From Candidatus Undinarchaeota archaeon (GTDB taxonomy: Archaea > SpSt-1190 > JASMDC01), in assembly GCA_964519305.1 (NCBI GenBank), contig CAZFHY010000006.1:32001-96000 (forward strand): 64,000 nt of DNA. Reading direction: 5' to 3'. Under the pieces are notes generated by a model. It did not search any database. It was not told the origin of the DNA and was given only the letters and a program-made list of their open reading frames with translations. The position numbers and the translations under genes are program-made. Below, piece after piece: positions 1 to 64,000 of the stretch (positions are counted from its first letter, which is position 1; every line of letters begins with the position of its first letter).

Positions 1-511
1 CACCAAGGCCACCCGGCTTATCGCTGACGTGGAACGCCGCGCTACAGAGCTGCGGTCCATCCCTCTGCATACCGGGATGATCGCCCATCCCTCGCTAGCG
101 GCGACCCTCATCGATGCCGGTATCAGGTCCAACGTCATCCCTGACCGCGCCACGGTGACCGTCAACCGCCGTGTCGCCCCGGTCGAGGACATGGATAAAG
201 TGATTGAAGGGCTGGCGGCACTTGGACCGGCCGAGTTCCCCATGGTGTGTCCTGGCTTCGTCCTGCCCGAGAACGATGCCTTTCTCGAAGAGATGTTGGA
301 CGCTTGCAGGGATACGCTGGGGTACGCTGAAGCGTACTGCTCCCGCGGTTGGAGCGATGCTACGGAGTTCGCGGTGGCCGGCATCCCTGCAGTATCTCTG
401 GGACCGGGCACGCTCAGTGCCTGCCATGAGCCCAACGAGGCCTGCGTGCTCGCTGATCTGGACCGGTGCAAAGCAGTGCTGCAACGGTTGCTCGACAGGT
501 CCGCGCGATAG
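1..511 (+). CDS. M20 family metallo-hydrolase (ArgE/DapE-like), 5' end outside window
   Basis: Frame is open to the window edge. Motifs 'GIRSNVIPDRATVTVNRR', 'WSDA' and 'GIPAVSLGPG..ACHEPNE' match the M20 dimerisation and C-terminal regions. Confidence 0.85.
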   Translation, partial: TKATRLIADVERRATELRSIPLHTGMIAHPSLAATLIDAGIRSNVIPDRATVTVNRRVAPVEDMDKVIEGLAALGPAEFPMVCPGFVLPENDAFLEEMLDACRDTLGYAEAYCSRGWSDATEFAVAGIPAVSLGPGTLSACHEPNEACVLADLDRCKAVLQRLLDRSAR

Positions 512-522
512 TCGCAGACCCA

Positions 523-530
523 TTTAAATA
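523..530 (+). promoter_or_regulatory. TATA box for the giant NlpC/P60 gene
   Basis: TTTAAATA in a short AT-rich intergenic gap. Confidence 0.55.
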
Positions 531-595
531 TACGACGAACCATAGGGTTTTCATTGGACAGGGGGTGCTCCGTCGGTCGACGGGGCGATGGGATA

Positions 596-3500
596 ATGGC
601 AGGACGTCTGGTTAGATCGGCAGCAGTATTGATCTGCTCATGGCTAGTACTGGTAGCCATAGCAGCGGACGGTCCTGCAAGTGGCGATACCGTATGCTGC
701 GACGGGTCCGGCGGCGCGAGCATGACCTCGCGACAGGAGTGCACGTCCGGCGGTGGGACCGTCTCGTCCGATACCGTCCAGGCCCCTGCGAAGCCAGAGG
801 ACGATCTCATCTCCGGCAGCGGGACTGGCCCTGCTGCTCTGAACGTCGAGGACCTCAAGTGCGACTCGGACAAGATGGACAACATCGATGCCCGTAACAT
901 GTGCGAGCATCTCAAGAAGATGGGCTCGTCCTACGACAGCATCGACGGCTTCATGTACGGCAAGGACGGGAAAGGGGGTATCCAGGGACACCTGGAGGAG
1001 CTGCACGCCGCGCTAGTAAAGCAGTGCGATAACTGCACTGAGACCCATAAGGACTTTCAGGCGACCCTGTACGACGACTGTGCCAAGGCCGGCGGCGGTC
1101 GTACCGGCAACCTGGCCTTCGATATCAACGCCATCGCCGCGGCCACCACCGACCAGTTCGGACCGGCCATCTGCGACGATGCAGGGAAGTTCGTCTGCCT
1201 CGCCGATGATGCGCACAAGTGCCAGGCACGAGAGGATGGAAAGGGCGGCGCGCTCGAGGGCGCACGTCAGTGCGGCGTGTGCGTGGTCGCGTCCTGCTGT
1301 GCAGGGAAGAAGGTCCTGCCCGGCGGTTTCGAGGACCCGGACGCGGCGGCAGGTGCCTGCAGCGAGGACAAGATCAATCCGAAGGAGGGTCCGTGCCCTA
1401 ATTCCCGGACGTGGGAGTGCACCATCAAGGACGGTCCCCTCAAGAAGAAGCAGAACGACGACCTGGGTATACATGGTGCCCGTGGCCTGTGCGAAAAACC
1501 GGGTGACGCCGCCTCGTGCTCGAAGACGGGGCAGGGAAAGGCGCCCGCCGGCTGCACCAGCTCGTCGTCCGGTGCGTGCTCACAGACGGGCAATCCTAAG
1601 CGATGCAAGAGCAAGATCTGGGGCGACAGCCCGTCCACCGATTCAGGGAAGAGCGACAACTCGGCGATGAAGTGGTGCACGGACGATGGTGGCGACGGGA
1701 AGCGCAGGCCGGCCGTGTGCAAGCACAAGGACGCGTGCAGCGGGTGCAACTGGAAGGAGGGCAGCTCCAGTGAGCAGCGCAGCGAGGACTACGACAAGAA
1801 CGTTCTCGAGTGCTACGGGTACAAGGAGGCCAATCCCAAGTGCGAGCAGGAGGGCATCAGCGAGGACGAGGTGAAGAAGCACACCTACTGCTTCGCCAAC
1901 ACGGACCAGTACCACCGGTACACCTGCGACGAGGACGGGAAGTGCAAGGACAAGGACTCAGTGGGCGCCGTCGTGGAGGTGACGCCCTCGGAGAACGCCG
2001 TGGTGCTCCCCGCGGCACTTGCCGAGTGCCAGGTGCGTGTGGCGAACCTCAAGGACGTGTGCACCGTCTCCGGCTCAAAGACGTTCGGCAAGGGCGGGAC
2101 CGATATAACCCCCTGCGCCATGGCCCCGCTCATCAAGGAGATGATGGAGTTCACCGAGAACTTCCATTACCGTTACCTGGGCTCGGGCGGTGTGAAGGAC
2201 CAGATCCGGACCATGTGGGACAAACTGGAATGCCCCGGTGAGCTGGGCGGTCCCGGGACCGATTCGGCCGCTGCGATGAAGGGCGACGGGACGGGCAACG
2301 ACCAGATCGCCACCCAGGTGGCAGAGGATGAGAAGAAGAAGGCGGAGGAGCGGGCCGCGAAAGGTTCCGCCGACTCCAACGCCATCGTGAGCGAAGCGAA
2401 CTCCTGGAAGGGCACGCCCTACGTGTTCGGAGGGAACACCCGAAGCGGCATCGATTGCTCCGGTTTCACCCAGCAGGTCATGCGCAAGAACGGTGTGAAC
2501 ATCCCCCGGACGGCGGCCAGCCAGTGGGCGGCCTGTCAGCGGAGCGGCGGGACGTACGTGAACGCCAACGAGCTCCAGCCCGGCGACGTCCTCTACTTCC
2601 AGAACACCTACAAGAAGGGTGTCAGCCACACGGGCTTCTATGTGGGCAACGACCAGTACATCCACGCGCCCAAGACCGGTGACGTGGTGCGGACCGTGCG
2701 GTTCTCCACCTCGCGACACTACAAGAGCCATTGGAAGGGAGCGTGCAGGTTCACTGGACTGAAGGGCGGCAGCCCACCGGGCGGGACAAAGGGCCCGGGG
2801 GCCACGCCCGAGCAGCTCAAGGCGAACACCGTCACCAACGAGATGCGCACCGTGGGCTCGCTGCGGAACGAGCAGGCCGAGTTCGGTATCGGGATGAAGG
2901 AGTTCCAGGACCGGATCAAGAAGCTCATCGCCCTTACCAAGGCCGAGAAGGGGCTGCACTGGGACATCACGACCAAGCACGACGACTTCGGTAAGGCCTA
3001 CGATCCCGCGACCTTCGCCACCGAGGAGGGCCACCTCCGGCCCACGATGAACTCGGGCGAGCACAAGGACGCACCCATGTACGAGGGGTATGCCTGGTCG
3101 ATCGCCAAGGAGGATGATACCCTGTGCCAGCTGGAGGCCTCCAAGTGCACGGACGCCGATGGCGAGGCCCTGGGTGACACCGAGAAGGCGAGGACCAAGC
3201 TCGTCGAGCGCACCAAGGCCGCTGTGGAGGAGAAATGCAAGGGCTGCCATCTCCTGCCCCAGGTCATAGGTAAGTGCAAGAACCCGTCGAAATCATGCAG
3301 GTCCGAGAAGGACAAGTGCGAGGTGGACGGGCTCTCCTCTTCCGTGGACTTCGACCGCCATCGCAACACGGACGCCTGGGGCGGTTCCGCGCTGAAGGCC
3401 GTGGAGAACATCAAGGGGCTGCCCGAAGAGGTGTTCACCCGGATCGACGGATGCTACGATTACGCCATCGACAAGACCAATTCAGCGCAGGAGTGCAAGG

Positions 3501-6500
3501 GACAGGGCGAGGGGTCCGCTTGCTCCGACGGTATCTGCTGCTCGGGAGAGTGCACCGATGCCACGGCCTGCAATGCGTACGGCCCTCAGGGCCCTGGTGG
3601 TCCCGGCGGCCCCGATGGCCCCGGACAGGACCAGCAGCAGCCACCGGGCGATCATCCCCCCGGCTGCTCGTGCCAGGCCTGCAGCGGCGGTCAGCAGCCC
3701 AGCGCCACTCCACCCGCCGACGAGGAGGAGGAGGGGCCTGGCGGAGAAGAAGAGGAAGAGCCCGGTGATGAGGAAGAAGGGGATGAGCCCGGCGAGGAAG
3801 AGGAATCCGGTGATGAGGAGGAAGAAGAAGAGGAAGAGGGTCCGGACGATCCCGAGGCCCGTCTCTCGTGCCACGGTTCGAAGCGCACCGATCCCTGCAC
3901 GCTGGACGACAAGGACGGATTGTGCTGCACCGGGGACGACAAGCTCTATTGTCTCGCTGACGAGGACGAGTGCCCGGACGACCCGACGTTCGCTCAGGAG
4001 TGCGAAGGCCAGGACGACGGTGCCCCCTGCTTCGAGGAGAACGGGGAGCCGCAGGGCATATGCTGCATACCTCCGGACAGCGATGTGTCCGTGTGCCGGC
4101 TCGGCGCTTCCTACTGTCGGACACGCATCGACGAGGAGGACCTGGATTCGACCAATCCCACCGAGTGCACCGATGCCTGTCAGCAGTGCTTCGACACTTC
4201 CAACTCGCACTGTCAGGCCCGCGCCGGGGTGTGCGTTTGCGAGATGGGACGCGAGTGGCGGACAACTGGCAAGCAGTGCCCGCAGAGCGTCCCCCCGCCC
4301 ATGAAGGCCCGATATCAGGCGTGCTGTGAGGCGCTGTTCGCCGACGTGCTCGTGATCGAACCGCCCGAGGCCATGGACGGACCTTTCATCGAGGGTGACG
4401 CCACTTATGCGGCAGGGACCGTCATGACCTTGCGTCTCAGGAACCCTGACGAGTCGTCGGTGCACGTCTGCGGTGAATGGTGGCGCGCGTTCGCGTCCGT
4501 CGAGGGCTGGACCGAAGTGAAACAGGTGGAGAAGGACCTTCCTGTCGGGTGCATGGCCGTGCCGTCGAGCGCGGCGGTCACCTGGGACCTGGAGGGCGTC
4601 CTCGACGAGGAGGACGAGCCCGGGCCGATGGGGATCGGGAGCTACAAGGTCGAGATGTGCTACTGCACGTCCGTGGTCGGTGACGATTGTCTGACCGGCG
4701 CGAAGCGGTGCGTCGAGCACAGGTTCCGGGTCGTGGACCCCGGGACGACGTTCGGCGAGGGTGACCTGTCCATGTGCATGACGCCCTCGGGGCTAACTAC
4801 CGGTGTCAGCTACGACCGGTGCCGTACCGTCAGCTCGGACACGGGATTCTGCTGCTCGCTAGGGTTCGAGGAACGGGCCCTTCCCCTGGACTGCAGCGGT
4901 GTCGAGGACGGTTACGAGGACCCGGTGCTCGACGAGTGCAACGTCCGGAACCCGGGAGAGGCGCGTCTGGCCGAGCGTTGCCGCGACCTTGCCATGGACG
5001 AGGACGTGGCCTGCGAGGAACGGTGCCTGACCGATCATCCGGGACTGTCCTCACAGGAGGTGTGCCTCAGCGATGAGTGCGAGGCAGATCCACTCCTCAC
5101 CGACCGCCTGGTCGGGTGCGGAGCACACGAGGAGTGCCTGCGGGTAGAGAAGGCGCTCCATCCCGATCTAAAGGTGACCGTGGGTATGGTGAGGGGTGGT
5201 GAGTTCGCCACGACGTTCTATGCGGGCGAGCCCGCTCAGGTCGAGGTGGAGGTGTACAACGCCGGCCAGTTCGGCTTCTCGGGCGCCGTGGAGACCGCGA
5301 TACTACATCTGGTCGCGTGCGACTGCCCGGCCTGTCCCGCGGGTTACACTTGCGATTGCGAGTGCCAGGAGGAGCGCACCGCTACCGTATCCCGCGAGCT
5401 TTCGCTGCTCCGCCCGGGAGAGACGTTCAGGTACCGTACCGACACCATGTCGCTGGCAGAGAGCATGGCCAACGGGACCGTCCAGCCGGTGGCGACGGTG
5501 GCCCGGACCGGTTCGCCAGTGGCCGAGGCACGTGGTGAGCTCGTACACGTGCTTGAGATGGGCCAGCTGGAGGTCACCGAGGCCTGGTTCGAGATGGGCG
5601 GTGAGCGTGCCACCAGCGCCTATCCGGGCGCAGAGATAACGGGTGTGGCCGAGCTTTCCTCGCGATGGTTCCCGTTGAACGTGAGCCTTTATCTGGAGAT
5701 AGGTGGTGTCGAGATCGATGGCACCCGTGCTACCGTGGAGGTCACCGGACCCGTGAGCAGCCTGTCCATGACCACTCTTCCCTGGGAGGTGACCGCCGAA
5801 AAGATCGAGGCGGTGACCCGCTTGGGCGTTGAAGTGGTGTCGCCTGAAGGCGACGTGCTAATGAAGCGGACGCTGCTAGAACAGGGAACGGGCGCCGCGG
5901 ACTGCGCTGGTTCGGTGATGACCACTGCTTGCCACGATGGCAGGGGACGCGTTCTCCGTTCCTACCCCGCAGGTTATCTTGAGGTGCGGCCTCTCAGGCT
6001 TCGCGTGACGGACGCCTACTTCATCGACGCTGACGGCAACGCTGTCAACACCCTCTACGAGGACACCGAGATGCGGGCAATAGTGGTCGTCGACAACGGC
6101 GCACCCATCGCGTTCACAGGCGTTCTGGAGGCCATAGTCGCCGGGGATGACGGGGCCGATGTGGCCGAGGGCCATGCCCTGGTCGATACCGAGCTCCCGG
6201 CCCGTGGCGGCACGAAACGTCTCGAGACACCCTCGTTCCAGGCCACAAAGGGCTCGACCTACACGATCAGGGTCCGTGCGGCCGGGACGGACGGTACGGT
6301 CTGGAACGACCAGCTCGTAAGCAAGTACCTCTTCCCGCACGGGACGCTGGTCGTGATCGACGAAGAGGAGATGACCGACGAGCGAAATGACGTCAGCACG
6401 CACCTGATATTCACAGCTTGCGAGGTGCGGGTGTCGTGTGGGGCGTGCCTGCCGGTGTGCGAGCTACACGTGGACCCTACGACCTGTTCCCTATCGACCC

Positions 6501-6532
6501 AGCACTGCGGATGCGAGTGCGAGCTCAAATAG
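596..6532 (+). CDS. Giant secreted Cys-rich protein with NlpC/P60 (C40) domain, acidic linker and C-terminal Ig/CARDB-like beta domains
   Basis: Signal peptide from ATG 596 (MAGRLVRSAAVLICSWLVLVAIAA). NlpC/P60 at about 2381-2752: GTPYVFGG..GIDCSGF..LQPGDVLYF..SHTGFYVG..YIHA. E/P/G-rich linker at about 3720-3850. Confidence 0.9.
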   Translation: MAGRLVRSAAVLICSWLVLVAIAADGPASGDTVCCDGSGGASMTSRQECTSGGGTVSSDTVQAPAKPEDDLISGSGTGPAALNVEDLKCDSDKMDNIDARNMCEHLKKMGSSYDSIDGFMYGKDGKGGIQGHLEELHAALVKQCDNCTETHKDFQATLYDDCAKAGGGRTGNLAFDINAIAAATTDQFGPAICDDAGKFVCLADDAHKCQAREDGKGGALEGARQCGVCVVASCCAGKKVLPGGFEDPDAAAGACSEDKINPKEGPCPNSRTWECTIKDGPLKKKQNDDLGIHGARGLCEKPGDAASCSKTGQGKAPAGCTSSSSGACSQTGNPKRCKSKIWGDSPSTDSGKSDNSAMKWCTDDGGDGKRRPAVCKHKDACSGCNWKEGSSSEQRSEDYDKNVLECYGYKEANPKCEQEGISEDEVKKHTYCFANTDQYHRYTCDEDGKCKDKDSVGAVVEVTPSENAVVLPAALAECQVRVANLKDVCTVSGSKTFGKGGTDITPCAMAPLIKEMMEFTENFHYRYLGSGGVKDQIRTMWDKLECPGELGGPGTDSAAAMKGDGTGNDQIATQVAEDEKKKAEERAAKGSADSNAIVSEANSWKGTPYVFGGNTRSGIDCSGFTQQVMRKNGVNIPRTAASQWAACQRSGGTYVNANELQPGDVLYFQNTYKKGVSHTGFYVGNDQYIHAPKTGDVVRTVRFSTSRHYKSHWKGACRFTGLKGGSPPGGTKGPGATPEQLKANTVTNEMRTVGSLRNEQAEFGIGMKEFQDRIKKLIALTKAEKGLHWDITTKHDDFGKAYDPATFATEEGHLRPTMNSGEHKDAPMYEGYAWSIAKEDDTLCQLEASKCTDADGEALGDTEKARTKLVERTKAAVEEKCKGCHLLPQVIGKCKNPSKSCRSEKDKCEVDGLSSSVDFDRHRNTDAWGGSALKAVENIKGLPEEVFTRIDGCYDYAIDKTNSAQECKGQGEGSACSDGICCSGECTDATACNAYGPQGPGGPGGPDGPGQDQQQPPGDHPPGCSCQACSGGQQPSATPPADEEEEGPGGEEEEEPGDEEEGDEPGEEEESGDEEEEEEEEGPDDPEARLSCHGSKRTDPCTLDDKDGLCCTGDDKLYCLADEDECPDDPTFAQECEGQDDGAPCFEENGEPQGICCIPPDSDVSVCRLGASYCRTRIDEEDLDSTNPTECTDACQQCFDTSNSHCQARAGVCVCEMGREWRTTGKQCPQSVPPPMKARYQACCEALFADVLVIEPPEAMDGPFIEGDATYAAGTVMTLRLRNPDESSVHVCGEWWRAFASVEGWTEVKQVEKDLPVGCMAVPSSAAVTWDLEGVLDEEDEPGPMGIGSYKVEMCYCTSVVGDDCLTGAKRCVEHRFRVVDPGTTFGEGDLSMCMTPSGLTTGVSYDRCRTVSSDTGFCCSLGFEERALPLDCSGVEDGYEDPVLDECNVRNPGEARLAERCRDLAMDEDVACEERCLTDHPGLSSQEVCLSDECEADPLLTDRLVGCGAHEECLRVEKALHPDLKVTVGMVRGGEFATTFYAGEPAQVEVEVYNAGQFGFSGAVETAILHLVACDCPACPAGYTCDCECQEERTATVSRELSLLRPGETFRYRTDTMSLAESMANGTVQPVATVARTGSPVAEARGELVHVLEMGQLEVTEAWFEMGGERATSAYPGAEITGVAELSSRWFPLNVSLYLEIGGVEIDGTRATVEVTGPVSSLSMTTLPWEVTAEKIEAVTRLGVEVVSPEGDVLMKRTLLEQGTGAADCAGSVMTTACHDGRGRVLRSYPAGYLEVRPLRLRVTDAYFIDADGNAVNTLYEDTEMRAIVVVDNGAPIAFTGVLEAIVAGDDGADVAEGHALVDTELPARGGTKRLETPSFQATKGSTYTIRVRAAGTDGTVWNDQLVSKYLFPHGTLVVIDEEEMTDERNDVSTHLIFTACEVRVSCGACLPVCELHVDPTTCSLSTQHCGCECELK

Positions 6533-6563
6533 CGGTGTGGCTTACGGGGATGATGACAGGAAA

Positions 6564-6635
6564 GCAGGGGGACCGGGAGATACGGTGAATCAGCCGTTAC
6601 GGAAGCGCTCAGAGGTCGCCCCCGATCACCCTGCT
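6564..6635 (-). ncRNA. Candidate small structured RNA (~71 nt)
   Basis: About 15-bp terminal stem with G-U pairs only on the minus strand. TTTATAA box at 6659-6653, ~25 nt upstream. Pyrimidine run follows. Confidence 0.4.
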
Positions 6636-6721
6636 ATTGAATATGCTGCTAATTATAAAGTCCGACCGACTTAATAACTATTGCCATAATCAACCCCACA
6701 CGTCGCGGTCAGGGGCTTGGA

Positions 6722-8179
6722 TCACTTCTCTTCCTGGTTGCGCTCCAACTCTTCGCGCCAGAGCCGCGCCGTGGCCTTGATGTGGCCCACGCGGTCGCCC
6801 AGTGCTGTCCAGGTGTCGGGTACCTGGCCGTCGTAGCGCTCACCTGTCCGCAGGACGAGGTCCTCGATGCCCTCAGCGACATGCTCCAGCTCGCCTGCTT
6901 CCGCAGGATCGGAGATGTTCTCGATGGCGTCGTCCCAGTCGCGACCGGTCCATACCTCGAGGGCGTGGGTCAGCGCGGCCACGTAGTCCCCACGCTTGGT
7001 CTCCAGCTCCTCCCGGACCACCTTCTCGTGGACCTGGGCGTAGCCGTGCATCCGCTCGAGCGCTCCCGTGTTCTCGACACGGAGCACCTCGAACACGCGC
7101 GAGTAATCGGCGTTGCTTTCCACGAGCTCGTCGAACACAGAAGCATCCTGGGAGTACACCCGGGACATGGTGTCGGTGACCTCGTCGATATCCTCGAGCA
7201 TCTTGAAAGCGGCGTTCCCGGCCACCAGAAGCTCCTTGCCCTCGATATCCCTGTTGGTGAGGGTGCCCAGCTCGTGTACGTTGAGCCGGGTCATGAGGTC
7301 GGTAACGCCCTCGTAGACGTCCTCGACAGCTCCCTTGTAGGGGTCGAGCGCGCCACCGAAGCTGGAACGGAACACCTTCTTGCCGATGGTCTTCCATACC
7401 TTCAGGCCGTCGCCACCGTCCGCCTCGTTCTTTGTGCGTCGGAGCGACTCTACCAGGTAGGTGTTGAAGTCGGCGGGGACGGTGAAGTCCAGCGCCTTCT
7501 GGGGGAGAGGGATGACCACATCGGCGTTCTCCGTCTTGCCGAAGCGCTCGGTCTTCACGTCCGAGAGCTGGAGATAACCTTCGCTGTAGTCGGTGAGGAT
7601 GCCACGGTACTCGCGGCCACTGGGGTCCTTGACGGCGACGCCGTACCCGACCAGGTGCTCGAGATTGTCGTCCCAGCTGCCGCCGATGTTGTCGAACACC
7701 GCCTGAGCGCCTTCGGTGGTCACCGAGCCGCCCATGTACATGCTGGCGCCGGCCGTGGTCACACGGCTGACGGCGTTCACGGAGTTGGCAAGAGGTGCCT
7801 TGGTACGGTCCCAGAACTTGTGGAGCCAGCCCCTGCCTGTCCCGTTCTGCACGATCTTTGAGAGCTCCGAGTCGCGCTTGGCGAGCTTCTTGTCGCCAAG
7901 GTCCTGCTCGAACCGGGTGACGGAGTACACCTCGTTGGAGGAGTAGATGGCCTGGTTGGCGGCCACGTAGGAGCCGTTGACGTCGAGGAGGATGTTGTCG
8001 TGGTCGTCGATCTGGAGCACCTTGCCCCTGATCTGGTAGTCCTCCGAGGCGGTGTTGAGCGATACGTAATCGCCGTCGAAGTCACCGAGGCACCTGTCAG
8101 TGCCGTTGTATAGGAAACCACGTGCCAGCAGACCGGCGGTCACCGCGCCGAGCACGAAATGGCCTGGATCGAGAGACAT
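6722..8179 (-). CDS. Hypothetical protein with N-terminal hydrophobic anchor, Sm/LSm-like segments and a helical C-terminus
   Basis: 485-aa ORF with typical codon bias and upstream TATA (TATAAATA near 8228-8235, minus strand). 'GREYRGILTDYSEGYLQLSDV' resembles an Sm1 motif. Confidence 0.8.
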   Translation of the reverse strand: MSLDPGHFVLGAVTAGLLARGFLYNGTDRCLGDFDGDYVSLNTASEDYQIRGKVLQIDDHDNILLDVNGSYVAANQAIYSSNEVYSVTRFEQDLGDKKLAKRDSELSKIVQNGTGRGWLHKFWDRTKAPLANSVNAVSRVTTAGASMYMGGSVTTEGAQAVFDNIGGSWDDNLEHLVGYGVAVKDPSGREYRGILTDYSEGYLQLSDVKTERFGKTENADVVIPLPQKALDFTVPADFNTYLVESLRRTKNEADGGDGLKVWKTIGKKVFRSSFGGALDPYKGAVEDVYEGVTDLMTRLNVHELGTLTNRDIEGKELLVAGNAAFKMLEDIDEVTDTMSRVYSQDASVFDELVESNADYSRVFEVLRVENTGALERMHGYAQVHEKVVREELETKRGDYVAALTHALEVWTGRDWDDAIENISDPAEAGELEHVAEGIEDLVLRTGERYDGQVPDTWTALGDRVGHIKATARLWREELERNQEEK

Positions 8180-8291
8180 GATGTATCACCATTACTCTGT
8201 GAGTGACAGACCGCGCTCCGGGGCCGCTATTTATAGTTTCCCATGATGATTGGTTATAAGGGGAAATAGAGGTGGGACCGCTAGTTCCTGT

Positions 8292-11200
8292 CTAGGGATG
8301 GAAACTGTGCAGCCCTTTGTCCTCTCCGCCCTCCTTCTTCTTCGGCTGCTCCCCGGTCACACCCTCGGGCTGCTGCGGTGGTTGGGGGTGCTGCGGCACC
8401 TGCGGCCGTCCCATGGCCCCTGGATGGAGACCGTGCGCTGCCTGCTGGGCCCCTTGGCCGCTCGTCGGCTGCTGCCCGGGCGTACCCCACCCGTGCTGCT
8501 GCTGATGCTGGCTTTGCATCTGCGGTGAATGGACCGTCTGTGCACCGTAGTACGCCCGCTGGCCGTAGTACTGGCCCCCGCCGTAGTACTGCTGTTGCGG
8601 GCCATAGTAACGCTGCTGCCCCTGTGCCTGCTGGGACCCGTCCAGGGCCGCACCACCGACCGCCTTGTCCACAGCTGCTCCGGGGAACAGCGCCCGCTTG
8701 AAGGCGAGGAGCAGGGCGCCGATGACCACGATCACCTCGATGAAGTCCTTGATGTTGGCGAGCTCACCGATCCGCTCGATAACGGCCACTGCTCCGATCT
8801 CGACGGTGACCTTGTGCTCGGTGGTGGCGTTGGGCATACCAAGGGGCCGTATCCTGATGGTGAGCTCATGCTCACCGGGCACGATCCCCTGGACGTCGAC
8901 CGAGAGCGGCAGGGTGGCGTCCTCCTCGATGACCACCTTGTGCCTGGCATTCCATGATAGCCCCATGGCGTTGCTGTCCGCCTCCAGAGCGATATCGAAC
9001 GCTTCTCGTAGCGACCCTGTGTTCTTCAGCGTGAAGGCAAGCAGACGCGTCTCCTTTTCTATCATCTCGATCGAGCCCGGACCCTCGATATCGGCCGAGC
9101 ATACACAGTCCGGCGAGGTGCGGCAGTCCTCGCCGACACCCGGCTCGCAAGCACCATCGACGCACTGATCGGGACCGCAGTCCAAGGCACACGTCACGCA
9201 CTCGGTGGCGTTCTCGCACGTACCGTCACCGCACCCGCCACGGCAGGAATGGCTCTCCGCGTCGCACGTCATTGTGCTCGGGCAGCCACAGTCCTCGCAG
9301 CACGAGCTCGAGCCCTCGTCGGGGCTGTCGCAGTGAGCGTCGCCGCAGGTGATCCGGTTGCACCCTATCTCGTTGGAACCGGCACGGGACGTGTCGCAGA
9401 TGAAACCGAGCATGCACAGGCAGTCCTTGGGAGCGAGGATGCAGTCCTCTCCCAGGGCCGTGTCGCACACGCCGTTCCCGCGACAGTCCAGGATCGAGCA
9501 GTCGGCCGGGCACTGACCGCACTCGTTCTGGCACTTACCATCACCGCACTCGGCGGTGGCGCACCGGCCGGAGGCGTCGCATGTGAAACCCTTCTCGCAC
9601 ATACCCTCGCATAAGCATGAGTCGCCACCGGCACCACGGACCAAGCACCACCCCGCACCGTCGCACACGCCCAGCTCGCACACGCTACCGCACGGCCGTT
9701 CCTCGGGGACGCACTGGCCGCCGATGCACAGGTCCTCAGTGCAGGGGTTCCCGTCATCACATCCACAGTCCTCGGGACAGGTGTTACAGTCCTCGGTGGC
9801 CTCGCACACGCTGTTGGGGCACTCGGCGGTGCAGGCGTTGTGCGGGTCGGAGGGACATGGGTCCTCGTCGTCCGGGATACCGTCCAGATCGCGGTCCGAC
9901 AGGCACGCGTCGTCGGCACAGATGAACGTGACCTCGAAAGCGGCCCTGCAGGCCGTGTCGGGCTCGGTCATGTTGCCGCATCGTGCGCACCCTGCCGATG
10001 GTTCGCACACGAGCCCTTCCTCAGTGCAAGTCCTCTCCAGACCGGGGGTGCACACGCCTTCCACGCAAGAGAACGTTATGTGGGCGTTCTGGTGGCAGAG
10101 ACCGGCGCAGTCGTCATCCACGGCGCATGACTTGCAGGCGTTCTTGGGATCGCGCGGGCACGGGTCCGTGTCGTCGCCGAACCCGTCGCCGTCGAAGTCA
10201 GGAGCACATCCTCGGGGCCTGTCCGAGGACGGATCGCACGTCTCGCCCTCATGACACCCGCAATCCTCCTGGCAACGACCACAGTTCTCGTTGGGATCAC
10301 ACACACCGTTCCCGCACAATCGCTGGCACGTGCCGTCGCGACAGCCGAATGCAGAGCCGTAGGTGAGGGATGCTGTGCAGTTGATGTCTGCGATGCATCC
10401 AACGCATCCTTCACGGGAACAGACGGTACCCGATTCCGTGCAGTTGGTCGATGGTCGCTCCTTGCACACGTAGTTGTCGCATCCCTGCCCGCTGAACACG
10501 TTATGCTCGCAGGAGTAGCGGCAGTTATCGTTACGGAAGCATGAGGCTACCTTGCAGAAGAGCCCTTCGATGTCACAGGCGTAGTTGGGTCCGTACTGCG
10601 ACTGGCACTGCTCGTTGGATATACAGGAGAGGCAACCGGATGGGAGCTGACATACCTGGTTGATGCCGGTGGCGGAGCAGTCGTGGATGTTCTCGACCTG
10701 GATCTCGCACCGCATGTCGCCACAGGAATAGTCGAGGAAGGAGTAGCGCTGGCAGGTGTCCTCGCAATGGTCGTCCTCGAGGCAGGACACGCACCCACGC
10801 TCGCTGTTGCATTGGAGGTCCAGATCGCTGCAGGACGACTCGGTCACGTTGCAGACGCCAGCGGTGCAGGTGCTGTTGAGGTATGTGCGTCCGTCCGCCC
10901 CTCCGCATGTATCGGCGCACCCTGGCGCTGTGGCGCTGCACTCGCCCACCTCGGAGCACGCACCGGGCGCGTTCCCGGAGCAGCAGGGCTGGGCCAGGGA
11001 CGAACAAGCCAGCTGAGCTGTCTCCTGGGCGCACCGCACCTCGCCCGCGCATCCCGCGCTGCCGCACACCTTCCCGGGCTCGAAGCCCGGTGGTGGGGCC
11101 ACGCACTGGCCGCTGCAGCAGAAACCGCTCCCAGATGCGGTGACGCAGGGGGCGTGGTCGGGTTCGCACGAGGCCTTGCACAGCCAGTCCTTGTTGGGAT

Positions 11201-14200
11201 CGTCCACGCACATGGGCGCCGCCTCCCCGCAGTTGTCGACCTGTCCGCCGGGACAGGTGACGGCCTGGCTGCACGTTCCTGAACCGGGATCGCACACCAG
11301 CTCCCCGCCGCACTCACAGTCCTTCGTGCACGGATCGCCAGCGCCCTTTGTCTGGATCGGGACGCAAGCGCCTGTCACACAGCACTGGGAGGCACAGTGC
11401 GTCTCGGACGAGCAGCCGGTCATGCACGTACCCACGGTACCGTCGCACACATAATCACCGCACTCCTGCGCCGTCGTCCCATCGAACGCGCCGAGGAGTG
11501 TACAGACGGAGGTCATGGTCCGCTCCTCGTTGCACACGTCACGGCCGACAGTATCGCACTGCCACGCGTTGCTCTGACATGCGACGAGGCCCTCGGGGCA
11601 CGGGCCGGTCCCGCACGCCCCCCGGGGCGTCCACAGGAGGTCGGGCATGACCTCGCAGCCTGTCCCGCAGCAGTAACCGGTCGTGACGCCGTGCTCACAG
11701 GCGGCCGCGCCGAAAGCTGCGCACGATGCGCAGCGGTCGAGGCCGCCGGTACCGTCCGTATCGAGGCAGGGGAAGATGTCCTGACAATGGAGGCTCGATG
11801 TGCAGGCCTCCCGGCACTGGCCGGCGGACGGATCACATCGGTAGGGCGAGCAGTCACCTCTGCTCTCGAAGGTCCCTGTGGTCGAGCACTGGCCCTTTCG
11901 GGCGAGATCATCGGAGCACACAGGATCGCCCAGGGAGTCGCAGGCCCAGTCGCCGTCCCTACAGGTCACCGCTCCGGTGCAGTTGCCCTCACCGCACGCG
12001 TTACTGGGGGTCCATGGGGCCAGAGGCATGCCCTGACAGGTGTCACCACAGCAGAAGCCCGTGGCGCCGTCCAGGTCGCATACCGACGCCTCGTGCTCGG
12101 CGCAACCCCCGCAGGTGTCGGGTGCCCGGTCGCCGTCCACGTCTATGCAGGCAGCGGGCGCGAGGCAGTGCTCGTTGGACACGCACCCGGTGAAGCAGCT
12201 ACCGGAAGCATCGTCGCACTGGTAGGGAGCGCACAGCTTTGCCTGTGCGGCGTTGAACACTCCCGTCAGAGTGCATGTGGACGATTTGTCCTGTGAGCAT
12301 GCTGCTTGTCCCGCGGAACTGCACTGCCAGGTACCCGTCCCGCACGTCACCGAACCCTCGCATGGCACCTCCCCGCAGGCCGCGCCCGGTGTCCAGTCGA
12401 AGATGAGCATGCCTGCGCACTCTCCGCCACAGCAGTACCCTGCCTGGATACCTTCCTGACACTGCTTGGTAGCGTGCTTGGAGCATGTGGAGCAGGTGTC
12501 CAGCCCGCCAGCACCGTCCGTGTCGATGCACGACAGACCCCCCTGACAGTCGGTGTCCGATGCGCACGCGGCCCCTTCTCCCGCAAGGTCCGTGCAGGTG
12601 CCGGTGTTGGCATCGCAGAACCCGGCCGCGCACTCGCAGTCGAGGTCGCATTCCGCATCGTTGGGGAGCTTGGTGACGTAGCACAGGTCGTTGCAGCAGG
12701 CACCCTCGCCGTCGTCCGTGTAGCACAACCGGCCCGTCTCCATCCCCGCACAGGAGCTGCAAGCGTCAACTAGATTGTCGCCGTCGCTGTCCCTGCACAC
12801 GTCGGTACATAGAGATCCGACGCAGCACACACCGCTCTGGCCCGCGTTGTCGGTGGCCGGTTTGCCGTTATCATCACCGGGATGGCATGTACCGCACTGG
12901 CCGCCGGCACCCGTCTTGTCGATGCACAGACCGCTGGCGCACTGACCGCCGTCGGTACAGGTCTGGCCGTCGCGGAGGAGACAGGCGTCCACTATGCACT
13001 CATAGCCGGCCTGACAGGGGCAGTCAAGGAGACAGGCACCGCAGTCCTCGCCGGTCTCGCATTTCCCGTTGCCGCAGCAGACGAGGGCCGCCTCTCCGGT
13101 CTCGTCGCAATCCGGGTCCGTTCCGAAACACTCGGCCGACAGGCAGACGGCGTCGCAGACCGCGGGGCACGCGGTGCACTGGGGAGGAGCCGTGGCGCAG
13201 AACTCGCCCCCGCTACAAGTGACGCACGTACCGCCAACACAGGAACAGGACCCGGCGTCACCGTCACACTCGCTGGAGTCGTCCACGGTGCACGCTCCAC
13301 CGCTGCAGTCGCTGCATCCGGGGCAGGCGGTGTAGTCACAGGTGGCCGAGCAGGTCCCCTCCGTCGCGGAGCAGATAGCACCGCCGTCCACATCGAGACC
13401 GTCGCACTGAGCGGACACCGTGGCGCCGTTCTGACCGTTGCACGACAAGTGACATACTGTGTCACCTTCAGCCGTCCCGTCCCCCTCACAACAGTCCTGG
13501 GGGCAGCTGGTGTGGTCCTCACCTACACCCTCGTCACAGGACCCGTCGCCGCACATGGCGCCCTGTAGGTAGGTGATGGAGACATCGTACAGCTCTGGGG
13601 AGCTGGTATGCGGTGTTGACAGATCGAACTGGTACTGGAAGTACCGGTTGTCGGCAACGTCCGGGTTCTGTGGTGATGTGACGTCGATGGTCGTGAACGC
13701 CTCGCCCGTGCACGACGGATCGTCGCAGCTCCGCACCTTTGGAGTGAACAGTAGGAAGCCCCGCTCGTAGTGGTCCTGGATCTCGGTGGCGGTGAGCGCT
13801 CTGTTGTAGATGGCCACCTCGTCGAAGGTGTTGGTGTCGTGCCTGCCCACAAGTAGATCGTACGAGTTGGTGACGATGGTATCGGAGAGCGCCTTCGATT
13901 TCTGCACCTGGCCATTGACGTAGATGTTCTGCTGGGATTCTGCGGGACCGGTCCGGTCGTAGGTGAGCGCTACGTGGTACCATCCGGATGACAGTGTGGC
14001 CGATATCTTCTGCCGGTTGACCCTGCCGACTACCGAATCGGAGTCGATGGTGAGCGCGTAGGCTCCGGGCTTGACGATACCCCGGTCCGGTCGCAACCAA
14101 ACGGTATTCAGGAACCCGTCGTCATTGGGCCCGCGGTAGGCGATGGCGAACACGGTGTCGGTGACCGGGACGATGGCCGGCCTTCGTGCGTAAGTGCCCT

Positions 14201-15737
14201 CGAACTGATTGGTATTGATGACGGAGAGCCCGCTCGTACCGTCCTCGCCGATGGACACCATCTTCACTACCCCTCTTGTGTTGTGATTGGAGTAGACGAG
14301 AGCGAACCGGTCGTGGGCGATGTGGACTATGTCGGGTTCGTACCCTTTCTGGGGACTGGTGGCGAACTGCAGGAGGCCGAGCTCCTTGTCCTCGATCTGG
14401 CCGTTGTCGGCGATGGACACGGTCCTGATCTCCCCGATATCGCTGACGCCCCGATGGACTATGGCGAACACATCCCCAGCCACGTGCACGATCTCCGGCT
14501 CGTAGACCTTCTGGCAGGCACCCTCTCGGTCGGTGTTGATCGACAGAGTGTCTATGACCGCACCGATGGTCCCTTTATTATCGATGGACACGGTCTTGAG
14601 GAATCCGCAGTCGTTGTCCCCCCGGTAGACGATGGCGAACACGGTACCGTCCACGTGGATGATGCGCGGCTCATATCCCTTTGTTCCGTCGAACTCCAGG
14701 GAGGAGTCGGTCTGGTCCACTCCTACCCCGTTCGCCGGGATGGTCACGGTCTCTACCATCCCTGCATCGTTGTCCGTCCGGTAGACCACGGCGTACATAG
14801 TACCTGCGACATGGACGATGTCCGGGTCCAATCCCGTACCGTCGAACTTAAGGTCACTGAGGAACTTAGAGCCGAAAGCTCCCGCGGCGCTGATGGAAAC
14901 GGTCTTGATCTTCCCGTCCTGGTTGTCGAACTTGCTGAATGCGACGGCATAGATGTCGCCCGCGACATGGATGAGGTCCGGTTGGTCGCCGTGCCCGTCG
15001 AACTCCTTGGTAGCGAGTGTCCTGGTGCCGATCTGCCCGTCATCTGCGATGGTCACTGTACTAATGTACCCCTTGTCGGAGTTGGCGCCGCGGTAGGCGA
15101 CGGCGTATGTTGTCCCGCTCACGTGGATGATGCTCGCGCTCGAGGCGGCACCAGTGTCGAACTCGAGGGAATCCACGTTATTATCAGGATGCTCCCACTC
15201 CGCCCCGAGCTTCACAAATGCTTCGATCGTGATGGCATCGGCGATGTCCAGGCTCGCAGCGTCCGCGATGGTGACAACATCGTCCTCCCCGCCGAACTGG
15301 AGGCCCGTCCCGAACCGTCCCTCGGCCCCGTACGTGGGATCCCCTGACGCGGTACCGTGGTTCCCCTGGCCCGAGGCGTCCTGGGGCGCTCCGCCCGTTT
15401 CGTCAAGGTGTAAGAGGAGCACGTTGTCCGTCATGTCCGCTCCGCCCCTCACGGTCTCGATCCCCCTGTTGTCCGGGAAGGGCTTACCGTAGGGCGCTCC
15501 CCGGGTCCACGTGATGGACTGCCACTGGGAGGTCGTCAGGGCGTCGAACACCTTGGATGTGTAGGTGCCGGCGGTCTGACCGGATGCGAGCTTCACATGG
15601 TCGGTGCTCCACTGGGTGCTGGAATAGGTCCCCTCGTCGAACGTCGTTTTGTCATCCGTCTCCCAGATGTCGGCCGCGACGAGGGCAATGAGCAATAAGA
15701 GGACGACCACAGGCCGGACAAACCTCCCACTACTCAT
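8292..15737 (-). CDS. Giant type I membrane adhesin: LamG domain with inserted 7-blade beta-propeller, Cys-rich stalk with DxDxDG/TSP3 motifs, Ig-like domain, TM helix, Q/Y/G-rich tail
   Basis: Signal peptide MSSGRFVRPVVVLLLLIALVAA with TATA ~26 nt upstream. LamG motifs 'GWYHVALTYD' and 'FDEVAIYNRALTATEI'. 'DRDLDGIPDDEDPCP' TSP3-like motif. TM 'FIEVIVVIGALLLAF'. Confidence 0.9.
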   Translation of the reverse strand: MSSGRFVRPVVVLLLLIALVAADIWETDDKTTFDEGTYSSTQWSTDHVKLASGQTAGTYTSKVFDALTTSQWQSITWTRGAPYGKPFPDNRGIETVRGGADMTDNVLLLHLDETGGAPQDASGQGNHGTASGDPTYGAEGRFGTGLQFGGEDDVVTIADAASLDIADAITIEAFVKLGAEWEHPDNNVDSLEFDTGAASSASIIHVSGTTYAVAYRGANSDKGYISTVTIADDGQIGTRTLATKEFDGHGDQPDLIHVAGDIYAVAFSKFDNQDGKIKTVSISAAGAFGSKFLSDLKFDGTGLDPDIVHVAGTMYAVVYRTDNDAGMVETVTIPANGVGVDQTDSSLEFDGTKGYEPRIIHVDGTVFAIVYRGDNDCGFLKTVSIDNKGTIGAVIDTLSINTDREGACQKVYEPEIVHVAGDVFAIVHRGVSDIGEIRTVSIADNGQIEDKELGLLQFATSPQKGYEPDIVHIAHDRFALVYSNHNTRGVVKMVSIGEDGTSGLSVINTNQFEGTYARRPAIVPVTDTVFAIAYRGPNDDGFLNTVWLRPDRGIVKPGAYALTIDSDSVVGRVNRQKISATLSSGWYHVALTYDRTGPAESQQNIYVNGQVQKSKALSDTIVTNSYDLLVGRHDTNTFDEVAIYNRALTATEIQDHYERGFLLFTPKVRSCDDPSCTGEAFTTIDVTSPQNPDVADNRYFQYQFDLSTPHTSSPELYDVSITYLQGAMCGDGSCDEGVGEDHTSCPQDCCEGDGTAEGDTVCHLSCNGQNGATVSAQCDGLDVDGGAICSATEGTCSATCDYTACPGCSDCSGGACTVDDSSECDGDAGSCSCVGGTCVTCSGGEFCATAPPQCTACPAVCDAVCLSAECFGTDPDCDETGEAALVCCGNGKCETGEDCGACLLDCPCQAGYECIVDACLLRDGQTCTDGGQCASGLCIDKTGAGGQCGTCHPGDDNGKPATDNAGQSGVCCVGSLCTDVCRDSDGDNLVDACSSCAGMETGRLCYTDDGEGACCNDLCYVTKLPNDAECDLDCECAAGFCDANTGTCTDLAGEGAACASDTDCQGGLSCIDTDGAGGLDTCSTCSKHATKQCQEGIQAGYCCGGECAGMLIFDWTPGAACGEVPCEGSVTCGTGTWQCSSAGQAACSQDKSSTCTLTGVFNAAQAKLCAPYQCDDASGSCFTGCVSNEHCLAPAACIDVDGDRAPDTCGGCAEHEASVCDLDGATGFCCGDTCQGMPLAPWTPSNACGEGNCTGAVTCRDGDWACDSLGDPVCSDDLARKGQCSTTGTFESRGDCSPYRCDPSAGQCREACTSSLHCQDIFPCLDTDGTGGLDRCASCAAFGAAACEHGVTTGYCCGTGCEVMPDLLWTPRGACGTGPCPEGLVACQSNAWQCDTVGRDVCNEERTMTSVCTLLGAFDGTTAQECGDYVCDGTVGTCMTGCSSETHCASQCCVTGACVPIQTKGAGDPCTKDCECGGELVCDPGSGTCSQAVTCPGGQVDNCGEAAPMCVDDPNKDWLCKASCEPDHAPCVTASGSGFCCSGQCVAPPPGFEPGKVCGSAGCAGEVRCAQETAQLACSSLAQPCCSGNAPGACSEVGECSATAPGCADTCGGADGRTYLNSTCTAGVCNVTESSCSDLDLQCNSERGCVSCLEDDHCEDTCQRYSFLDYSCGDMRCEIQVENIHDCSATGINQVCQLPSGCLSCISNEQCQSQYGPNYACDIEGLFCKVASCFRNDNCRYSCEHNVFSGQGCDNYVCKERPSTNCTESGTVCSREGCVGCIADINCTASLTYGSAFGCRDGTCQRLCGNGVCDPNENCGRCQEDCGCHEGETCDPSSDRPRGCAPDFDGDGFGDDTDPCPRDPKNACKSCAVDDDCAGLCHQNAHITFSCVEGVCTPGLERTCTEEGLVCEPSAGCARCGNMTEPDTACRAAFEVTFICADDACLSDRDLDGIPDDEDPCPSDPHNACTAECPNSVCEATEDCNTCPEDCGCDDGNPCTEDLCIGGQCVPEERPCGSVCELGVCDGAGWCLVRGAGGDSCLCEGMCEKGFTCDASGRCATAECGDGKCQNECGQCPADCSILDCRGNGVCDTALGEDCILAPKDCLCMLGFICDTSRAGSNEIGCNRITCGDAHCDSPDEGSSSCCEDCGCPSTMTCDAESHSCRGGCGDGTCENATECVTCALDCGPDQCVDGACEPGVGEDCRTSPDCVCSADIEGPGSIEMIEKETRLLAFTLKNTGSLREAFDIALEADSNAMGLSWNARHKVVIEEDATLPLSVDVQGIVPGEHELTIRIRPLGMPNATTEHKVTVEIGAVAVIERIGELANIKDFIEVIVVIGALLLAFKRALFPGAAVDKAVGGAALDGSQQAQGQQRYYGPQQQYYGGGQYYGQRAYYGAQTVHSPQMQSQHQQQHGWGTPGQQPTSGQGAQQAAHGLHPGAMGRPQVPQHPQPPQQPEGVTGEQPKKKEGGEDKGLHSFHP

Positions 15738-15816
15738 GGGAATATTTCTAGGTTTGACGATTATTAAAGCTTGGGCCGGCAGTGCCATGCAGATAGTATT
15801 CCTGAGTCCGGACCGT

Positions 15817-15844
15817 TTTACACGTTTTTCACAATCTTTTTACA
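15817..15844 (+). promoter_or_regulatory. Candidate operator: three TTYACA hexamers at 11-bp spacing
   Basis: TTTACA at 15817, TTCACA at 15828, TTTACA at 15839, upstream of the wHTH-bearing gene. Confidence 0.45.
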
Positions 15845-15876
15845 TATTGTCCGGATAGACAGATGGAGGGGGCGAT

Positions 15877-18800
15877 GTGACCATGGTCAGCAGAAATGGG
15901 AGCGACAGGAAGGAAAAGAAAGGGGGGGAAAAGCCCGGGAAAGGCAGGACCGTCCTCGTCGTTGATGACATGAAGGACAACCGCCTCCTGCTCGAGACCG
16001 TGCTGAAGGCCAAGGGCTACACCGTGCACCTCGCCGCGAACGGGGAAGAGGCACTGGAGGGTCTGAGTTCCCATGCCGTGGACCTCATCATCTCCGACAT
16101 CCTGATGCCTGTTATGGACGGGTTCCAGCTGTGCAGGGCGTGCAAGGATGATAAGAAGCTGCAAGGCATCCCGTTCGTGTTCTACAGCGCCACCTATACA
16201 TCCGAGAAGGACCGGGATTTCGCACTGAGCCTGGGCGCCGAGCGCTTCATCCTCAAACCCGCGAAGCCGAAGGTGTTCCTCGCGGCCATCGAGGAGGTTC
16301 TTGCCGAGCATAGGGACGGGACCCTCGTCGCTGGTGAGGGACCGACGAAGGAGGAAGGCGAGATCCTGGTCCTGTACAACCAGAGGCTGATCAACAAGCT
16401 AGAGGACAAGATGTTCGAGCTGGAGGATAGGAACAAGCTCCTCGAGTCGGTCTTTGACCACACGCATATCCTGGTCGCCTACCTGGACCGGGAATTCACC
16501 ATCATTAGGGTCAACCGCGCCTATGCCGATGCTAGTGGACGAGAGCCTGAGTACTACTCCGGGAAGAACCTCTTCGAGGTCCTGTCAGATGGGACCTGCG
16601 AGGACGTGTTCCGGCAGGTCGTAACGACGGGCAAACCCTACTTCCACACATCTCATTCCTTCGCGTTCACAGAGCAGAAGGAAGGGGGGATGAGGTACTG
16701 GGACATGGGCCTCATACCGATCAAGAACGCTGAAGGCAGCATCACCCACGCGCTGCTGACGCTGGTCGAGGCTACCGAACGCAAGAGTGTCAATGAAGAG
16801 CTAATCGTCAGCAAGGAGCGGTACGAGCTCTGCACCCGTGCTGGGAGAGTGGGGGTGTGGGACTGGGACATCGTCAACGGAACGTTCTACCTGGACCCGG
16901 TCATCAAGGACTTCCTGGGCTATACCGACGAGGAGATTCCCAACGAACTCGAGAAGTGGGTGCCCTACGTGCATCCTGACGACAGCGGACCGGTGATGCA
17001 GGCGGCCCAGGACTGCCTTGACGGGAAGACGCCAGAGTACGTGTACGAGCACCGCATGCTCCACAAGGACGGCTCCGTCCGGTGGGTGCAGGTGGACGGC
17101 CGTGTCATCCGTGATGAGAAGGGCGAGCCCGTCCGCATGCTGGGCACCGACACGGACATCACCGAACGTAGGAATGCCGAGGAGGATGTGGAATACCTTT
17201 CACGGTTTCCGGAGGAGAACCCGGATCCCGTGCTACGCATCAGCAACAAGGGCATCATCATCTATTCCAACGAGGCGGGACGCAAGCAGATCCTCGAACC
17301 CATGGGATGCCGTGTGGGTCACCCTCCAAAAAAGCAGTGTGTCGAGCTCATCAGTAAGGCGACCAAGGGCAGTAAGAAGGGTATATTCGAGATAGCGATC
17401 GGGGACCGCTTGTACTCATTCGTGGTTGCCCCTGTGAAGGGTGCAGGGTATACCAATCTCTACGCCCAGGACATAACCGAGCGGAAGAAGACCGAAGAAA
17501 GGCTCCAGGAAGCGTTCACGATCATCAACCGTAGCGCATCGGTAGCGTTCACTTGGCGTAACATGGAAGGCTGGCCTGTCGAGTTCGTTTCTGACAACGT
17601 CACAGCGTTGTTCGGTCATAGCGCCAATGACTTCCTGACGGGCAAGGTCGCGTACGACAAGGTCGTGCATCCGGACGACCTCGCTCGGGTCGCTGAGGAG
17701 ATTGCCACGTACAGTGGAGAGAAGGACCGTACGGAGTTCACACACATACCTTACCGTATCATATCCAAGGACGGCACCGTTCGCTGGGTGGAGGACTGGA
17801 CGTTCATCGTGCGTGACGCTGAAGGGAAAGTCACGCATTTCAAAGGCATTGTCACAGATATCACCCACCGGAAGCGGGCTGAGGGGGAGCTGCGTCGGGA
17901 GAGGGACAACCTCATCAACATGTTCGAATCCATGCGGGATGGTATCTACATAGTAGACAAGTCGCACAAGATCCATTACACGAATCCCGTGCTGGTCAAG
18001 GAGTTCGGCAAGTACGAGGGACGGAAGTGCTACGAGTACTTCCACGACCGCAAGAGATCATGTCCATGGTGCAAGAACAAGGACGTGTTCGCCGGAAAGA
18101 CCGTGCGGTGGGAATGGACCTCTTCCAAGAACAAAAGGACATACGACCTTATCGACACACCTATGAAAGGCCCCGACGGTCAGATATTGAAGCTGGAGAT
18201 ATTCCGTGATATCACCGACCGCAAGCTCGCAGAGGGGGAACTGGAGCGCCATCGTCAGCATCTCGAGGAGATGGTCGCCGCGAGGACAGAGGAGTTATCA
18301 GAGATGGGCGAGCGGTTCCGTCAGCTCTTCGAGAGCTCGCCTGACGCTGTGTTCGTGATCGGGCTCACGTCGAACGGTAAGCCTGGGAAGTTCATTGAGG
18401 TGAACAACGTTGCATGCGAGCGGCTCGGATACACACACGAGGAGATGCTCGCGCTCTCACCCGACGACATCCACGATCGGGACGTGAATTGGGACCTACT
18501 ACCACGGATGGTCAAGCAGATAATCGCGAGTGGACAGGGCGTGGTCCGTGCCGTACATGTCGCCAAGGACGGAAGCCGGATACCTGTGGAGGTCCGCGGG
18601 AGCCGTATCAAGCTGAAGGGTGGATCGGCGATCATCGCTATCGCCCGGGACGTCACCGATCGTGAACGGGCCGAGGCCGTGCTCCGCGAGTCCGCTGAGG
18701 AGTGGAAGGCCACGTTCGATGCCGTTGATGAGATGGTGTTCCTCCAAGACCGCGATATGAAGATAATCCGGGTGAACCGTGCTTTCGCCAAGGGGCTCGG

Positions 18801-20118
18801 GGCCGAGCCTGATGACTTCGTGGGGAAGTACTGCTACGAGGTGGTCCACGGGACGAAGGAGCCGCCCAAGGAGTGCCCCCACAGCCACACGCTGGAGACG
18901 GGATCACCTGCCAACGCAGAGTTATTCGAGCCCAAACTGGGCCGCCACCTTGAGGTGTCCGTTTCCCCCATTTACGATGATAAGGGCAAGGTGTGCAGCA
19001 CGGTCCATGTAGCCCGTGATATCACGGAACGTGTGCAGGCTGAAGGTGCGCTGCGCGAGTCGGAAGAGCGTTACCGCACTCTTTTCGAAAGTGTACCTGT
19101 GGGCATCGGTATCGCCACCCGCGACGGCCGTACCATCGCTGGTAACAGCACGATCTGTTCCCTGATGGGCTACACCCTCGAGGAGCTTAAGCGGCGTTCC
19201 ATCACCGATGTCTATCGTAATCCTGATGATCGTCAACGGATAATGCGCCTCCTGTCGCAGGACGGGCACGTCAATGGTGAGGGGGTCGAGATGGTCCGCA
19301 AGGACGGATCGACCTTTATCGCATCCCTAACCGTAATGCCCTTCACCGCAGCGGGCGAGGACGTTAACTTCACGTTGATAGAGGATATCACCGAGCGAGT
19401 ACGCTCGGAAGAAAGGTTGCGATGGCAGCTCATGCGCTTCAGGCTCGATGAGGGGGGGACCTACCTCGTGAAGGAGAGCGCACCGACAGTCGCAATAGAG
19501 GCTTTCGCCGATCTCATGAAGGCCGGGCATCCTGGCCATGTCGTCTCACGGACACCATCCGTGGAGCACTCGCTGGACGTATCTACGCTCTCGAGCTTTA
19601 TGTGGCTGGCAGAGATAGAGGGTGAAGGAACCGTTCCACCCCGCGTCGATGTGCTCGTCTCCCGTCTTGACGCGCTCCCGGATAAGAGCGCAGTGCTCAT
19701 CGACCGGCTGGACTATCTGGCCTTGAAGAACGGTACGGACGCCACGCTCGGTTTCGTGCAGCACGTCCGTGAGCTGGCCTACCTGCGGCGCCACATAATC
19801 GTCCTCTCTCTAGACCCTGCTGCTGTGGACAAGCATCTCCTCCATCTACTTGAGAAGGAGACGCTGGAAGTGGAACGCCAGGTCGGCGGAGCGTTGGGCG
19901 AGGACCTGCTAGAGGTCCTCCGGTACATACGCCGGGAGAACATGACGGGGTTGAAGCCTTCTTACACCGAGGTCGCTGGTGGTGTAGGCCTTAGTCGCCC
20001 CACGGTCCTGGTGCGTATGAAACGGCTCGAGGCCGCAGGATATGTGGTGGTCCACAAGACCGGCCGTCGTAAGGCCGTGGAGCTCACCGAGCGGGGTCGA
20101 AGACTGTTCGAGCGCTGA
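15877..20118 (+). CDS. Signal protein: receiver domain, about 8 PAS domains, DUF835-like domain, C-terminal wHTH
   Basis: REC 'VLVVDD..DLIISDILMPVMDG..FILKP'. Repeated 'DITERK'-type PAC ends. 'SAVLIDRLDYLALKNG' DUF835-like. 'LSRPTVLVRMKRLEAAGYV..VELTERG' wHTH. No HisKA or HATPase motifs seen. Confidence 0.9.
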   Translation: MTMVSRNGSDRKEKKGGEKPGKGRTVLVVDDMKDNRLLLETVLKAKGYTVHLAANGEEALEGLSSHAVDLIISDILMPVMDGFQLCRACKDDKKLQGIPFVFYSATYTSEKDRDFALSLGAERFILKPAKPKVFLAAIEEVLAEHRDGTLVAGEGPTKEEGEILVLYNQRLINKLEDKMFELEDRNKLLESVFDHTHILVAYLDREFTIIRVNRAYADASGREPEYYSGKNLFEVLSDGTCEDVFRQVVTTGKPYFHTSHSFAFTEQKEGGMRYWDMGLIPIKNAEGSITHALLTLVEATERKSVNEELIVSKERYELCTRAGRVGVWDWDIVNGTFYLDPVIKDFLGYTDEEIPNELEKWVPYVHPDDSGPVMQAAQDCLDGKTPEYVYEHRMLHKDGSVRWVQVDGRVIRDEKGEPVRMLGTDTDITERRNAEEDVEYLSRFPEENPDPVLRISNKGIIIYSNEAGRKQILEPMGCRVGHPPKKQCVELISKATKGSKKGIFEIAIGDRLYSFVVAPVKGAGYTNLYAQDITERKKTEERLQEAFTIINRSASVAFTWRNMEGWPVEFVSDNVTALFGHSANDFLTGKVAYDKVVHPDDLARVAEEIATYSGEKDRTEFTHIPYRIISKDGTVRWVEDWTFIVRDAEGKVTHFKGIVTDITHRKRAEGELRRERDNLINMFESMRDGIYIVDKSHKIHYTNPVLVKEFGKYEGRKCYEYFHDRKRSCPWCKNKDVFAGKTVRWEWTSSKNKRTYDLIDTPMKGPDGQILKLEIFRDITDRKLAEGELERHRQHLEEMVAARTEELSEMGERFRQLFESSPDAVFVIGLTSNGKPGKFIEVNNVACERLGYTHEEMLALSPDDIHDRDVNWDLLPRMVKQIIASGQGVVRAVHVAKDGSRIPVEVRGSRIKLKGGSAIIAIARDVTDRERAEAVLRESAEEWKATFDAVDEMVFLQDRDMKIIRVNRAFAKGLGAEPDDFVGKYCYEVVHGTKEPPKECPHSHTLETGSPANAELFEPKLGRHLEVSVSPIYDDKGKVCSTVHVARDITERVQAEGALRESEERYRTLFESVPVGIGIATRDGRTIAGNSTICSLMGYTLEELKRRSITDVYRNPDDRQRIMRLLSQDGHVNGEGVEMVRKDGSTFIASLTVMPFTAAGEDVNFTLIEDITERVRSEERLRWQLMRFRLDEGGTYLVKESAPTVAIEAFADLMKAGHPGHVVSRTPSVEHSLDVSTLSSFMWLAEIEGEGTVPPRVDVLVSRLDALPDKSAVLIDRLDYLALKNGTDATLGFVQHVRELAYLRRHIIVLSLDPAAVDKHLLHLLEKETLEVERQVGGALGEDLLEVLRYIRRENMTGLKPSYTEVAGGVGLSRPTVLVRMKRLEAAGYVVVHKTGRRKAVELTERGRRLFER

Positions 20119-20120
20119 GG

Positions 20121-20168
20121 TTTACACGTTTTTACACGTTTCTTTACGTATATATAACGGGATGTAAA
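20121..20168. promoter_or_regulatory. Second TTTACA repeat cluster next to a TATA-like element
   Basis: TTTACACGTT twice, TTTACG, TATATATAA, and inverted TGTAAA at 20163. Confidence 0.45.
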
Positions 20169-20554
20169 GCCCTCTATATTACCGAGGGGTGCTTTCGTTC
20201 CATTTATTGGCACGTCGGCCGGTGGCTACCCAAACCCCAAGGAAGAGATGGAGAGTAATACGGTGGTCGCGTTCCAACAAACTTCATGCTATTGTGGTCC
20301 GGGCATGCACTGTTCAGAGGAAGGACACCCAAGGTTAAGCTGTCATGCCACCGCAGCACTTCCGAGACCTTTCACCCGATCGTTCTTCCAGACTGAAAGC
20401 TGTATGTCCGGGCCCAATTCTTCGCGGGAGGGGAGCATACCCCTTCCTGCCCCTTCTCCTCACTCATCGCACAGATCACATATCATGGTTTCCTCCATCT
20501 TTCTGAGCGCGAAGTGCCACCCGCGCCTATTGGAGGACGCGACCTACCCTTGTT

Positions 20555-20599
20555 GGGGGGGACGAGCTGCCACCCGTTCCCTCCCACCTTTTTTCTTTT
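20555..20599 (+). terminator. GC hairpin followed by T-tract
   Basis: GGGGGGGACG pairs with CGTTCCCTCC, then TTTTTTCTTTT. Confidence 0.4.
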
Positions 20600-20615
20600 C
20601 TGAGGAGGTATCCTG

Positions 20616-20696
20616 ATGTACATGCTAAGTGTTGTGATAGGCGGTGCTCTGGTGATCTACATATCGATCACTCAGTACCTCGCTTTCAAGGCGTGA
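20616..20696 (+). CDS. Small membrane peptide, 26 aa (MYMLSVVIGGALVIYISITQYLAFKA)
   Basis: Strong Shine-Dalgarno GAGGAGGT at 20602-20609 and a single hydrophobic helix. Below the ORF-track size cut-off. Confidence 0.55.
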   Translation: MYMLSVVIGGALVIYISITQYLAFKA

Positions 20697-20769
20697 ATCC
20701 GGGACCGAGCTCGCGCCCCCGCTCTCGTGAGCTTCCAAATAAATAGCTACGTGCCTTGAGAACTTTCAC

Positions 20770-21294
20770 GTGGAGCAGATGGCCGATCTCCCGGACGATG
20801 ATGCAAGCTCGCTCGTGCGGAAGAGCGACAGCGTCATCGCTGACAAGCTCGAGGAGGGGGAGAAGGTCATCGACAGTCTCGAGGACCGCGTATTCCTCAC
20901 GGACCGTCGCGTGCTACTCCGGGGCCATCCGCGCACGATCATCGGTGTGCTCGAGCGGCTCCGCTACGGGGAACTGGACGCTGAGCTCGAGCTGGGCCGC
21001 ATCGTGAGGATACGTTCAACCTCGGAGCGACCGTTCCTGTACATGGTGCTCACCGCCATCTCGATAACTCTGGCGATCATCAGCTGGGTCACCTCGCTCA
21101 CCGCCCTAGTCGGTATCGGTGTCCTGGTCGGGCTCGTCTTCCAATGCGCAGGGCTGATATTCCTGTACTTGTGGATCAGGGGGGGTCCCATACTCGTGAT
21201 CGAGGGAAGGGGGGTCCGCCTAAAGGCGCGGGACCTGGCCGCTGATCCGGTGGACTTCATCGAACAGGTCGAGGAGCGGAAGAAGCGACGGTGA
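20770..21294 (+). CDS. Hypothetical membrane protein (2 TM)
   Basis: 174-aa ORF, upstream AAATAAATA, two hydrophobic helices. Confidence 0.75.
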   Translation: MEQMADLPDDDASSLVRKSDSVIADKLEEGEKVIDSLEDRVFLTDRRVLLRGHPRTIIGVLERLRYGELDAELELGRIVRIRSTSERPFLYMVLTAISITLAIISWVTSLTALVGIGVLVGLVFQCAGLIFLYLWIRGGPILVIEGRGVRLKARDLAADPVDFIEQVEERKKRR

Positions 21295-21403
21295 TCGCTC
21301 CCCGGTCAGCTGGATACTGTTATAAACCATCCCACCTGAATGATTCAATACGGAGGGGTCCGGTATGTCCCGACCCCCTCCTATGTGCGGAGGCGGTTAC
21401 CCC

Positions 21404-24244
21404 ATGTCATCCTGGAACGTCCTATCAAGAAAGATAGTAATACGATCGATCGTGCTGCTTGTCATTGCCTGCATCCTGTTCGCGGACGCGACGGCCTTCT
21501 TCGGCTCAAGTGATCGGCGAGAAGGCAGGGGGAAGCGATGGAAGCGGTTCAATCCCGACGCCCGGCCGAGGACCTTCCGGAGGATGATGGAGCCGGATAC
21601 TGCGCGCGCCGTAGGTCTAGGAAAGAAGGGGGAGTGCCCCGAATGCCCCCCTCCCGAATGTCCCGAGAAGGAGTGTCCCACCTGCCCCGAGCCGGAGCCT
21701 TGCCCAGAATGCTCCCCTACCGTTACGTGCGGTACGGGCACCAACTTGGTGGGAGGTATATGTGTCCCATCCTATCCGGAAGTGAAATGCGGCAATGGCA
21801 CCACCTTGGTGGGTGGTGTATGCGTTGTGACAGCACCGCCGGTCAGCACCGGCGGGTTCGGCGATACGTGTACCGCGGATGCTAACTGTGGTGCGGGCAC
21901 GTACTGCAACACTGAGCTTGGCCTATGCGGCATGAGCGGTGGCGGCATGTGCAGCCCTTCGATGGGCGGCAGCATCGGTTCCCACCCCATCACGAATAAT
22001 TACGGCGTTCCGACCGGTGGTACATGCCCTGCCGGGTACCTCGTCATCGGTGGCGGCGGCGGTGTGGCGTGCTGTGCTACCTGGTCCAACTGCACGACAG
22101 CGCTCGATTGCTGCCTTAGCGACAGCGACTGCACGGGCGGCAAGAGCTGCGACCAGATCGGTATCGGTTATCCGGGCCGTTGCGTCCTCATAGGCGGGTT
22201 CGGCGATGCGTGCACCACTAACGCGGATTGCGGGAGTAGCACGTACTGCAACACTGAGCTTGGCCTATGCGGCATGAGCGGTGGCGGCATGTGCAGCCCT
22301 TCGATGGGCGGCAGCATCGGTTCCCACCCCATCACGAATAATTACGGCGTTCCGACCGGTGGTACATGCCCTGCCGGGTACCTCGTCATCGGTGGCGGCG
22401 GCGGTGTGGCGTGCTGTGCTACCTGGTCCAACTGCACGACAGCGCTCGATTGCTGCCTTAGCGACAGCGACTGCACGGGCGGCAAGAGCTGCGACCAGAT
22501 CGGTATCGGTTATCCGGGCCGTTGCGTCCTCATAGGCGGGTTCGGCGATGCGTGCACCACTAACGCGGATTGCGGGAGTAGCACGTACTGCAACACTGAG
22601 CTTGGCCTATGCGGCATGAGCGGTGGCGGCATGTGCAGCCCTTCGATGGGCGGCAGCATCGGTTCCCACCCCATCACGAATAATTACGGCGTTCCGACCG
22701 GTGGTACATGCCCTGCCGGGTACCTCGTCATCGGTGGCGGCGGCGGTGTGGCGTGCTGTGCTACCTGGTCCAACTGCACGACAGCGCTCGATTGCTGCCT
22801 TAGCGACAGCGACTGCACGGGCGGCAAGAGCTGCGACCAGATCGGTATCGGTTATCCGGGCCGTTGCGTCCTCATAGGCGGGTTCGGCGATGCGTGCACC
22901 ACTAACGCGGATTGCGGGAGTAGCACGTACTGCAACACTGAGCTTGGCCTATGCGGCATGAGCGGTGGCGGCATGTGCAGCCCTTCGATGGGCGGCAGCA
23001 TCGGTTCCCACCCCATCACGAATAATTACGGCGTTCCGACCGGTGGTACATGCCCTGCCGGGTACCTCGTCATCGGTGGCGGCGGTGGTGTAGCGTGCTG
23101 TGCTACCTGGTCCAACTGCACGACAGCGCTCGACTGTTGCCTTAGCGACAGCGACTGCACGGGCGGTAAGAGCTGCGACCAGATCGGTATCGGCTATCCG
23201 GGCCGTTGCGTCCTCGTGGGCGGATTCGGCGATGCGTGCACTACTAATGCGGATTGCGGGAGTAGCACGTACTGCAACACTGAGCTTGGCCTATGCGGCA
23301 TGAGCGGTGGCGGCATGTGCAGCCCTTCGATGGGCGGCAGCATCGGTTCCCACCCCATCACGAATAATTACGGCGTTCCGACCGGTGGTACATGCCCTGC
23401 CGGGTACCTCGTCATCGGTGGCGGCGGCGGTGTGGCGTGCTGTGCTACCTGGTCCAACTGCACGACAGCGCTCGATTGCTGCCTTAGCGACAGCGACTGC
23501 ACGGGCGGCAAGAGCTGCGACCAGATCGGTATCGGTTATCCGGGCCGTTGCGTCCTCATAGGCGGGTTCGGCGATGCGTGCACCACTAACGCGGATTGCG
23601 GGAGTAGCACGTACTGCAACACTGAGCTTGGCCTATGCGGCATGAGCGGTGGCGGCATGTGCAGCCCTTCGATGGGCGGCAGCATCGGTTCCCACCCCAT
23701 CACGAATAATTACGGCGTTCCGACCGGTGGTACATGCCCTGCCGGGTACCTCGTCATCGGTGGCGGCGGTGGTGTAGCGTGCTGTGCTACCTGGTCCAAC
23801 TGCACGACTGCGCTGGACTGCTGCCTTAGCGACAGCGACTGCACCGGCGGCAAGAGCTGCGATCAGATCGGTATCGGCTATCCCGGCCGGTGTGTTTTGG
23901 TCGGCGGTTTTGGTGATACGTGCACGTCCGATGCTAACTGTGGAGGCAGCACGTACTGCAACACGGGGCTTGGCCTCTGTGGTATGAGCGGTGGCGGCAT
24001 GTGCAGCCCGTCGATGGGCGGTAGCATCGGTTCCCACCCCATCACGAATAATTACGGCGTCCCGACCGGCGGGACATGCCCTGCCGGGTACCTCGTCATC
24101 GGCGGCGGTGGCGGTGTGGCGTGCTGTGCGACCTGGTCTGACTGCACCACAGCCCTTGATTGCTGTCTTAGCGACAGCGACTGCACGGGCGGCAAGAGCT
24201 GCGACCAGATCGGTATAGGTTATCCTGGCCGGTGTATCGATTAG
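21404..24244 (+). CDS. Secreted Cys/Gly-rich tandem-repeat protein
   Basis: Signal peptide (..IVIRSIVLLVIACILFADATA), CPEC-rich linker, then seven 114-aa repeats. Confidence 0.85.
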   Translation: MSSWNVLSRKIVIRSIVLLVIACILFADATAFFGSSDRREGRGKRWKRFNPDARPRTFRRMMEPDTARAVGLGKKGECPECPPPECPEKECPTCPEPEPCPECSPTVTCGTGTNLVGGICVPSYPEVKCGNGTTLVGGVCVVTAPPVSTGGFGDTCTADANCGAGTYCNTELGLCGMSGGGMCSPSMGGSIGSHPITNNYGVPTGGTCPAGYLVIGGGGGVACCATWSNCTTALDCCLSDSDCTGGKSCDQIGIGYPGRCVLIGGFGDACTTNADCGSSTYCNTELGLCGMSGGGMCSPSMGGSIGSHPITNNYGVPTGGTCPAGYLVIGGGGGVACCATWSNCTTALDCCLSDSDCTGGKSCDQIGIGYPGRCVLIGGFGDACTTNADCGSSTYCNTELGLCGMSGGGMCSPSMGGSIGSHPITNNYGVPTGGTCPAGYLVIGGGGGVACCATWSNCTTALDCCLSDSDCTGGKSCDQIGIGYPGRCVLIGGFGDACTTNADCGSSTYCNTELGLCGMSGGGMCSPSMGGSIGSHPITNNYGVPTGGTCPAGYLVIGGGGGVACCATWSNCTTALDCCLSDSDCTGGKSCDQIGIGYPGRCVLVGGFGDACTTNADCGSSTYCNTELGLCGMSGGGMCSPSMGGSIGSHPITNNYGVPTGGTCPAGYLVIGGGGGVACCATWSNCTTALDCCLSDSDCTGGKSCDQIGIGYPGRCVLIGGFGDACTTNADCGSSTYCNTELGLCGMSGGGMCSPSMGGSIGSHPITNNYGVPTGGTCPAGYLVIGGGGGVACCATWSNCTTALDCCLSDSDCTGGKSCDQIGIGYPGRCVLVGGFGDTCTSDANCGGSTYCNTGLGLCGMSGGGMCSPSMGGSIGSHPITNNYGVPTGGTCPAGYLVIGGGGGVACCATWSDCTTALDCCLSDSDCTGGKSCDQIGIGYPGRCID
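21851..24244 (+). repeat. Seven tandem 342-bp coding repeats
   Basis: Units start at about 21851, 22193, 22535, 22877, 23219, 23561 and 23903. Internal units are near-identical in nucleotide sequence. Confidence 0.95.
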
Positions 24245-24439
24245 GACCGTTCTCGATGTCAGTCCACCATCGGGTTTGCTCCAGTACCTAGAGGAATATG
24301 AACGCGTCCCGGACAGGATTCGTACTAATGGGGAGAACGGTAGGTATAATCGACAGCGGGCCGTACACATAGGGCCGTCCTCGCGGACCTCTGACGTCTT
24401 TTTATTAATTGGGCATCCACAGCGCCCCGGCGATCTCCC

Positions 24440-25297
24440 ATGGTCATCTATGTCAAGGACCTTAAATACACCTACCCCGGCGCTCACGAGCCCGCTCTGC
24501 AGGGCCTCGACTTCGCCATCGAGGAGGGGGAGATATTCGGGTTCCTCGGCCCCAATGGCGCCGGGAAGACAACCACCCAGAAAGTGCTCATCAACATATT
24601 CAAGGACTACAAGGGGAACGTGTCCATCAAGGGGAAGGACCTTCCCGACTGGGGCCCCGCTCTCTACGAGCGCATCGGGGTTTGCTTCGAGCTACCTGCC
24701 CTCTACACCAAGCTCACGGGAATGGAGAACCTCCGGTTCTTCTCGTCGTTCTACGAGGAAGGGACCGAGGACCTCGACGATCTCCTTGCCATGGTGGGGC
24801 TCGCCGACGCTGCTGACCGACGTGTGGGTGAGTACTCCAAGGGCATGAAGATGAAGCTGGAGTTCGCCCGGGCCTTCATTAACAAGCCCGAGATCCTGTT
24901 CCTGGACGAGCCCACCACCGGGCTGGACCCTATCAGCGCCCGCAGCATTAAGGACATCATCCTTGAGAAGAAGAAGGAGGGACGGACCATATTCCTCACC
25001 ACCCACAACATGAACGTCGCCGACGAGCTGTGCGACCGGGTGGCCCTCATCGCCGATGGTCAGCTCAAGCTCATTGGGAACCCCCGGGAGCTCAAGCTCG
25101 CGAAGGCCAGCCACGTGGTGCGGGTGGAGTACTTGGAGGGTAAGGAGGAGAAAGAGGCCGAGTTCCCCCTCAAGGGGCTCGGTACCAACAAGGACTTCCT
25201 CACCCTCCTCTCGGATAAGACGGTCCAGCGCATCTACACCGTGGAGCCCACCCTGGAGGAGATATTCATCGACACGACGGGAAGGAAGCTTACATGA
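24440..25297 (+). CDS. ABC exporter ATP-binding subunit (fluoroquinolone-export type)
   Basis: GPNGAGKTT Walker A, YSKGM signature, ILFLDEPT Walker B. Confidence 0.95.
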   Translation: MVIYVKDLKYTYPGAHEPALQGLDFAIEEGEIFGFLGPNGAGKTTTQKVLINIFKDYKGNVSIKGKDLPDWGPALYERIGVCFELPALYTKLTGMENLRFFSSFYEEGTEDLDDLLAMVGLADAADRRVGEYSKGMKMKLEFARAFINKPEILFLDEPTTGLDPISARSIKDIILEKKKEGRTIFLTTHNMNVADELCDRVALIADGQLKLIGNPRELKLAKASHVVRVEYLEGKEEKEAEFPLKGLGTNKDFLTLLSDKTVQRIYTVEPTLEEIFIDTTGRKLT

Positions 25298-26004
25298 CGG
25301 GGCTCGCTGATGTTGTGAAGTGGGACGTGCTCCTGCAGGTGCGGTACTACTTCTACCACGCCTACGCCCTCCTCGCCGCCTTCTACATATTCCTCCTCTA
25401 CGTCATGCCCGCGAGCATCAAGCCCTTTGCTGCGTTGCTTATCATCTTCAGCGATCCGTCGGTGCTAGGATTCGCTTTCCTGGGGGGACTGGTGCTCTTC
25501 GAGAAGCGCCAGGGCACCCTGGAGGCCATGACCGTGACCCCGCTGCGCATCCGCGACTATCTGATCTCGAAGGTAGTCTCCCTCACGGCGCTCGCCCTCG
25601 TCACGAGCCTCGTCATCGTGGTGGCGGGCTTCGGGACCGCCGTCAACTGGCCTATCCTGGCCGCAGGCGTGGTCCTCACCTCCATCATCTACGTGCTCAT
25701 CGGTGTGGTCGCAGTGGTGCGCTTTCGCACCCTCAACGAGTACTTCCTCTCGGCCTTGATCTACCTCGCCGTGCTGGAGGTTCCGCTCCTGGGGCTGTTC
25801 GGGATCTGGGAGCATCCGGTGTTCTACCTGTTCCCTGCCCAGGCGTCCATCATCCTCATCCGCGCGGCGTTTCAGGCGACCGCTCAGTGGCAGCTGGCGT
25901 ATGCGATCCTGTACCTTATGGTCTGGTGCGGGATTGCCTATAGGCTGGCCCACCACCAGTTCGTCAAACACATCGTCCAGGGAGCGGGGGGGAGCGCCCG
26001 ATGA
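25294..26004 (+). CDS. ABC-2 type permease (fluoroquinolone-export family)
   Basis: 'DPSVLGFAFLGGLVLFEKRQGTL' motif, multiple TM helices, ATGA overlap. Confidence 0.85.
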   Translation: MTGLADVVKWDVLLQVRYYFYHAYALLAAFYIFLLYVMPASIKPFAALLIIFSDPSVLGFAFLGGLVLFEKRQGTLEAMTVTPLRIRDYLISKVVSLTALALVTSLVIVVAGFGTAVNWPILAAGVVLTSIIYVLIGVVAVVRFRTLNEYFLSALIYLAVLEVPLLGLFGIWEHPVFYLFPAQASIILIRAAFQATAQWQLAYAILYLMVWCGIAYRLAHHQFVKHIVQGAGGSAR

Positions 26005-26714
26005 GCAGGTACAGCACCCTCCTGGCCTACGACCTGCGGAAGCTGAGCCGGGACTTCATCGTCATATATTCCGTGGTTGCCACCCTGATGATGGTCCTAC
26101 TGGTCAGATGGTTCGCCCCGCGGATCATCATCCCCGGGCTCGGGCCGCTGGCGCCCTACTACCCGGTCATCGTCGTCCTCATCGCCGTGGTCTACGGCCC
26201 CCTCGTGTACGGCTTCATCTCCGGGTTCATGCTCCTTGACGAGAAGGACGACAACGTGGCCATCGCCCTTCGGGTGCTCCCGTTGCCCCCGGAGACGTTC
26301 ATCACCTATCGCATGATCATCTCGGCCGTGGGTGCCTTCGTGTTCAGCACCTTCGCCCTGGTGGGCACCGGCCTCGTCCCCGTGCCGGCCCCGGCCGTAC
26401 TGGGTGCGGCCCTCCTCATCGCCACAGAGGGCCCCATGCTGGCCCTCTTCCTAGCCGCCACCGCCGGGAACAAGGTCGAGGGGATCGCCATCCTCAAGGT
26501 CCTGGGCATCCCGTTCATGCTCCCCCTGCTCAGCTTCTTCGTGACAGCCCCCTTGCACTATCCCCTGGCCATCCTCCCCATGTACTGGCCAACAAGGATC
26601 CTCTTCCTGGCCATGGAGGGGGCTGTATGGTGGCACCATTTCGCCATAGGTGCTGTGGTCCATGCCCTGTTCCTGCGGGAGTTCGTCCGGCGCTTTGCGA
26701 ACCGGGCGCTCTAG
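26001..26714 (+). CDS. ABC-2 type permease, second subunit
   Basis: 'GFMLLDEKDD' and 'AGNKVEGIA' motifs, ATGA overlap. Confidence 0.85.
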   Translation: MSRYSTLLAYDLRKLSRDFIVIYSVVATLMMVLLVRWFAPRIIIPGLGPLAPYYPVIVVLIAVVYGPLVYGFISGFMLLDEKDDNVAIALRVLPLPPETFITYRMIISAVGAFVFSTFALVGTGLVPVPAPAVLGAALLIATEGPMLALFLAATAGNKVEGIAILKVLGIPFMLPLLSFFVTAPLHYPLAILPMYWPTRILFLAMEGAVWWHHFAIGAVVHALFLREFVRRFANRAL

Positions 26715-26751
26715 TGCTGCGTGAACGCACCGCTAACTAGGGAGAAAAACG

Positions 26752-26824
26752 CGCCCTGGACAGGATTTGAACCTGCGACCTGCAGATTAACAGTCTGCCG
26801 CTCTACCTACTAAGCTACCAGGGC
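26752..26824 (-). tRNA. tRNA-Asn(GTT), no intron, CCA not encoded
   Basis: GCCCTGG/CCAGGGC acceptor stem, GCAGA-CTGTTAA-TCTGC anticodon arm, GGTTCAAATCC T-arm. BRE/TATA (CGAAAGG TTTAAAA) upstream. Confidence 0.97.
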
Positions 26825-26886
26825 TCTTTTCCAGCAGGCCGCTTTTCTTTTTTTAAACCTTTCGACACCCGTCCTATCGTATCCTT

Positions 26887-27558
26887 ATGGCCGATGCCAG
26901 CATCGCGCACAGGCCCCTGTCCGAGGACGTCCAGGAGCTGCTCAATTCTTTCGGTGGAAAGGACATACCGGTGTCAGCGCTCATGGAGCGCATCGAGGAC
27001 CGGGGATTCGGTTTCATCCTCATGCTTGTGGCGCTCCCCTCCGGTCTGCCCATCCCTGCCGCTGGTTACTCCATACCATTCGGCCTCGTGATAATCCTCC
27101 TGGGCCTCCAGCTCATAACGGGGCGGCATGTCCCCTGGATCCCGGCCTTCCTGCGCAAGAAGAGCATCCCCCACTCTTTCGTGACCTCCTTCCTTGAGAA
27201 GGGCATAGGTGTGCTGCGCTTCACAGAAAGGTTCACTCGCCCCCGGTTCACCGTCCTCACGACCAACCACCTCTTCCGGTCGTTCTTCTCGCTGTTCATC
27301 ATGCTCATGGGCACGAGCATGCTCATCCCCATCCCGCTCACAAACACCGCTCCCGCCTTCTCGGTTTTCGTCATGGGGCTCGGGCTGCTCTACGCCGACG
27401 GTCTGGTCATGGCGGCAGGGTTCTGCTGCTCGCTCATCGCGGGCACGATCTCCCTTTCAGTGCTCTATTTCACCTACTATATCGGACTTGAGGTTGGGCA
27501 TTCCCTGGTAGGGTTCGTGCGCTACCTGCTGGGGCTCGGTCCGGCGCCGTGGGCATAG
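26887..27558 (+). CDS. exoD: ExoD family membrane protein
   Basis: 'RGFGFILMLVALPSGLPIP', 'PWIP' and 'LIPIPLTNTAPA' ExoD motifs. Confidence 0.85.
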   Translation: MADASIAHRPLSEDVQELLNSFGGKDIPVSALMERIEDRGFGFILMLVALPSGLPIPAAGYSIPFGLVIILLGLQLITGRHVPWIPAFLRKKSIPHSFVTSFLEKGIGVLRFTERFTRPRFTVLTTNHLFRSFFSLFIMLMGTSMLIPIPLTNTAPAFSVFVMGLGLLYADGLVMAAGFCCSLIAGTISLSVLYFTYYIGLEVGHSLVGFVRYLLGLGPAPWA

Positions 27559-27596
27559 TAAAAGCCCTTAAACCTTGAGCGTCCCCTTTCTTCCCC

Positions 27597-28613
27597 GTGG
27601 ACCCGCGCCTCGCCGACGCAATCCAGGAGAAGCATCTGAACGCGCTCCTCGCAGCTGACGAGGATACGGTGTTCTATCTGACCGGCTGCCTGCGGCAGGA
27701 GGCTGCGCTGGCGGTGGTAACCCCCGAGCGTATCGCGGTCGTTGTCCCCAAGTTCGAGCGCACGCGTGCCGAGGAGGACGCTCGTGAGGGGGTCGAGGTA
27801 CTGCTGTATGAGGACTTCGATAGCAAGCTCTACAAAGCTGCAAGGGCCTTGATGCCCGGTCAGCCTCATCCGAGGGTCGCGTTCCCTCACAAGCTCACCC
27901 CGCACCACACGGCCCGGACACTTCGCAACCGGCTGCGCTCGGTGCGCTGGACCGATGCCACTGCCTTGCTCGACGGCCTGCGCTCGTGCAAGACCGACGA
28001 CGAGGTCGCCCGCCTGCGTCGCGCGTGTGAGGTTACCCGTGGTGTGCTCGACCGTTTGATGGAGAACGGACCGGGAGATGCTACCACCGAGGGCGAGCTT
28101 CGGGCCGAGGTGGAGGGCTCCTTCCTCCGCGAGGGCTGTGAGATCGCCTTCCCATCGATCGTGGCGGCCGGACGCAACAGCCGGTTGCCCCACGCCAGTA
28201 CCACAACTGCACCTCTAGAGGGGGTCGTGCTGGTGGACTGTGGCGCACGATATGCCGGCTACTGTGGGGACATGACACGTACCATCCCGCGGACCGGGGA
28301 ACAGGAGGATGTCCTCGCCCGCGTCAAGGAGGCGCAGCAGGCCGCCCTGCGAGCGATCAAGCCCGGAGTTCCCCTAGTGGACGTCGATGCGGCGGCGAGG
28401 GAGGCATTGGGCGAGCTCGCTGAGCGCTTCACCCATAGTCTGGGTCACGGTGTGGGCATCGCTGTGCATGAGGCGCCCACGGTGAGCTCGAAGGCGGAGG
28501 GCACTGTGGAACGTGGAATGGTGTTCACGGTCGAGCCCGGTGTCTATATGGATGACTGGGGCGTCCGATGGGAGGACTGTGTCCACGTCACCGACCGGGC
28601 CCGACCGCTCTAA
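27597..28613 (+). CDS. Xaa-Pro peptidase (M24 family)
   Basis: 'VLVDCG..GYCGDMTRT', 'HSLGHGVGIAVHE', 'FTVEPG', 'GVRWED' metal ligands. Confidence 0.93.
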   Translation: MDPRLADAIQEKHLNALLAADEDTVFYLTGCLRQEAALAVVTPERIAVVVPKFERTRAEEDAREGVEVLLYEDFDSKLYKAARALMPGQPHPRVAFPHKLTPHHTARTLRNRLRSVRWTDATALLDGLRSCKTDDEVARLRRACEVTRGVLDRLMENGPGDATTEGELRAEVEGSFLREGCEIAFPSIVAAGRNSRLPHASTTTAPLEGVVLVDCGARYAGYCGDMTRTIPRTGEQEDVLARVKEAQQAALRAIKPGVPLVDVDAAAREALGELAERFTHSLGHGVGIAVHEAPTVSSKAEGTVERGMVFTVEPGVYMDDWGVRWEDCVHVTDRARPL

Positions 28614-28653
28614 AACGGAAGATTTTAACTACTTGGCCCCTTTTGCACATCCC

Positions 28654-29970
28654 ATGGCCTCGGAGGATATCTTCCAGCTAAGCGAAAAGCTCAGCCAGTT
28701 CAAGACCACTCAGGATACCGTGGTCACCAAGCTCACTTCCATCAGTTCTGACATCTCCAAGCAGCTCAAGGACGTGCGAGGCGAGCTCGTCCAGTTCACG
28801 AAGGAGAAGCAGAACATCCAGAACATGGGGTTCAAGCTCGAAGTGATGGAGGCCGAACTGGGCAAGCTCAGGACAAAGCTCGACCAGTCCGATGATACCA
28901 TCGAGACCACCCTCAAGGACGAGACCACCATCCGCGCCAAGGTTTCCGAGCTCATCGGCAAGGTCGTTGACCTGGAGACGAGGCTCAACGAGGCCGAGTC
29001 CAGCTTCCTGTCGAGACTTGCGCACATCGATGCCGTGTCCGCCGAGGTATCCAAGATCCATCTCACCATAGAGCACATGGAGAACGTGCTCGACTATCAC
29101 GAGAACGATTCAGAGGGTCACAAGACCCGTATCGAGCTCGCTCACGAGCAGCTCGACGAGGTCCAGGAGGCGCTGACCAAGTCAACGACGTCCGCCCTGG
29201 AGACGGCTAAAGAAGTGGGCATCTTCAAGAAGTCGCTCACCGGCTTCACCGAGGACATCTCCCGTGTCGACGGGAAGCTCGCGGAATTTGGCTCACGGCT
29301 GGACAATGCGTCTTCCGAGCGCAACGCCATCACCGGGGACGTGAAGGAGCTGACCTCACGTTTCGACGGCCTGCAGGAGAACGTGTCCACCGCCTTCCTC
29401 GTCAAGGACGAGGTGAACCGGAACAAGCGCGAGCTGGAGGAGCACCGGGACCGGATAAAGGACCTCCAGCGCGTGAGCACCCAGATCATCTCACGGCTCC
29501 AGGCAGAGGAGGAGACGGTAAAGGAGGTGCTGGAGCGCGAGTCCAAGAAGCGACTGACCGCCCTGGAGAAGGACCTGAGCGGTATGGTCGACGAGCGTAT
29601 CAAGACGTTCACTGCCCGCCTCGACGAGGAGGCCAAGGCCGTAGAGGCCCGCGCTGCCACGCTCGAGGAGTGGAGCAAGCGCATGGCCGCCAAGGAGAAG
29701 GAGATAGACTCCGGACTGGCCCGCCTCGGCGTGGTGAAGGAGGGCGAGTTCGAGACCCTGAAGGGGACCGTGAGCGCCCTGAACACCTCTGTGTCGAAGC
29801 TGGAGAAGGGGCAGGCGAAGGAGATCAAGCAGACGTCCGAGCGTCAGGAGCGCGACCACGGACGCCTCAAGAAGCTCGAGACCAAGATGGACAAGACCCT
29901 TGAGATGATCAAGGGGCTGTCGGATCACATCAACAAGGTCAACGACAAGGTCGACCTGCTGCAGTTCTGA
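28654..29970 (+). CDS. Long coiled-coil protein, about 438 aa
   Basis: Continuous heptad E/K/L-rich sequence, no TM or NTPase motif. TTTTAA box ~28 nt before ATG 28654. Confidence 0.85.
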   Translation: MASEDIFQLSEKLSQFKTTQDTVVTKLTSISSDISKQLKDVRGELVQFTKEKQNIQNMGFKLEVMEAELGKLRTKLDQSDDTIETTLKDETTIRAKVSELIGKVVDLETRLNEAESSFLSRLAHIDAVSAEVSKIHLTIEHMENVLDYHENDSEGHKTRIELAHEQLDEVQEALTKSTTSALETAKEVGIFKKSLTGFTEDISRVDGKLAEFGSRLDNASSERNAITGDVKELTSRFDGLQENVSTAFLVKDEVNRNKRELEEHRDRIKDLQRVSTQIISRLQAEEETVKEVLERESKKRLTALEKDLSGMVDERIKTFTARLDEEAKAVEARAATLEEWSKRMAAKEKEIDSGLARLGVVKEGEFETLKGTVSALNTSVSKLEKGQAKEIKQTSERQERDHGRLKKLETKMDKTLEMIKGLSDHINKVNDKVDLLQF

Positions 29971-29973
29971 GAC

Positions 29974-31647
29974 CTAAGCTCCGATCTTTGCGAACACCAG
30001 ATTGGTGACAGCGTCCAGGTCCTCGCGGGATTCGACGCGAAGCCGTTCCACCTCGGTCCGAAGGTCTCTTACGTAGGCCTCGTCGGTGATGTCGGCGAGG
30101 TTGATGAGCACGTTCATGGCCGCGCCCTCTACACCCGCGAAGGCAGTGAGCGCACCGACACCAGCGTCAGTGATGGACGCGGTGTGACCCTTCTCGGCAG
30201 CGAACCGTGCCTCGGCCAGTGCCTTCCGGCAGTCGCGCAGGGTGGTCAGAGGCACGTTGGCGGCCTCCTTGTAGGCGTCCTGGATGGCCTGCGAGCGTAC
30301 CGCCCGCTCCTCATCTGTCGCCTTGGGCATCCGCATGGCGGTGATTACACAGTTGAACGCCTCGGTGTCCCGGTCCACGGCGTCCACGAGCCGCTCCCGC
30401 AGCACGTGGGCCGCAGCGCCGTGCTCGAGCATGACCTTGCGCTTGTCCCGGAGCCGGGGCTTGCCCGCGGTGATGGCGTCCACCATGGAGGCCAGTCCGG
30501 CGCCAAGAGCACCGGTCAGCGCGGCCACTGAGCCGCCGCCGGGAGCCACCGTGTCCCTCGAGACCTCCTCCACGAGGCAAGAGGCGGACAGGTCCATGAG
30601 CGGTGAGACGCGGGGCAGGCGGTACTCCACTACCTTCATGTCAGGATCAAAGGGAGCGACCGAGTCGAGCCCCAGCGACTGGCGCGCAGTGGTGACCAGG
30701 TCGCGACGGGGCACTGAAGTGGACCTGCCCTGTCGCTCAAGGTAGTACTGTCCTGCGACCAGAAGGGCGTCCTCGGGCACGAGCCCTACGACCTCCGAGC
30801 CAGTGACCACGACGCCGAGCTTCTCGGCCTCCTCCCTGCACGCTTCGTACACGACATGGACCGGAGTCGCCCGGTGGTCTGTGATGTTGATGGACACCTG
30901 GGCGCATCCGTACTCCTCGATATACCAACCGATGGCCTTCACACCCTTCAACCGGCCCTTGGTCCAGACGAAGCTGCCGTCCTTGTTACGCAGCGGCTCG
31001 TGGAACTCGTTGTACTCGGGAAGGCCCTTCTCACGAACAGCGCCCCCGATGCGGCGAGCGAGCTTGGCGTTGGTAGTGTTGAGATTGACGTTGTAGGCTA
31101 TGAGGAACGCCCGGGCGCCGATGACCGTGGCGCCGCTCCTGGCGTTGAAGGTCGCCGGACCCAAGTCGGGCTTCCACTCTTTGTCCTTGAGCTTCTCGGC
31201 CAGCCCCTCGTACTCGCCATCGCGGATGTCGGCAAGGTTCTTGCGCTTGGGGCTGGAGGCCGCGTGCTCGTAGAGATAAACAGGGATATCCAGCTCCTTA
31301 CCCACGCGTTCACCGACGCGACGGGCGATGGCCGCGCACTCGTCCATGGTGACGCCCCGGACCGGGACGAACGGGCACACGTCACAGGCGCCCATGCGGG
31401 GGTGGGCCCCCGAGTGGCCGGCCATGTCGATTACTTCGCTGGCGGCCTTGATGCCCTGGAAAGCGGCCTCCGCAACGGCCTCTGGTGTGCCGACGAGCGT
31501 GACGACGGTGCGGTTGGTGTCCGCTCCCGGGTCCACGTCCAGCAGGACCGCGCCATCGACCGCGCTGATTGCATCGGTGATGTGCTTGATCTTGGCCTTG
31601 TCCCGTCCCTCGCTGAAGTTCGGTACACATTCGACGACCTTGTCCAT
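29974..31647 (-). CDS. ftcd: Bifunctional glutamate formiminotransferase / formiminotetrahydrofolate cyclodeaminase
   Basis: 'VECVPNFSEGRD', 'HPRMGACDVCPFVP' and cyclodeaminase 'APGGGSVAAL'. Confidence 0.95.
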   Translation of the reverse strand: MDKVVECVPNFSEGRDKAKIKHITDAISAVDGAVLLDVDPGADTNRTVVTLVGTPEAVAEAAFQGIKAASEVIDMAGHSGAHPRMGACDVCPFVPVRGVTMDECAAIARRVGERVGKELDIPVYLYEHAASSPKRKNLADIRDGEYEGLAEKLKDKEWKPDLGPATFNARSGATVIGARAFLIAYNVNLNTTNAKLARRIGGAVREKGLPEYNEFHEPLRNKDGSFVWTKGRLKGVKAIGWYIEEYGCAQVSINITDHRATPVHVVYEACREEAEKLGVVVTGSEVVGLVPEDALLVAGQYYLERQGRSTSVPRRDLVTTARQSLGLDSVAPFDPDMKVVEYRLPRVSPLMDLSASCLVEEVSRDTVAPGGGSVAALTGALGAGLASMVDAITAGKPRLRDKRKVMLEHGAAAHVLRERLVDAVDRDTEAFNCVITAMRMPKATDEERAVRSQAIQDAYKEAANVPLTTLRDCRKALAEARFAAEKGHTASITDAGVGALTAFAGVEGAAMNVLINLADITDEAYVRDLRTEVERLRVESREDLDAVTNLVFAKIGA

Positions 31648-31741
31648 TGACATCCCGGCGCGGCACACCCGGACGAGGTTTAAGAACGTTTCCCCGCCGC
31701 CTGCCACCGGCCCCCACGGAGCTCAGGATGGTCCAAGAATG

Positions 31742-31763
31742 GTACTAAAGCATGTTTTAGTAC
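31742..31763. promoter_or_regulatory. Palindrome GTACTAAA-N6-TTTAGTAC
   Basis: Perfect 8-bp arms between endA and the ftcd promoter. Confidence 0.45.
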
Positions 31764-31796
31764 TCTTCATCCGATTTGATAGATAACAGGTACTGA

Positions 31797-32378
31797 CTAA
31801 GGTGTCACCCGGATGACCTGGAGGTAGGTGACGTCGCCCTCCGAGTCCACAACGCCCATCCAGATGCGCTTTTTTACCGAGTGGGCCAGGCGCACAAGGC
31901 GTGTGAGCTCGGGCACTGAGCACTGGTAGCTCTCTGACGTGGCGTGGACCAGGAACTTGGCATGCTCCTGGACGGAGCGACGGCCTTTGCGCGGGCGTAC
32001 CCCTCGCTCGTAGACCCGGAAGTGGGTGCCGTACTTGAGCCCGGATTTCACTACGTATCCGCGGACCCTTAGGTCGCGGTACACGCGGTAGCGCAGGAAG
32101 AAGTCCTCCTCTACCGTCGAAGCATGGCGCACGAGCCCGTCGATATCGAGTTTCTTACCCTCCTCGTCCACCACTTCGATGCGCTCACGCTCCAGAAGGA
32201 AATGGGCCTCTGAGAGGGAGAGCACAAGTGACGGGGAATCCTGGAACCACCCAAAGGAGCTCTTTGTGTGGAGTTCTTCGGAGAGGACCGGATCGCGCAC
32301 GGTGACAGTAGCACCGTGGACGACCGCTATCAGGTCCGCGGGCCCATCCTGGCCGGATTTGTCCGCGGATGTGCCCAC
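31797..32378 (-). CDS. endA: tRNA-intron (splicing) endonuclease
   Basis: 'VYRDLRVRGYVVKSGLKYGTHFRVY', the catalytic His of 'EHAKFLV', and 'RLAHSVKK'. Confidence 0.93.
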   Translation of the reverse strand: MGTSADKSGQDGPADLIAVVHGATVTVRDPVLSEELHTKSSFGWFQDSPSLVLSLSEAHFLLERERIEVVDEEGKKLDIDGLVRHASTVEEDFFLRYRVYRDLRVRGYVVKSGLKYGTHFRVYERGVRPRKGRRSVQEHAKFLVHATSESYQCSVPELTRLVRLAHSVKKRIWMGVVDSEGDVTYLQVIRVTP

Positions 32379-32380
32379 GA

Positions 32381-32812
32381 TCAGCCCACCACGAAGGTGT
32401 CCCTTAGGAGCTTGAACCGTTTTGACTCAGGGTCCATGGCGATGTAGCCCTTCTGGACGGCACCGCGGAGCCGCATGAGCGTCGTCTTCGCGTCCTCCTT
32501 GATCGAGCGGCTCTTGGCGAGCTGGGCGTTGATCTCGTGGATGGACGCATCGCCGCCCAGTTCCCGAAGTCCCATGCACGCCGTCAGCTCCATCTCCTTC
32601 AGGGGCTCACCGGAAGGCTGAGGGGGAGCACCGTCCTCGACAGGCGGTTCCGCTCCTGCCTTGGCAGGTGACGCTGCCTGCAGGTTGACGCCGCTCTGTC
32701 CGGCCACCAGCTTCTCCAGCTCGGCCACGCGCTTCTCCAGCGTTTCGTGACTGCGCCAGAGCTCCTGTATCCTGTGCACCCAGTAGGTCCAGTAGTGATG
32801 CTCGGTGTCCAT
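32381..32812 (-). CDS. Hypothetical protein: coiled coil plus C-terminal wHTH-like domain
   Basis: Immediately upstream of endA on the same strand. 'ASIHEINAQL..LRGAVQKGYI..RFKL'. Confidence 0.65.
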   Translation of the reverse strand: MDTEHHYWTYWVHRIQELWRSHETLEKRVAELEKLVAGQSGVNLQAASPAKAGAEPPVEDGAPPQPSGEPLKEMELTACMGLRELGGDASIHEINAQLAKSRSIKEDAKTTLMRLRGAVQKGYIAMDPESKRFKLLRDTFVVG

Positions 32813-32882
32813 CGCCCTCAACGACGGGACCGGTGGCGGAGAGATTTAAATGTTCTCCCCCTTCCCCCGTGCGGGAGCACCC

Positions 32883-33413
32883 ATGACCCATCATATCGGC
32901 GCCCTCTCGGGCCAGGAGATACGCGACCTCATCGACTCGAACGCGCTAATCACCGACTTCAAGAACATCGACGTCCAGCTCCAGAGCGCTGGGTTCGACC
33001 TGCGTCTTGCGGACGTTGAGGAGTTCGCGGACGTGCTCTCCATGGGCCACCTCGATTTCAGCAACGACAAGCGACGCATCCCCGGTACCCGGCCTCTCAA
33101 GCGGGCGAGCGGTGGATGGAAGCTCGAGAAAGGTGGCTACTATCTGGTGCGCGTCGCCGAGGTCATCAATATGCCCCGCGACCTAGTGGCCCAGTTCAAG
33201 CCCCGATCATCGTTAATCCGTATGGGTGGCACCGCCACCAACGCCTGGGTGGACCCAGGCTACCGTGGCCGGCTCCAGTTCGGGCTCGTGGCCCACCGCG
33301 ACCTGTTCCTGGAGGAGGACGCTCGTATAGTCCAGATTGTGTTCCATCGCACCAAGGAGTCCGAGGCGTACTCGGGTATCTTCCTTGACGAAGGCGTGAA
33401 GAAGGACAAGTAA
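32883..33413 (+). CDS. dut: Trimeric dUTPase (dCTP deaminase fold)
   Basis: 'AGFDLR', 'PRSSLIRMG', 'WVDPGYRG', 'RIVQIVF'. The Dcd catalytic Glu is absent after DPGYRG, which favours dUTPase. Confidence 0.75.
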   Translation: MTHHIGALSGQEIRDLIDSNALITDFKNIDVQLQSAGFDLRLADVEEFADVLSMGHLDFSNDKRRIPGTRPLKRASGGWKLEKGGYYLVRVAEVINMPRDLVAQFKPRSSLIRMGGTATNAWVDPGYRGRLQFGLVAHRDLFLEEDARIVQIVFHRTKESEAYSGIFLDEGVKKDK

Positions 33414-33423
33414 CGGTGCCGTC

Positions 33424-33552
33424 GTGAGCTTAACCTATGAGAAGAAGGCTGCGCTGCGCAAGCTCGCGGTCGAGAGGCAGGAGGGATTGATCGATCACGG
33501 TGCCATGGCCGTCATCGGTCCGATCAACAAGGGGGATGGCCGTGAGCGATGA
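33424..33552 (+). pseudogene. Possible N-terminal remnant of Tyw3/Taw3 methyltransferase (42 aa)
   Basis: 'YEKKAALRKLAVERQEGLIDHGAMAVIGPIN' resembles the Taw3 N-terminus but stops before the TTSSCSGR motif. Confidence 0.35.
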
Positions 33553-34504
33553 GAAGGAGCTGAGGTCGTTCCTGGATGCGGGCGGTCCGCTGGTCGTTGT
33601 GTACCACTGGGATGCGGACGGTATCTGTGCCGCGGCCTTGGTCGGACATGAGGCAGATGTGGACAAGTTCGTACCCTGCGGCAACCAGCTGGACGACGAT
33701 GTGGCCGAGGAGGTCCTCGAGGCCAATCCCGACCGTGTGCTCGTGGTCGATGTTGGAGGACTACAGCCGGGCGCCATGGCCTACCTTGCCTGCTCCGCCG
33801 ACGTGCTGGTCGTCGACCACCACCAGCGCGATGCCCCGCCCGACGGTATCGGATTCATCCCCCGGAAAGAACCAGTCAGTCTGGCAATCTACCGGCTGCT
33901 CGGGGGCCCTGCATGGATCGCCTGCGCGGGTGCACGAGGTGATAAGGGCGAGGACTACTGTCGCAGGGCGTTCCCCAAGGGCGACCTGCGTATAGCGCGG
34001 AGCATCATGGGCATGCTCAACTCCGGCAAGAACCTAAAAGGGAGGGACGGTGCCCGGGTGGCATTGGACGCGCTGATGTCGGCCAGTTCGCCCCGGGAGA
34101 TGGCCGAGGGCCGGACCCCCGGCGCACGCACCCTTAAAGGCTACGATCGCACCATAGAGCAGGAGACGAGACGGCTCATCTCTGATGCCAAGAAGAACGG
34201 GGATAAGCACGATGACCAGCAGCTCATGTTCTATGATATCCGCTCCGAGCTCAACCTCAGCAGCCGTGTGTCCAGCATCCTACGCTGGCGGATGAAGGGG
34301 TGGATAATCCTCGTGTACAACACTTTGATCGAGCCCGTGCCCCTCTCGGCGCGCACCACTCGCAAGGACATAAATCTTGTCGACCTGCTGACCGGTGCTG
34401 GGTTCTCATCATGCGGGGGTCACCCTGATGCCGTTGGTGGTATGACGTCGGCAGAAGAGCTCGACATGGCGACGAAGCGGTTGACCGAGCTGCTCTCGAA
34501 GTAG
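33536..34504 (+). CDS. DHH/DHHA1 family phosphoesterase (RecJ-like)
   Basis: 'YHWDADG', 'VVDVG', 'VVDHH' and 'GGHPDAVG'. Confidence 0.88.
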   Translation: MAVSDEKELRSFLDAGGPLVVVYHWDADGICAAALVGHEADVDKFVPCGNQLDDDVAEEVLEANPDRVLVVDVGGLQPGAMAYLACSADVLVVDHHQRDAPPDGIGFIPRKEPVSLAIYRLLGGPAWIACAGARGDKGEDYCRRAFPKGDLRIARSIMGMLNSGKNLKGRDGARVALDALMSASSPREMAEGRTPGARTLKGYDRTIEQETRRLISDAKKNGDKHDDQQLMFYDIRSELNLSSRVSSILRWRMKGWIILVYNTLIEPVPLSARTTRKDINLVDLLTGAGFSSCGGHPDAVGGMTSAEELDMATKRLTELLSK

Positions 34505-34506
34505 GC

Positions 34507-36234
34507 TCAGGCTTTCTCTTCACGGTCCTGGTAGGCCTTGAGGTATCCCTCGGTGCCGAAGAGGTACGTGCCGTCCTCCAGCTCCAGGGTCTTCAGATCG
34601 ACCTTTTTGTTGAACCGCTGGACGAACATCTCGTTGTCGAGGTTGTACTGCTCCTTCATGGTGCGGTTGCCCAGCAGGTGCTTGAGGAATCCACGGTCGA
34701 ACAGCTTGCGCTTGTGCCCCAGTTCGTGCTCCTCGCCATCGCGCGGTGCGATGTGTACGCCCCAGTCGCCCTCGGCCTTGTCGATGCTCACCTTGACCTT
34801 CGCCTTCGAGGCGACCTCGTTCACCTTCAGGAGGTCCTCCATGGGTTCGAGGCCTTCCTCGCCCACCTTCTCGAAGTCGAGCGTGTAGCCGTTGTCGAGC
34901 TCGATACCGTTGGCAGTGGGGAGGTGCTCGGTGGCGTTCACCTCGAACTGCACGTCGGGATTATGTTTGTAGCAGGTCCACAGGCTCTTGCCCACGTACC
35001 ACGCGCCAAGGGCGCCCAGCGAGACGGGGAACACGACCTCTGGGAAGAGGGCCGAGAGGCCTAGGCCAACGCCCGCACCGACCATGTGAGTGGCATAGGA
35101 TACTGTCTCTTCGGTACCGATCATCTGGAAGAGCTCCCGGTCGTAGCCCTCCTTCTGGTATTCGGGGTTGTTCTGGATGAGCTCCTCGCGGATGGCCACC
35201 TGGGTCTTGGGGGATCCGGCGTCCTTGATGGCCAGCGTCAGCTGCTCAGCGGCGAAGATGGTCCCGAGCGCACCTGCGGCGGGGACGACCTTGCTCAGCG
35301 GCTTGATGACCTCTGGCTGCATGAGGACCTTGAATGTCCCGTTGGCGCAAGAGAACCCGACCTCACGCACACGCTCTACCGCGCGCAGCTCCTCGAGGCT
35401 GTTCTCCTTCTGTCGCGCCTCATCGACCTTGCTGCCCCAGATGGGAGCAACGAGGCTCATGGTTACCTTGGGGACGAACTTGCTCATGATACCCATGGCA
35501 CCGGCCAGACCGTAGATGGCGCCCTGTGAGAATATGAGACCGGTGACGAGACCGTTGAGCATACCCTCGGCCCCCTCGCCGATGACCTCCGAGATCTGGA
35601 GTGTGCGGTACTCGTCATCCTTCTTGAGGATGTCGATGTAGTGCCCCAGTTTCTGGAAGAACCCGAGCTCCTCCTGCTCGTACGCATATACCTTCGTGTT
35701 ACGGTCCGTCTCGAAGAACGTCGATAGTGACTCCATATAGCGGTCGGATGCGCCCATACCGCTCATGACCCCGCCCAGGCTCTGCTCGCCTTCTATGGGC
35801 TTGTAGAGGAGGTCGAGCAACCGGTCCTCTACGCCCTGTTCCTTGGTGGCTGTGTACACCTTGGGGGCGTTCAGCTCCATGACGTTCATGGGGACCGTCT
35901 CGTGGGACGTGCCGTAGAACGCGGCCTTGTTCTTGCCGACGCGGATGCTCTCGATGTCACCTGCGCTGATGGCGTCCTCGCCCTCCTCGCTGTTCACGGG
36001 CTTGTAGAGGCTGATGCTCTCCTTCCCGTTCTCGCTGGAGAACGTGGCCAGGTAACCGCGGATAGTGGGGTCGGAGCGCGGGCCGTCGGTTGAGTAGAGG
36101 ACGTTGAAGTGGACATCACCCTTCAAACCCCCGGACGCGTACAGGAGCTCCTCGAAGGCCGGGTCCATGCCCAGGCGCTCCGCCCACTCCTGGTTGTCTT
36201 GGGTTATCTCGATGGTGTCCAACGCATATGCCAT
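34507..36234 (-). CDS. Hypothetical protein with central hydrophobic helices
   Basis: Long ORF with typical codon bias and TATATATA upstream (about 36284-36291). Confidence 0.8.
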   Translation of the reverse strand: MAYALDTIEITQDNQEWAERLGMDPAFEELLYASGGLKGDVHFNVLYSTDGPRSDPTIRGYLATFSSENGKESISLYKPVNSEEGEDAISAGDIESIRVGKNKAAFYGTSHETVPMNVMELNAPKVYTATKEQGVEDRLLDLLYKPIEGEQSLGGVMSGMGASDRYMESLSTFFETDRNTKVYAYEQEELGFFQKLGHYIDILKKDDEYRTLQISEVIGEGAEGMLNGLVTGLIFSQGAIYGLAGAMGIMSKFVPKVTMSLVAPIWGSKVDEARQKENSLEELRAVERVREVGFSCANGTFKVLMQPEVIKPLSKVVPAAGALGTIFAAEQLTLAIKDAGSPKTQVAIREELIQNNPEYQKEGYDRELFQMIGTEETVSYATHMVGAGVGLGLSALFPEVVFPVSLGALGAWYVGKSLWTCYKHNPDVQFEVNATEHLPTANGIELDNGYTLDFEKVGEEGLEPMEDLLKVNEVASKAKVKVSIDKAEGDWGVHIAPRDGEEHELGHKRKLFDRGFLKHLLGNRTMKEQYNLDNEMFVQRFNKKVDLKTLELEDGTYLFGTEGYLKAYQDREEKA

Positions 36235-36327
36235 GAAGCGCACCGTCCCTACTATGACTGAGGGGGTCTCGCTCAACAGGCGGTATATATAGGTTATGGT
36301 TGGGAATAGGGACTAGGGGATCGAAGG

Positions 36328-36570
36328 ATGACCGACAAGGATAAGGCAGGCTGGCCCGATGGCGAGCGATGGGGAGATCCGCCGGATATGCAGGAACTTG
36401 TGTACCGTATCCTGCGGGGGCTCAACACAGGAGACATAGATCTCAAGCATAACGAGCGGCCGCTCACTGACAAGGAGGTGCACGAGGTGCTGGCAGGCGA
36501 GATCGTCGGCGCCTTCGAAGCGGCCCGTTTCACAGGTGGCGCTATCCCACTCCGGCCACGCGCATCGTGA
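36328..36570 (+). CDS. Small hypothetical protein
   Basis: 80-aa ORF divergent from the shared TATA element. Confidence 0.5.
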   Translation: MTDKDKAGWPDGERWGDPPDMQELVYRILRGLNTGDIDLKHNERPLTDKEVHEVLAGEIVGAFEAARFTGGAIPLRPRAS

Positions 36571-36576
36571 GCGGTC

Positions 36577-36789
36577 TCACGCGTCAGGCCAGTGGAAGGC
36601 GTCCCCGGAACATACGTGGGTTGCGATCCATGCGTATCCGACGCCGATCCGACGCGCGAGCCCGGCGTAGAACGCTATGGCTTTCTGCCGATCGATCTCG
36701 ACCTGGATGAAGTGACTGATCGGTGGTGCCGTCCGGACGATGGTCGCCCGTCTTGTGACAAGTTCCAGAAGGTCATGGAGGGTGGACAT
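36577..36789 (-). CDS. Small hypothetical protein (uncertain)
   Basis: ATG at 36789 downstream of an AT-rich promoter-like patch. Competes with an overlapping plus-strand ORF. Confidence 0.3.
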   Translation of the reverse strand: MSTLHDLLELVTRRATIVRTAPPISHFIQVEIDRQKAIAFYAGLARRIGVGYAWIATHVCSGDAFHWPDA

Positions 36790-36961
36790 ACCCCGATACC
36801 TGTAGAAGAGGAGCGACCGCCGGTTCAAATATGTTGCGACTATACAACATATACATTATTGGCAGGCCCCGCGTATAGCGTTCTGTTTGTTGGGGTGAGA
36901 CCCTAAAAAAACTGTCCGGTTAAAAAGGCCCGAACGACTTCGTACTTGTAGGTGAAGCGAG

Positions 36962-38155
36962 ATGCTATATGAAAGCGAGAAGGGAACATACCGACTGGCC
37001 GTCGGTTTTGTAGCAGTACTGCTATTGGCCGCGGCCACAGCGACCATGGCCCGCGAGGGCCTGAGACCACAACTACCCGCCGAGCTGCCGGAGGAACCGG
37101 TCGTCGGCCTGCCGAACCCGGCGGCCGTGTACTGCCTGGAGAACGGTGGCACGCTCGAGAGCCGGGAAGGCACGTACGGCCAGCACGGCGTGTGTATCTT
37201 CGACGACGGCTCGGAGTGTGGCCAATGGGAGTTCTTCCGGGGCGAGTGCGCTCCCGGGGACACTGACCAGTTCGTGCCTCCGGTACCGGAAGAGCCTGTG
37301 CCCGCCCCGGGCGAGGGTGATTCTGATAAGGAGTACTGCGAGAACCCGCGCCCCATGATCTGCACCGCGGACTACCGCCCCGTGTGCGGCTCCGACGGGA
37401 AGACCTACGGTAACGCCTGCGGAGCTTGCGGCAGCGAGGCTGTCGAGTGGCATGTCCCCGGCGAATGCGTCGAGGACAAGGCCGAAGCTGTAAATTGCAT
37501 AGGCCCCAAGCCCACCGGTCCCGTGGCCTGCACCATGGGATGGATGCCTGTGTGCGGCTCCGACGGTGTGACCTACGGCAACAAGTGCGGCGCCTGCGCT
37601 GCGGCCGATGTCGAGTACTACCTGCCCGGCGAGTGCGCCCCCACCCTCCCTGAGGACGCCGTCGCCTGTGAAAGCCCCAAGCCCACCGGCCCAGTCGCCT
37701 GCACCAGGGAATGGATGCCTGTGTGCGGTTCTGACGGTGTGACCTACGGTAACAAGTGCGGTGCCTGCGCGAGCCCGACCACCGAGTGGTACCTCCCCGG
37801 CGAGTGCCAGAATGAGATAGACTCGTTCGAGGAGTGCATCGCCGCTGGTAATCCCGCGATGGAGAGCTACCCGCGCCAGTGCCGCAGCGCCGAAGGGCGG
37901 ACGTTCACCGAAGAGATCACCGAGGCCCTTCCCATCAAGGACCTAACGGTGACAGTCTGTGAAGAGCCCCGCCGCTTGGCCTGCACACGCGAGTACCGCC
38001 CCGTGTGCGGCTCTGACGGTATGACCTACCCCAACTGGTGCACCGCGTGCGCGAACGACGCGGTGGCCCACTACACTAACGACGCTTGTGCCGAAGACGC
38101 ACAGGTCGTCGTGGAGGAGGTGGCCCCCGTGGCCATCAGCGCCTCTGCACCCTGA
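36962..38155 (+). CDS. Secreted protein with DUF333 domain and four Kazal protease-inhibitor domains
   Basis: '[26 protein letters not shown]' (DUF333), and four 'CTxxx.PVCGSDG.TY.N.C.AC' units. Confidence 0.92.
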
Positions 38156-38184
38156 ACTGCCTATGCCTCAACCACCATTCCCAC

Positions 38185-38226
38185 GGGGCGGCGGACCCCA
38201 CTCCCCCGCCGCCCCACCCCTTTTTT
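38185..38226 (+). terminator. 10-bp GC hairpin followed by T6
   Basis: GGGGCGGCGG / CCGCCGCCCC, then TTTTTT. Confidence 0.6.
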
Positions 38227-38349
38227 CCCTACAGGGTCGACATGGACGGAACATGCTACAAGCCTGCCATGGATACCGGCACGCCGCCCCGCAGAACGAT
38301 ATACCGCGCGAACGACAATGACCAACACTTACAGATGGAATCCCAGGCG

Positions 38350-38445
38350 ATGACCGTGGACGAGATGGACATGACGATCATCGAGCTAACACCGTTGCTG
38401 GTGATCACGGTGTTGTCGGCCGCCATGGCCGTATCCTGCCTCTAA
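38350..38445 (+). CDS. Possible small hydrophobic peptide (31 aa)
   Basis: MTVDEMDMTIIELTPLLVITVLSAAMAVSCL. Confidence 0.3.
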   Translation: MTVDEMDMTIIELTPLLVITVLSAAMAVSCL

Positions 38446-38502
38446 GGACCGCGCGGCCCCTTAACGCGTCGCATAAATATCTTGAGGCATTAAGATGGGC
38501 CG

Positions 38503-39123
38503 ATGGCGGGTGACCTGAGGAGGCGGGACGCAGAGGAACTGTCCATGGAGCGGCGGTTCCTGCGGCTCATCCTACAGCCCGTGGCGTTCTTCGACCGGCT
38601 CGGGCTCGATACACCGTTCGACCGGGTGCTCCCCTACCATGCCCTCCTGGTGTGGTCCGTGGCAGTGTTCCATCCCCAAGGCGTACTTGGGATGTCAGGA
38701 AGCTCGGCCGCTCTTTCCATGCTCCTTGCCCCATTGGGCGCGCTGGCGGCCAACGCACTTCTTGCCGGTCTCTCCCATGCGTTGGGCTCGATCCAGGGTG
38801 CCGGTGCAGAGCTGCGAGAGACGCTCAAGGTGTACCTGTACGCCTTCACCCCCGCGCTCCCATACCTGGTCGTGGTCCACGCGACCGGGGGCGCTGTCCT
38901 CCCCATCGCCCCGGGAGCTTTCGTTGCGGGGAACCTGTTCGCCGTTGACGCCGTCGCCGCTTTCTTCTCCGCGTGGTGGGCCGTCCTCGTCCTGATCGGA
39001 CTGAAGGAGGTCCACACGATACCGACCTATCGGGCCCTTATCATGGCCCTGCCGGCCGTGCTTTTCGTGATCATCACCGCTGATCCCGTGGCCCTTGTCA
39101 CCCTCTGGCTCGGATGGGTGTGA
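38503..39123 (+). CDS. Yip1-domain membrane protein, paralog 1
   Basis: 'LILQPVAFF', 'ETLKVYLYAFTP', 'IGLKEVHTIPTYRA'. Confidence 0.8.
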   Translation: MAGDLRRRDAEELSMERRFLRLILQPVAFFDRLGLDTPFDRVLPYHALLVWSVAVFHPQGVLGMSGSSAALSMLLAPLGALAANALLAGLSHALGSIQGAGAELRETLKVYLYAFTPALPYLVVVHATGGAVLPIAPGAFVAGNLFAVDAVAAFFSAWWAVLVLIGLKEVHTIPTYRALIMALPAVLFVIITADPVALVTLWLGWV

Positions 39124-39174
39124 TCCGGCGCCACCTGCGTCACCTTCAAAAAGGTTCACACGAATTTCTGGACC

Positions 39175-39819
39175 ATGTCGCCCCAGTCGGAGGTGTTCGA
39201 CAGCGAGGACTTAGGTCTGGACGGCCGTTTAACGAGTATCCTGCTCAAGCCTGTCTCGTTCTTCAGAAAGATCGGGCTGGGTACTCCCATCACCCGGGTG
39301 GTGCCGTATTACGCCATCCTGGCCCTTGCCATGACCCTGCTCCGCCTCCACATTACCGACCGGTTGGAGAACCGTCCCGAAGTAATCCTGCTGATATTCA
39401 TCGCCCCGCTCGTGGGCGTTATCGTCAATGGTGTACTGGCCGGACTATCCCAGGCACTGGGGGCCCTCGTGGGTGCTGGCGCGGATATACCCGAGAGCAT
39501 GAAGGTCTACATGTACGGTTCAACACCGCTCCTGTTCCCGCTCCTTGTGGCCGTCGCTGGTATAGCTGTCCCCTGGGTCCTTGCCCCCGGTCTGGCTCCG
39601 ACGGACGGAGTGGAGGTCCTAGTCTCTCTCTGGTTCATGGTCCTGATAGTAATAGGATTACGGGAAGTGCACACCATCTCGACCGCCCGCGCTATCGTCA
39701 TGGCGGCCCCGGCCCTTTTCCTCCTCCTGGTGAGCCTGATAGCCGCGGGAACCCCCTACTGGTGGATCAGCTGGCTCTACATCGTGCTGGTCCCGCCGGG
39801 AGCGGTACCGCCGGGCTAG
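39175..39819 (+). CDS. Yip1-domain membrane protein, paralog 2
   Basis: 'ILLKPVSFF', 'ESMKVYMYGSTP', 'IGLREVHTISTARA'. Confidence 0.8.
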   Translation: MSPQSEVFDSEDLGLDGRLTSILLKPVSFFRKIGLGTPITRVVPYYAILALAMTLLRLHITDRLENRPEVILLIFIAPLVGVIVNGVLAGLSQALGALVGAGADIPESMKVYMYGSTPLLFPLLVAVAGIAVPWVLAPGLAPTDGVEVLVSLWFMVLIVIGLREVHTISTARAIVMAAPALFLLLVSLIAAGTPYWWISWLYIVLVPPGAVPPG

Positions 39820-41108
39820 AAGAAGGACGTCAGAGTCCGCTGGTACAGGCGGTTCTTGAGGATAGATGAGTTATCTATCCAGCGCTTCAGGCCGGTGCCC
39901 GTGCGCGGAGCTGCTGCCGCTAGGGCCGTTCTCAGGTCAGGGAACCGTTCTGGGGTGTTCTGCATGGCGCGCCTCACGTTCTCCCGCACCTCCCACACGC
40001 CCACGGGCAGGTAATAGGTATTATCGATCTCTCGTAGGGCCACCGCTACGGCCTGGCGTCCCATGCTGACCAGTGCCTCGTACACTGCCAGACGGGCCGC
40101 GTAGTATCCGCCACCTTGCTTCGTAGCGTAACTGGTCCGGCCTTCGCTGGGTTCGTACTCCTGCACGACCGTCCAGTCGTCACCTGCGCCCCACGCGCTC
40201 CCACCCGCCCATGATTCGAGGTGCTCGAACTCCAGGCGCCCGGGTATGAGGATGATCTCGTAGTGGTTGCCCATGTACTCGTTGGAGAAGAGCAGCACCT
40301 CGTCGAGCTCTGGTAGGTCACGCAGACGGGCGGCCAGGTCGCGGCCTACGATATCGTCGGTCGCAGTGATGGCCCAGCGGGTGGGCACGAGGGTACGGTC
40401 CTTCCCGCGGCCTAGGAGCCCGGCCGACAGCACCTTCTGGACATGGTAGACGTCCATACCGGCGTCGAAGAGGTTCGCTACTCCCTCCTCGGCCGGGAGG
40501 TCCGTATCACTGGTCACCTTGTCGGCGGCCCGGGGCACGGCGGGATTCCCCACAAGATCGAAGCTCTTGAGCTCGGCCGATGGACCCATGGGCTGGGCGA
40601 CGGCAGAGAAGGCTATGTGGAACCGTGGTACTTGGCGCAGGTGGAGCTCAACGTCGACAGGCCGCGATGAGAGCACCAGGTCCTGGTAGTCGCGGAGCGT
40701 GGCCGGAGGATCGCGGGCGGCGTGGATGTCGACCGACTCACGCGAGCGGACCAGCAGGGACCGGAACCCGACCACTTCCTGGATGGTGGCGCCGTACCAC
40801 CGTGCGGGATCGTCAAGGAAAGAGGGGTCCTCGTGGGGGACGGCCAGGCCCATGGGCCCCAAGGACACCTTGGGATAACCCTTCCATCCGACGAAGAATC
40901 CCGGCGGACTGGGAGATGCGATGTCTTTCCGCAGCTTGCGGGCGATGTCCGAGTGGGCCGAGGCCTGGGCCGTGATGGGACACCGGCTCTTCCCGCACAG
41001 GAGCTTGCCTCCTTTACAGCGCAGGCACAGCTCTCGCCGCACCTCGGTGCTCGGTCCATCGACCTTCGCACCCTTGCCCAGGGAACGTAGGTCGTCCTGT
41101 CGGTCCAC
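39816..41108 (-). CDS. nreA: Nre family DNA repair protein
   Basis: N-terminal CLRCKGGKLLCGKSRCP, 'LVPTRWAITATDD', 'GGYYAARL', and C-terminal PIP motif QRTLTSFF. Confidence 0.92.
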   Translation of the reverse strand: MDRQDDLRSLGKGAKVDGPSTEVRRELCLRCKGGKLLCGKSRCPITAQASAHSDIARKLRKDIASPSPPGFFVGWKGYPKVSLGPMGLAVPHEDPSFLDDPARWYGATIQEVVGFRSLLVRSRESVDIHAARDPPATLRDYQDLVLSSRPVDVELHLRQVPRFHIAFSAVAQPMGPSAELKSFDLVGNPAVPRAADKVTSDTDLPAEEGVANLFDAGMDVYHVQKVLSAGLLGRGKDRTLVPTRWAITATDDIVGRDLAARLRDLPELDEVLLFSNEYMGNHYEIILIPGRLEFEHLESWAGGSAWGAGDDWTVVQEYEPSEGRTSYATKQGGGYYAARLAVYEALVSMGRQAVAVALREIDNTYYLPVGVWEVRENVRRAMQNTPERFPDLRTALAAAAPRTGTGLKRWIDNSSILKNRLYQRTLTSFF

Positions 41109-41183
41109 GGTCCATCAACGCTCCGTGGACGTTTAAATCTCTTGGTCCGAAGGCACACGGCCCCGGATGAACCGATATAAACG

Positions 41184-41462
41184 ATGTTAACCACCGGTCC
41201 ACCTACCGTGTCGGAAGAGGGCTCTGGAGGATCGACAGGTCTCGAGCTGGCCGTGCTGGCAGGGATGGTATTATTAGCGTTCCCAATCTACCGCACGGTG
41301 GTCCGTTTCCTTGAAGCGGATATGGGCATCACGCTCTGGACAGCCATGCTCGGGTACGCAGCAGTGGTCGTTGCATGCTACGCGTACTACCGCTGCGTCG
41401 GCGTGCTCATGCACTACCTGCACCTAGGATCTTACTCGGACGATGAGAGTAGTGGGCCCTAG
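41184..41462 (+). CDS. Small membrane protein (2 TM)
   Basis: 92-aa ORF with two hydrophobic segments. Confidence 0.55.
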   Translation: MLTTGPPTVSEEGSGGSTGLELAVLAGMVLLAFPIYRTVVRFLEADMGITLWTAMLGYAAVVVACYAYYRCVGVLMHYLHLGSYSDDESSGP

Positions 41463-44400
41463 ACCGGCTGGCCGCCGCCCTCCTCCTTCTCGATGAGGTC
41501 CACCAGCTCGCTCAGCAGTCCGGTGACCATCGCTTCATCCTCTCCGTACACGGATAGCTCCACCTGTCCCTGGGCACCGTAGACCACCTTGATGCTGGCT
41601 CCGATGAATGCCTTGCTGTACGCACCCTGACCCGAGTACTCTCCGAGCATGCTCGTCCTGTCGGGGGCCACCTCCTCGTGCACGGTATGGATGTTGTTGA
41701 ACCTAGTCTTGACCACCTGGAATATCCTGGTGGGATCGGTCCGGAGGGACATGCTCTTGGTCCCGCTCTGCAGGTACTGCTTCCGCTGGGCGAACTCCTG
41801 TGGTGTGAGGCGGACACGCTCGAGGAACGGACAAACGCTCCCAACGTCCACGGGATCGATCTGGACGACCTTGGTCTCTCCCTTGTTGTTCTCGTAGGTG
41901 GCGTACCCGGTGACGGTACCCTTCACACATCGAGTGGGTACAAGGTGGAAGATTGCGCTCTGGAACTCGTCAGGCCGGATGTTGCCCAGCTCAACGGTGG
42001 GCGAACCGCCCTGCACCTTGAAGGCCTTGGGATAGTCGATGGTGACCTTCACTTCGGTGATCTTGAAGGTTGAGTCGTTCTTCACCTTGATACCCAGCTT
42101 CACGGCGTTGCCCTCCATGGTCTTACCGCGCCGGATCACCACGGCCTCCTCGCCAATGGTCTTGCGCTTGAGCACCTTGAGGTAGTATGCGATGATGCTC
42201 AGTGAGCCGATGAAGGCGGCAACGATCTCCCAGTACTCCTTGAAGAACTTGACGAGGCCGTCCTTGTCGGTGGGGAGGATGCCGAACAGCAGGCCTTCAT
42301 CCTTGTCATCTTTGGGCCCAGCGGTGGGCCCGGGCTTATCGATGGGCTGTTCTTCTCCAGGGGGCGGTTGCTTGGCGGCATCCAGCTCGGTCTTGATGCG
42401 CGCCACGGCCGTGTGCGCGTCGACAAGGTCCTCGGCCTCGAGGCTGGCCTGTGTTTCCATGGTCAGCTCCTCGATGCGCTGGCGCATGCCCTCGTCCTCG
42501 ATGCCTCCGGCCTCCTCGATCGCGGCCTGGAGCTCCATCTGGATCTCCTCGCTCTGCAGGGCCTCGCGCTCCTCGTCCACCGAGCGGTACGCGTCGAGGT
42601 TGACATCGGTGGCCACCACGGCGGTACTGGCCTGGACTTCGGCCTCGCCGATCTCACCTTCGGCTGTGTATGACGTGGTCACGCTCTCCCCCGGCTCGAG
42701 TGCTGAGAGGTCCCAGCCAACGAGAGGGTCGTCACGCAACACCCTGGGCACGGGGCACGGTTGTCCGGACGTGCGCTGGCAGGTGTAGTGCAGCTCGAGC
42801 GCTGACACGGCCGCGCTCTTTGGGATCTCCATGATGAGCACAGCACCATCCACGGTCTCGCTGGCGGTGTTCTCGATAGTGCGGGTCACGACCGTGCGCA
42901 TGCGCTTCGCACCGGATTGATAAGTGGCCTCGATGACCTCGGCCTTCACACGCTGCTTCACCGTCTCCCGTAGCCGCTTGGCCGACTCTCTGACCGATTC
43001 GACCTTCTCCGATGGCGGAGGCGCATCATCTGTTGGTGTCAGGGCTTGCGCGAGCACGTGGTCGATTCTCTCCTCATGGACCTCGGCCTCCCGCTCCTCG
43101 ATGCCATGCATGGGATTAACGTCGACGGCGACCTTATCCTTGGCCCGCTCCATGGCCTTCTCCAGCTTATTCTTGGCCTTCAGGGCCTTACCGGGGTTCG
43201 CGTCCAGCTCGACCTCTAGTTCCTTCAGCTCGTTCAGGAGCTTGTCGATGCGTTCGATCATCCGCTGGTTCCGCTCCTCGGCACCGAGCTTCTGGATGAC
43301 CTCCTTCTTCTCCTCGGACTCCTGGTACATGGCATCGGACAGTTCCCCGAAGCTCTGGGACGTCTCGGCGACCTCGGTCTGGAGCTGTAACATCTCTTGC
43401 TGCATCTGCTCCTTGTCCTCCTCGTTGACCTCCACTGGGACGCATAGGGCAGGCCCTCGGTCACACATCTCGTTATCGCCGCACTGGTCGTCGAACGCAC
43501 AACAACCACGTCCGGCCTCGCAGCACCGCGTGTTCTGGCAGTTGCCGCTGCCGCACTCGTCAGGCTTGAAGCAGGGGGCGCCATCAGGTTTCCCGCCCGT
43601 AGGGCCTGGCGGGGGTTCAGCGGGTATGCAGTAGAACCGGCCCGTGTCGCACATCTCCGTGCGTCCGCAGTGCGCATCGGACTCGCAGCACTTCTCGCCG
43701 CCCGCACAGCACACGCCGTTCTGGCAGTTGCCCGTGGTGCATCCTTCGTTCGTACTGCAGGAATCACCGGGCTCGCTGAGCTTGACCTGAAGGATGCACG
43801 AGTTATCCTGGCAGTTGTAGTTCTCAGGGCATGGGCAGTCATTGCAGCATGTCCGGTAGTTTTCGCCCATCTCGCACTGGGCATCGCCGCACTTGAAGCA
43901 GTCCTCGGCCGGGAGGATGGTCATGGCAGCCCCTCCGTGGGCTGACCGTTCCTCTCCCGCTAAGGAATAGGTACCTTCTAGGCTGACCGATGTGGACCTC
44001 TCCTCGCAGGTATGGTCCGCGGAGATGACAAGGTCCATGGTCCTGACGCCGGTCTCCTCCTGCTCTTCATCATCGTACCATGGGAACTCGTCAAGCCAGA
44101 AAGAGGAGGGTTCGGAACTGATGCCCTCTTCAGTCCCCACATCGACGTCCACACCAGGGATATAACCCTCGACCTCGAACCGACAAGGTACGCTCACGGC
44201 ACCCCCGCCGCGAACGGAGAGCTCGCGACAGAATATTGTGAGCGTGGGCTCACCCTCGGATCCGGGATCGTCAGGCGTCTCGGTCGGTTCGCCCGGACAA
44301 TCGCCCTCCAGTATGAGCACGACCTCGGCGGTGTCGCCGGAGGCCCAGGTATCGCTGTTCACGATCACGGTGAGATCGTCATAGGAGCCCATGATCTCCT

Positions 44401-46336
44401 TCTCGTCAAGGAGGGCCTCGATGTAGTTGGCCGAGAACGTATCTGTGCTGCCGTCGAGTGAGACTACCTCGACCGAGGCGGTCCCGAGCGTATCGATGTC
44501 GAAGAGATTCAGTTTGTACCCGCACAACTCGAAAGGCTCGTTCAGAACGAGCGTCACCTTGTCCTCGTACGTCACGTCAGACGGTGGCTCGTCCGTGACC
44601 ACAGGCGTTTCCGTGACCGTCGGCGGTTCAGGGCCCTTTGTCACCTCAATCGGTTCGGGCTTCGGTGTAGTGGTGACTTGTCCTTCGGTTATCGGTTTGG
44701 ATGTGACCTGGGCCACGGTCTTCTCCCGACATTTGTTAGAGGCGCACTCGTACGTCTTCCCGTCCTTAGGGCAGTCCTCCGGTACGCAGCAGTAGCCTTC
44801 GCCTACGCAATAACCGCACCAGGAGGCGGTCCCTGTACCGCAAGCGTTACAATCGATGTCGTACTCGCACGTTCCGCTATCCGAGCACCACGCGTTGGTA
44901 CAGGTGCCGTACGGCGCCTTAGTGCACTGACCGGTGTCCTTGCACTCTGGAAGGGGGGTCGTGGCGCCTGGTATCGATTCGCACTTGTTGTCGATGCACT
45001 CGTACCCGTCGTCGCACTGGTTGTCGTCACAGCACTCTCCGTACTTGACATGGCCTGTAGTGCAGCAGATGGCCGGTGTCCTGCTGATCGTCACCTGTTG
45101 TCCGTACTTGCTGGCATCGGCGGGATATGTGCAGATGCCTCCCGAGCACTCCTCGAGCGTGCAGGGATCTGCATCTGAGCAATAGCAGTCAGCGCAGTTC
45201 CCGCAATTTTCCCCGGCCGTCGCCTCGCAGTGCCGGTCCATATCGCACGCCGCGGCCTCCCCTCCCGTACCGGTACCCGTCCCTTCAGTGGTCTCCTTGA
45301 CGCACTGATCGCCCGAGACCTCGTACCCCTCGGGGCATGGGCAGTTCGCTTCGTTGACGACGATGTTCCCGGAACTGGCGCAGTACAAAGGGGGATTGGC
45401 CGTGCAGGTGTCGTACGGCGTGCCGTCAGAGCACTCCTTGACGTCCTCTACGCACTTGTCCCCCGATACCTTGTACCCTTCGGGGCACGGGCAGTTCTCT
45501 TCGTTGACGACGATGTTCCCGGAACTGGCACAGTACAAAGGGGGATTGGCCGTGCAGGTGCTGTACGGCGTACCGTCCGTGCACTTCTTGGCCTCCTCTA
45601 CGCACGTGTCCCCCTCGACCTGGTACCCTTCGTGGCAGGGGCAGTTCGTTTCATCGACGACGAGGTTCCCGTCCTTGTCGCAGTACTTCGGCGGCGTCGA
45701 TGTACATGTACCGGTCGGTGTGCCGTCCGTGCACTCGAAGACCATGCACACCCCATTGGAACACTCCTGCTCCGCCGTGCAGGCCTTCGTGCAGGAGCCG
45801 CACCGCTGATGGTCCTTGTCGAGGTCGTAGCACACGCCATCGTCGCAGCGCGTCATCCAGTCATCAGCGCATGGCAGTGGCAGGCAGTCCCCGGACTCGC
45901 ACTTCTGCCAATCCGTGCAAATCTTACCGCACTCACCGCAGTTCACCTGGTCCCACTGCAGGTCGACGCACCCGACGATGGGGCAGTCAGTGAGCTTTGG
46001 ATCACCGCATCCGGCGGGTTCGTCGGCCGCGCACCCGCGGCCATCGGCCCCTTGCTGTCCCACGCCCACGCACCGGGGACGCATGGGATCGTTGCACGGG
46101 CACAGCGCGGGATTGTCCATGCAGTTCATGCCGGCCAGGCAGTCGCCTGTATCCGCCCTGCAGCCCCGGATGTTCGCTTCAGCGTGGCCCGGATCGCAGA
46201 TGGGGCGGAGGGCATCGCAGGCACATTGTGTAGGGTTGGTCTGGCAGTTGTCGCCCGTTGGACATATTCCGGCCGCGAGCGCCAGACCAGCAAATAATAC
46301 GAGCACGAACAGTAGTGATTTCCGCCTCATGAGCAT
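41459..46336 (-). CDS. Large single-pass membrane protein: Cys-rich ectodomain, coiled coil, TM helix, folded cytoplasmic domain
   Basis: Signal peptide 'RRKSLLFVLVLFAGLALA', STIG1-like 'CVDLQWDQVNCGECGKIC', TM 'WEIVAAFIGSLSIIAYYL' followed by KVLKRK. Confidence 0.9.
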   Translation of the reverse strand: MLMRRKSLLFVLVLFAGLALAAGICPTGDNCQTNPTQCACDALRPICDPGHAEANIRGCRADTGDCLAGMNCMDNPALCPCNDPMRPRCVGVGQQGADGRGCAADEPAGCGDPKLTDCPIVGCVDLQWDQVNCGECGKICTDWQKCESGDCLPLPCADDWMTRCDDGVCYDLDKDHQRCGSCTKACTAEQECSNGVCMVFECTDGTPTGTCTSTPPKYCDKDGNLVVDETNCPCHEGYQVEGDTCVEEAKKCTDGTPYSTCTANPPLYCASSGNIVVNEENCPCPEGYKVSGDKCVEDVKECSDGTPYDTCTANPPLYCASSGNIVVNEANCPCPEGYEVSGDQCVKETTEGTGTGTGGEAAACDMDRHCEATAGENCGNCADCYCSDADPCTLEECSGGICTYPADASKYGQQVTISRTPAICCTTGHVKYGECCDDNQCDDGYECIDNKCESIPGATTPLPECKDTGQCTKAPYGTCTNAWCSDSGTCEYDIDCNACGTGTASWCGYCVGEGYCCVPEDCPKDGKTYECASNKCREKTVAQVTSKPITEGQVTTTPKPEPIEVTKGPEPPTVTETPVVTDEPPSDVTYEDKVTLVLNEPFELCGYKLNLFDIDTLGTASVEVVSLDGSTDTFSANYIEALLDEKEIMGSYDDLTVIVNSDTWASGDTAEVVLILEGDCPGEPTETPDDPGSEGEPTLTIFCRELSVRGGGAVSVPCRFEVEGYIPGVDVDVGTEEGISSEPSSFWLDEFPWYDDEEQEETGVRTMDLVISADHTCEERSTSVSLEGTYSLAGEERSAHGGAAMTILPAEDCFKCGDAQCEMGENYRTCCNDCPCPENYNCQDNSCILQVKLSEPGDSCSTNEGCTTGNCQNGVCCAGGEKCCESDAHCGRTEMCDTGRFYCIPAEPPPGPTGGKPDGAPCFKPDECGSGNCQNTRCCEAGRGCCAFDDQCGDNEMCDRGPALCVPVEVNEEDKEQMQQEMLQLQTEVAETSQSFGELSDAMYQESEEKKEVIQKLGAEERNQRMIERIDKLLNELKELEVELDANPGKALKAKNKLEKAMERAKDKVAVDVNPMHGIEEREAEVHEERIDHVLAQALTPTDDAPPPSEKVESVRESAKRLRETVKQRVKAEVIEATYQSGAKRMRTVVTRTIENTASETVDGAVLIMEIPKSAAVSALELHYTCQRTSGQPCPVPRVLRDDPLVGWDLSALEPGESVTTSYTAEGEIGEAEVQASTAVVATDVNLDAYRSVDEEREALQSEEIQMELQAAIEEAGGIEDEGMRQRIEELTMETQASLEAEDLVDAHTAVARIKTELDAAKQPPPGEEQPIDKPGPTAGPKDDKDEGLLFGILPTDKDGLVKFFKEYWEIVAAFIGSLSIIAYYLKVLKRKTIGEEAVVIRRGKTMEGNAVKLGIKVKNDSTFKITEVKVTIDYPKAFKVQGGSPTVELGNIRPDEFQSAIFHLVPTRCVKGTVTGYATYENNKGETKVVQIDPVDVGSVCPFLERVRLTPQEFAQRKQYLQSGTKSMSLRTDPTRIFQVVKTRFNNIHTVHEEVAPDRTSMLGEYSGQGAYSKAFIGASIKVVYGAQGQVELSVYGEDEAMVTGLLSELVDLIEKEEGGGQPV
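45290..45740 (-). repeat. Three 150-bp coding repeats (CTDGTP..CPCPEGY..C)
   Basis: 'cgatgttccc'/'cgaggttccc' recurs at 45361, 45511 and 45661. Confidence 0.85.
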
Positions 46337-46434
46337 TCCCCTTCCTTCTACTAAGTAAGGTGGAGGGAAGGACGATTTAAGTAGGTTTTGAAAAAGGGCC
46401 TCCGTTAACGGGTTTTATACCTCCGGTACGATGC

Positions 46435-46893
46435 TCACTTATTCCCCTTCACTCCCGGGCACTTGATACGTTCCCCTGTCTTGCAGTAGTACGTGAAGCA
46501 GTCGATCCACGGGGGGTCCTTCGGGTTCCCCTGCACGAACTCCAGCAGCTTCCTCAACTGTGACATGGTGGCCGGTGAGATGTGGTGCCCGACCTCGGCG
46601 GCGTCCACCTCAGCCTGCTCCCCCTCCACACCGATCATCTCGAAGAGGGCTGCCAACAGCCGGTGCCGGTCCATGCACTTCTTCGCCAGCTTCTTTCCCC
46701 TGGGTGTCAGAGTAACTCCTGCATAGCTCTGGTAGTTGACCAGTTCCTCGTCCTGGAGCTTGCCGAGCATCTCGGTGACCGATGGAGGCTTGACGCCTAG
46801 GCGTGACGCGAGCTTCCCCGTCCGGGCACGCCCGTCCTGTTTCTCTAACACGAATATGGCCTCTATGTAGTCTTCCTTTGTCTGTTTCCGCAT
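46435..46893 (-). CDS. DtxR/MntR family metal-dependent regulator
   Basis: 'EDYIEAIF..LGVKPPSVTEML..RHRLL..HHIS'. Confidence 0.92.
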   Translation of the reverse strand: MRKQTKEDYIEAIFVLEKQDGRARTGKLASRLGVKPPSVTEMLGKLQDEELVNYQSYAGVTLTPRGKKLAKKCMDRHRLLAALFEMIGVEGEQAEVDAAEVGHHISPATMSQLRKLLEFVQGNPKDPPWIDCFTYYCKTGERIKCPGVKGNK

Positions 46894-46897
46894 ACTA

Positions 46898-47542
46898 TCA
46901 TTCCTCCCCTGTCTTCTTACCTTTCCTTCTGACGAATATGTCCTCACCGATCCCTCTCTCCAGGGCGATGGTCGTCTCTCCCACCTGGATCACCAGGGAT
47001 GGCGATGTCCGGTGCACGTGCACCTCGAGCCCCGGTACGATACCGAAGGACATGAGCTTGTGGAGCCGGGGGTGGCGCTTGGTGTGGAGGTACGACACGA
47101 TCCCCTTCTCGCCGACCCCCAGATCGGTGAGGGGCACCACGATGCTCTTGGCATCGATGCGCCGTTCCTCGCAACACGGTCCCGGGGGGATGGGCGTGCC
47201 GTGAGGGCATACCTTCGGATGGCCCAGGAGCGTGCAGATGTTCTCCTCGACCCCGGGAGAGAGTATGTGCTCGAACCTGCACGCCTGGTCATGGATCTCT
47301 GAGTCGTTCATCTGTAGAACGTCGTGGAGCAGCCTCTCGGCGAGCCGGTGCCGGCGCACGATGGCCCGGCCGACATCCTCGCCCTTGCTCGTGAGGACCA
47401 CACGGTCGTTGACGACCTCGGTCAGCTCCCGCTCCATGAGAGCGCTCAGGTCCTCGTCCCTCACGTCCTTCATCTTGACCTGGGCTCCCTTGTCCTTCTT
47501 GATCCATAGATGCTCGAGCACCTCCTCCAGTTGTTCGATCAT
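46898..47542 (-). CDS. DtxR family regulator with C-terminal FeoA domain
   Basis: 'RRHRLAERLL..ACRFEHILS..CPHGTPIP' plus FeoA-like 'LMSFGIVPG'. Confidence 0.92.
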   Translation of the reverse strand: MIEQLEEVLEHLWIKKDKGAQVKMKDVRDEDLSALMERELTEVVNDRVVLTSKGEDVGRAIVRRHRLAERLLHDVLQMNDSEIHDQACRFEHILSPGVEENICTLLGHPKVCPHGTPIPPGPCCEERRIDAKSIVVPLTDLGVGEKGIVSYLHTKRHPRLHKLMSFGIVPGLEVHVHRTSPSLVIQVGETTIALERGIGEDIFVRRKGKKTGEE

Positions 47543-47571
47543 GGTAGTATCCCCCGTTCACCAGTACCGGG

Positions 47572-49755
47572 CTAGAGGCTCACCCCCGTGAGGGTCAGCA
47601 GCGCGTTGAGCACAGAGCCCACGAGCACCGAGTAGATAATGATGAAAGCGAACAATGCAAGGCCGGTCCATCGCCCCTGCTCCTTGAGGATGACGAAGAA
47701 CGCCGCGATGCACGGGACGAAGAGGTTCAAGGTGACGATGGCGACAACGATCTGGTTATTGGAGAGGAGAGAAAGGCCGGTGACCGGATCGATGGTACGG
47801 GCCATTTCCAGGAAGCCCGCGGCCCCGTAATCCCGGCGGATGAAGCCCATGAGGAAGAACCGGGCGGTCTCTTTTGGTAGCCCGAGCATTGAGCTCACCA
47901 CGGGCTGGAGGGCCGTCTCCAGTACCTCGAGCGCGCCGGTATGGTGGAGCACGAAGAGGAGGGCCGTACCGAGCATGAAGAGAGGGATGGCCTCCACGAG
48001 GAACCACTTGGTACGCATCCAGGTCTTGGTGACGATGTTGCGCAGGAACGGCCTGCGGATGGGCGGCAGCTCCATGATGAAGTCCGAGTCGTCGCCGGGG
48101 ATGATACGTGCGGCGAGCCGGCCGACGATGATCAGCTGGAGGAGCACGGTCATGAAGGCAACGATCAGGGCGGTCGTGGATAACCCGGCCAGCAGCCCCA
48201 TCATCACGCCCAGCTGAGCGGAACAGGGGATGGCCAGGGCAATGAGCAGTGTGGCGATGAGCCGCTCCTTCCGCGTCTCAAGGATGCGTGCGGTGAGCAC
48301 GGCCATGGTCCCGCACCCGAACCCGAGCACGATGGGTAGGATGGCCTTGCCCGACAGCCCAATCTGGCGGAACACGCGGTTGGCCATGATAGTGAGCCGT
48401 GGGAGGTAGCCCGAGTCCTCCAGGATACCGAAAGCTATGAAGAACGTCCCGACGATGGGGAGCACGATGGCTATGGCATAGGTCAGGCCCATGCTGATGA
48501 TGCCGAACTCCCCGAGGAGGAAGTCGTACACGATGTTCGTCTCCGGGATGAACAATGCAGCCGTAGCACGGGACCACGGGATGACACGGGCCTTGAACAC
48601 ATCGGTCTCGAGGAAGTCCACAAGGAAACCAGCACCCACTATCCCCACGAACTGGTAGATCAGGAACATGACCGCGAGAAGGATGGGGATGGCGGTGACC
48701 GGGGAGAAGGTCAGCTGCGAGAACCGCTCCTCCACGCTCGTGGTCGAGGGGAGCTCCTGGCGATAGACCTCGTCGTGGACAGCTGATACCTTGTGCTGTA
48801 GGGAGGCATCGAACACCTGGGCGAGCGGTCGCGTGTATTCCTCCTCTAGTCCCGCACCTACTTTCTCCACCTGCACCATGGCGTCCTTGCCGTGGACCTT
48901 CCTGAGATGCTCGTTGAGGGTAGCATCGCCGGAGAGCGCCATGACGGCCTCCTGGACGCTGCTCAGGACATCGGAGAGCTCCTCCACGGCTTTACCAGCG
49001 GCGCCGCGGTAGATGTCGGGCGCCGGGGGCAGCACATCGCTCGCGGCCACATCCGCGAGACGGCGGCGGAGCGTGAAGATGCCCTTGCTCTCCGGGGCGA
49101 CGGTCTTAACGACCGGGATCCCCAGCAGTTGGGAGAGTCGGTCGGTGTCGATCGCGACGCCCTTGGCCAGCGCCTCGTCCCACATATTAAGGGCGAGCAC
49201 AACCGGCTGGCGCATGGAGAGGAGCTGGAGCGTGAGCACGAGGGCCCGGCGGAGGTTCTTGGCATCGGCCACCTGGAGCACGATATCGGCGCCCTCGAGG
49301 AGGATGTCGCGGGTGACCGCTTCGTCCTCGCTCATGGGCACGAGGCTGTTGGTGCCCGGCGTGTCCATAACCTCGAACTCCTCGCCCCCGATTGTACCAC
49401 TACCGCACAGCATCTCTACGGTGGTTCCGGGGTAGTTGGAGGCCACGGCGTACTGGCCGGTGAGATGGGAGAATATGACGCTCTTTCCGACGTTGGGATT
49501 GCCCACCAGCACCAGACGCCGGGGGAGCGGCCTCACGATGACCTTGTCCGCCATCCCCCGTCCCAGTTCGACCTCGTTCCCGTCGACATCGACGGTCACG
49601 GGGCCACTGTCGGGAGGTACGGACACGATCCTGACGAGGATGCCCTCACGGATGCCCTTCTCATCGAGCCATCGCGTGAGGTTACCACGGCCGTCGATGG
49701 ACTCGACGATACCGCTCCGCCCCGTACCGAGCTCGACGAGTGACGGCCCCATCAC
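47572..49755 (-). CDS. feoB: Ferrous iron transporter, FeoA-FeoB fusion
   Basis: N-terminal FeoA, then GNPNVGKS, NYPGTT, DTPG, NMWD, 'GFGC' and 'IPCSAQ'. Confidence 0.95.
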   Translation of the reverse strand: MMGPSLVELGTGRSGIVESIDGRGNLTRWLDEKGIREGILVRIVSVPPDSGPVTVDVDGNEVELGRGMADKVIVRPLPRRLVLVGNPNVGKSVIFSHLTGQYAVASNYPGTTVEMLCGSGTIGGEEFEVMDTPGTNSLVPMSEDEAVTRDILLEGADIVLQVADAKNLRRALVLTLQLLSMRQPVVLALNMWDEALAKGVAIDTDRLSQLLGIPVVKTVAPESKGIFTLRRRLADVAASDVLPPAPDIYRGAAGKAVEELSDVLSSVQEAVMALSGDATLNEHLRKVHGKDAMVQVEKVGAGLEEEYTRPLAQVFDASLQHKVSAVHDEVYRQELPSTTSVEERFSQLTFSPVTAIPILLAVMFLIYQFVGIVGAGFLVDFLETDVFKARVIPWSRATAALFIPETNIVYDFLLGEFGIISMGLTYAIAIVLPIVGTFFIAFGILEDSGYLPRLTIMANRVFRQIGLSGKAILPIVLGFGCGTMAVLTARILETRKERLIATLLIALAIPCSAQLGVMMGLLAGLSTTALIVAFMTVLLQLIIVGRLAARIIPGDDSDFIMELPPIRRPFLRNIVTKTWMRTKWFLVEAIPLFMLGTALLFVLHHTGALEVLETALQPVVSSMLGLPKETARFFLMGFIRRDYGAAGFLEMARTIDPVTGLSLLSNNQIVVAIVTLNLFVPCIAAFFVILKEQGRWTGLALFAFIIIYSVLVGSVLNALLTLTGVSL

Positions 49756-49761
49756 ACCCGC

Positions 49762-49793
49762 TTGGGGTTACCTAACTTTTTAGGTCTTCCTAT
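49762..49793. promoter_or_regulatory. Two tandem DtxR-type boxes
   Basis: TTGGG-GTTA-CCTAA and TTAGG-TCTT-CCTAT each match TTAGG-N4-CCTAA with one mismatch, directly upstream of feoB. Confidence 0.65.
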
Positions 49794-49855
49794 GGAGGCC
49801 CGCCAAAGCAAACGTTTTTAACCTGCTCTTCCATGGACACCCGCAGGTAATCATC

Positions 49856-50032
49856 ATGGCTGTTAAGATCGATGAAGAAGAGTGCATCGGGTGCGGCTCC
49901 TGCGTTGGCGCCTGCCCCAGCGAGGCCATCGAGCTCAACGATGACAAGGCGAAGATCAAGGCCGACGACTGTGTCGAGTGCCTTGCCTGCATCGATGCAT
50001 GTCCCGTGGACGCCATATCTGAGCCTGAATAG
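49856..50032 (+). CDS. 2x[4Fe-4S] ferredoxin, 58 aa (missed by the ORF track)
   Basis: MAVKIDEEECIGCGSCVGACP..CVECLACIDACPVDAISEPE. Confidence 0.95.
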   Translation: MAVKIDEEECIGCGSCVGACPSEAIELNDDKAKIKADDCVECLACIDACPVDAISEPE

Positions 50033-50170
50033 GCCGGATCATCGTTAGGGTCTTTCGGCCGGAGACCGTCCGTGGTCTTCGGCCCAGTTCTTCCATTTCT
50101 TGAGTCTGACGTCTAGGGATAGCGCGATGGATTCGGGTGTACGCGGTGCGTGCGTACCTTCAGATCGGTA

Positions 50171-51124
50171 TCAACCGCAGCCGCCGCAACCGCCGCACGG
50201 ACCGTCGGCGTCGCCGTAACCAGCCGGTGCTTCCATGGTTAGTGGGGCATGGGCATCGTATCCTGCTCCGGCGCAGGACAGGCTCGGGCAGAGACCCAGG
50301 AGGTCGGCGTGCTCGTACTGGCCCTTGAACTCGCCCATCTTGACGACCTTATGCTGAACGACGTCACCCTTGTCCAGCTCGTATGTGGTGGTAAGGGAGA
50401 AGCCCTTGGAGTACTGCGTCACCTCGGGCTCGAAGGCAGCATACCCCTCGCTCTTCATACGTCCCTCGAAGGAGTCGCGCTCGGAGTCGTCGAGCTTGTG
50501 GTCGAACTTCATGATGACCGTGGACTCGTAGATCTTGGCCGCCGGGTTCTTGAGGTTGGCGCCGCATGCCTTGGCGACCACGGTCATGGAGTAGTCGTCG
50601 AAACCGTTGTCGAGGTCCAGCTCGTCACGTAGCTCGATAGAGAGAGTGTCGGCCGTGGCGTATGCGTCGTCGCCCAGGCGGTGAGCGTTCTTCGCCACGA
50701 GATCGGGCAGTTTCTCCAGGAAGCCCAAGGGCACCTTGTCCTGACTCAGCTTGAAGTCGAGATGGCCGCGTTCGAGTTCGTGGATGGCCTGGTAGCTTAG
50801 AGGATCGCGTTCTTCGAGGATGGTCTGACGTACCTCGAACAGGATCTCCTTCTGGGCACGCATCTTCGCGGATCCCGGACAACCGCCGCCGGCAGCATAG
50901 GTCTGGGCCCGCTCGGTGAGCTCCTGCTCCAGCTCGGGCCGGTGGTCGATGATGTACTGCTGCATGTCGGCGTCGATGTCCTCCTGCAGCTCGAACTTGG
51001 ACAGGTCCACCGCCCGCTTAACGCTGGTGGTGTCCAGATACCCGTCCTTGGCCATCCAGTTGGTGACCGCATCGTCCAGCTGTGACAGCAGTCCTTTCGT
51101 AGAATGAGCGTTCTTTGATACCAT
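50171..51124 (-). CDS. Hypothetical acidic protein with GGGCPGS motif and C-terminal CGGCGGCG
   Basis: About 317-aa ORF with typical codon bias. Confidence 0.75.
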   Translation of the reverse strand: MVSKNAHSTKGLLSQLDDAVTNWMAKDGYLDTTSVKRAVDLSKFELQEDIDADMQQYIIDHRPELEQELTERAQTYAAGGGCPGSAKMRAQKEILFEVRQTILEERDPLSYQAIHELERGHLDFKLSQDKVPLGFLEKLPDLVAKNAHRLGDDAYATADTLSIELRDELDLDNGFDDYSMTVVAKACGANLKNPAAKIYESTVIMKFDHKLDDSERDSFEGRMKSEGYAAFEPEVTQYSKGFSLTTTYELDKGDVVQHKVVKMGEFKGQYEHADLLGLCPSLSCAGAGYDAHAPLTMEAPAGYGDADGPCGGCGGCG

Positions 51125-51199
51125 GATGTTCACGACCGTGTCTGTTTATGACATGGTCGCCTGGACGCCCGGTTCTTATGTCTTTCCTTTGCCCCGGCC

Positions 51200-51952
51200 C
51201 TACTCCAGGAAGTAGCCCGTGTTCCTGACGAGCACCCGTTCCACGCGCCCGACATCGAGGTCGTACACCGCAAGGAAGCTGAGGAAGTCACCACGCACTG
51301 GATCGTTGCGCAGCACCACGCGACCACAGTCGATACCGATCCTGCGGACGTCGGTGTCAACGAACACGACCTCGTCCCTCGGCTCGAAGGGCAGGGCGTT
51401 GAGGTCCTTGTCGGCGTGCTCGGTCAGGGCCGCTTTGAACCTCTCTGTCCCCTTGTACAGGTTGAGGTCGAAGCCCTTCCGGTTCGCTTCCACATGAGCG
51501 CAGGACTCCCGCACTGCACGCTCGAGCGAGGTGTTCAGTCCGGGTACAGGTCCGAACGACAACGCATCGATGACAGGTCCGCCATGCAGCGTGCCCGCGG
51601 GCTGACAGGTCAGACGCACCCAGGTAGATCGGTGCAACTCCTGGTACATCCGCTCCGTGAGGTAGTACTGTCGGGAGAGCACACGGCCTTCCACCAGACG
51701 ATATGTGCGGAACAGGTTCATATCGCCAGTGTCCTCGATACGACCGACGAGGGTGAGCGTGGTGTTGGTGTCCTCCTCGGTAGCGGTGGTATCAGTACTG
51801 ACCAGTCCCTGGCCGTCCGATATCTCGAAACGTGCAGCAGCGGCCTCAGTATCACTGCCCGACGGATGCCGCTGACAGCCTGCTAGGAGCGCAAGGACGC
51901 CGAGCACGAGGGCCACGGTCGCGAGGATCTGTGGGTCCATGGGGTCCACCAT
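51200..51952 (-). CDS. Putative lipoprotein
   Basis: 'LGVLALLAGC' lipobox. The real start lies downstream of the tRNA-Leu. Confidence 0.75.
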   Translation of the reverse strand: MVDPMDPQILATVALVLGVLALLAGCQRHPSGSDTEAAAARFEISDGQGLVSTDTTATEEDTNTTLTLVGRIEDTGDMNLFRTYRLVEGRVLSRQYYLTERMYQELHRSTWVRLTCQPAGTLHGGPVIDALSFGPVPGLNTSLERAVRESCAHVEANRKGFDLNLYKGTERFKAALTEHADKDLNALPFEPRDEVVFVDTDVRRIGIDCGRVVLRNDPVRGDFLSFLAVYDLDVGRVERVLVRNTGYFLE

Positions 51953-51963
51953 TAATGATAAGT

Positions 51964-52051
51964 TGGTGCGGGGGACGGGATTCGAACCCGTGTAGGCACT
52001 AAGCCACAGGGTCCTAAGCCCTGCCCCATTGGCCAACTAGGGTACCCCCGC
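51964..52051 (-). tRNA. tRNA-Leu(TAG), CCA encoded, no intron
   Basis: GCGGGGG acceptor, CAGGG-CTTAGGA-CCCTG anticodon arm, long variable arm, GGTTCGAATCC. TTTAAA about 28 nt upstream. Confidence 0.97.
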
Positions 52052-52118
52052 AATGCGTGTTGAGGCGGAGGGAAGGAATTTAAACGTGACGGGAGGTCGC
52101 GCCGGTCACGTCCGTTCC

Positions 52119-55100
52119 CTACCCGTTCAAATTGTTGCTAGTTGAACTGGTGCTAGAGGAGCTTGTGCTCGATGTGCTATCAGTTGTGCCATCTGGCGAC
52201 CAGCTGAAACCGATGTACCCCTTTTCCAGCTCATGGCAATGGGGCTCGACATTGTCCGAGGGGAAGGGCGTCAGCTCCCGCCACAGGCAGTAGCCAGTGC
52301 CGGCGTTGTTCGGTTTATACACCGCGCTCCCGGGGCACTTGTAGTCCTTCGTCACGTCGCTCTCGGTCCAACTGAACCCGATGTAACCGCTCTTGAGGTA
52401 GTGGCAGTAGGGTTTCACGTCGGCCTTGGGCAGGACGATGCCCTTGAAGAGGCAGAACGCCTTACCTGCGCTGGTCGTGTAGCTGGCACCCTCGGGACAT
52501 TTTCTCGTGGGAGCTGCTGTCGGTACGGGAGTAGGAGTGGGGGCTTTGGTCGGCTCTGGGGTGGGTGACGGAGTGGGCACCTTGGTCGGTTCCAGCGTGG
52601 GTTCCGGTGTCGACGTCTTGGTCGGTTCCGGTGTCGGTGATGCCTTCACGACCGTCGGTGTCGGCGTGGATGTCGCTGTGGGTGAGATCCCTGTACCGCT
52701 CCCGAGGATGATGGCAACGCACCTGTCGCTGGAGGAAGCACCGTCCGTCGTGGTTTCCGGCGGTCCGCAGTAGATAACATGGGTGACGATTCCGTGGGAG
52801 TTGAGCTGCTTCACGATGGCCTCCAGGCTCCCGATGAGCACGCCCGCCTTCTCGGCCAGGAGGTCCAGGCGGACCTTGCCGCCGGCCTCGAGCACCGTCT
52901 CGAGCACATTCACCTCGTCCAGGCCCATCCCGGCTGCCAGGAGGCGCTCGGCTACGGCTGTTTCGAAACTGCTATCGTACTTTGTGAGCACGCGCTTGAG
53001 CGCCGCCATTGCCTCCTGTTCCTCGATGGACGGATCGCCTGCCGACTTCTCATCGGTGGGCTGCGTGGCGCTCCTGCCGTAGAAGTAGATGCTGCAGTAT
53101 GAACCGTAATCGTCCGGCCACTTCGTTTCCCGGCCTATGAAGTAGATATCACAGCCGGAGCCTTCTCCTATGGTGCGGAAAATGCCTTCCAGTTCCTCCA
53201 CCGGGAGACCTGCTCCGGCAGCGAGCTTCTCGGCGGGCATAGCACCGCCGGCCTCGATGAGGGTATCGAGCACCTTCCGTCCATTGATACCGATCTCGTT
53301 CCTGACACCTAGCATATGGAAAACGCCCGCCATGTCCGTGGTGCCCGTCGGCTCGAGAGGCTCGACCGTCCCCACCTTGCCGGAGAGGGTACCGCCCACC
53401 CAGATGACGACCACGGGCCTGGTGGCGGTCCCGTCGACGATGGAAAGGGCCTTCGCCTTTCCTATTGCCTCCTCCCTTGACCGGGGCAAGCGCTCAAGGA
53501 GCTGGTCGCCCGGCTGAGACGACTTCTCATCGTCACTGTCGTCCCCGACGTAGATAAAGTGTACGATGATACCGTGGGTATCCATGGTCTCTACCATTCT
53601 CGGGACCTCTTCCACGGCGAGGTCCGTCTTCCCGGCCAGCTCTACGGCGGGCAGTACGCCGCCGGCCTCGATGAGGACCTCCAGCACCGTTCGCGCCTCG
53701 GTACCGATGTCACCCCTAACGCCGAGCATGCGGAACACGCCTGCCTTATCGAGCGTCCCTGTCGTGCCGAGGGGCTCACCCGTCCCCGCCGTTCCGGAGA
53801 GGGTACCGCCCACCCAGATGACGACCACGGGGATGCGGGCCGCCTTCTCGCCACCGTACAGCGCCTCGGCCTTCTTGATCGCGTCCTCCCGGCTTCGGGG
53901 CAGACGCTCCAGCAGCGGCACATCTGGGTCCTGCGACTCCTCTTCAGGATCGTCGCTCCCGATGTAGATGATGTGTATCATGATCCCGTACTCTGACATG
54001 GTATCGACGAATGTGGCCATTTCCTCAACCGGGATGCCTGAACCCTTCATGAACTCGGTCAGCTCCAGGGCCCCATCCGCCTCGGTGAGCATCACGAGGG
54101 CGTTCCTTTCCCGTGCGGGAAGGATCTGCATCACCCTTTCGATGACTCCTGCCGGTACGCCGGATGCCCTCTTCGTGGGGCAGGGCTCCTGCAGGTCATT
54201 GAGCCCGTTGTCGGACAGCTCGCCCACCCCGATGGCGACGATGGTGATCCCCGCCGCTTTACCGGGGTAGCATGGCCTCTTGATCACTTCGATCCCTGCC
54301 ATCGACATCTTCTTCAACAGGCTGCCGACTCCCCCCTGGTCAGCAACGAAACCTTTCGCCGCGTCCGTGAACTGTTCTCTGAACGAGGGGTCCAGTAACT
54401 GCTTCCTGAAATCCGGATCGTTCATCCGCTCCCGGAATTCCGGGATACGCCTGAGCACGCGCCCCTCCTCGGAGCGCTCGACGAATCTCTCCACGTTCCG
54501 GAGCAGTGCCTTGGCAGCGGCCGACTCCCTGAACGCACTATCATCGCTCCCGCTCTCTGCGGCCTCCCTGGCCGATGTGAGCCGCCCCTTGGCCTTTTCC
54601 AGGATACGTCCCGCCGCCTTACTGGTGAGGTTCAGCGCCTCGACCTTGGAAACGAGGGCGGCCAGACGCGTCTCGACGTCACTCATGTCCTTCTGGGCCC
54701 TCTTCACCATGGTCTTTCGACCACGCAGTTCACCCGCGAAGCCATCCCTCCGGTCGTCGAAGGTCAGCTTGATGGCGTCGTATTCCTGTGCCCTGGCCTG
54801 TGAGATCGCCCGCATGGCCTTGCGCAATGCCTCTTCGGTACCATCTACGTCGTCGAAGTCCTGAGTGGATCCCAGGATGTCCTCGATGATCGGGTTCTCC
54901 TCAGGCTCTACTGTCGCAGACCCCTCCAGTTCCGATAGTTCTTCATCGGTCTTGTCGTCGTTCTCTTCTTTCAGTTTCAGCGAATCACGGGCCTCGGCGA
55001 GCGCTTTCTCGCGCATCTTACGGGCCTTGTCCTGAGCTTCCTTCGCCCGTTCAAGGAGCTTCGTCAGACGCTCCTTGATCTTGGTCATCTGCTTCTTGCG

Positions 55101-56156
55101 CAGTTCCTTGGCAGCCTCCCGCTTGGCTTTCCAGACCTCCTTCTCCTTCTCGATACGTTCCCTGACCAGGGCGTGGATAGCCTTACCCGGTCGCACGGTC
55201 TCGATACCGATGTCCTTCAGTGCAGCAGCGACCTTGTCGGCGAGGTCGGGCCTCCCGACGACCTTTATCTTCGATGGTTCGAGCGACTTTACCTTCTCGA
55301 TGAGCGATGAGATATCCTCCTCCGAGCGGATGACGATCGAAGTGACGTGCTCCCCTGCGTCCTGATTTGCCGTCCCCTGAAGCGCGTCAGTGAAGTCCTT
55401 GATGGCCACGATTATTAATGGTCTGTCCGTGGCGCCCTCGGCCTTCGCTTTCTCGATGACCTTCTCAGCGACCGCTTCAGCCACCTCTTCGGGCGTTCCA
55501 CCACCAACGACCTCCTCGGTGACGTTTAGGGCGGTGAGCTCCTCGCGCAGCGTCTCGTTGATATCGGAGCCTACGAGCTTCACCTTCTCGATACCAAGCT
55601 CCCCGATGACGTCCGAGATGTCGGACGGTACGGCATCCAGTGGGACGATTAGAACAGGTAGCTTGAACGCGGTGGCCAGATCCTTGGCGGCCCCCACCTC
55701 GTCCATGTTACCGTCATTAGGTGCCTCGATGTTGTCCGTCACGAGCACGGCTTCCGTGATTCCCTCGAGCCAGAAGTACCGGGCCACTTCGGCACTTGTC
55801 CCGTACCGGGTCATGCCCCAGAGCCGGACGACGGTCTTCCCCTGACCGGTCAGACCCTCCTCGATGTCATCGCTGACCACGGCGGGACCTCCAATGATGT
55901 AGACCGTCTCGGGTTTCAGATCGTCAATGGTCGCAACGGTCTCTTCTGGTAGCGTGTCCTTCTCCGTGAGGAGCAGGGGGATTCCCTGCTTCAGCGCCGC
56001 GGCCCGGGCGACCATGGCATCGGGATAGTTTACTGTAGTGGCAAGCAGCACTGCGTCGACACTTGCAGTCATATCACCGCTATCGATGTCTTCCTGGGCC
56101 AATGCCGTGCTTAGCACGAGCATAAGTACGAGTAATCGAGAAATCCACTTCATCAT
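52119..56156 (-). CDS. Secreted protein: cell-wall-binding repeat 2 (CWB2)-like N-terminus, coiled coil, internal repeats, PT linker, Cys domain
   Basis: Signal peptide. 'NYPDAM..IPLLLT..VYIIGGPAVVS..VVRLWGMTRYGTS' is the CW_binding_2 signature. Confidence 0.88.
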   Translation of the reverse strand: MMKWISRLLVLMLVLSTALAQEDIDSGDMTASVDAVLLATTVNYPDAMVARAAALKQGIPLLLTEKDTLPEETVATIDDLKPETVYIIGGPAVVSDDIEEGLTGQGKTVVRLWGMTRYGTSAEVARYFWLEGITEAVLVTDNIEAPNDGNMDEVGAAKDLATAFKLPVLIVPLDAVPSDISDVIGELGIEKVKLVGSDINETLREELTALNVTEEVVGGGTPEEVAEAVAEKVIEKAKAEGATDRPLIIVAIKDFTDALQGTANQDAGEHVTSIVIRSEEDISSLIEKVKSLEPSKIKVVGRPDLADKVAAALKDIGIETVRPGKAIHALVRERIEKEKEVWKAKREAAKELRKKQMTKIKERLTKLLERAKEAQDKARKMREKALAEARDSLKLKEENDDKTDEELSELEGSATVEPEENPIIEDILGSTQDFDDVDGTEEALRKAMRAISQARAQEYDAIKLTFDDRRDGFAGELRGRKTMVKRAQKDMSDVETRLAALVSKVEALNLTSKAAGRILEKAKGRLTSAREAAESGSDDSAFRESAAAKALLRNVERFVERSEEGRVLRRIPEFRERMNDPDFRKQLLDPSFREQFTDAAKGFVADQGGVGSLLKKMSMAGIEVIKRPCYPGKAAGITIVAIGVGELSDNGLNDLQEPCPTKRASGVPAGVIERVMQILPARERNALVMLTEADGALELTEFMKGSGIPVEEMATFVDTMSEYGIMIHIIYIGSDDPEEESQDPDVPLLERLPRSREDAIKKAEALYGGEKAARIPVVVIWVGGTLSGTAGTGEPLGTTGTLDKAGVFRMLGVRGDIGTEARTVLEVLIEAGGVLPAVELAGKTDLAVEEVPRMVETMDTHGIIVHFIYVGDDSDDEKSSQPGDQLLERLPRSREEAIGKAKALSIVDGTATRPVVVIWVGGTLSGKVGTVEPLEPTGTTDMAGVFHMLGVRNEIGINGRKVLDTLIEAGGAMPAEKLAAGAGLPVEELEGIFRTIGEGSGCDIYFIGRETKWPDDYGSYCSIYFYGRSATQPTDEKSAGDPSIEEQEAMAALKRVLTKYDSSFETAVAERLLAAGMGLDEVNVLETVLEAGGKVRLDLLAEKAGVLIGSLEAIVKQLNSHGIVTHVIYCGPPETTTDGASSSDRCVAIILGSGTGISPTATSTPTPTVVKASPTPEPTKTSTPEPTLEPTKVPTPSPTPEPTKAPTPTPVPTAAPTRKCPEGASYTTSAGKAFCLFKGIVLPKADVKPYCHYLKSGYIGFSWTESDVTKDYKCPGSAVYKPNNAGTGYCLWRELTPFPSDNVEPHCHELEKGYIGFSWSPDGTTDSTSSTSSSSTSSTSNNLNG

Positions 56157-56240
56157 GACGTCCCCTCTCCTCCTTCTAATTTGTATCAGGGACGGATTAA
56201 ATAGTTACCGGGGATCGAGGTGATCGTAGCCAGTTCCGAC

Positions 56241-57809
56241 TTATCGTCCGGTCAGTTCGTAGCGTGCGGGATCGAGCGTGCCGGGAGGCACAAGGACGAC
56301 ATAGGAGCCCCAGTCCCAGGTGTCAAGGATGGTCACCTCGAAGAGGTCCTCATCGATGGGATCCTTGTCCTGATGGTTCTCGAACACCGACAGCCAGTCC
56401 GTGCTCTTGTCGCGAACAAGGAGCGCGATATGATCGCCCCCACGAGCGAGAACGTACCCGCCGTTCACCCGTGTATCATCGTGGAGCAGGTCGATGACCG
56501 TGCTGTCCTTCCTCGTCCGGTCGTGGATCTCGATTGTCGTCTCGCCAGCATCGGTGACCGTCGTCGTGGAAGGACGGAAGTCGAGCAGGAAGAGGTCGAT
56601 GGGCAGGTCGTAGTATGTATGCTGGCCCTGCGCCACCTGGATGGCATACCCGTGCTCGTTCTTCTTGTTCCAGTGAGGGTGCTGCGAGTCCGGGGCGACG
56701 AAGATTACCTGCCATCCCTGCTGTACCAGCTCCCGGGCTATGCCGATACCGCGCTTCCCTGTCCGTGTGTAAGCGCTGAAGAGCTGCTGGTACCGGGAGC
56801 CCAGCCCTGCCTCGTTGTGCGCCTCCTTCAGAACGTCCAGCACGATGCCGATGCACGAGCTCTCACGCGGTATCCGGTCCACGTCACTCGCCGTGGAAGA
56901 TGTGGCGAGGGAGAGGGCCTCGGCCGCGTCCTTCCCTTCCATCCTAAGCTTGTAGTACCGGTACACGCCATCCGTGGTCGGCAGCCGTGGCACCGCCTGC
57001 TCGACCTCTTGAGCTATCCGCTGCTCGAACTGTTCCATGACACGATCCCGGGACTTCGGTTGTAGGACGAGCTGCCCGTAGAGGTCGAAGTTCAGCGTGC
57101 TGAGGTCACCCTGTTTGAGCAGGGCATAGAGGAGGGCCTTGGGATGGCTCCCGCCGAACCTGGTGGTGAGGAGCTCGGCATACTCCGAGTCGTCGCCGTA
57201 GTGGGTGCTGACGCCGAACCCGTGCTGCTCGTCGAGAGCTAGCTTGTGCTCGGAATGGGTCCGCAGCGCCTTCCGGGAGATGAGCTTGCCCATCGATATG
57301 TCAGCAGTCGTGTCCACTGGGGCCGTACCTGCCGGAGCGGAGCCCAGCAGGCACCGTCCGTTCGCGATATACGTGCGTTCCTCGACACGCTGGAACCCGC
57401 GGTCGGCGACCGAGTAGCACTCGCCGGTCTCGAACCGATTGGTTGGACTGCTGACCAGGCAGCACGCGCACGCGAGCCGCAGACCATCGCTCCCTATGAT
57501 GTCGCAATCCAGCCAGTTGTCGAGCCGGCCGTAGAGCTGTGGATAGTGCTTCGTTTTGTCGCCCTGTACCGAGGTCCCGACCACCTTGCCCTCGAAACAT
57601 GTCGTTTCCTGGCCGCTGACCGATAGGAGGTCGGAGCAGATGATGCACGCGTCCTCCACCATCTCCGAGCCGCCGCCATCAGCGTCCATGCTCTTGAGGC
57701 CCGTGCATGTTTCTGCACCACGATTTCCGTTGCATCCGGCAAGGAGCACCAGCGCGACAAGGAGGAGCGCGATGGCCGTTCCGCCACGCTCCGATCCACC
57801 GAATACCAT
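56241..57809 (-). CDS. Putative lipoprotein with Cys-rich N-terminus and papain-fold-like C-terminal domain
   Basis: 'LVLLAGC' lipobox, then 'SSCIG', 'GGDHIALL' and 'VFENH'. Confidence 0.8.
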   Translation of the reverse strand: MVFGGSERGGTAIALLLVALVLLAGCNGNRGAETCTGLKSMDADGGGSEMVEDACIICSDLLSVSGQETTCFEGKVVGTSVQGDKTKHYPQLYGRLDNWLDCDIIGSDGLRLACACCLVSSPTNRFETGECYSVADRGFQRVEERTYIANGRCLLGSAPAGTAPVDTTADISMGKLISRKALRTHSEHKLALDEQHGFGVSTHYGDDSEYAELLTTRFGGSHPKALLYALLKQGDLSTLNFDLYGQLVLQPKSRDRVMEQFEQRIAQEVEQAVPRLPTTDGVYRYYKLRMEGKDAAEALSLATSSTASDVDRIPRESSCIGIVLDVLKEAHNEAGLGSRYQQLFSAYTRTGKRGIGIARELVQQGWQVIFVAPDSQHPHWNKKNEHGYAIQVAQGQHTYYDLPIDLFLLDFRPSTTTVTDAGETTIEIHDRTRKDSTVIDLLHDDTRVNGGYVLARGGDHIALLVRDKSTDWLSVFENHQDKDPIDEDLFEVTILDTWDWGSYVVLVPPGTLDPARYELTGR

Positions 57810-57868
57810 CGTGGTCTCTCTTCGCCCCCTGGTTTGTTATTAAGCGTTTCGGACGGTCGGCGGTTCAA

Positions 57869-58891
57869 TCACCGCTCATAGCTCACTGCACCGAGAGTGA
57901 TGAGCTTGTTGAGCACCATGTCCACGGCAGCGTTCCCAAGCTGTTCGCGAACTGCCGCTTCGACCTCTACCATGTCACGAGTGCCGTCGCACAATTCCAC
58001 GACGGTCAGTCTCTCCTCGTCCTCTGTGATCTCTGTACCAAGGGGGAACCGAGCTTTGGGAAGTGCCCAGGCCTTCCGCGCCACATCGACCTTCATAGCC
58101 GGACCTTTGCTTGGATTTCCCTCGACAGTGATCAGGGTGCCCCGGTTCATCCCGTGGCGTTCGTCCTGTACGGCGATGACACCGCATGCGAGCGTGTAGG
58201 CAGTGGTCCCTCTCGGAGGGTCCACCTTGGCGTCCCGCTTCAGATGGTCGGTGATCCTGAACCGTGCGTCACGGTCTAGGACCACGCGGCCGCCCTCTAC
58301 CTTGGCGGTGAGGGTGGCGATGGGTGCTCGGGCGCAGGCCTTGACGAGACTGGGCCAGCCCTTGGAGTCCAGTGGGAGCACACCCTTTCCGGTATCAAGG
58401 AAAGCACCGTCCCTGCCCTTTATCTGGCCGGATACCGTACCATCGGGCGCAGGAGTGCATGCGGCCGCGAGCTCCAGCAGGCGCCGACCACCGCCCTTGG
58501 CGCGCTTCCATACACCTTCGAAGAACCGTGATGCAATCCGTCCCTTACCCGAGACCACGGCTCCCGCACCGTTCAGTCCCGCAAAAGGATTGGCACCGAC
58601 GTAGGCCCGCTCACCGTCCGCGATCACCAGGCATCCGTCAAGCCCTTCAGCGAACCGGCTGCGGGCTCCGAGGAACCGTCCCTTGAACCGTCGGAGGGCC
58701 AGTGGGTCCAGTTGTCCTTCGGCCAGGTTGGCCACAACCCGGAGGCGTACCGCCGATCGCTCGAACCTCACTCGCGGCTCTTCAAGGAAGATCGGAGCGA
58801 TGATATCCAAGGAGCGTCGGGCACCGGCCATGAGCCGGACCACCTCGCGCGGGAGGGTGTGACGTCCGTCCTCGAGCACCAGGTGGACCAT
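57869..58891 (-). CDS. Hypothetical protein: degenerate PLD-like domain plus C-terminal wHTH
   Basis: 'ARRSLDIIAP' and 'LDGCLVIADGERAYVG' (HKD motif lost). C-terminal 'ELCDGTRDM'. Confidence 0.65.
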   Translation of the reverse strand: MVHLVLEDGRHTLPREVVRLMAGARRSLDIIAPIFLEEPRVRFERSAVRLRVVANLAEGQLDPLALRRFKGRFLGARSRFAEGLDGCLVIADGERAYVGANPFAGLNGAGAVVSGKGRIASRFFEGVWKRAKGGGRRLLELAAACTPAPDGTVSGQIKGRDGAFLDTGKGVLPLDSKGWPSLVKACARAPIATLTAKVEGGRVVLDRDARFRITDHLKRDAKVDPPRGTTAYTLACGVIAVQDERHGMNRGTLITVEGNPSKGPAMKVDVARKAWALPKARFPLGTEITEDEERLTVVELCDGTRDMVEVEAAVREQLGNAAVDMVLNKLITLGAVSYER

Positions 58892-58934
58892 GGCGTGGTG
58901 AGGGAGCCCAAGACATATAGGTATGACGGTGGCG

Positions 58935-60632
58935 TCAGGCCTGCTCGACGAGCACATCGCCCAGGGCCATGAGGGGGACGCCCGTCTCCACGAACGTCTT
59001 CAGCGCGTCCTCGGGAGTGCACACAATGGGCTGGCCATGGACGTTGAAGGAAGTGTTGAGCACGATGCCGTCACCGGTCTCTTTCCGCACGCCCTCGATG
59101 ACACGTCGATAGGCAGGGTTCTCCTCGCCAAGGATCTGGGGGCGGGAGGAGCCGTCCACGTTGATGACGGCACGGAGCTGGTCTCTTAGACCGTCCTGGA
59201 TCAGATATCCCATGGTCATGAACCTGTCCGGTGCGTCCACGTCCTTGAAGAACCGCTTGCTGTCCTCTTCAAGTACCGAGGGGCAGAAGGGCTGGAACCA
59301 CACCCGCTTCTTCACCTTCATGTTCAGGTCGTGCTTGGCCGTGGGCGAGTCTGCACGGGCCAGGATGCTGCGGTTCCCCAGCGCCCGCGGACCCAGTTCC
59401 ATCCGGCCGTTGTACCAGAACACGATGTCGTTGGCGGCGATGCGCTCTGCGGCTGTGCCGGCAGCATCTTCGGACCGCTCCCACCTTACCTTCCCCTTGA
59501 ACGCCTTGAGAGCAGTGAGCACCTCGTCCTCGCCGTACTCAGGGCCGAGGAATATATGGGGGATGCGCTCCGGGTGGACCACGTCCACCTCCTTGGCCAC
59601 TTTGAGGGCGGCTCCGATGGCCAGGCCCCCGTCTCCCATGTGCGGGAACACGAACCATTCCTTGACATCAGGGAGCAGGCGGATGTGCATGTTCATCTTG
59701 ATGTTGGAAGCGATGCCTCCGTTCCATGCCACCGAGGACATCCCTGTCTCCTTCACGGCGTTGGCGAACAGCTGGCTCGTGAAGTGCTCGAACGCCCGCT
59801 GGGCCATGTGAGCGAACTGTTCGCGGGGATTGCGCCATAGCGTCCGCTGGAGCAGCTTGTATCGAGCGCCGGGGGAGAGCCGTGCCCGGACCCGCATACC
59901 GTCCACCTCGTAGAGGTCGAAGAAGGGGTTCTTCTCATCGGGCACCTCGTAGGAGAAGTCCGCGAGCGACATGACCTTCCCCTCGTCCTCGAGGACGCGC
60001 ATACCGATTAGGTGGGTGACCTCCTGGTAGAACAGACCCAGTGAGTCGCGGGTAGCCATGGTCTCCAGGTTCCTGACATCGCCGTCCTCAGCGATCCCCA
60101 CGGTCGTGGACACACCATCGCCCAGGGCGTCCATTGTGACCACCAGGCTCTTGCGGAATCCCGAACAGAGGGCCGCAGCGGCAGCATGGGCCTCGTGATG
60201 GTCGACGATGTGGAGGATGTAATCATGGTCGAACCCTGCCCGCGCCAATTGCGTGTGCAGAGCGCGTTTCGACAGAGCATGGAACAACCTGTTCGACCGG
60301 AGCTTTCCGGTAGAGTTCTGGATGAGCCGGTTGATCTCGACGTTCCATGGCGGGTCCACCTTGTGGCGACGGACCGGATAGTAGTCCTCCTTCACCTTGG
60401 GCCACACGCGGCCCAGGGTGACCGAGAAGTCGGATGTGCACCCTGCCACGACCTCGATGTCCGCCGGTTTGAGGTCGGCGGCCCCGAGACACCAGGACAG
60501 GGCCTTGTGGGGGAAGTGGACCTCGAGCTTACGACGTGTGAACCGCTCCTCGTTCGCAGCGGTGATCACTCGTCCGTCGCGGACCACGCAGGCGCCGGCG
60601 TCATGGCCGTCCCACACGCCCAGTATGTCCAT
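58935..60632 (-). CDS. Carbamoyltransferase (NodU/CmcH family)
   Basis: 'GHDAGA..NEERFTRRK', 'HHEAHA', 'EGKVMSLA', 'ELGPRALGNRSIL' and 'LNTSFNVHGQPIV'. Confidence 0.95.
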   Translation of the reverse strand: MDILGVWDGHDAGACVVRDGRVITAANEERFTRRKLEVHFPHKALSWCLGAADLKPADIEVVAGCTSDFSVTLGRVWPKVKEDYYPVRRHKVDPPWNVEINRLIQNSTGKLRSNRLFHALSKRALHTQLARAGFDHDYILHIVDHHEAHAAAAALCSGFRKSLVVTMDALGDGVSTTVGIAEDGDVRNLETMATRDSLGLFYQEVTHLIGMRVLEDEGKVMSLADFSYEVPDEKNPFFDLYEVDGMRVRARLSPGARYKLLQRTLWRNPREQFAHMAQRAFEHFTSQLFANAVKETGMSSVAWNGGIASNIKMNMHIRLLPDVKEWFVFPHMGDGGLAIGAALKVAKEVDVVHPERIPHIFLGPEYGEDEVLTALKAFKGKVRWERSEDAAGTAAERIAANDIVFWYNGRMELGPRALGNRSILARADSPTAKHDLNMKVKKRVWFQPFCPSVLEEDSKRFFKDVDAPDRFMTMGYLIQDGLRDQLRAVINVDGSSRPQILGEENPAYRRVIEGVRKETGDGIVLNTSFNVHGQPIVCTPEDALKTFVETGVPLMALGDVLVEQA

Positions 60633-60695
60633 GGCGCGAGTGTTCAGGGCAAGTTTATATAACCATTATCGTGGGAGCCTCTTCAGGTGTGATGA

Positions 60696-61745
60696 CTGAA
60701 CAGAAAGCTCGTGTTCACTGTCGTACTGGGACTGGCCGTTGCCATAGCCATGTTCTGGACTGAGGACCCGACGGAACTGTCGCGTGTGTGGTCGACGGCC
60801 CGTAACGACTACCTGCTGGCCGGCGTGCTCCTCGTCATCATCACCCTCTTCATCAACACGGTCCGCTGGTATACGCTACTCCATCAGCTCGGCTATGATG
60901 CAGGGTTCATCGACGTGTTCTGTCAAGTGAGCGGCCCCTTCGTGGTCTCCTCCCTCACTCCCGGCCGTGCCGGCGAGGTGTTCAAGCTCTATGCCGCAAA
61001 GCGCATCAGCTGCATCGATGTATCCCACTCCAGTGCTGCGCTCCTTATCGAGCGCGCGTGCGATCTGTCCGTGATGACCTCCTTCATCCTCTTGGGGCTT
61101 GTGACCGGCCTCGAACCGCAGTTGGGCGCCTATGCCTCCGCTGCGTACGCCACAGTGGCGTTCACCATGACGGTCATCGCGGTGATAGTGCTCTCGGTGC
61201 GCCACCCGGGCGTGCTGGCGATGGTGGTCCGTGTGCTCGAACTGGGGGGCCGTGTCGGACTGCCCGGGTGCGGACGTGGCGCCAAGAAGATCGATGAGTG
61301 CGCTCCCGCCTTCCACTCGGTCGCAGGACGGATCAACCTGCCTCTTATACTCGGCATCACGGCGTGCGTGTGGGTGCTCGACGTTGCGCGTATGTGGGTG
61401 CTGTTCAAGGCACTGGGCGTCAACGTTCCGCTGGTGCCCATAGGGTTCGTGTACTGTCTTTCCCTCCTGTTGGGCATAGTGTCCTATGTCCCTGGTGGAC
61501 TGGGGGTCACCGAGGGTTCAATGGTCGTGCTGTTCGGGCTGTTCGCCGTACCCGGGACCCAGGCAAAGATCGCCGTTCTCATCGAGAGGGTGTTCTCGTT
61601 CTGGCTGGCCCTCTTCATCGGGAGCATGGCCCTCTCCTACAAGGCCGACGTGCTGCTGTTCGACCTGTCCTCGGGAGATATGCCGGACCTGACCGACGCG
61701 GAAGCCGCCACATGCCCCGCGGACGAGGACGATGAAACTAAGTAA
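60696..61745 (+). CDS. UPF0104 / lysylphosphatidylglycerol-synthase TM (flippase-like) protein, paralog 1
   Basis: 'TPGRAGE', 'IERACD' and 'PGGLGVTE'. Start is uncertain (CTG 60696 or GTG 60711). Confidence 0.88.
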   Translation: MNRKLVFTVVLGLAVAIAMFWTEDPTELSRVWSTARNDYLLAGVLLVIITLFINTVRWYTLLHQLGYDAGFIDVFCQVSGPFVVSSLTPGRAGEVFKLYAAKRISCIDVSHSSAALLIERACDLSVMTSFILLGLVTGLEPQLGAYASAAYATVAFTMTVIAVIVLSVRHPGVLAMVVRVLELGGRVGLPGCGRGAKKIDECAPAFHSVAGRINLPLILGITACVWVLDVARMWVLFKALGVNVPLVPIGFVYCLSLLLGIVSYVPGGLGVTEGSMVVLFGLFAVPGTQAKIAVLIERVFSFWLALFIGSMALSYKADVLLFDLSSGDMPDLTDAEAATCPADEDDETK

Positions 61746-61779
61746 CTTCTTATAGGAGCGTCGTCTGTCATTCGGACAG

Positions 61780-62832
61780 GTGGACCGCCTGAACAAAAAG
61801 CTCCTGCTCACCAGTGCCTTGGGCGCCGCCGTCCTCGCCGTCATGTTATGGTCGGTCGGCCCCGAACGCTTGACGGAGCTCGTGTCCGGGGCGCGACCGG
61901 GCTATATAGTCGCCGCAGCGCTCGCTATAGTGGTCCTCAACGTGATCGCCACGTTCCGCTGGCACCTGCTCATGTCGTCGCTCGGGTACGTGCTGACCCT
62001 CTGGGACACGTATTTCCAGATTAGTGGTGCTTTCCTTCTCTCGACTCTCACCCCGGGCCGTGCCGGCGAAGTGTTCCGGTTATACCTCTCCAAGCGTATC
62101 AGCGATATCGACGCCTCCCACTCCGGCGCTGCGCTCCTCATCGAGCGCGCATGTGACCTTTCGGTGATGGCCGCTCTCATTCTTCTGGGGCTGGTGACCG
62201 GTATGGGGGCGCAGTTGGGCGCCTTCGGGGACGCTGCCCGGGTCACCGTGGGTGTGACCTTCCTAATCGTCGCCATGCTCGTGCTCTCGGTGCGCCACCG
62301 GTGGGCGATGGGCCTGGTGGTCCGGATCCTCTCTTTTGGAGGGCGACGAGGGCTCCCCGGGTGCGCGCGCGGTGCGCAGAAGATCGAGGAGAGCATCCCC
62401 GCGTTCCTATCGGTTGCACGTCGGGTGAGCGTGCCCGCTGTGTTCGGGATGACCTTGCTGATCTGGGCGTCCCAGGTCGCAAGGATGTGGTTCGTATGTG
62501 TCGCAGTAGGAGCCGAAGTGTCACCGATGGTCGTGGGCCTGGCCTACTGTCTCGGTATCCTTCTGGGTGTCGTGTCCTACATTCCTGGTGGGCTCGTGGT
62601 CACCGAGGGCACCATGGTCGGACTGCTCGTCGTGCACGGTGTGCCGACGGACATAGCGACGGTGGCCGTGGTGATCGACCGGCTGTTCGCCTACTGGGCC
62701 GCAGTAGTGGTCGGTGTGATGTCCCTTTCCTACAAGGCGGACGTGCTGTTGTTCGACTTCTCATCCGGCGAGATGCCGGACATGGTCGACGAGGAGACGG
62801 CGACCTGTCCCCCGGACGATGATGAAGAGTAG
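61780..62832 (+). CDS. UPF0104 flippase-like protein, paralog 2
   Basis: Same motifs and a shared C-terminus 'SYKADVLLFD.SSG.MPD'. Confidence 0.88.
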   Translation: MDRLNKKLLLTSALGAAVLAVMLWSVGPERLTELVSGARPGYIVAAALAIVVLNVIATFRWHLLMSSLGYVLTLWDTYFQISGAFLLSTLTPGRAGEVFRLYLSKRISDIDASHSGAALLIERACDLSVMAALILLGLVTGMGAQLGAFGDAARVTVGVTFLIVAMLVLSVRHRWAMGLVVRILSFGGRRGLPGCARGAQKIEESIPAFLSVARRVSVPAVFGMTLLIWASQVARMWFVCVAVGAEVSPMVVGLAYCLGILLGVVSYIPGGLVVTEGTMVGLLVVHGVPTDIATVAVVIDRLFAYWAAVVVGVMSLSYKADVLLFDFSSGEMPDMVDEETATCPPDDDEE

Positions 62833-62985
62833 TGGGACGTGTTCTGACACGTGATAAGTACTGTATAGTTATGATGCAGTGTCAACTTCAGTCATAGTCC
62901 ACTACATCTCTCAGTGATGGTTGGACGCTCCCGGTTTAGAATACTTGCGCGTAACTGTTTCGCAAAGGTACCGGGACACAGAGAA

Positions 62986-63007
62986 TTACTGAATTTTTGT
63001 TCAGTAA
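62986..63007. promoter_or_regulatory. Palindrome TTACTGAA-N6-TTCAGTAA
   Basis: Perfect 8-bp arms in an AT-rich intergenic region. Confidence 0.45.
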
Positions 63008-63291
63008 CATGTGGATACCCTCTGTCGCCCTCATGGAAGCGAAAGGGCACAAGCTTCCCTTCAACAGTCAGCTAGCCAGAAGTCACCACATAGTACGACC
63101 GTTCCAAAAAAGTACAGTAGACGCTGTATCTTCCTGCCATCACGCGAACATTGCGCGGACGTATCCCTGCCCAATCCTCCCACCTCGATATTGTAGGTGA
63201 CGTGCCAGCAATGTCGCGTCTTGGGGGGCCCGGCCCGGTATCGAAAAGAATATATTATATTCACCCGTTAAGTCCCATGGAAGGTGATCCG

Positions 63292-64000
63292 GTGGCAAGT
63301 AGAATCCTAACACTTTCATCTAGGAGTAACTCCGCTGGCCAGGCGGCCATGGAGTTCCTGATGAGCTACGGCTGGATGCTGGTGATCATCGTCATCGGCG
63401 GTGCCGCGATGTACTCCATGGGCATCCTCAACCCGGGCACCTACCAGAAGAAGGGCTGCGTCGGGTTCGAGAAGATCCATTACCGCGACCACCTGTTCCG
63501 CGGTACGGGCGAGGTCGGGCTGTGGACGGTGTGGTCGTCAGAGACCGAGCGCGAAAGCCAGTTCCAACTGCGTATGCAGAACGGGGCCGGGATCACCCTC
63601 CGCATCCGGGGCATCGACGTGGAGTATCCCGAGGGCGTGCACGTGACGTGGTCCGAGCGCGGCTACGACTGCGACTACTACAACACCGCTGACGACACCG
63701 ACTCGGGCTGCCAGGAGCAGAACGTGTCCGAGGGGGATCTCGCCACCCTCTCCATCGAGGACGTGGGGCGGGGGACTCTGGACCTGCGACACGGCGCCGT
63801 GTACCGCAGCAAGGTCAAGGTGACGTTCGACGCGTTCAACGCGCTGGAAGATCACTCTGAGGTGGCCATCTGCTGTGGCAAGATCGAGGGCGGCTCGACC
63901 GCGTCCACATCGGGCGGCGGGAGCGGTTCGGGGTCCGGAACCGGTAGCGGTACGGGCTCCGGTACAGGTACTGGCAGCGGTACGGGATCCGGGACCGGGA
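63292..64000 (+). CDS. Class III signal-peptide (type IV pilin-like) protein, 3' end outside window
   Basis: SD GGTGA then GTG at 63292. 'AG/QAAMEFLMSYGWMLVIIVIGG' prepilin motif. Runs into GSGT repeats at the window edge. Confidence 0.85.
   Translation, partial: MASRILTLSSRSNSAGQAAMEFLMSYGWMLVIIVIGGAAMYSMGILNPGTYQKKGCVGFEKIHYRDHLFRGTGEVGLWTVWSSETERESQFQLRMQNGAGITLRIRGIDVEYPEGVHVTWSERGYDCDYYNTADDTDSGCQEQNVSEGDLATLSIEDVGRGTLDLRHGAVYRSKVKVTFDAFNALEDHSEVAICCGKIEGGSTASTSGGGSGSGSGTGSGTGSGTGTGSGTGSGTG

What the first reader, a model, noticed from the sequence alone, without database searches (positions are those of the whole stretch)
596..6532. Archaeal ~2000-aa disulfide-rich secreted protein carrying an intact peptidoglycan endopeptidase (NlpC/P60)
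Seen: a compact NlpC/P60 domain (about 2381-2752) with the Cys-His-His triad (DCSG / SHTG / YIHA), bounded by Gly/Pro linkers and a short charged helix, inside a huge Cys-rich scaffold with Ig-like C-terminal domains. Known: this subfamily (CwlO/Spr-like) cleaves gamma-D-Glu-mDAP bonds in bacterial murein, and archaea lack murein. Inference: a bacteria-derived lytic domain displayed on a long tether, to attack or attach to a bacterial host or prey.
Basis: partly seen in the sequence, partly recalled or inferred. Interest (0 to 1): 0.82.

Follow-up and report, generated by a model that had tools for sequence, protein, structure and literature searches.

The report
Archaeal giant protein with bacterial-wall hydrolase
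An uncultured marine archaeon, which makes no bacterial-type cell wall itself, encodes a 1978-residue secreted protein carrying an intact bacterial cell-wall-cutting enzyme, one of a family of giant proteins that together look like a toolkit for attacking bacteria.

Summary
Window 596-6532 (+) is one open frame of 1978 aa. It has an N-terminal signal-like segment, 113 cysteines and a single Pfam NlpC/P60 domain (E 2e-25) whose Cys621/His678/His690 align with solved peptidoglycan endopeptidases.

The gene is native to an archaeal genome (3.63 Mb, archaeal 16S). Archaeal genes flank it, its composition matches theirs, and per-run contigs of two studies span it.

- The genome holds four P60 copies, all in ~2000-aa proteins.
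- These belong to a family of at least 19 giant proteins that share a C-terminal stalk, found in 2 of the 17 genomes held for the phylum.
- Six of the 19 carry cell-wall hydrolase domains (P60, M23, SLT, weak glucosaminidase).
- No Mur ligase was found.
- The P60 domain is under stronger purifying selection than its flanks (dN/dS 0.066 against 0.15-0.18).
- It carries a cysteine pair seen only in the archaeal copies.
- A single origin is not rejected.

Best reading: an extracellular weapon or attachment tool against bacterial murein. Activity, target and tethering are untested. That archaea make peptidoglycan hydrolases that kill bacteria was published in 2025, so this is a new variant of a known kind.

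The parts
596..6532 (+). Coding sequence of the 1978-aa secreted Cys-rich protein (stop included). An alternative TTG start lies at 554.
   Evidence: Orthologue cluster at 90% identity, 1962 aa, named C40 family peptidase by NCBI.
596..670 (+). N-terminal signal-peptide-like segment (residues 1-25). The hydrophobic core is residues 8-24, followed by an Ala-x-Ala site.
   Evidence: Only long hydrophobic stretch in the protein. The cleavage site is read by eye; no signal-peptide program was available.
671..2380 (+). N-terminal Cys-rich scaffold (residues 26-595), fold unknown. Pieces of it recur in other family members.
   Evidence: BLASTP to paralogues. No Pfam hit, no Atlas hit. The AF2 model failed, pLDDT 30.
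2381..2773 (+). NlpC/P60 (MEROPS C40) domain, residues 596-726. The Pfam match covers residues 606-714 (nt 2411-2737).
   Evidence: dN/dS 0.066 against the same-genus orthologue.
2456..2458 (+). Codon of catalytic Cys621 (in DCSG).
   Evidence: Cys at this column in 212 of 222 non-archaeal homologues.
2627..2629 (+). Codon of catalytic His678 (in SHTG).
2663..2665 (+). Codon of the third triad residue, His690 (in YIHA).
2534..2536 (+). Codon of Cys647, the first of a cysteine pair specific to the archaeal copies. A disulfide is inferred, not shown.
   Evidence: Cys in 9 of 9 archaeal P60 copies and in 0 of 222 other homologues.
2744..2746 (+). Codon of Cys717, the second of that pair.
   Evidence: Cys in 9 of 9 archaeal copies and in 4 of 222 others. 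No other sequence has both.
2774..3595 (+). Conserved scaffold region after the P60 domain (residues 727-1000), partly helical, function unknown.
   Evidence: Aligns with the P60-less paralogue on contig C3. The AF2 model was not usable.
3596..3895 (+). Acidic, Gly/Pro-rich low-complexity linker (about residues 1001-1100).
   Evidence: 36 Asp/Glu, 19 Gly and 16 Pro in this 100-residue block; translation.
3896..4849 (+). Cys-rich small modules (about residues 1101-1418).
   Evidence: 27 Cys in residues 1101-1400. Short matches to many paralogues at residues 1183-1267.
4850..6529 (+). C-terminal module shared by the family (residues 1419-1978): helical hairpins, three beta-sandwich domains and a conserved Cys-rich tail. 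It always lies at the extreme C-terminus.

Best explanation
The gene encodes a Sec-exported, disulfide-rich protein of about 2000 aa. Its host is an uncultured marine archaeon whose near relative is recorded as a Candidatus Undinarchaeales archaeon.

The protein belongs to a family of at least 19 giant proteins. In the 17 genomes held for the phylum, the family was found only in this genus. All members end in the same stalk: helical hairpins, three beta-sandwich domains and a cysteine-rich tail. The N-terminal and middle regions vary.

In six members the variable part carries bacterial cell-wall hydrolase domains. This protein carries one intact NlpC/P60 cysteine endopeptidase (Cys621, His678, His690). 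The archaeon has no murein synthesis genes, so the substrate must come from outside the cell: the peptide stems of bacterial peptidoglycan.

Proposed mechanism:
1. The protein is exported.
2. The long scaffold presents the enzyme at a distance from the cell or in the medium.
3. The P60 domain cuts stem peptides of a bacterium's wall from outside, working with the M23, SLT and P60 paralogues.
4. This weakens, opens or lyses the bacterium, for competition, for feeding, or for docking onto it.

Shown: gene, domain, triad, archaeal context, paralogue arsenal, purifying selection, no Mur ligase found.

Inferred: export, disulfides, murein as substrate, cooperation among paralogues, and the ecological purpose.
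For: 1. Intact P60 domain.
- Pfam 89.1 bits; triad aligned to solved enzymes.
- All nine NCBIfam matches are P60-type families: enzymes such as EntFM/CwpFM, p60/Iap, MepS, RipA-C and a phage cell-wall peptidase, plus RipD, which NCBIfam names an inactive peptidoglycan-binding protein. All are domain-level matches below the whole-protein cut-offs.

2. Native archaeal gene.
- Archaeal SSU rRNA in the genome.
- Nre, DUF835-PAS, FTCD and FeoB in the window.
- An M20 peptidase, an HMG-CoA-synthase-like gene and a thiolase directly upstream.
- GC/GC3 of the P60 segment is 0.636/0.885, against 0.649/0.789 for Nre and 0.632/0.846 for FeoB.
- Contigs of runs X1 and X4 cover window 1-9000 with 0 differences. 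Contigs of X7 and X8 bridge both borders of the domain. These runs may be the source of this DNA.

3. Four P60 matches in the genome, each in an open frame of 2006-2355 aa. The same four occur in the same-genus genome G001.

4. Family.
- 19 ORFs share the C-terminal module at BLASTP E <= 9e-36.
- A profile search finds it in 2 of the 17 genomes held for the phylum, the own genome and G001.

5. Domain content of the 19 (for this protein; for the other 18, of which 17 were scanned without their last 540 residues).
- P60 in 4 members, one with Gly in place of the catalytic Cys.
- M23 in 4.
- SLT in 1 (21.2 bits against a cut-off of 21.3; 27.2 bits in the genome search).
- Glucosaminidase below the cut-off in 1.
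- In all, 6 of 19 carry such a domain, and no other enzyme family was recognised.
- The rest carry Lectin_C (1), FG-GAP (1), Kazal (2) or nothing Pfam recognises.
- Metal-binding motifs of M23 and the catalytic Glu motif of SLT can be read in the sequences. The motif definitions are recalled.

6. No own murein. Mur_ligase_M has 0 matches in a genome rated 99.8% complete, while the control rings in 12 of 14 named genomes.

7. Selection. dN/dS against the G001 orthologue is 0.066 in the P60 domain, 0.149 and 0.184 in the flanks, and 0.157 over all 1109 codons compared.

8. One old acquisition.
- In a tree of 231 P60 domains, all 9 archaeal giant-protein copies fall in a 12-row clade.
- In a 62-row subset, 7 form a clade (SH-aLRT 90) and the other 2 sit in the same polytomy.
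- The tree that holds all 9 together has a log-likelihood 9.35 higher than the free search found; p-AU 0.695.
- A cysteine pair is present in 9 of 9 archaeal copies and as a pair in 0 of 222 others.

9. A related protein from another assembly (P0020, 1545 aa, 55% identical in P60) has the same C-terminal tail. Its N-terminal part holds the motif seen in the SLT domain of the C19 paralogue.

10. Precedent. Archaeal M23 hydrolases kill a bacterium in experiment (PMC12352652, abstract and section 6).
Against: - No activity, expression or localisation data exist. No RNA run was listed.
- No recognised cell-wall-binding domain in this protein. LysM and PG_binding_1 each have 0 matches in the whole genome. 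Targeting to murein therefore rests on the catalytic domains alone.
- P60-superfamily enzymes can act on other gamma-glutamyl or acyl substrates (recalled).
- 13 of the 19 family members carry no hydrolase domain, so the family as a whole may chiefly be adhesive or structural.
- The N-terminal 1000 residues could not be modelled, so other activities may be hidden there.
- There is no C-terminal membrane anchor. Tethered display is a guess.
- The nearest non-archaeal neighbours in the tree are unnamed proteins and their position is weakly supported, so neither a donor nor a 'from without' mode of action can be claimed.
Confidence: 0.6

Rival explanations
1. Scavenging rather than attack. The protein is a secreted digestive enzyme. 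It releases peptides from dead bacterial wall debris in seawater, as a carbon and nitrogen source for a heterotrophic archaeon.
For: - The enzymology is the same as in the main explanation.
- A cytoplasmic-looking M20 peptidase gene lies directly upstream.
- No wall-binding domain that would hold the enzyme on living cells.
- The genome is large (3.63 Mb), unlike the reduced genomes of its phylum.
Against: - No MurQ-type etherase above the cut-off; the best match is 29 bits against a cut-off of 302. No amidase_2. Use of the glycan part is therefore not supported.
- A 2000-aa disulfide-rich scaffold with lectin, FG-GAP and Kazal relatives looks more like contact machinery than a bulk digestive enzyme.
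- A paralogue with a dead P60 domain is kept in both genomes.
Confidence: 0.2
2. The substrate is not murein. The P60 domain remodels the archaeon's own envelope or matrix, or cleaves another gamma-glutamyl or isopeptide-linked polymer, for example poly-gamma-glutamate or the cross-links of its own giant proteins.
For: - The P60 superfamily includes enzymes for non-murein substrates (recalled).
- The protein has no murein-binding module.
- The genome encodes very many Cys-rich extracellular proteins that could form a matrix needing remodelling: 122 ORFs of at least 1000 aa.
Against: - The closest solved and curated relatives are all peptidoglycan enzymes.
- The same scaffold carries M23 and SLT. 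SLT cuts the MurNAc-GlcNAc glycan, which has no known archaeal counterpart here.
- No Mur ligase was found.
Confidence: 0.1
3. Adhesion only. The P60 domain serves as a murein-binding module that docks the archaeon onto a bacterial partner, without lysis.
For: - One paralogue (contig C10, 38217-44264) has Gly in place of the catalytic Cys in both genomes, yet is conserved.
- NCBIfam's RipD model, described as an inactive peptidoglycan-binding P60, matches weakly.
- Relatives on the same scaffold carry lectin and FG-GAP domains.
Against: In this gene all three triad residues are intact. The domain is the most constrained part of the protein.
Confidence: 0.07
4. Artefact. The gene belongs to a bacterium or phage and sits in the archaeal bin through contamination or a chimeric assembly.
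For: - CheckM-type contamination of the genome is 4.29%.
- The nearest non-archaeal P60 domains include a phage tape-measure protein.
Against: - Archaeal genes on both sides on the same contig.
- Composition matches the native genes.
- Single contigs of 31,118 bases in two runs of two studies cover window 1-9000 with no differences.
- Orthologues of all four P60 proteins occur in a second genome of the genus.
- The shared C-terminal module ties the gene to 18 other genes on 9 contigs.
Confidence: 0.02

Closest known systems
Bacterial NlpC/P60 (MEROPS C40) peptidoglycan endopeptidases: LytE, CwlO, MepS/Spr, p60/Iap, RipA-C, C. difficile 7cfl
   Same: The catalytic domain matches by sequence (E 1e-16 to 4e-20 against the best PDB chains), with an aligned Cys-His-His triad.
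   Different: - The host is an archaeon with no Mur ligase.
- The domain sits in the middle of a 1978-aa Cys-rich protein, not at the end of a 150-500-aa protein.
- There are no LysM, SH3 or coiled-coil partner domains.
- It has an extra cysteine pair found only in the archaeal copies.
Archaeal modular peptidoglycan hydrolases (Strock et al. 2025, PLoS Biol, PMC12352652; tested examples are M23 proteins of Halogranum salarium)
   Same: An archaeal, secreted, bacterial-type wall hydrolase, proposed for conflict with bacteria. Distribution among archaea is patchy there, and here too: P60 in 8 of 401 archaeal genomes.
   Different: - Their survey required a Pfam wall-binding domain beside the catalytic one (section 14). 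This protein has none, so it falls outside their definition.
- It is about 2000 aa and belongs to a 19-member giant-protein family with several catalytic types.
- It lies on a large contig with housekeeping genes, not on a plasmid or a small contig.
Phage virion-associated lysins (tape-measure or minor tail proteins with a P60 domain) and the diffocin hub-hydrolase CD1368 (8v3w)
   Same: - A P60 domain is embedded in a very long structural protein that acts on the wall from outside.
- 8v3w is the second-best PDB match.
- A tape-measure protein (P0079) groups with the archaeal copies in the 231-row tree.
   Different: - No phage genes lie around the locus.
- The scaffold is unrelated.
- P0079 leaves the clade in the 62-row tree, so the link is weak.
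Giant proteins of predatory Omnitrophota ('Archaeovorins', bioRxiv 10.1101/2023.11.21.568195; passages read)
   Same: Very large extracellular multidomain proteins with wall-degrading domains, including SLT in some. They are proposed to attach to prey of the other domain of life and degrade it.
   Different: - The direction is reversed: bacterium on archaeon there, archaeon on bacterium here.
- No sequence relationship was tested or seen.
- Those proteins exceed 10,000 aa; these are 1,000-2,900 aa.
Large lytic-transglycosylase proteins reported in DPANN genomes (PMC10936187, passages read)
   Same: An archaeon of a DPANN-affiliated lineage in low-oxygen seawater carries a murein-degrading domain in a large protein, read there as possible parasitism.
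   Different: That report concerns SLT, not P60. It does not describe the giant-protein family or the P60/M23 set (passages only; supplements closed).

Membership tests
NlpC/P60 (Pfam PF00877, MEROPS C40) | Match to the family profile above the curated cut-off | tested here: met
   89.1 bits against a cut-off of 23, residues 606-714. 95.1 bits in the genome search.
NlpC/P60 (Pfam PF00877, MEROPS C40) | Catalytic Cys at the start of the core helix | tested here: met
   Cys621 in DCSG aligns with the DCSG of 7cfl, 8v3w and 6b8c. The column holds Cys in 212 of 222 homologues.
NlpC/P60 (Pfam PF00877, MEROPS C40) | Catalytic His and a third polar residue (His, Asn, Gln or Glu) | tested here: met
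   His678 (SHTG) and His690 (YIHA) align with the SHVG and IHA motifs of solved enzymes. His678 (H83 of the domain) is invariant in all 8 copies. His690 is kept in 7 of 8; the G000 copy of the Cys-less C10 paralogue has Asn there.
NlpC/P60 (Pfam PF00877, MEROPS C40) | Papain-like alpha+beta fold | tested here: inconclusive
   The AF2 model of residues 25-1000, built on a 5-sequence alignment, failed (mean pLDDT 30).
NlpC/P60 (Pfam PF00877, MEROPS C40) | Hydrolysis of peptidoglycan stem peptides | not testable with these tools
   Needs a biochemical assay.
Modular archaeal PGH in the sense of Strock et al. 2025 | At least one Pfam catalytic PGH domain | tested here: met
   NLPC_P60. Their list of qualifying domains is in a supplement I could not read.
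Modular archaeal PGH in the sense of Strock et al. 2025 | [quoted passage not shown] | tested here: not met
   No such family at E <= 0.01. LysM and PG_binding_1 have 0 matches genome-wide.
Giant-protein family with the shared C-terminal stalk, found only in this genus among the genomes searched (defined here) | C-terminal module of about 550 aa with the conserved cysteines, at the extreme C-terminus | tested here: met
   BLASTP. Alignment A3 has 14 invariant columns, 8 of them Cys. Profile search gives 635 bits for this gene.
Phage tail-associated lysin | Location in a phage or tail-like gene cluster; tape-measure or tail domains in the same protein | tested here: not met
   The neighbours are metabolic and regulatory genes. 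The protein has no Pfam family besides P60.

The most novel reading that the evidence does not exclude
This archaeon, a 3.6-Mb outlier in a phylum whose other held genomes are 0.6-1.2 Mb, is a bacterivore: a predatory or epibiotic-parasitic archaeon that preys on bacteria. Its own family of about 20 giant disulfide-rich 'tentacle' proteins would grip bacteria through the lectin, FG-GAP and dead-P60 members. It would open their walls with the P60, M23, SLT and glucosaminidase members. If so, this is the genomic signature of an archaeal predator of bacteria, and the genome grew by expanding such surface proteins.
Probability: 0.2. Interest if true: 0.9.

Novelty: new variant of a known kind. Interest (0 to 1): 0.68.

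Why it matters
Antagonism of archaea against bacteria has only just been shown by experiment, for small halophile enzymes (PMC12352652). This locus extends the idea in three ways.
- A different enzyme class is involved: P60, together with M23 and SLT.
- The architecture is new. The catalytic domains are set into proteins of about 2000 aa, rich in cysteines, that share one stalk.
- The host is an uncultured marine lineage whose genome is three to six times larger than those of its phylum relatives.

Surveys that require a known wall-binding domain would miss these proteins. The true frequency of archaeal wall hydrolases may therefore be underestimated.

If the enzymes lyse bacteria, the family would be direct genomic evidence for bacterivory or bacterial parasitism by an archaeon. 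It would also be a source of disulfide-stabilised lytic enzymes.

Tried and rejected
- Structure of residues 25-1000: the AF2 model on a 5-sequence alignment gave mean pLDDT 30 and is unusable. The folds of the N-terminal scaffold and of the P60 domain itself remain untested.
- A profile of the same alignment against PDB sequences gave 0 hits. The P60 columns had become insertions.
- ESM Atlas: no usable hit for residues 30-595. Only a weak CARDB lead (0.86) for the C-terminal module.
- Expression: no RNA holder listed.
- Donor clade:
  - The named relatives from genome contigs were fetched through two peptide patterns. They are biased towards Bacillaceae (39-49% identity) and fall in the other half of the tree.
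  - The closest relatives in the representative library carry no taxon names.
  - No donor can be named.
- The AU test on the full 231-row set did not finish in two runs. It was done on a 62-row subset instead.
It was rerun with 4 sequences.
- Homologues of the C-terminal module in the 5.8-billion-protein set: only 4 hits, all from this lineage's relatives. The word-based search may miss distant ones.
- Contamination or chimera was considered and rejected.
- A pseudomurein target was considered and thought unlikely, because SLT and M23 accompany P60. It was not tested.
- Literature:
  - 'NlpC' + 'P60' + 'DPANN' found 0 papers.
  - 'Undinarchaeales' found 4 papers, none of whose titles or abstract openings concern this protein.
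  - 'SpSt-1190' found 17 papers.
  - The search counted one occurrence of 'SpSt-1190' in PMC12352652, but 'find' gave none in its main text. It may sit in material I could not read.

Full report
**1. What is there**

Window 554-6532 (+) is a single open frame. The first ATG is at 596 and gives a protein of 1978 aa.

Residues 8-24 are the only long hydrophobic stretch. By eye they are followed by an Ala-x-Ala site, so I read the N-terminus as a Sec signal peptide. No signal-peptide program was available.

The protein has 113 cysteines, 5.7%. A strongly acidic, Gly/Pro-rich linker lies around residues 1001-1100.

Pfam recognises one family above its cut-off: NLPC_P60 at residues 606-714, 89.1 bits against a cut-off of 23.

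Against PDB sequences, 35 distinct chains match at E <= 0.001. The best are a C. difficile wall hydrolase (7cfl), the diffocin hub-hydrolase CD1368 (8v3w), LytE, Tn916-type hydrolases and MepS/Spr. In the printed alignments Cys621, His678 and His690 line up with the catalytic motifs.

NCBIfam gives only domain-level matches to P60-type families, eight of them peptidoglycan endopeptidases and one (RipD) an inactive peptidoglycan-binding form.

**2. Is it archaeal and real?**

The window is C6:32001-96000 of a 3.63-Mb genome in 42 contigs, rated 99.83% complete and 4.29% contaminated. The genome has an archaeal SSU rRNA, 1508 bits.

- The window itself encodes Nre_N/Nre_C, a response-regulator/PAS/DUF835 protein, FTCD and FeoAB.
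- Directly upstream lie an M20 peptidase, an AAA protein, an HMG-CoA-synthase-like gene and a thiolase.
- GC and GC3 of the P60 segment (0.636/0.885) match the rest of the gene and the native genes.
- Eight marine or seawater DNA runs of two studies hold the gene.
- Single 31,118-base contigs of X1 and X4 cover window 1-9000 with no difference. Contigs of X7 and X8 bridge both borders of the domain. These runs may be the source of the assembly, so they argue against a chimeric join but are not independent proof.
- A near relative (95% identical in the domain) is recorded as 'Candidatus Undinarchaeales archaeon'. NCBI names the orthologue 'C40 family peptidase' and IMG names it 'cell wall-associated NlpC family hydrolase'.

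The automatic annotation therefore already exists. I found no paper that discusses the protein.

**3. The wider picture in the genome**

The genome holds four P60 matches, each inside an open frame of 2006-2355 aa. The same four occur in the same-genus genome G001.

One copy (C10:38217-44264) has Gly in place of the catalytic Cys in both genomes.

The last ~540 residues of the query recur at the extreme C-terminus of 18 other ORFs of 1067-2846 aa (BLASTP E <= 9e-36), several of them in tandem arrays. Three more ORFs on C7 match weakly.

A profile of this module finds 27 matches in G000 and 25 in G001. It finds none in the other 15 genomes held for the phylum, which are 0.6-1.2 Mb.

In the 5.8-billion-protein set only 4 proteins match. 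Their clusters carry Undinarchaeales labels, and one carries a Methanopyri label.

An AF2 model of the module (19 paralogues, pLDDT 87) shows helical hairpins, three beta-sandwich domains and a Cys-rich tail. Foldseek returns macroglobulin, adhesin-stalk and integrin-type domain arrays at low TM-scores. I read it as a rod-like stalk.

**4. What the family carries**

Pfam was run on the other 18 members. For 17 of them the last 540 residues were left out.

| Domain | Members | Note |
|---|---|---|
| P60 | 3 more (4 with the query) | one has Gly at the catalytic Cys |
| Peptidase_M23 | 4 | two in the same proteins as P60 |
| SLT | 1 | inserted in the stalk of the C19 protein; 21.2 bits, 27.2 bits in the genome search |
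| Glucosaminidase | 1 | 28.7 bits, below the 30.2 cut-off |
| Lectin_C | 1 | |
| FG-GAP | 1 | |
| Kazal | 2 | |
| nothing recognised | 7 | one further member has only a sub-threshold Bac_A_amyl_C match |

So 6 of 19 members carry a wall-hydrolase domain, and no other enzyme family was recognised.

Read against recalled motif definitions, the M23 metal-binding motifs are complete in 3 of the 4 copies. The SLT Glu-Ser and following motifs are present.

P0020, a 1545-aa relative from another assembly, combines the same SLT-type motif, a P60 domain 55% identical to the query's, and the same tail.

Genome-wide search results:
- Mur_ligase_M: 0 matches.
- Amidase_2: 0.
- LysM: 0.
- PG_binding_1: 0.
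- MurQ: nothing above the cut-off.

The organism therefore shows no sign of making murein, yet it keeps several enzyme types that cut it.

**5. Evolution of the domain**

The P60 query found 44,335 representatives at E <= 0.001 in the 1.84-billion-protein library. The top scores are multi-repeat proteins, and the best single-domain hits are about 50-56% identical.

I built a tree of 231 domains, assembled as follows:
- The best domain of each listed representative.
- The named loci and the G000 and G001 copies.
- Dropped: three loci with a stop in the domain, four identical rows, and P0152-P0155.

All 9 giant-protein copies fall in one 12-row clade with three unnamed proteins. One of these, P0079, is a phage tape-measure protein by PHROGs hits outside the P60 region. 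It leaves the clade in a 62-row subset, so the phage link is weak.

In that subset 7 archaeal copies form a clade (SH-aLRT 90). The C12 pair lies in the same polytomy (93).

Forcing all 9 together gives a better likelihood than the free search found (+9.35); p-AU 0.695. Monophyly is thus not rejected.

A cysteine pair (residues 647 and 717) is present in 9 of 9 archaeal copies and, as a pair, in 0 of 222 others. I take this as a shared derived trait and infer a disulfide.

dN/dS between the G000 and G001 orthologues is 0.066 in the domain, against 0.149 and 0.184 in the flanks.

Together with the native composition, this points to one old acquisition from bacteria or their mobile elements. Duplication and shuffling among scaffold genes then followed, under continued selection for function. 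The donor cannot be named. The named hits were pattern-biased towards Bacillaceae and lie elsewhere in the tree.

**6. How it most likely works**

Export by the Sec signal is inferred. The many cysteines probably form disulfides that stiffen a long extracellular protein (inferred). The C-terminal stalk, common to the family, is the likely attachment or assembly element, but no anchor was found.

The P60 domain sits between flexible Gly/Pro linkers. It would cut stem peptides of bacterial murein from outside. M23, SLT and P60 paralogues on sister scaffolds would cut other bonds. The lectin, FG-GAP and catalytically dead P60 members could bind the target.

The purpose could be killing competitors, feeding on prey, or opening a docking site on a host.

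I give 0.6 to this murein-targeting, bacteria-directed reading as a whole. The rivals:
- Debris scavenging, 0.2.
- A non-murein or self-envelope substrate, 0.1.
- Binding only, 0.07.
- Artefact, 0.02.

The exact bond cannot be assigned, because the matches include both DL-endopeptidases and the DD-endopeptidase/LD-carboxypeptidase MepS.

**7. Comparison with what is known**

- Archaeal peptidoglycan hydrolases directed at bacteria are published. In PMC12352652, 175 of 3,706 archaeal genomes encode modular PGHs, and two M23 proteins of Halogranum kill a bacterium. That survey required a Pfam wall-binding domain, which this protein lacks.
- Large SLT proteins were noted in DPANN genomes of oxygen-deficient waters (PMC10936187, passages).
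- Giant wall-degrading proteins are proposed predation tools of Omnitrophota bacteria (bioRxiv 10.1101/2023.11.21.568195, passages).
- Canonical Undinarchaeota genomes average 0.66 Mbp (PMC7414124, passage). The mBio paper says that MAGs of one lineage (SpSt-1190) reach about 4 Mb. I could not check which label applies to the relative, because the supplements are closed.
- P60 is rare in archaea. It occurs in 8 of 401 genomes sampled, including the two of this genus. The other six have single copies in frames of 236-1551 aa.

**8. Verdict**

This is a real archaeal gene with an intact bacterial-type wall endopeptidase. It is embedded in a family of giant proteins, found so far only in this genus among the genomes held, that collectively carries a murein-degrading arsenal.

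The concept is known, but the architecture and host are new: a new variant of a known kind. Interest 0.68.

The boldest reading not excluded is a bacterivorous archaeon: probability about 0.2, interest about 0.9 if true.

Noticed in passing
whole genome G000 (e.g. C1:224797-249852, C11:61164-73556): The 3.63-Mb genome has 122 stop-to-stop frames of at least 1000 aa. Most begin with a signal-like segment and many are very Cys-rich (up to 15.4% Cys in a 4130-aa ORF). The longest is 8351 aa. The other 15 genomes held for the phylum, outside this genus, are 0.6-1.2 Mb, so this genus is a striking size outlier.
   Followed up: partly
G000:C10:38217-44264 (locus L102) and its G001 orthologue (L009): This paralogue has a sub-threshold glucosaminidase, an M23 with intact motifs, and a P60 domain whose catalytic Cys is Gly in both genomes. 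In G000 the third His is also replaced. It looks like a conserved pseudo-enzyme, possibly a binding module.
   Followed up: partly
G000:C19:1214-7414 (locus L114): An SLT lytic-transglycosylase domain is inserted inside the shared C-terminal stalk, between two beta-sandwich domains. The same protein also has an M23 domain that lacks the first His motif.
   Followed up: partly
window 8292-15788 (-): The neighbouring giant ORF is 2498 aa with 9.8% Cys. Its only Pfam hit is Laminin_G_3. LamG-type proteins were proposed as adhesins of Undinarchaeales (PMC7414124, passage).
   Followed up: no
window 21365-24244 (+) and 36962-38155 (+): Secreted proteins with eukaryote-style Cys-rich domains. The first has Dickkopf_N and DUF7107. 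The second has four Kazal protease-inhibitor domains plus DUF333.
   Followed up: no
window 52119-56156 (-): A 1345-aa protein with an N-terminal CW_binding_2 domain, best known from clostridial surface-layer proteins (recalled). Several other giant ORFs of the genome start with a similar N-terminal sequence.
   Followed up: no
window 2-511 (+), continuing upstream to C6:31424: An M20-family peptidase gene ends 85 bases before the start of the P60 gene, on the same strand. Whether it processes released peptides is unknown.
   Followed up: no
window 15877-20118 (+): A 1413-aa regulator with a receiver domain, multiple PAS domains, DUF835 and a winged-helix domain. It is transcribed divergently from the 2498-aa giant ORF.
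   Followed up: no
window 41459-46336 (-): A further giant ORF of 1625 aa with 7.0% Cys, a signal-like start and no Pfam family.
   Followed up: no
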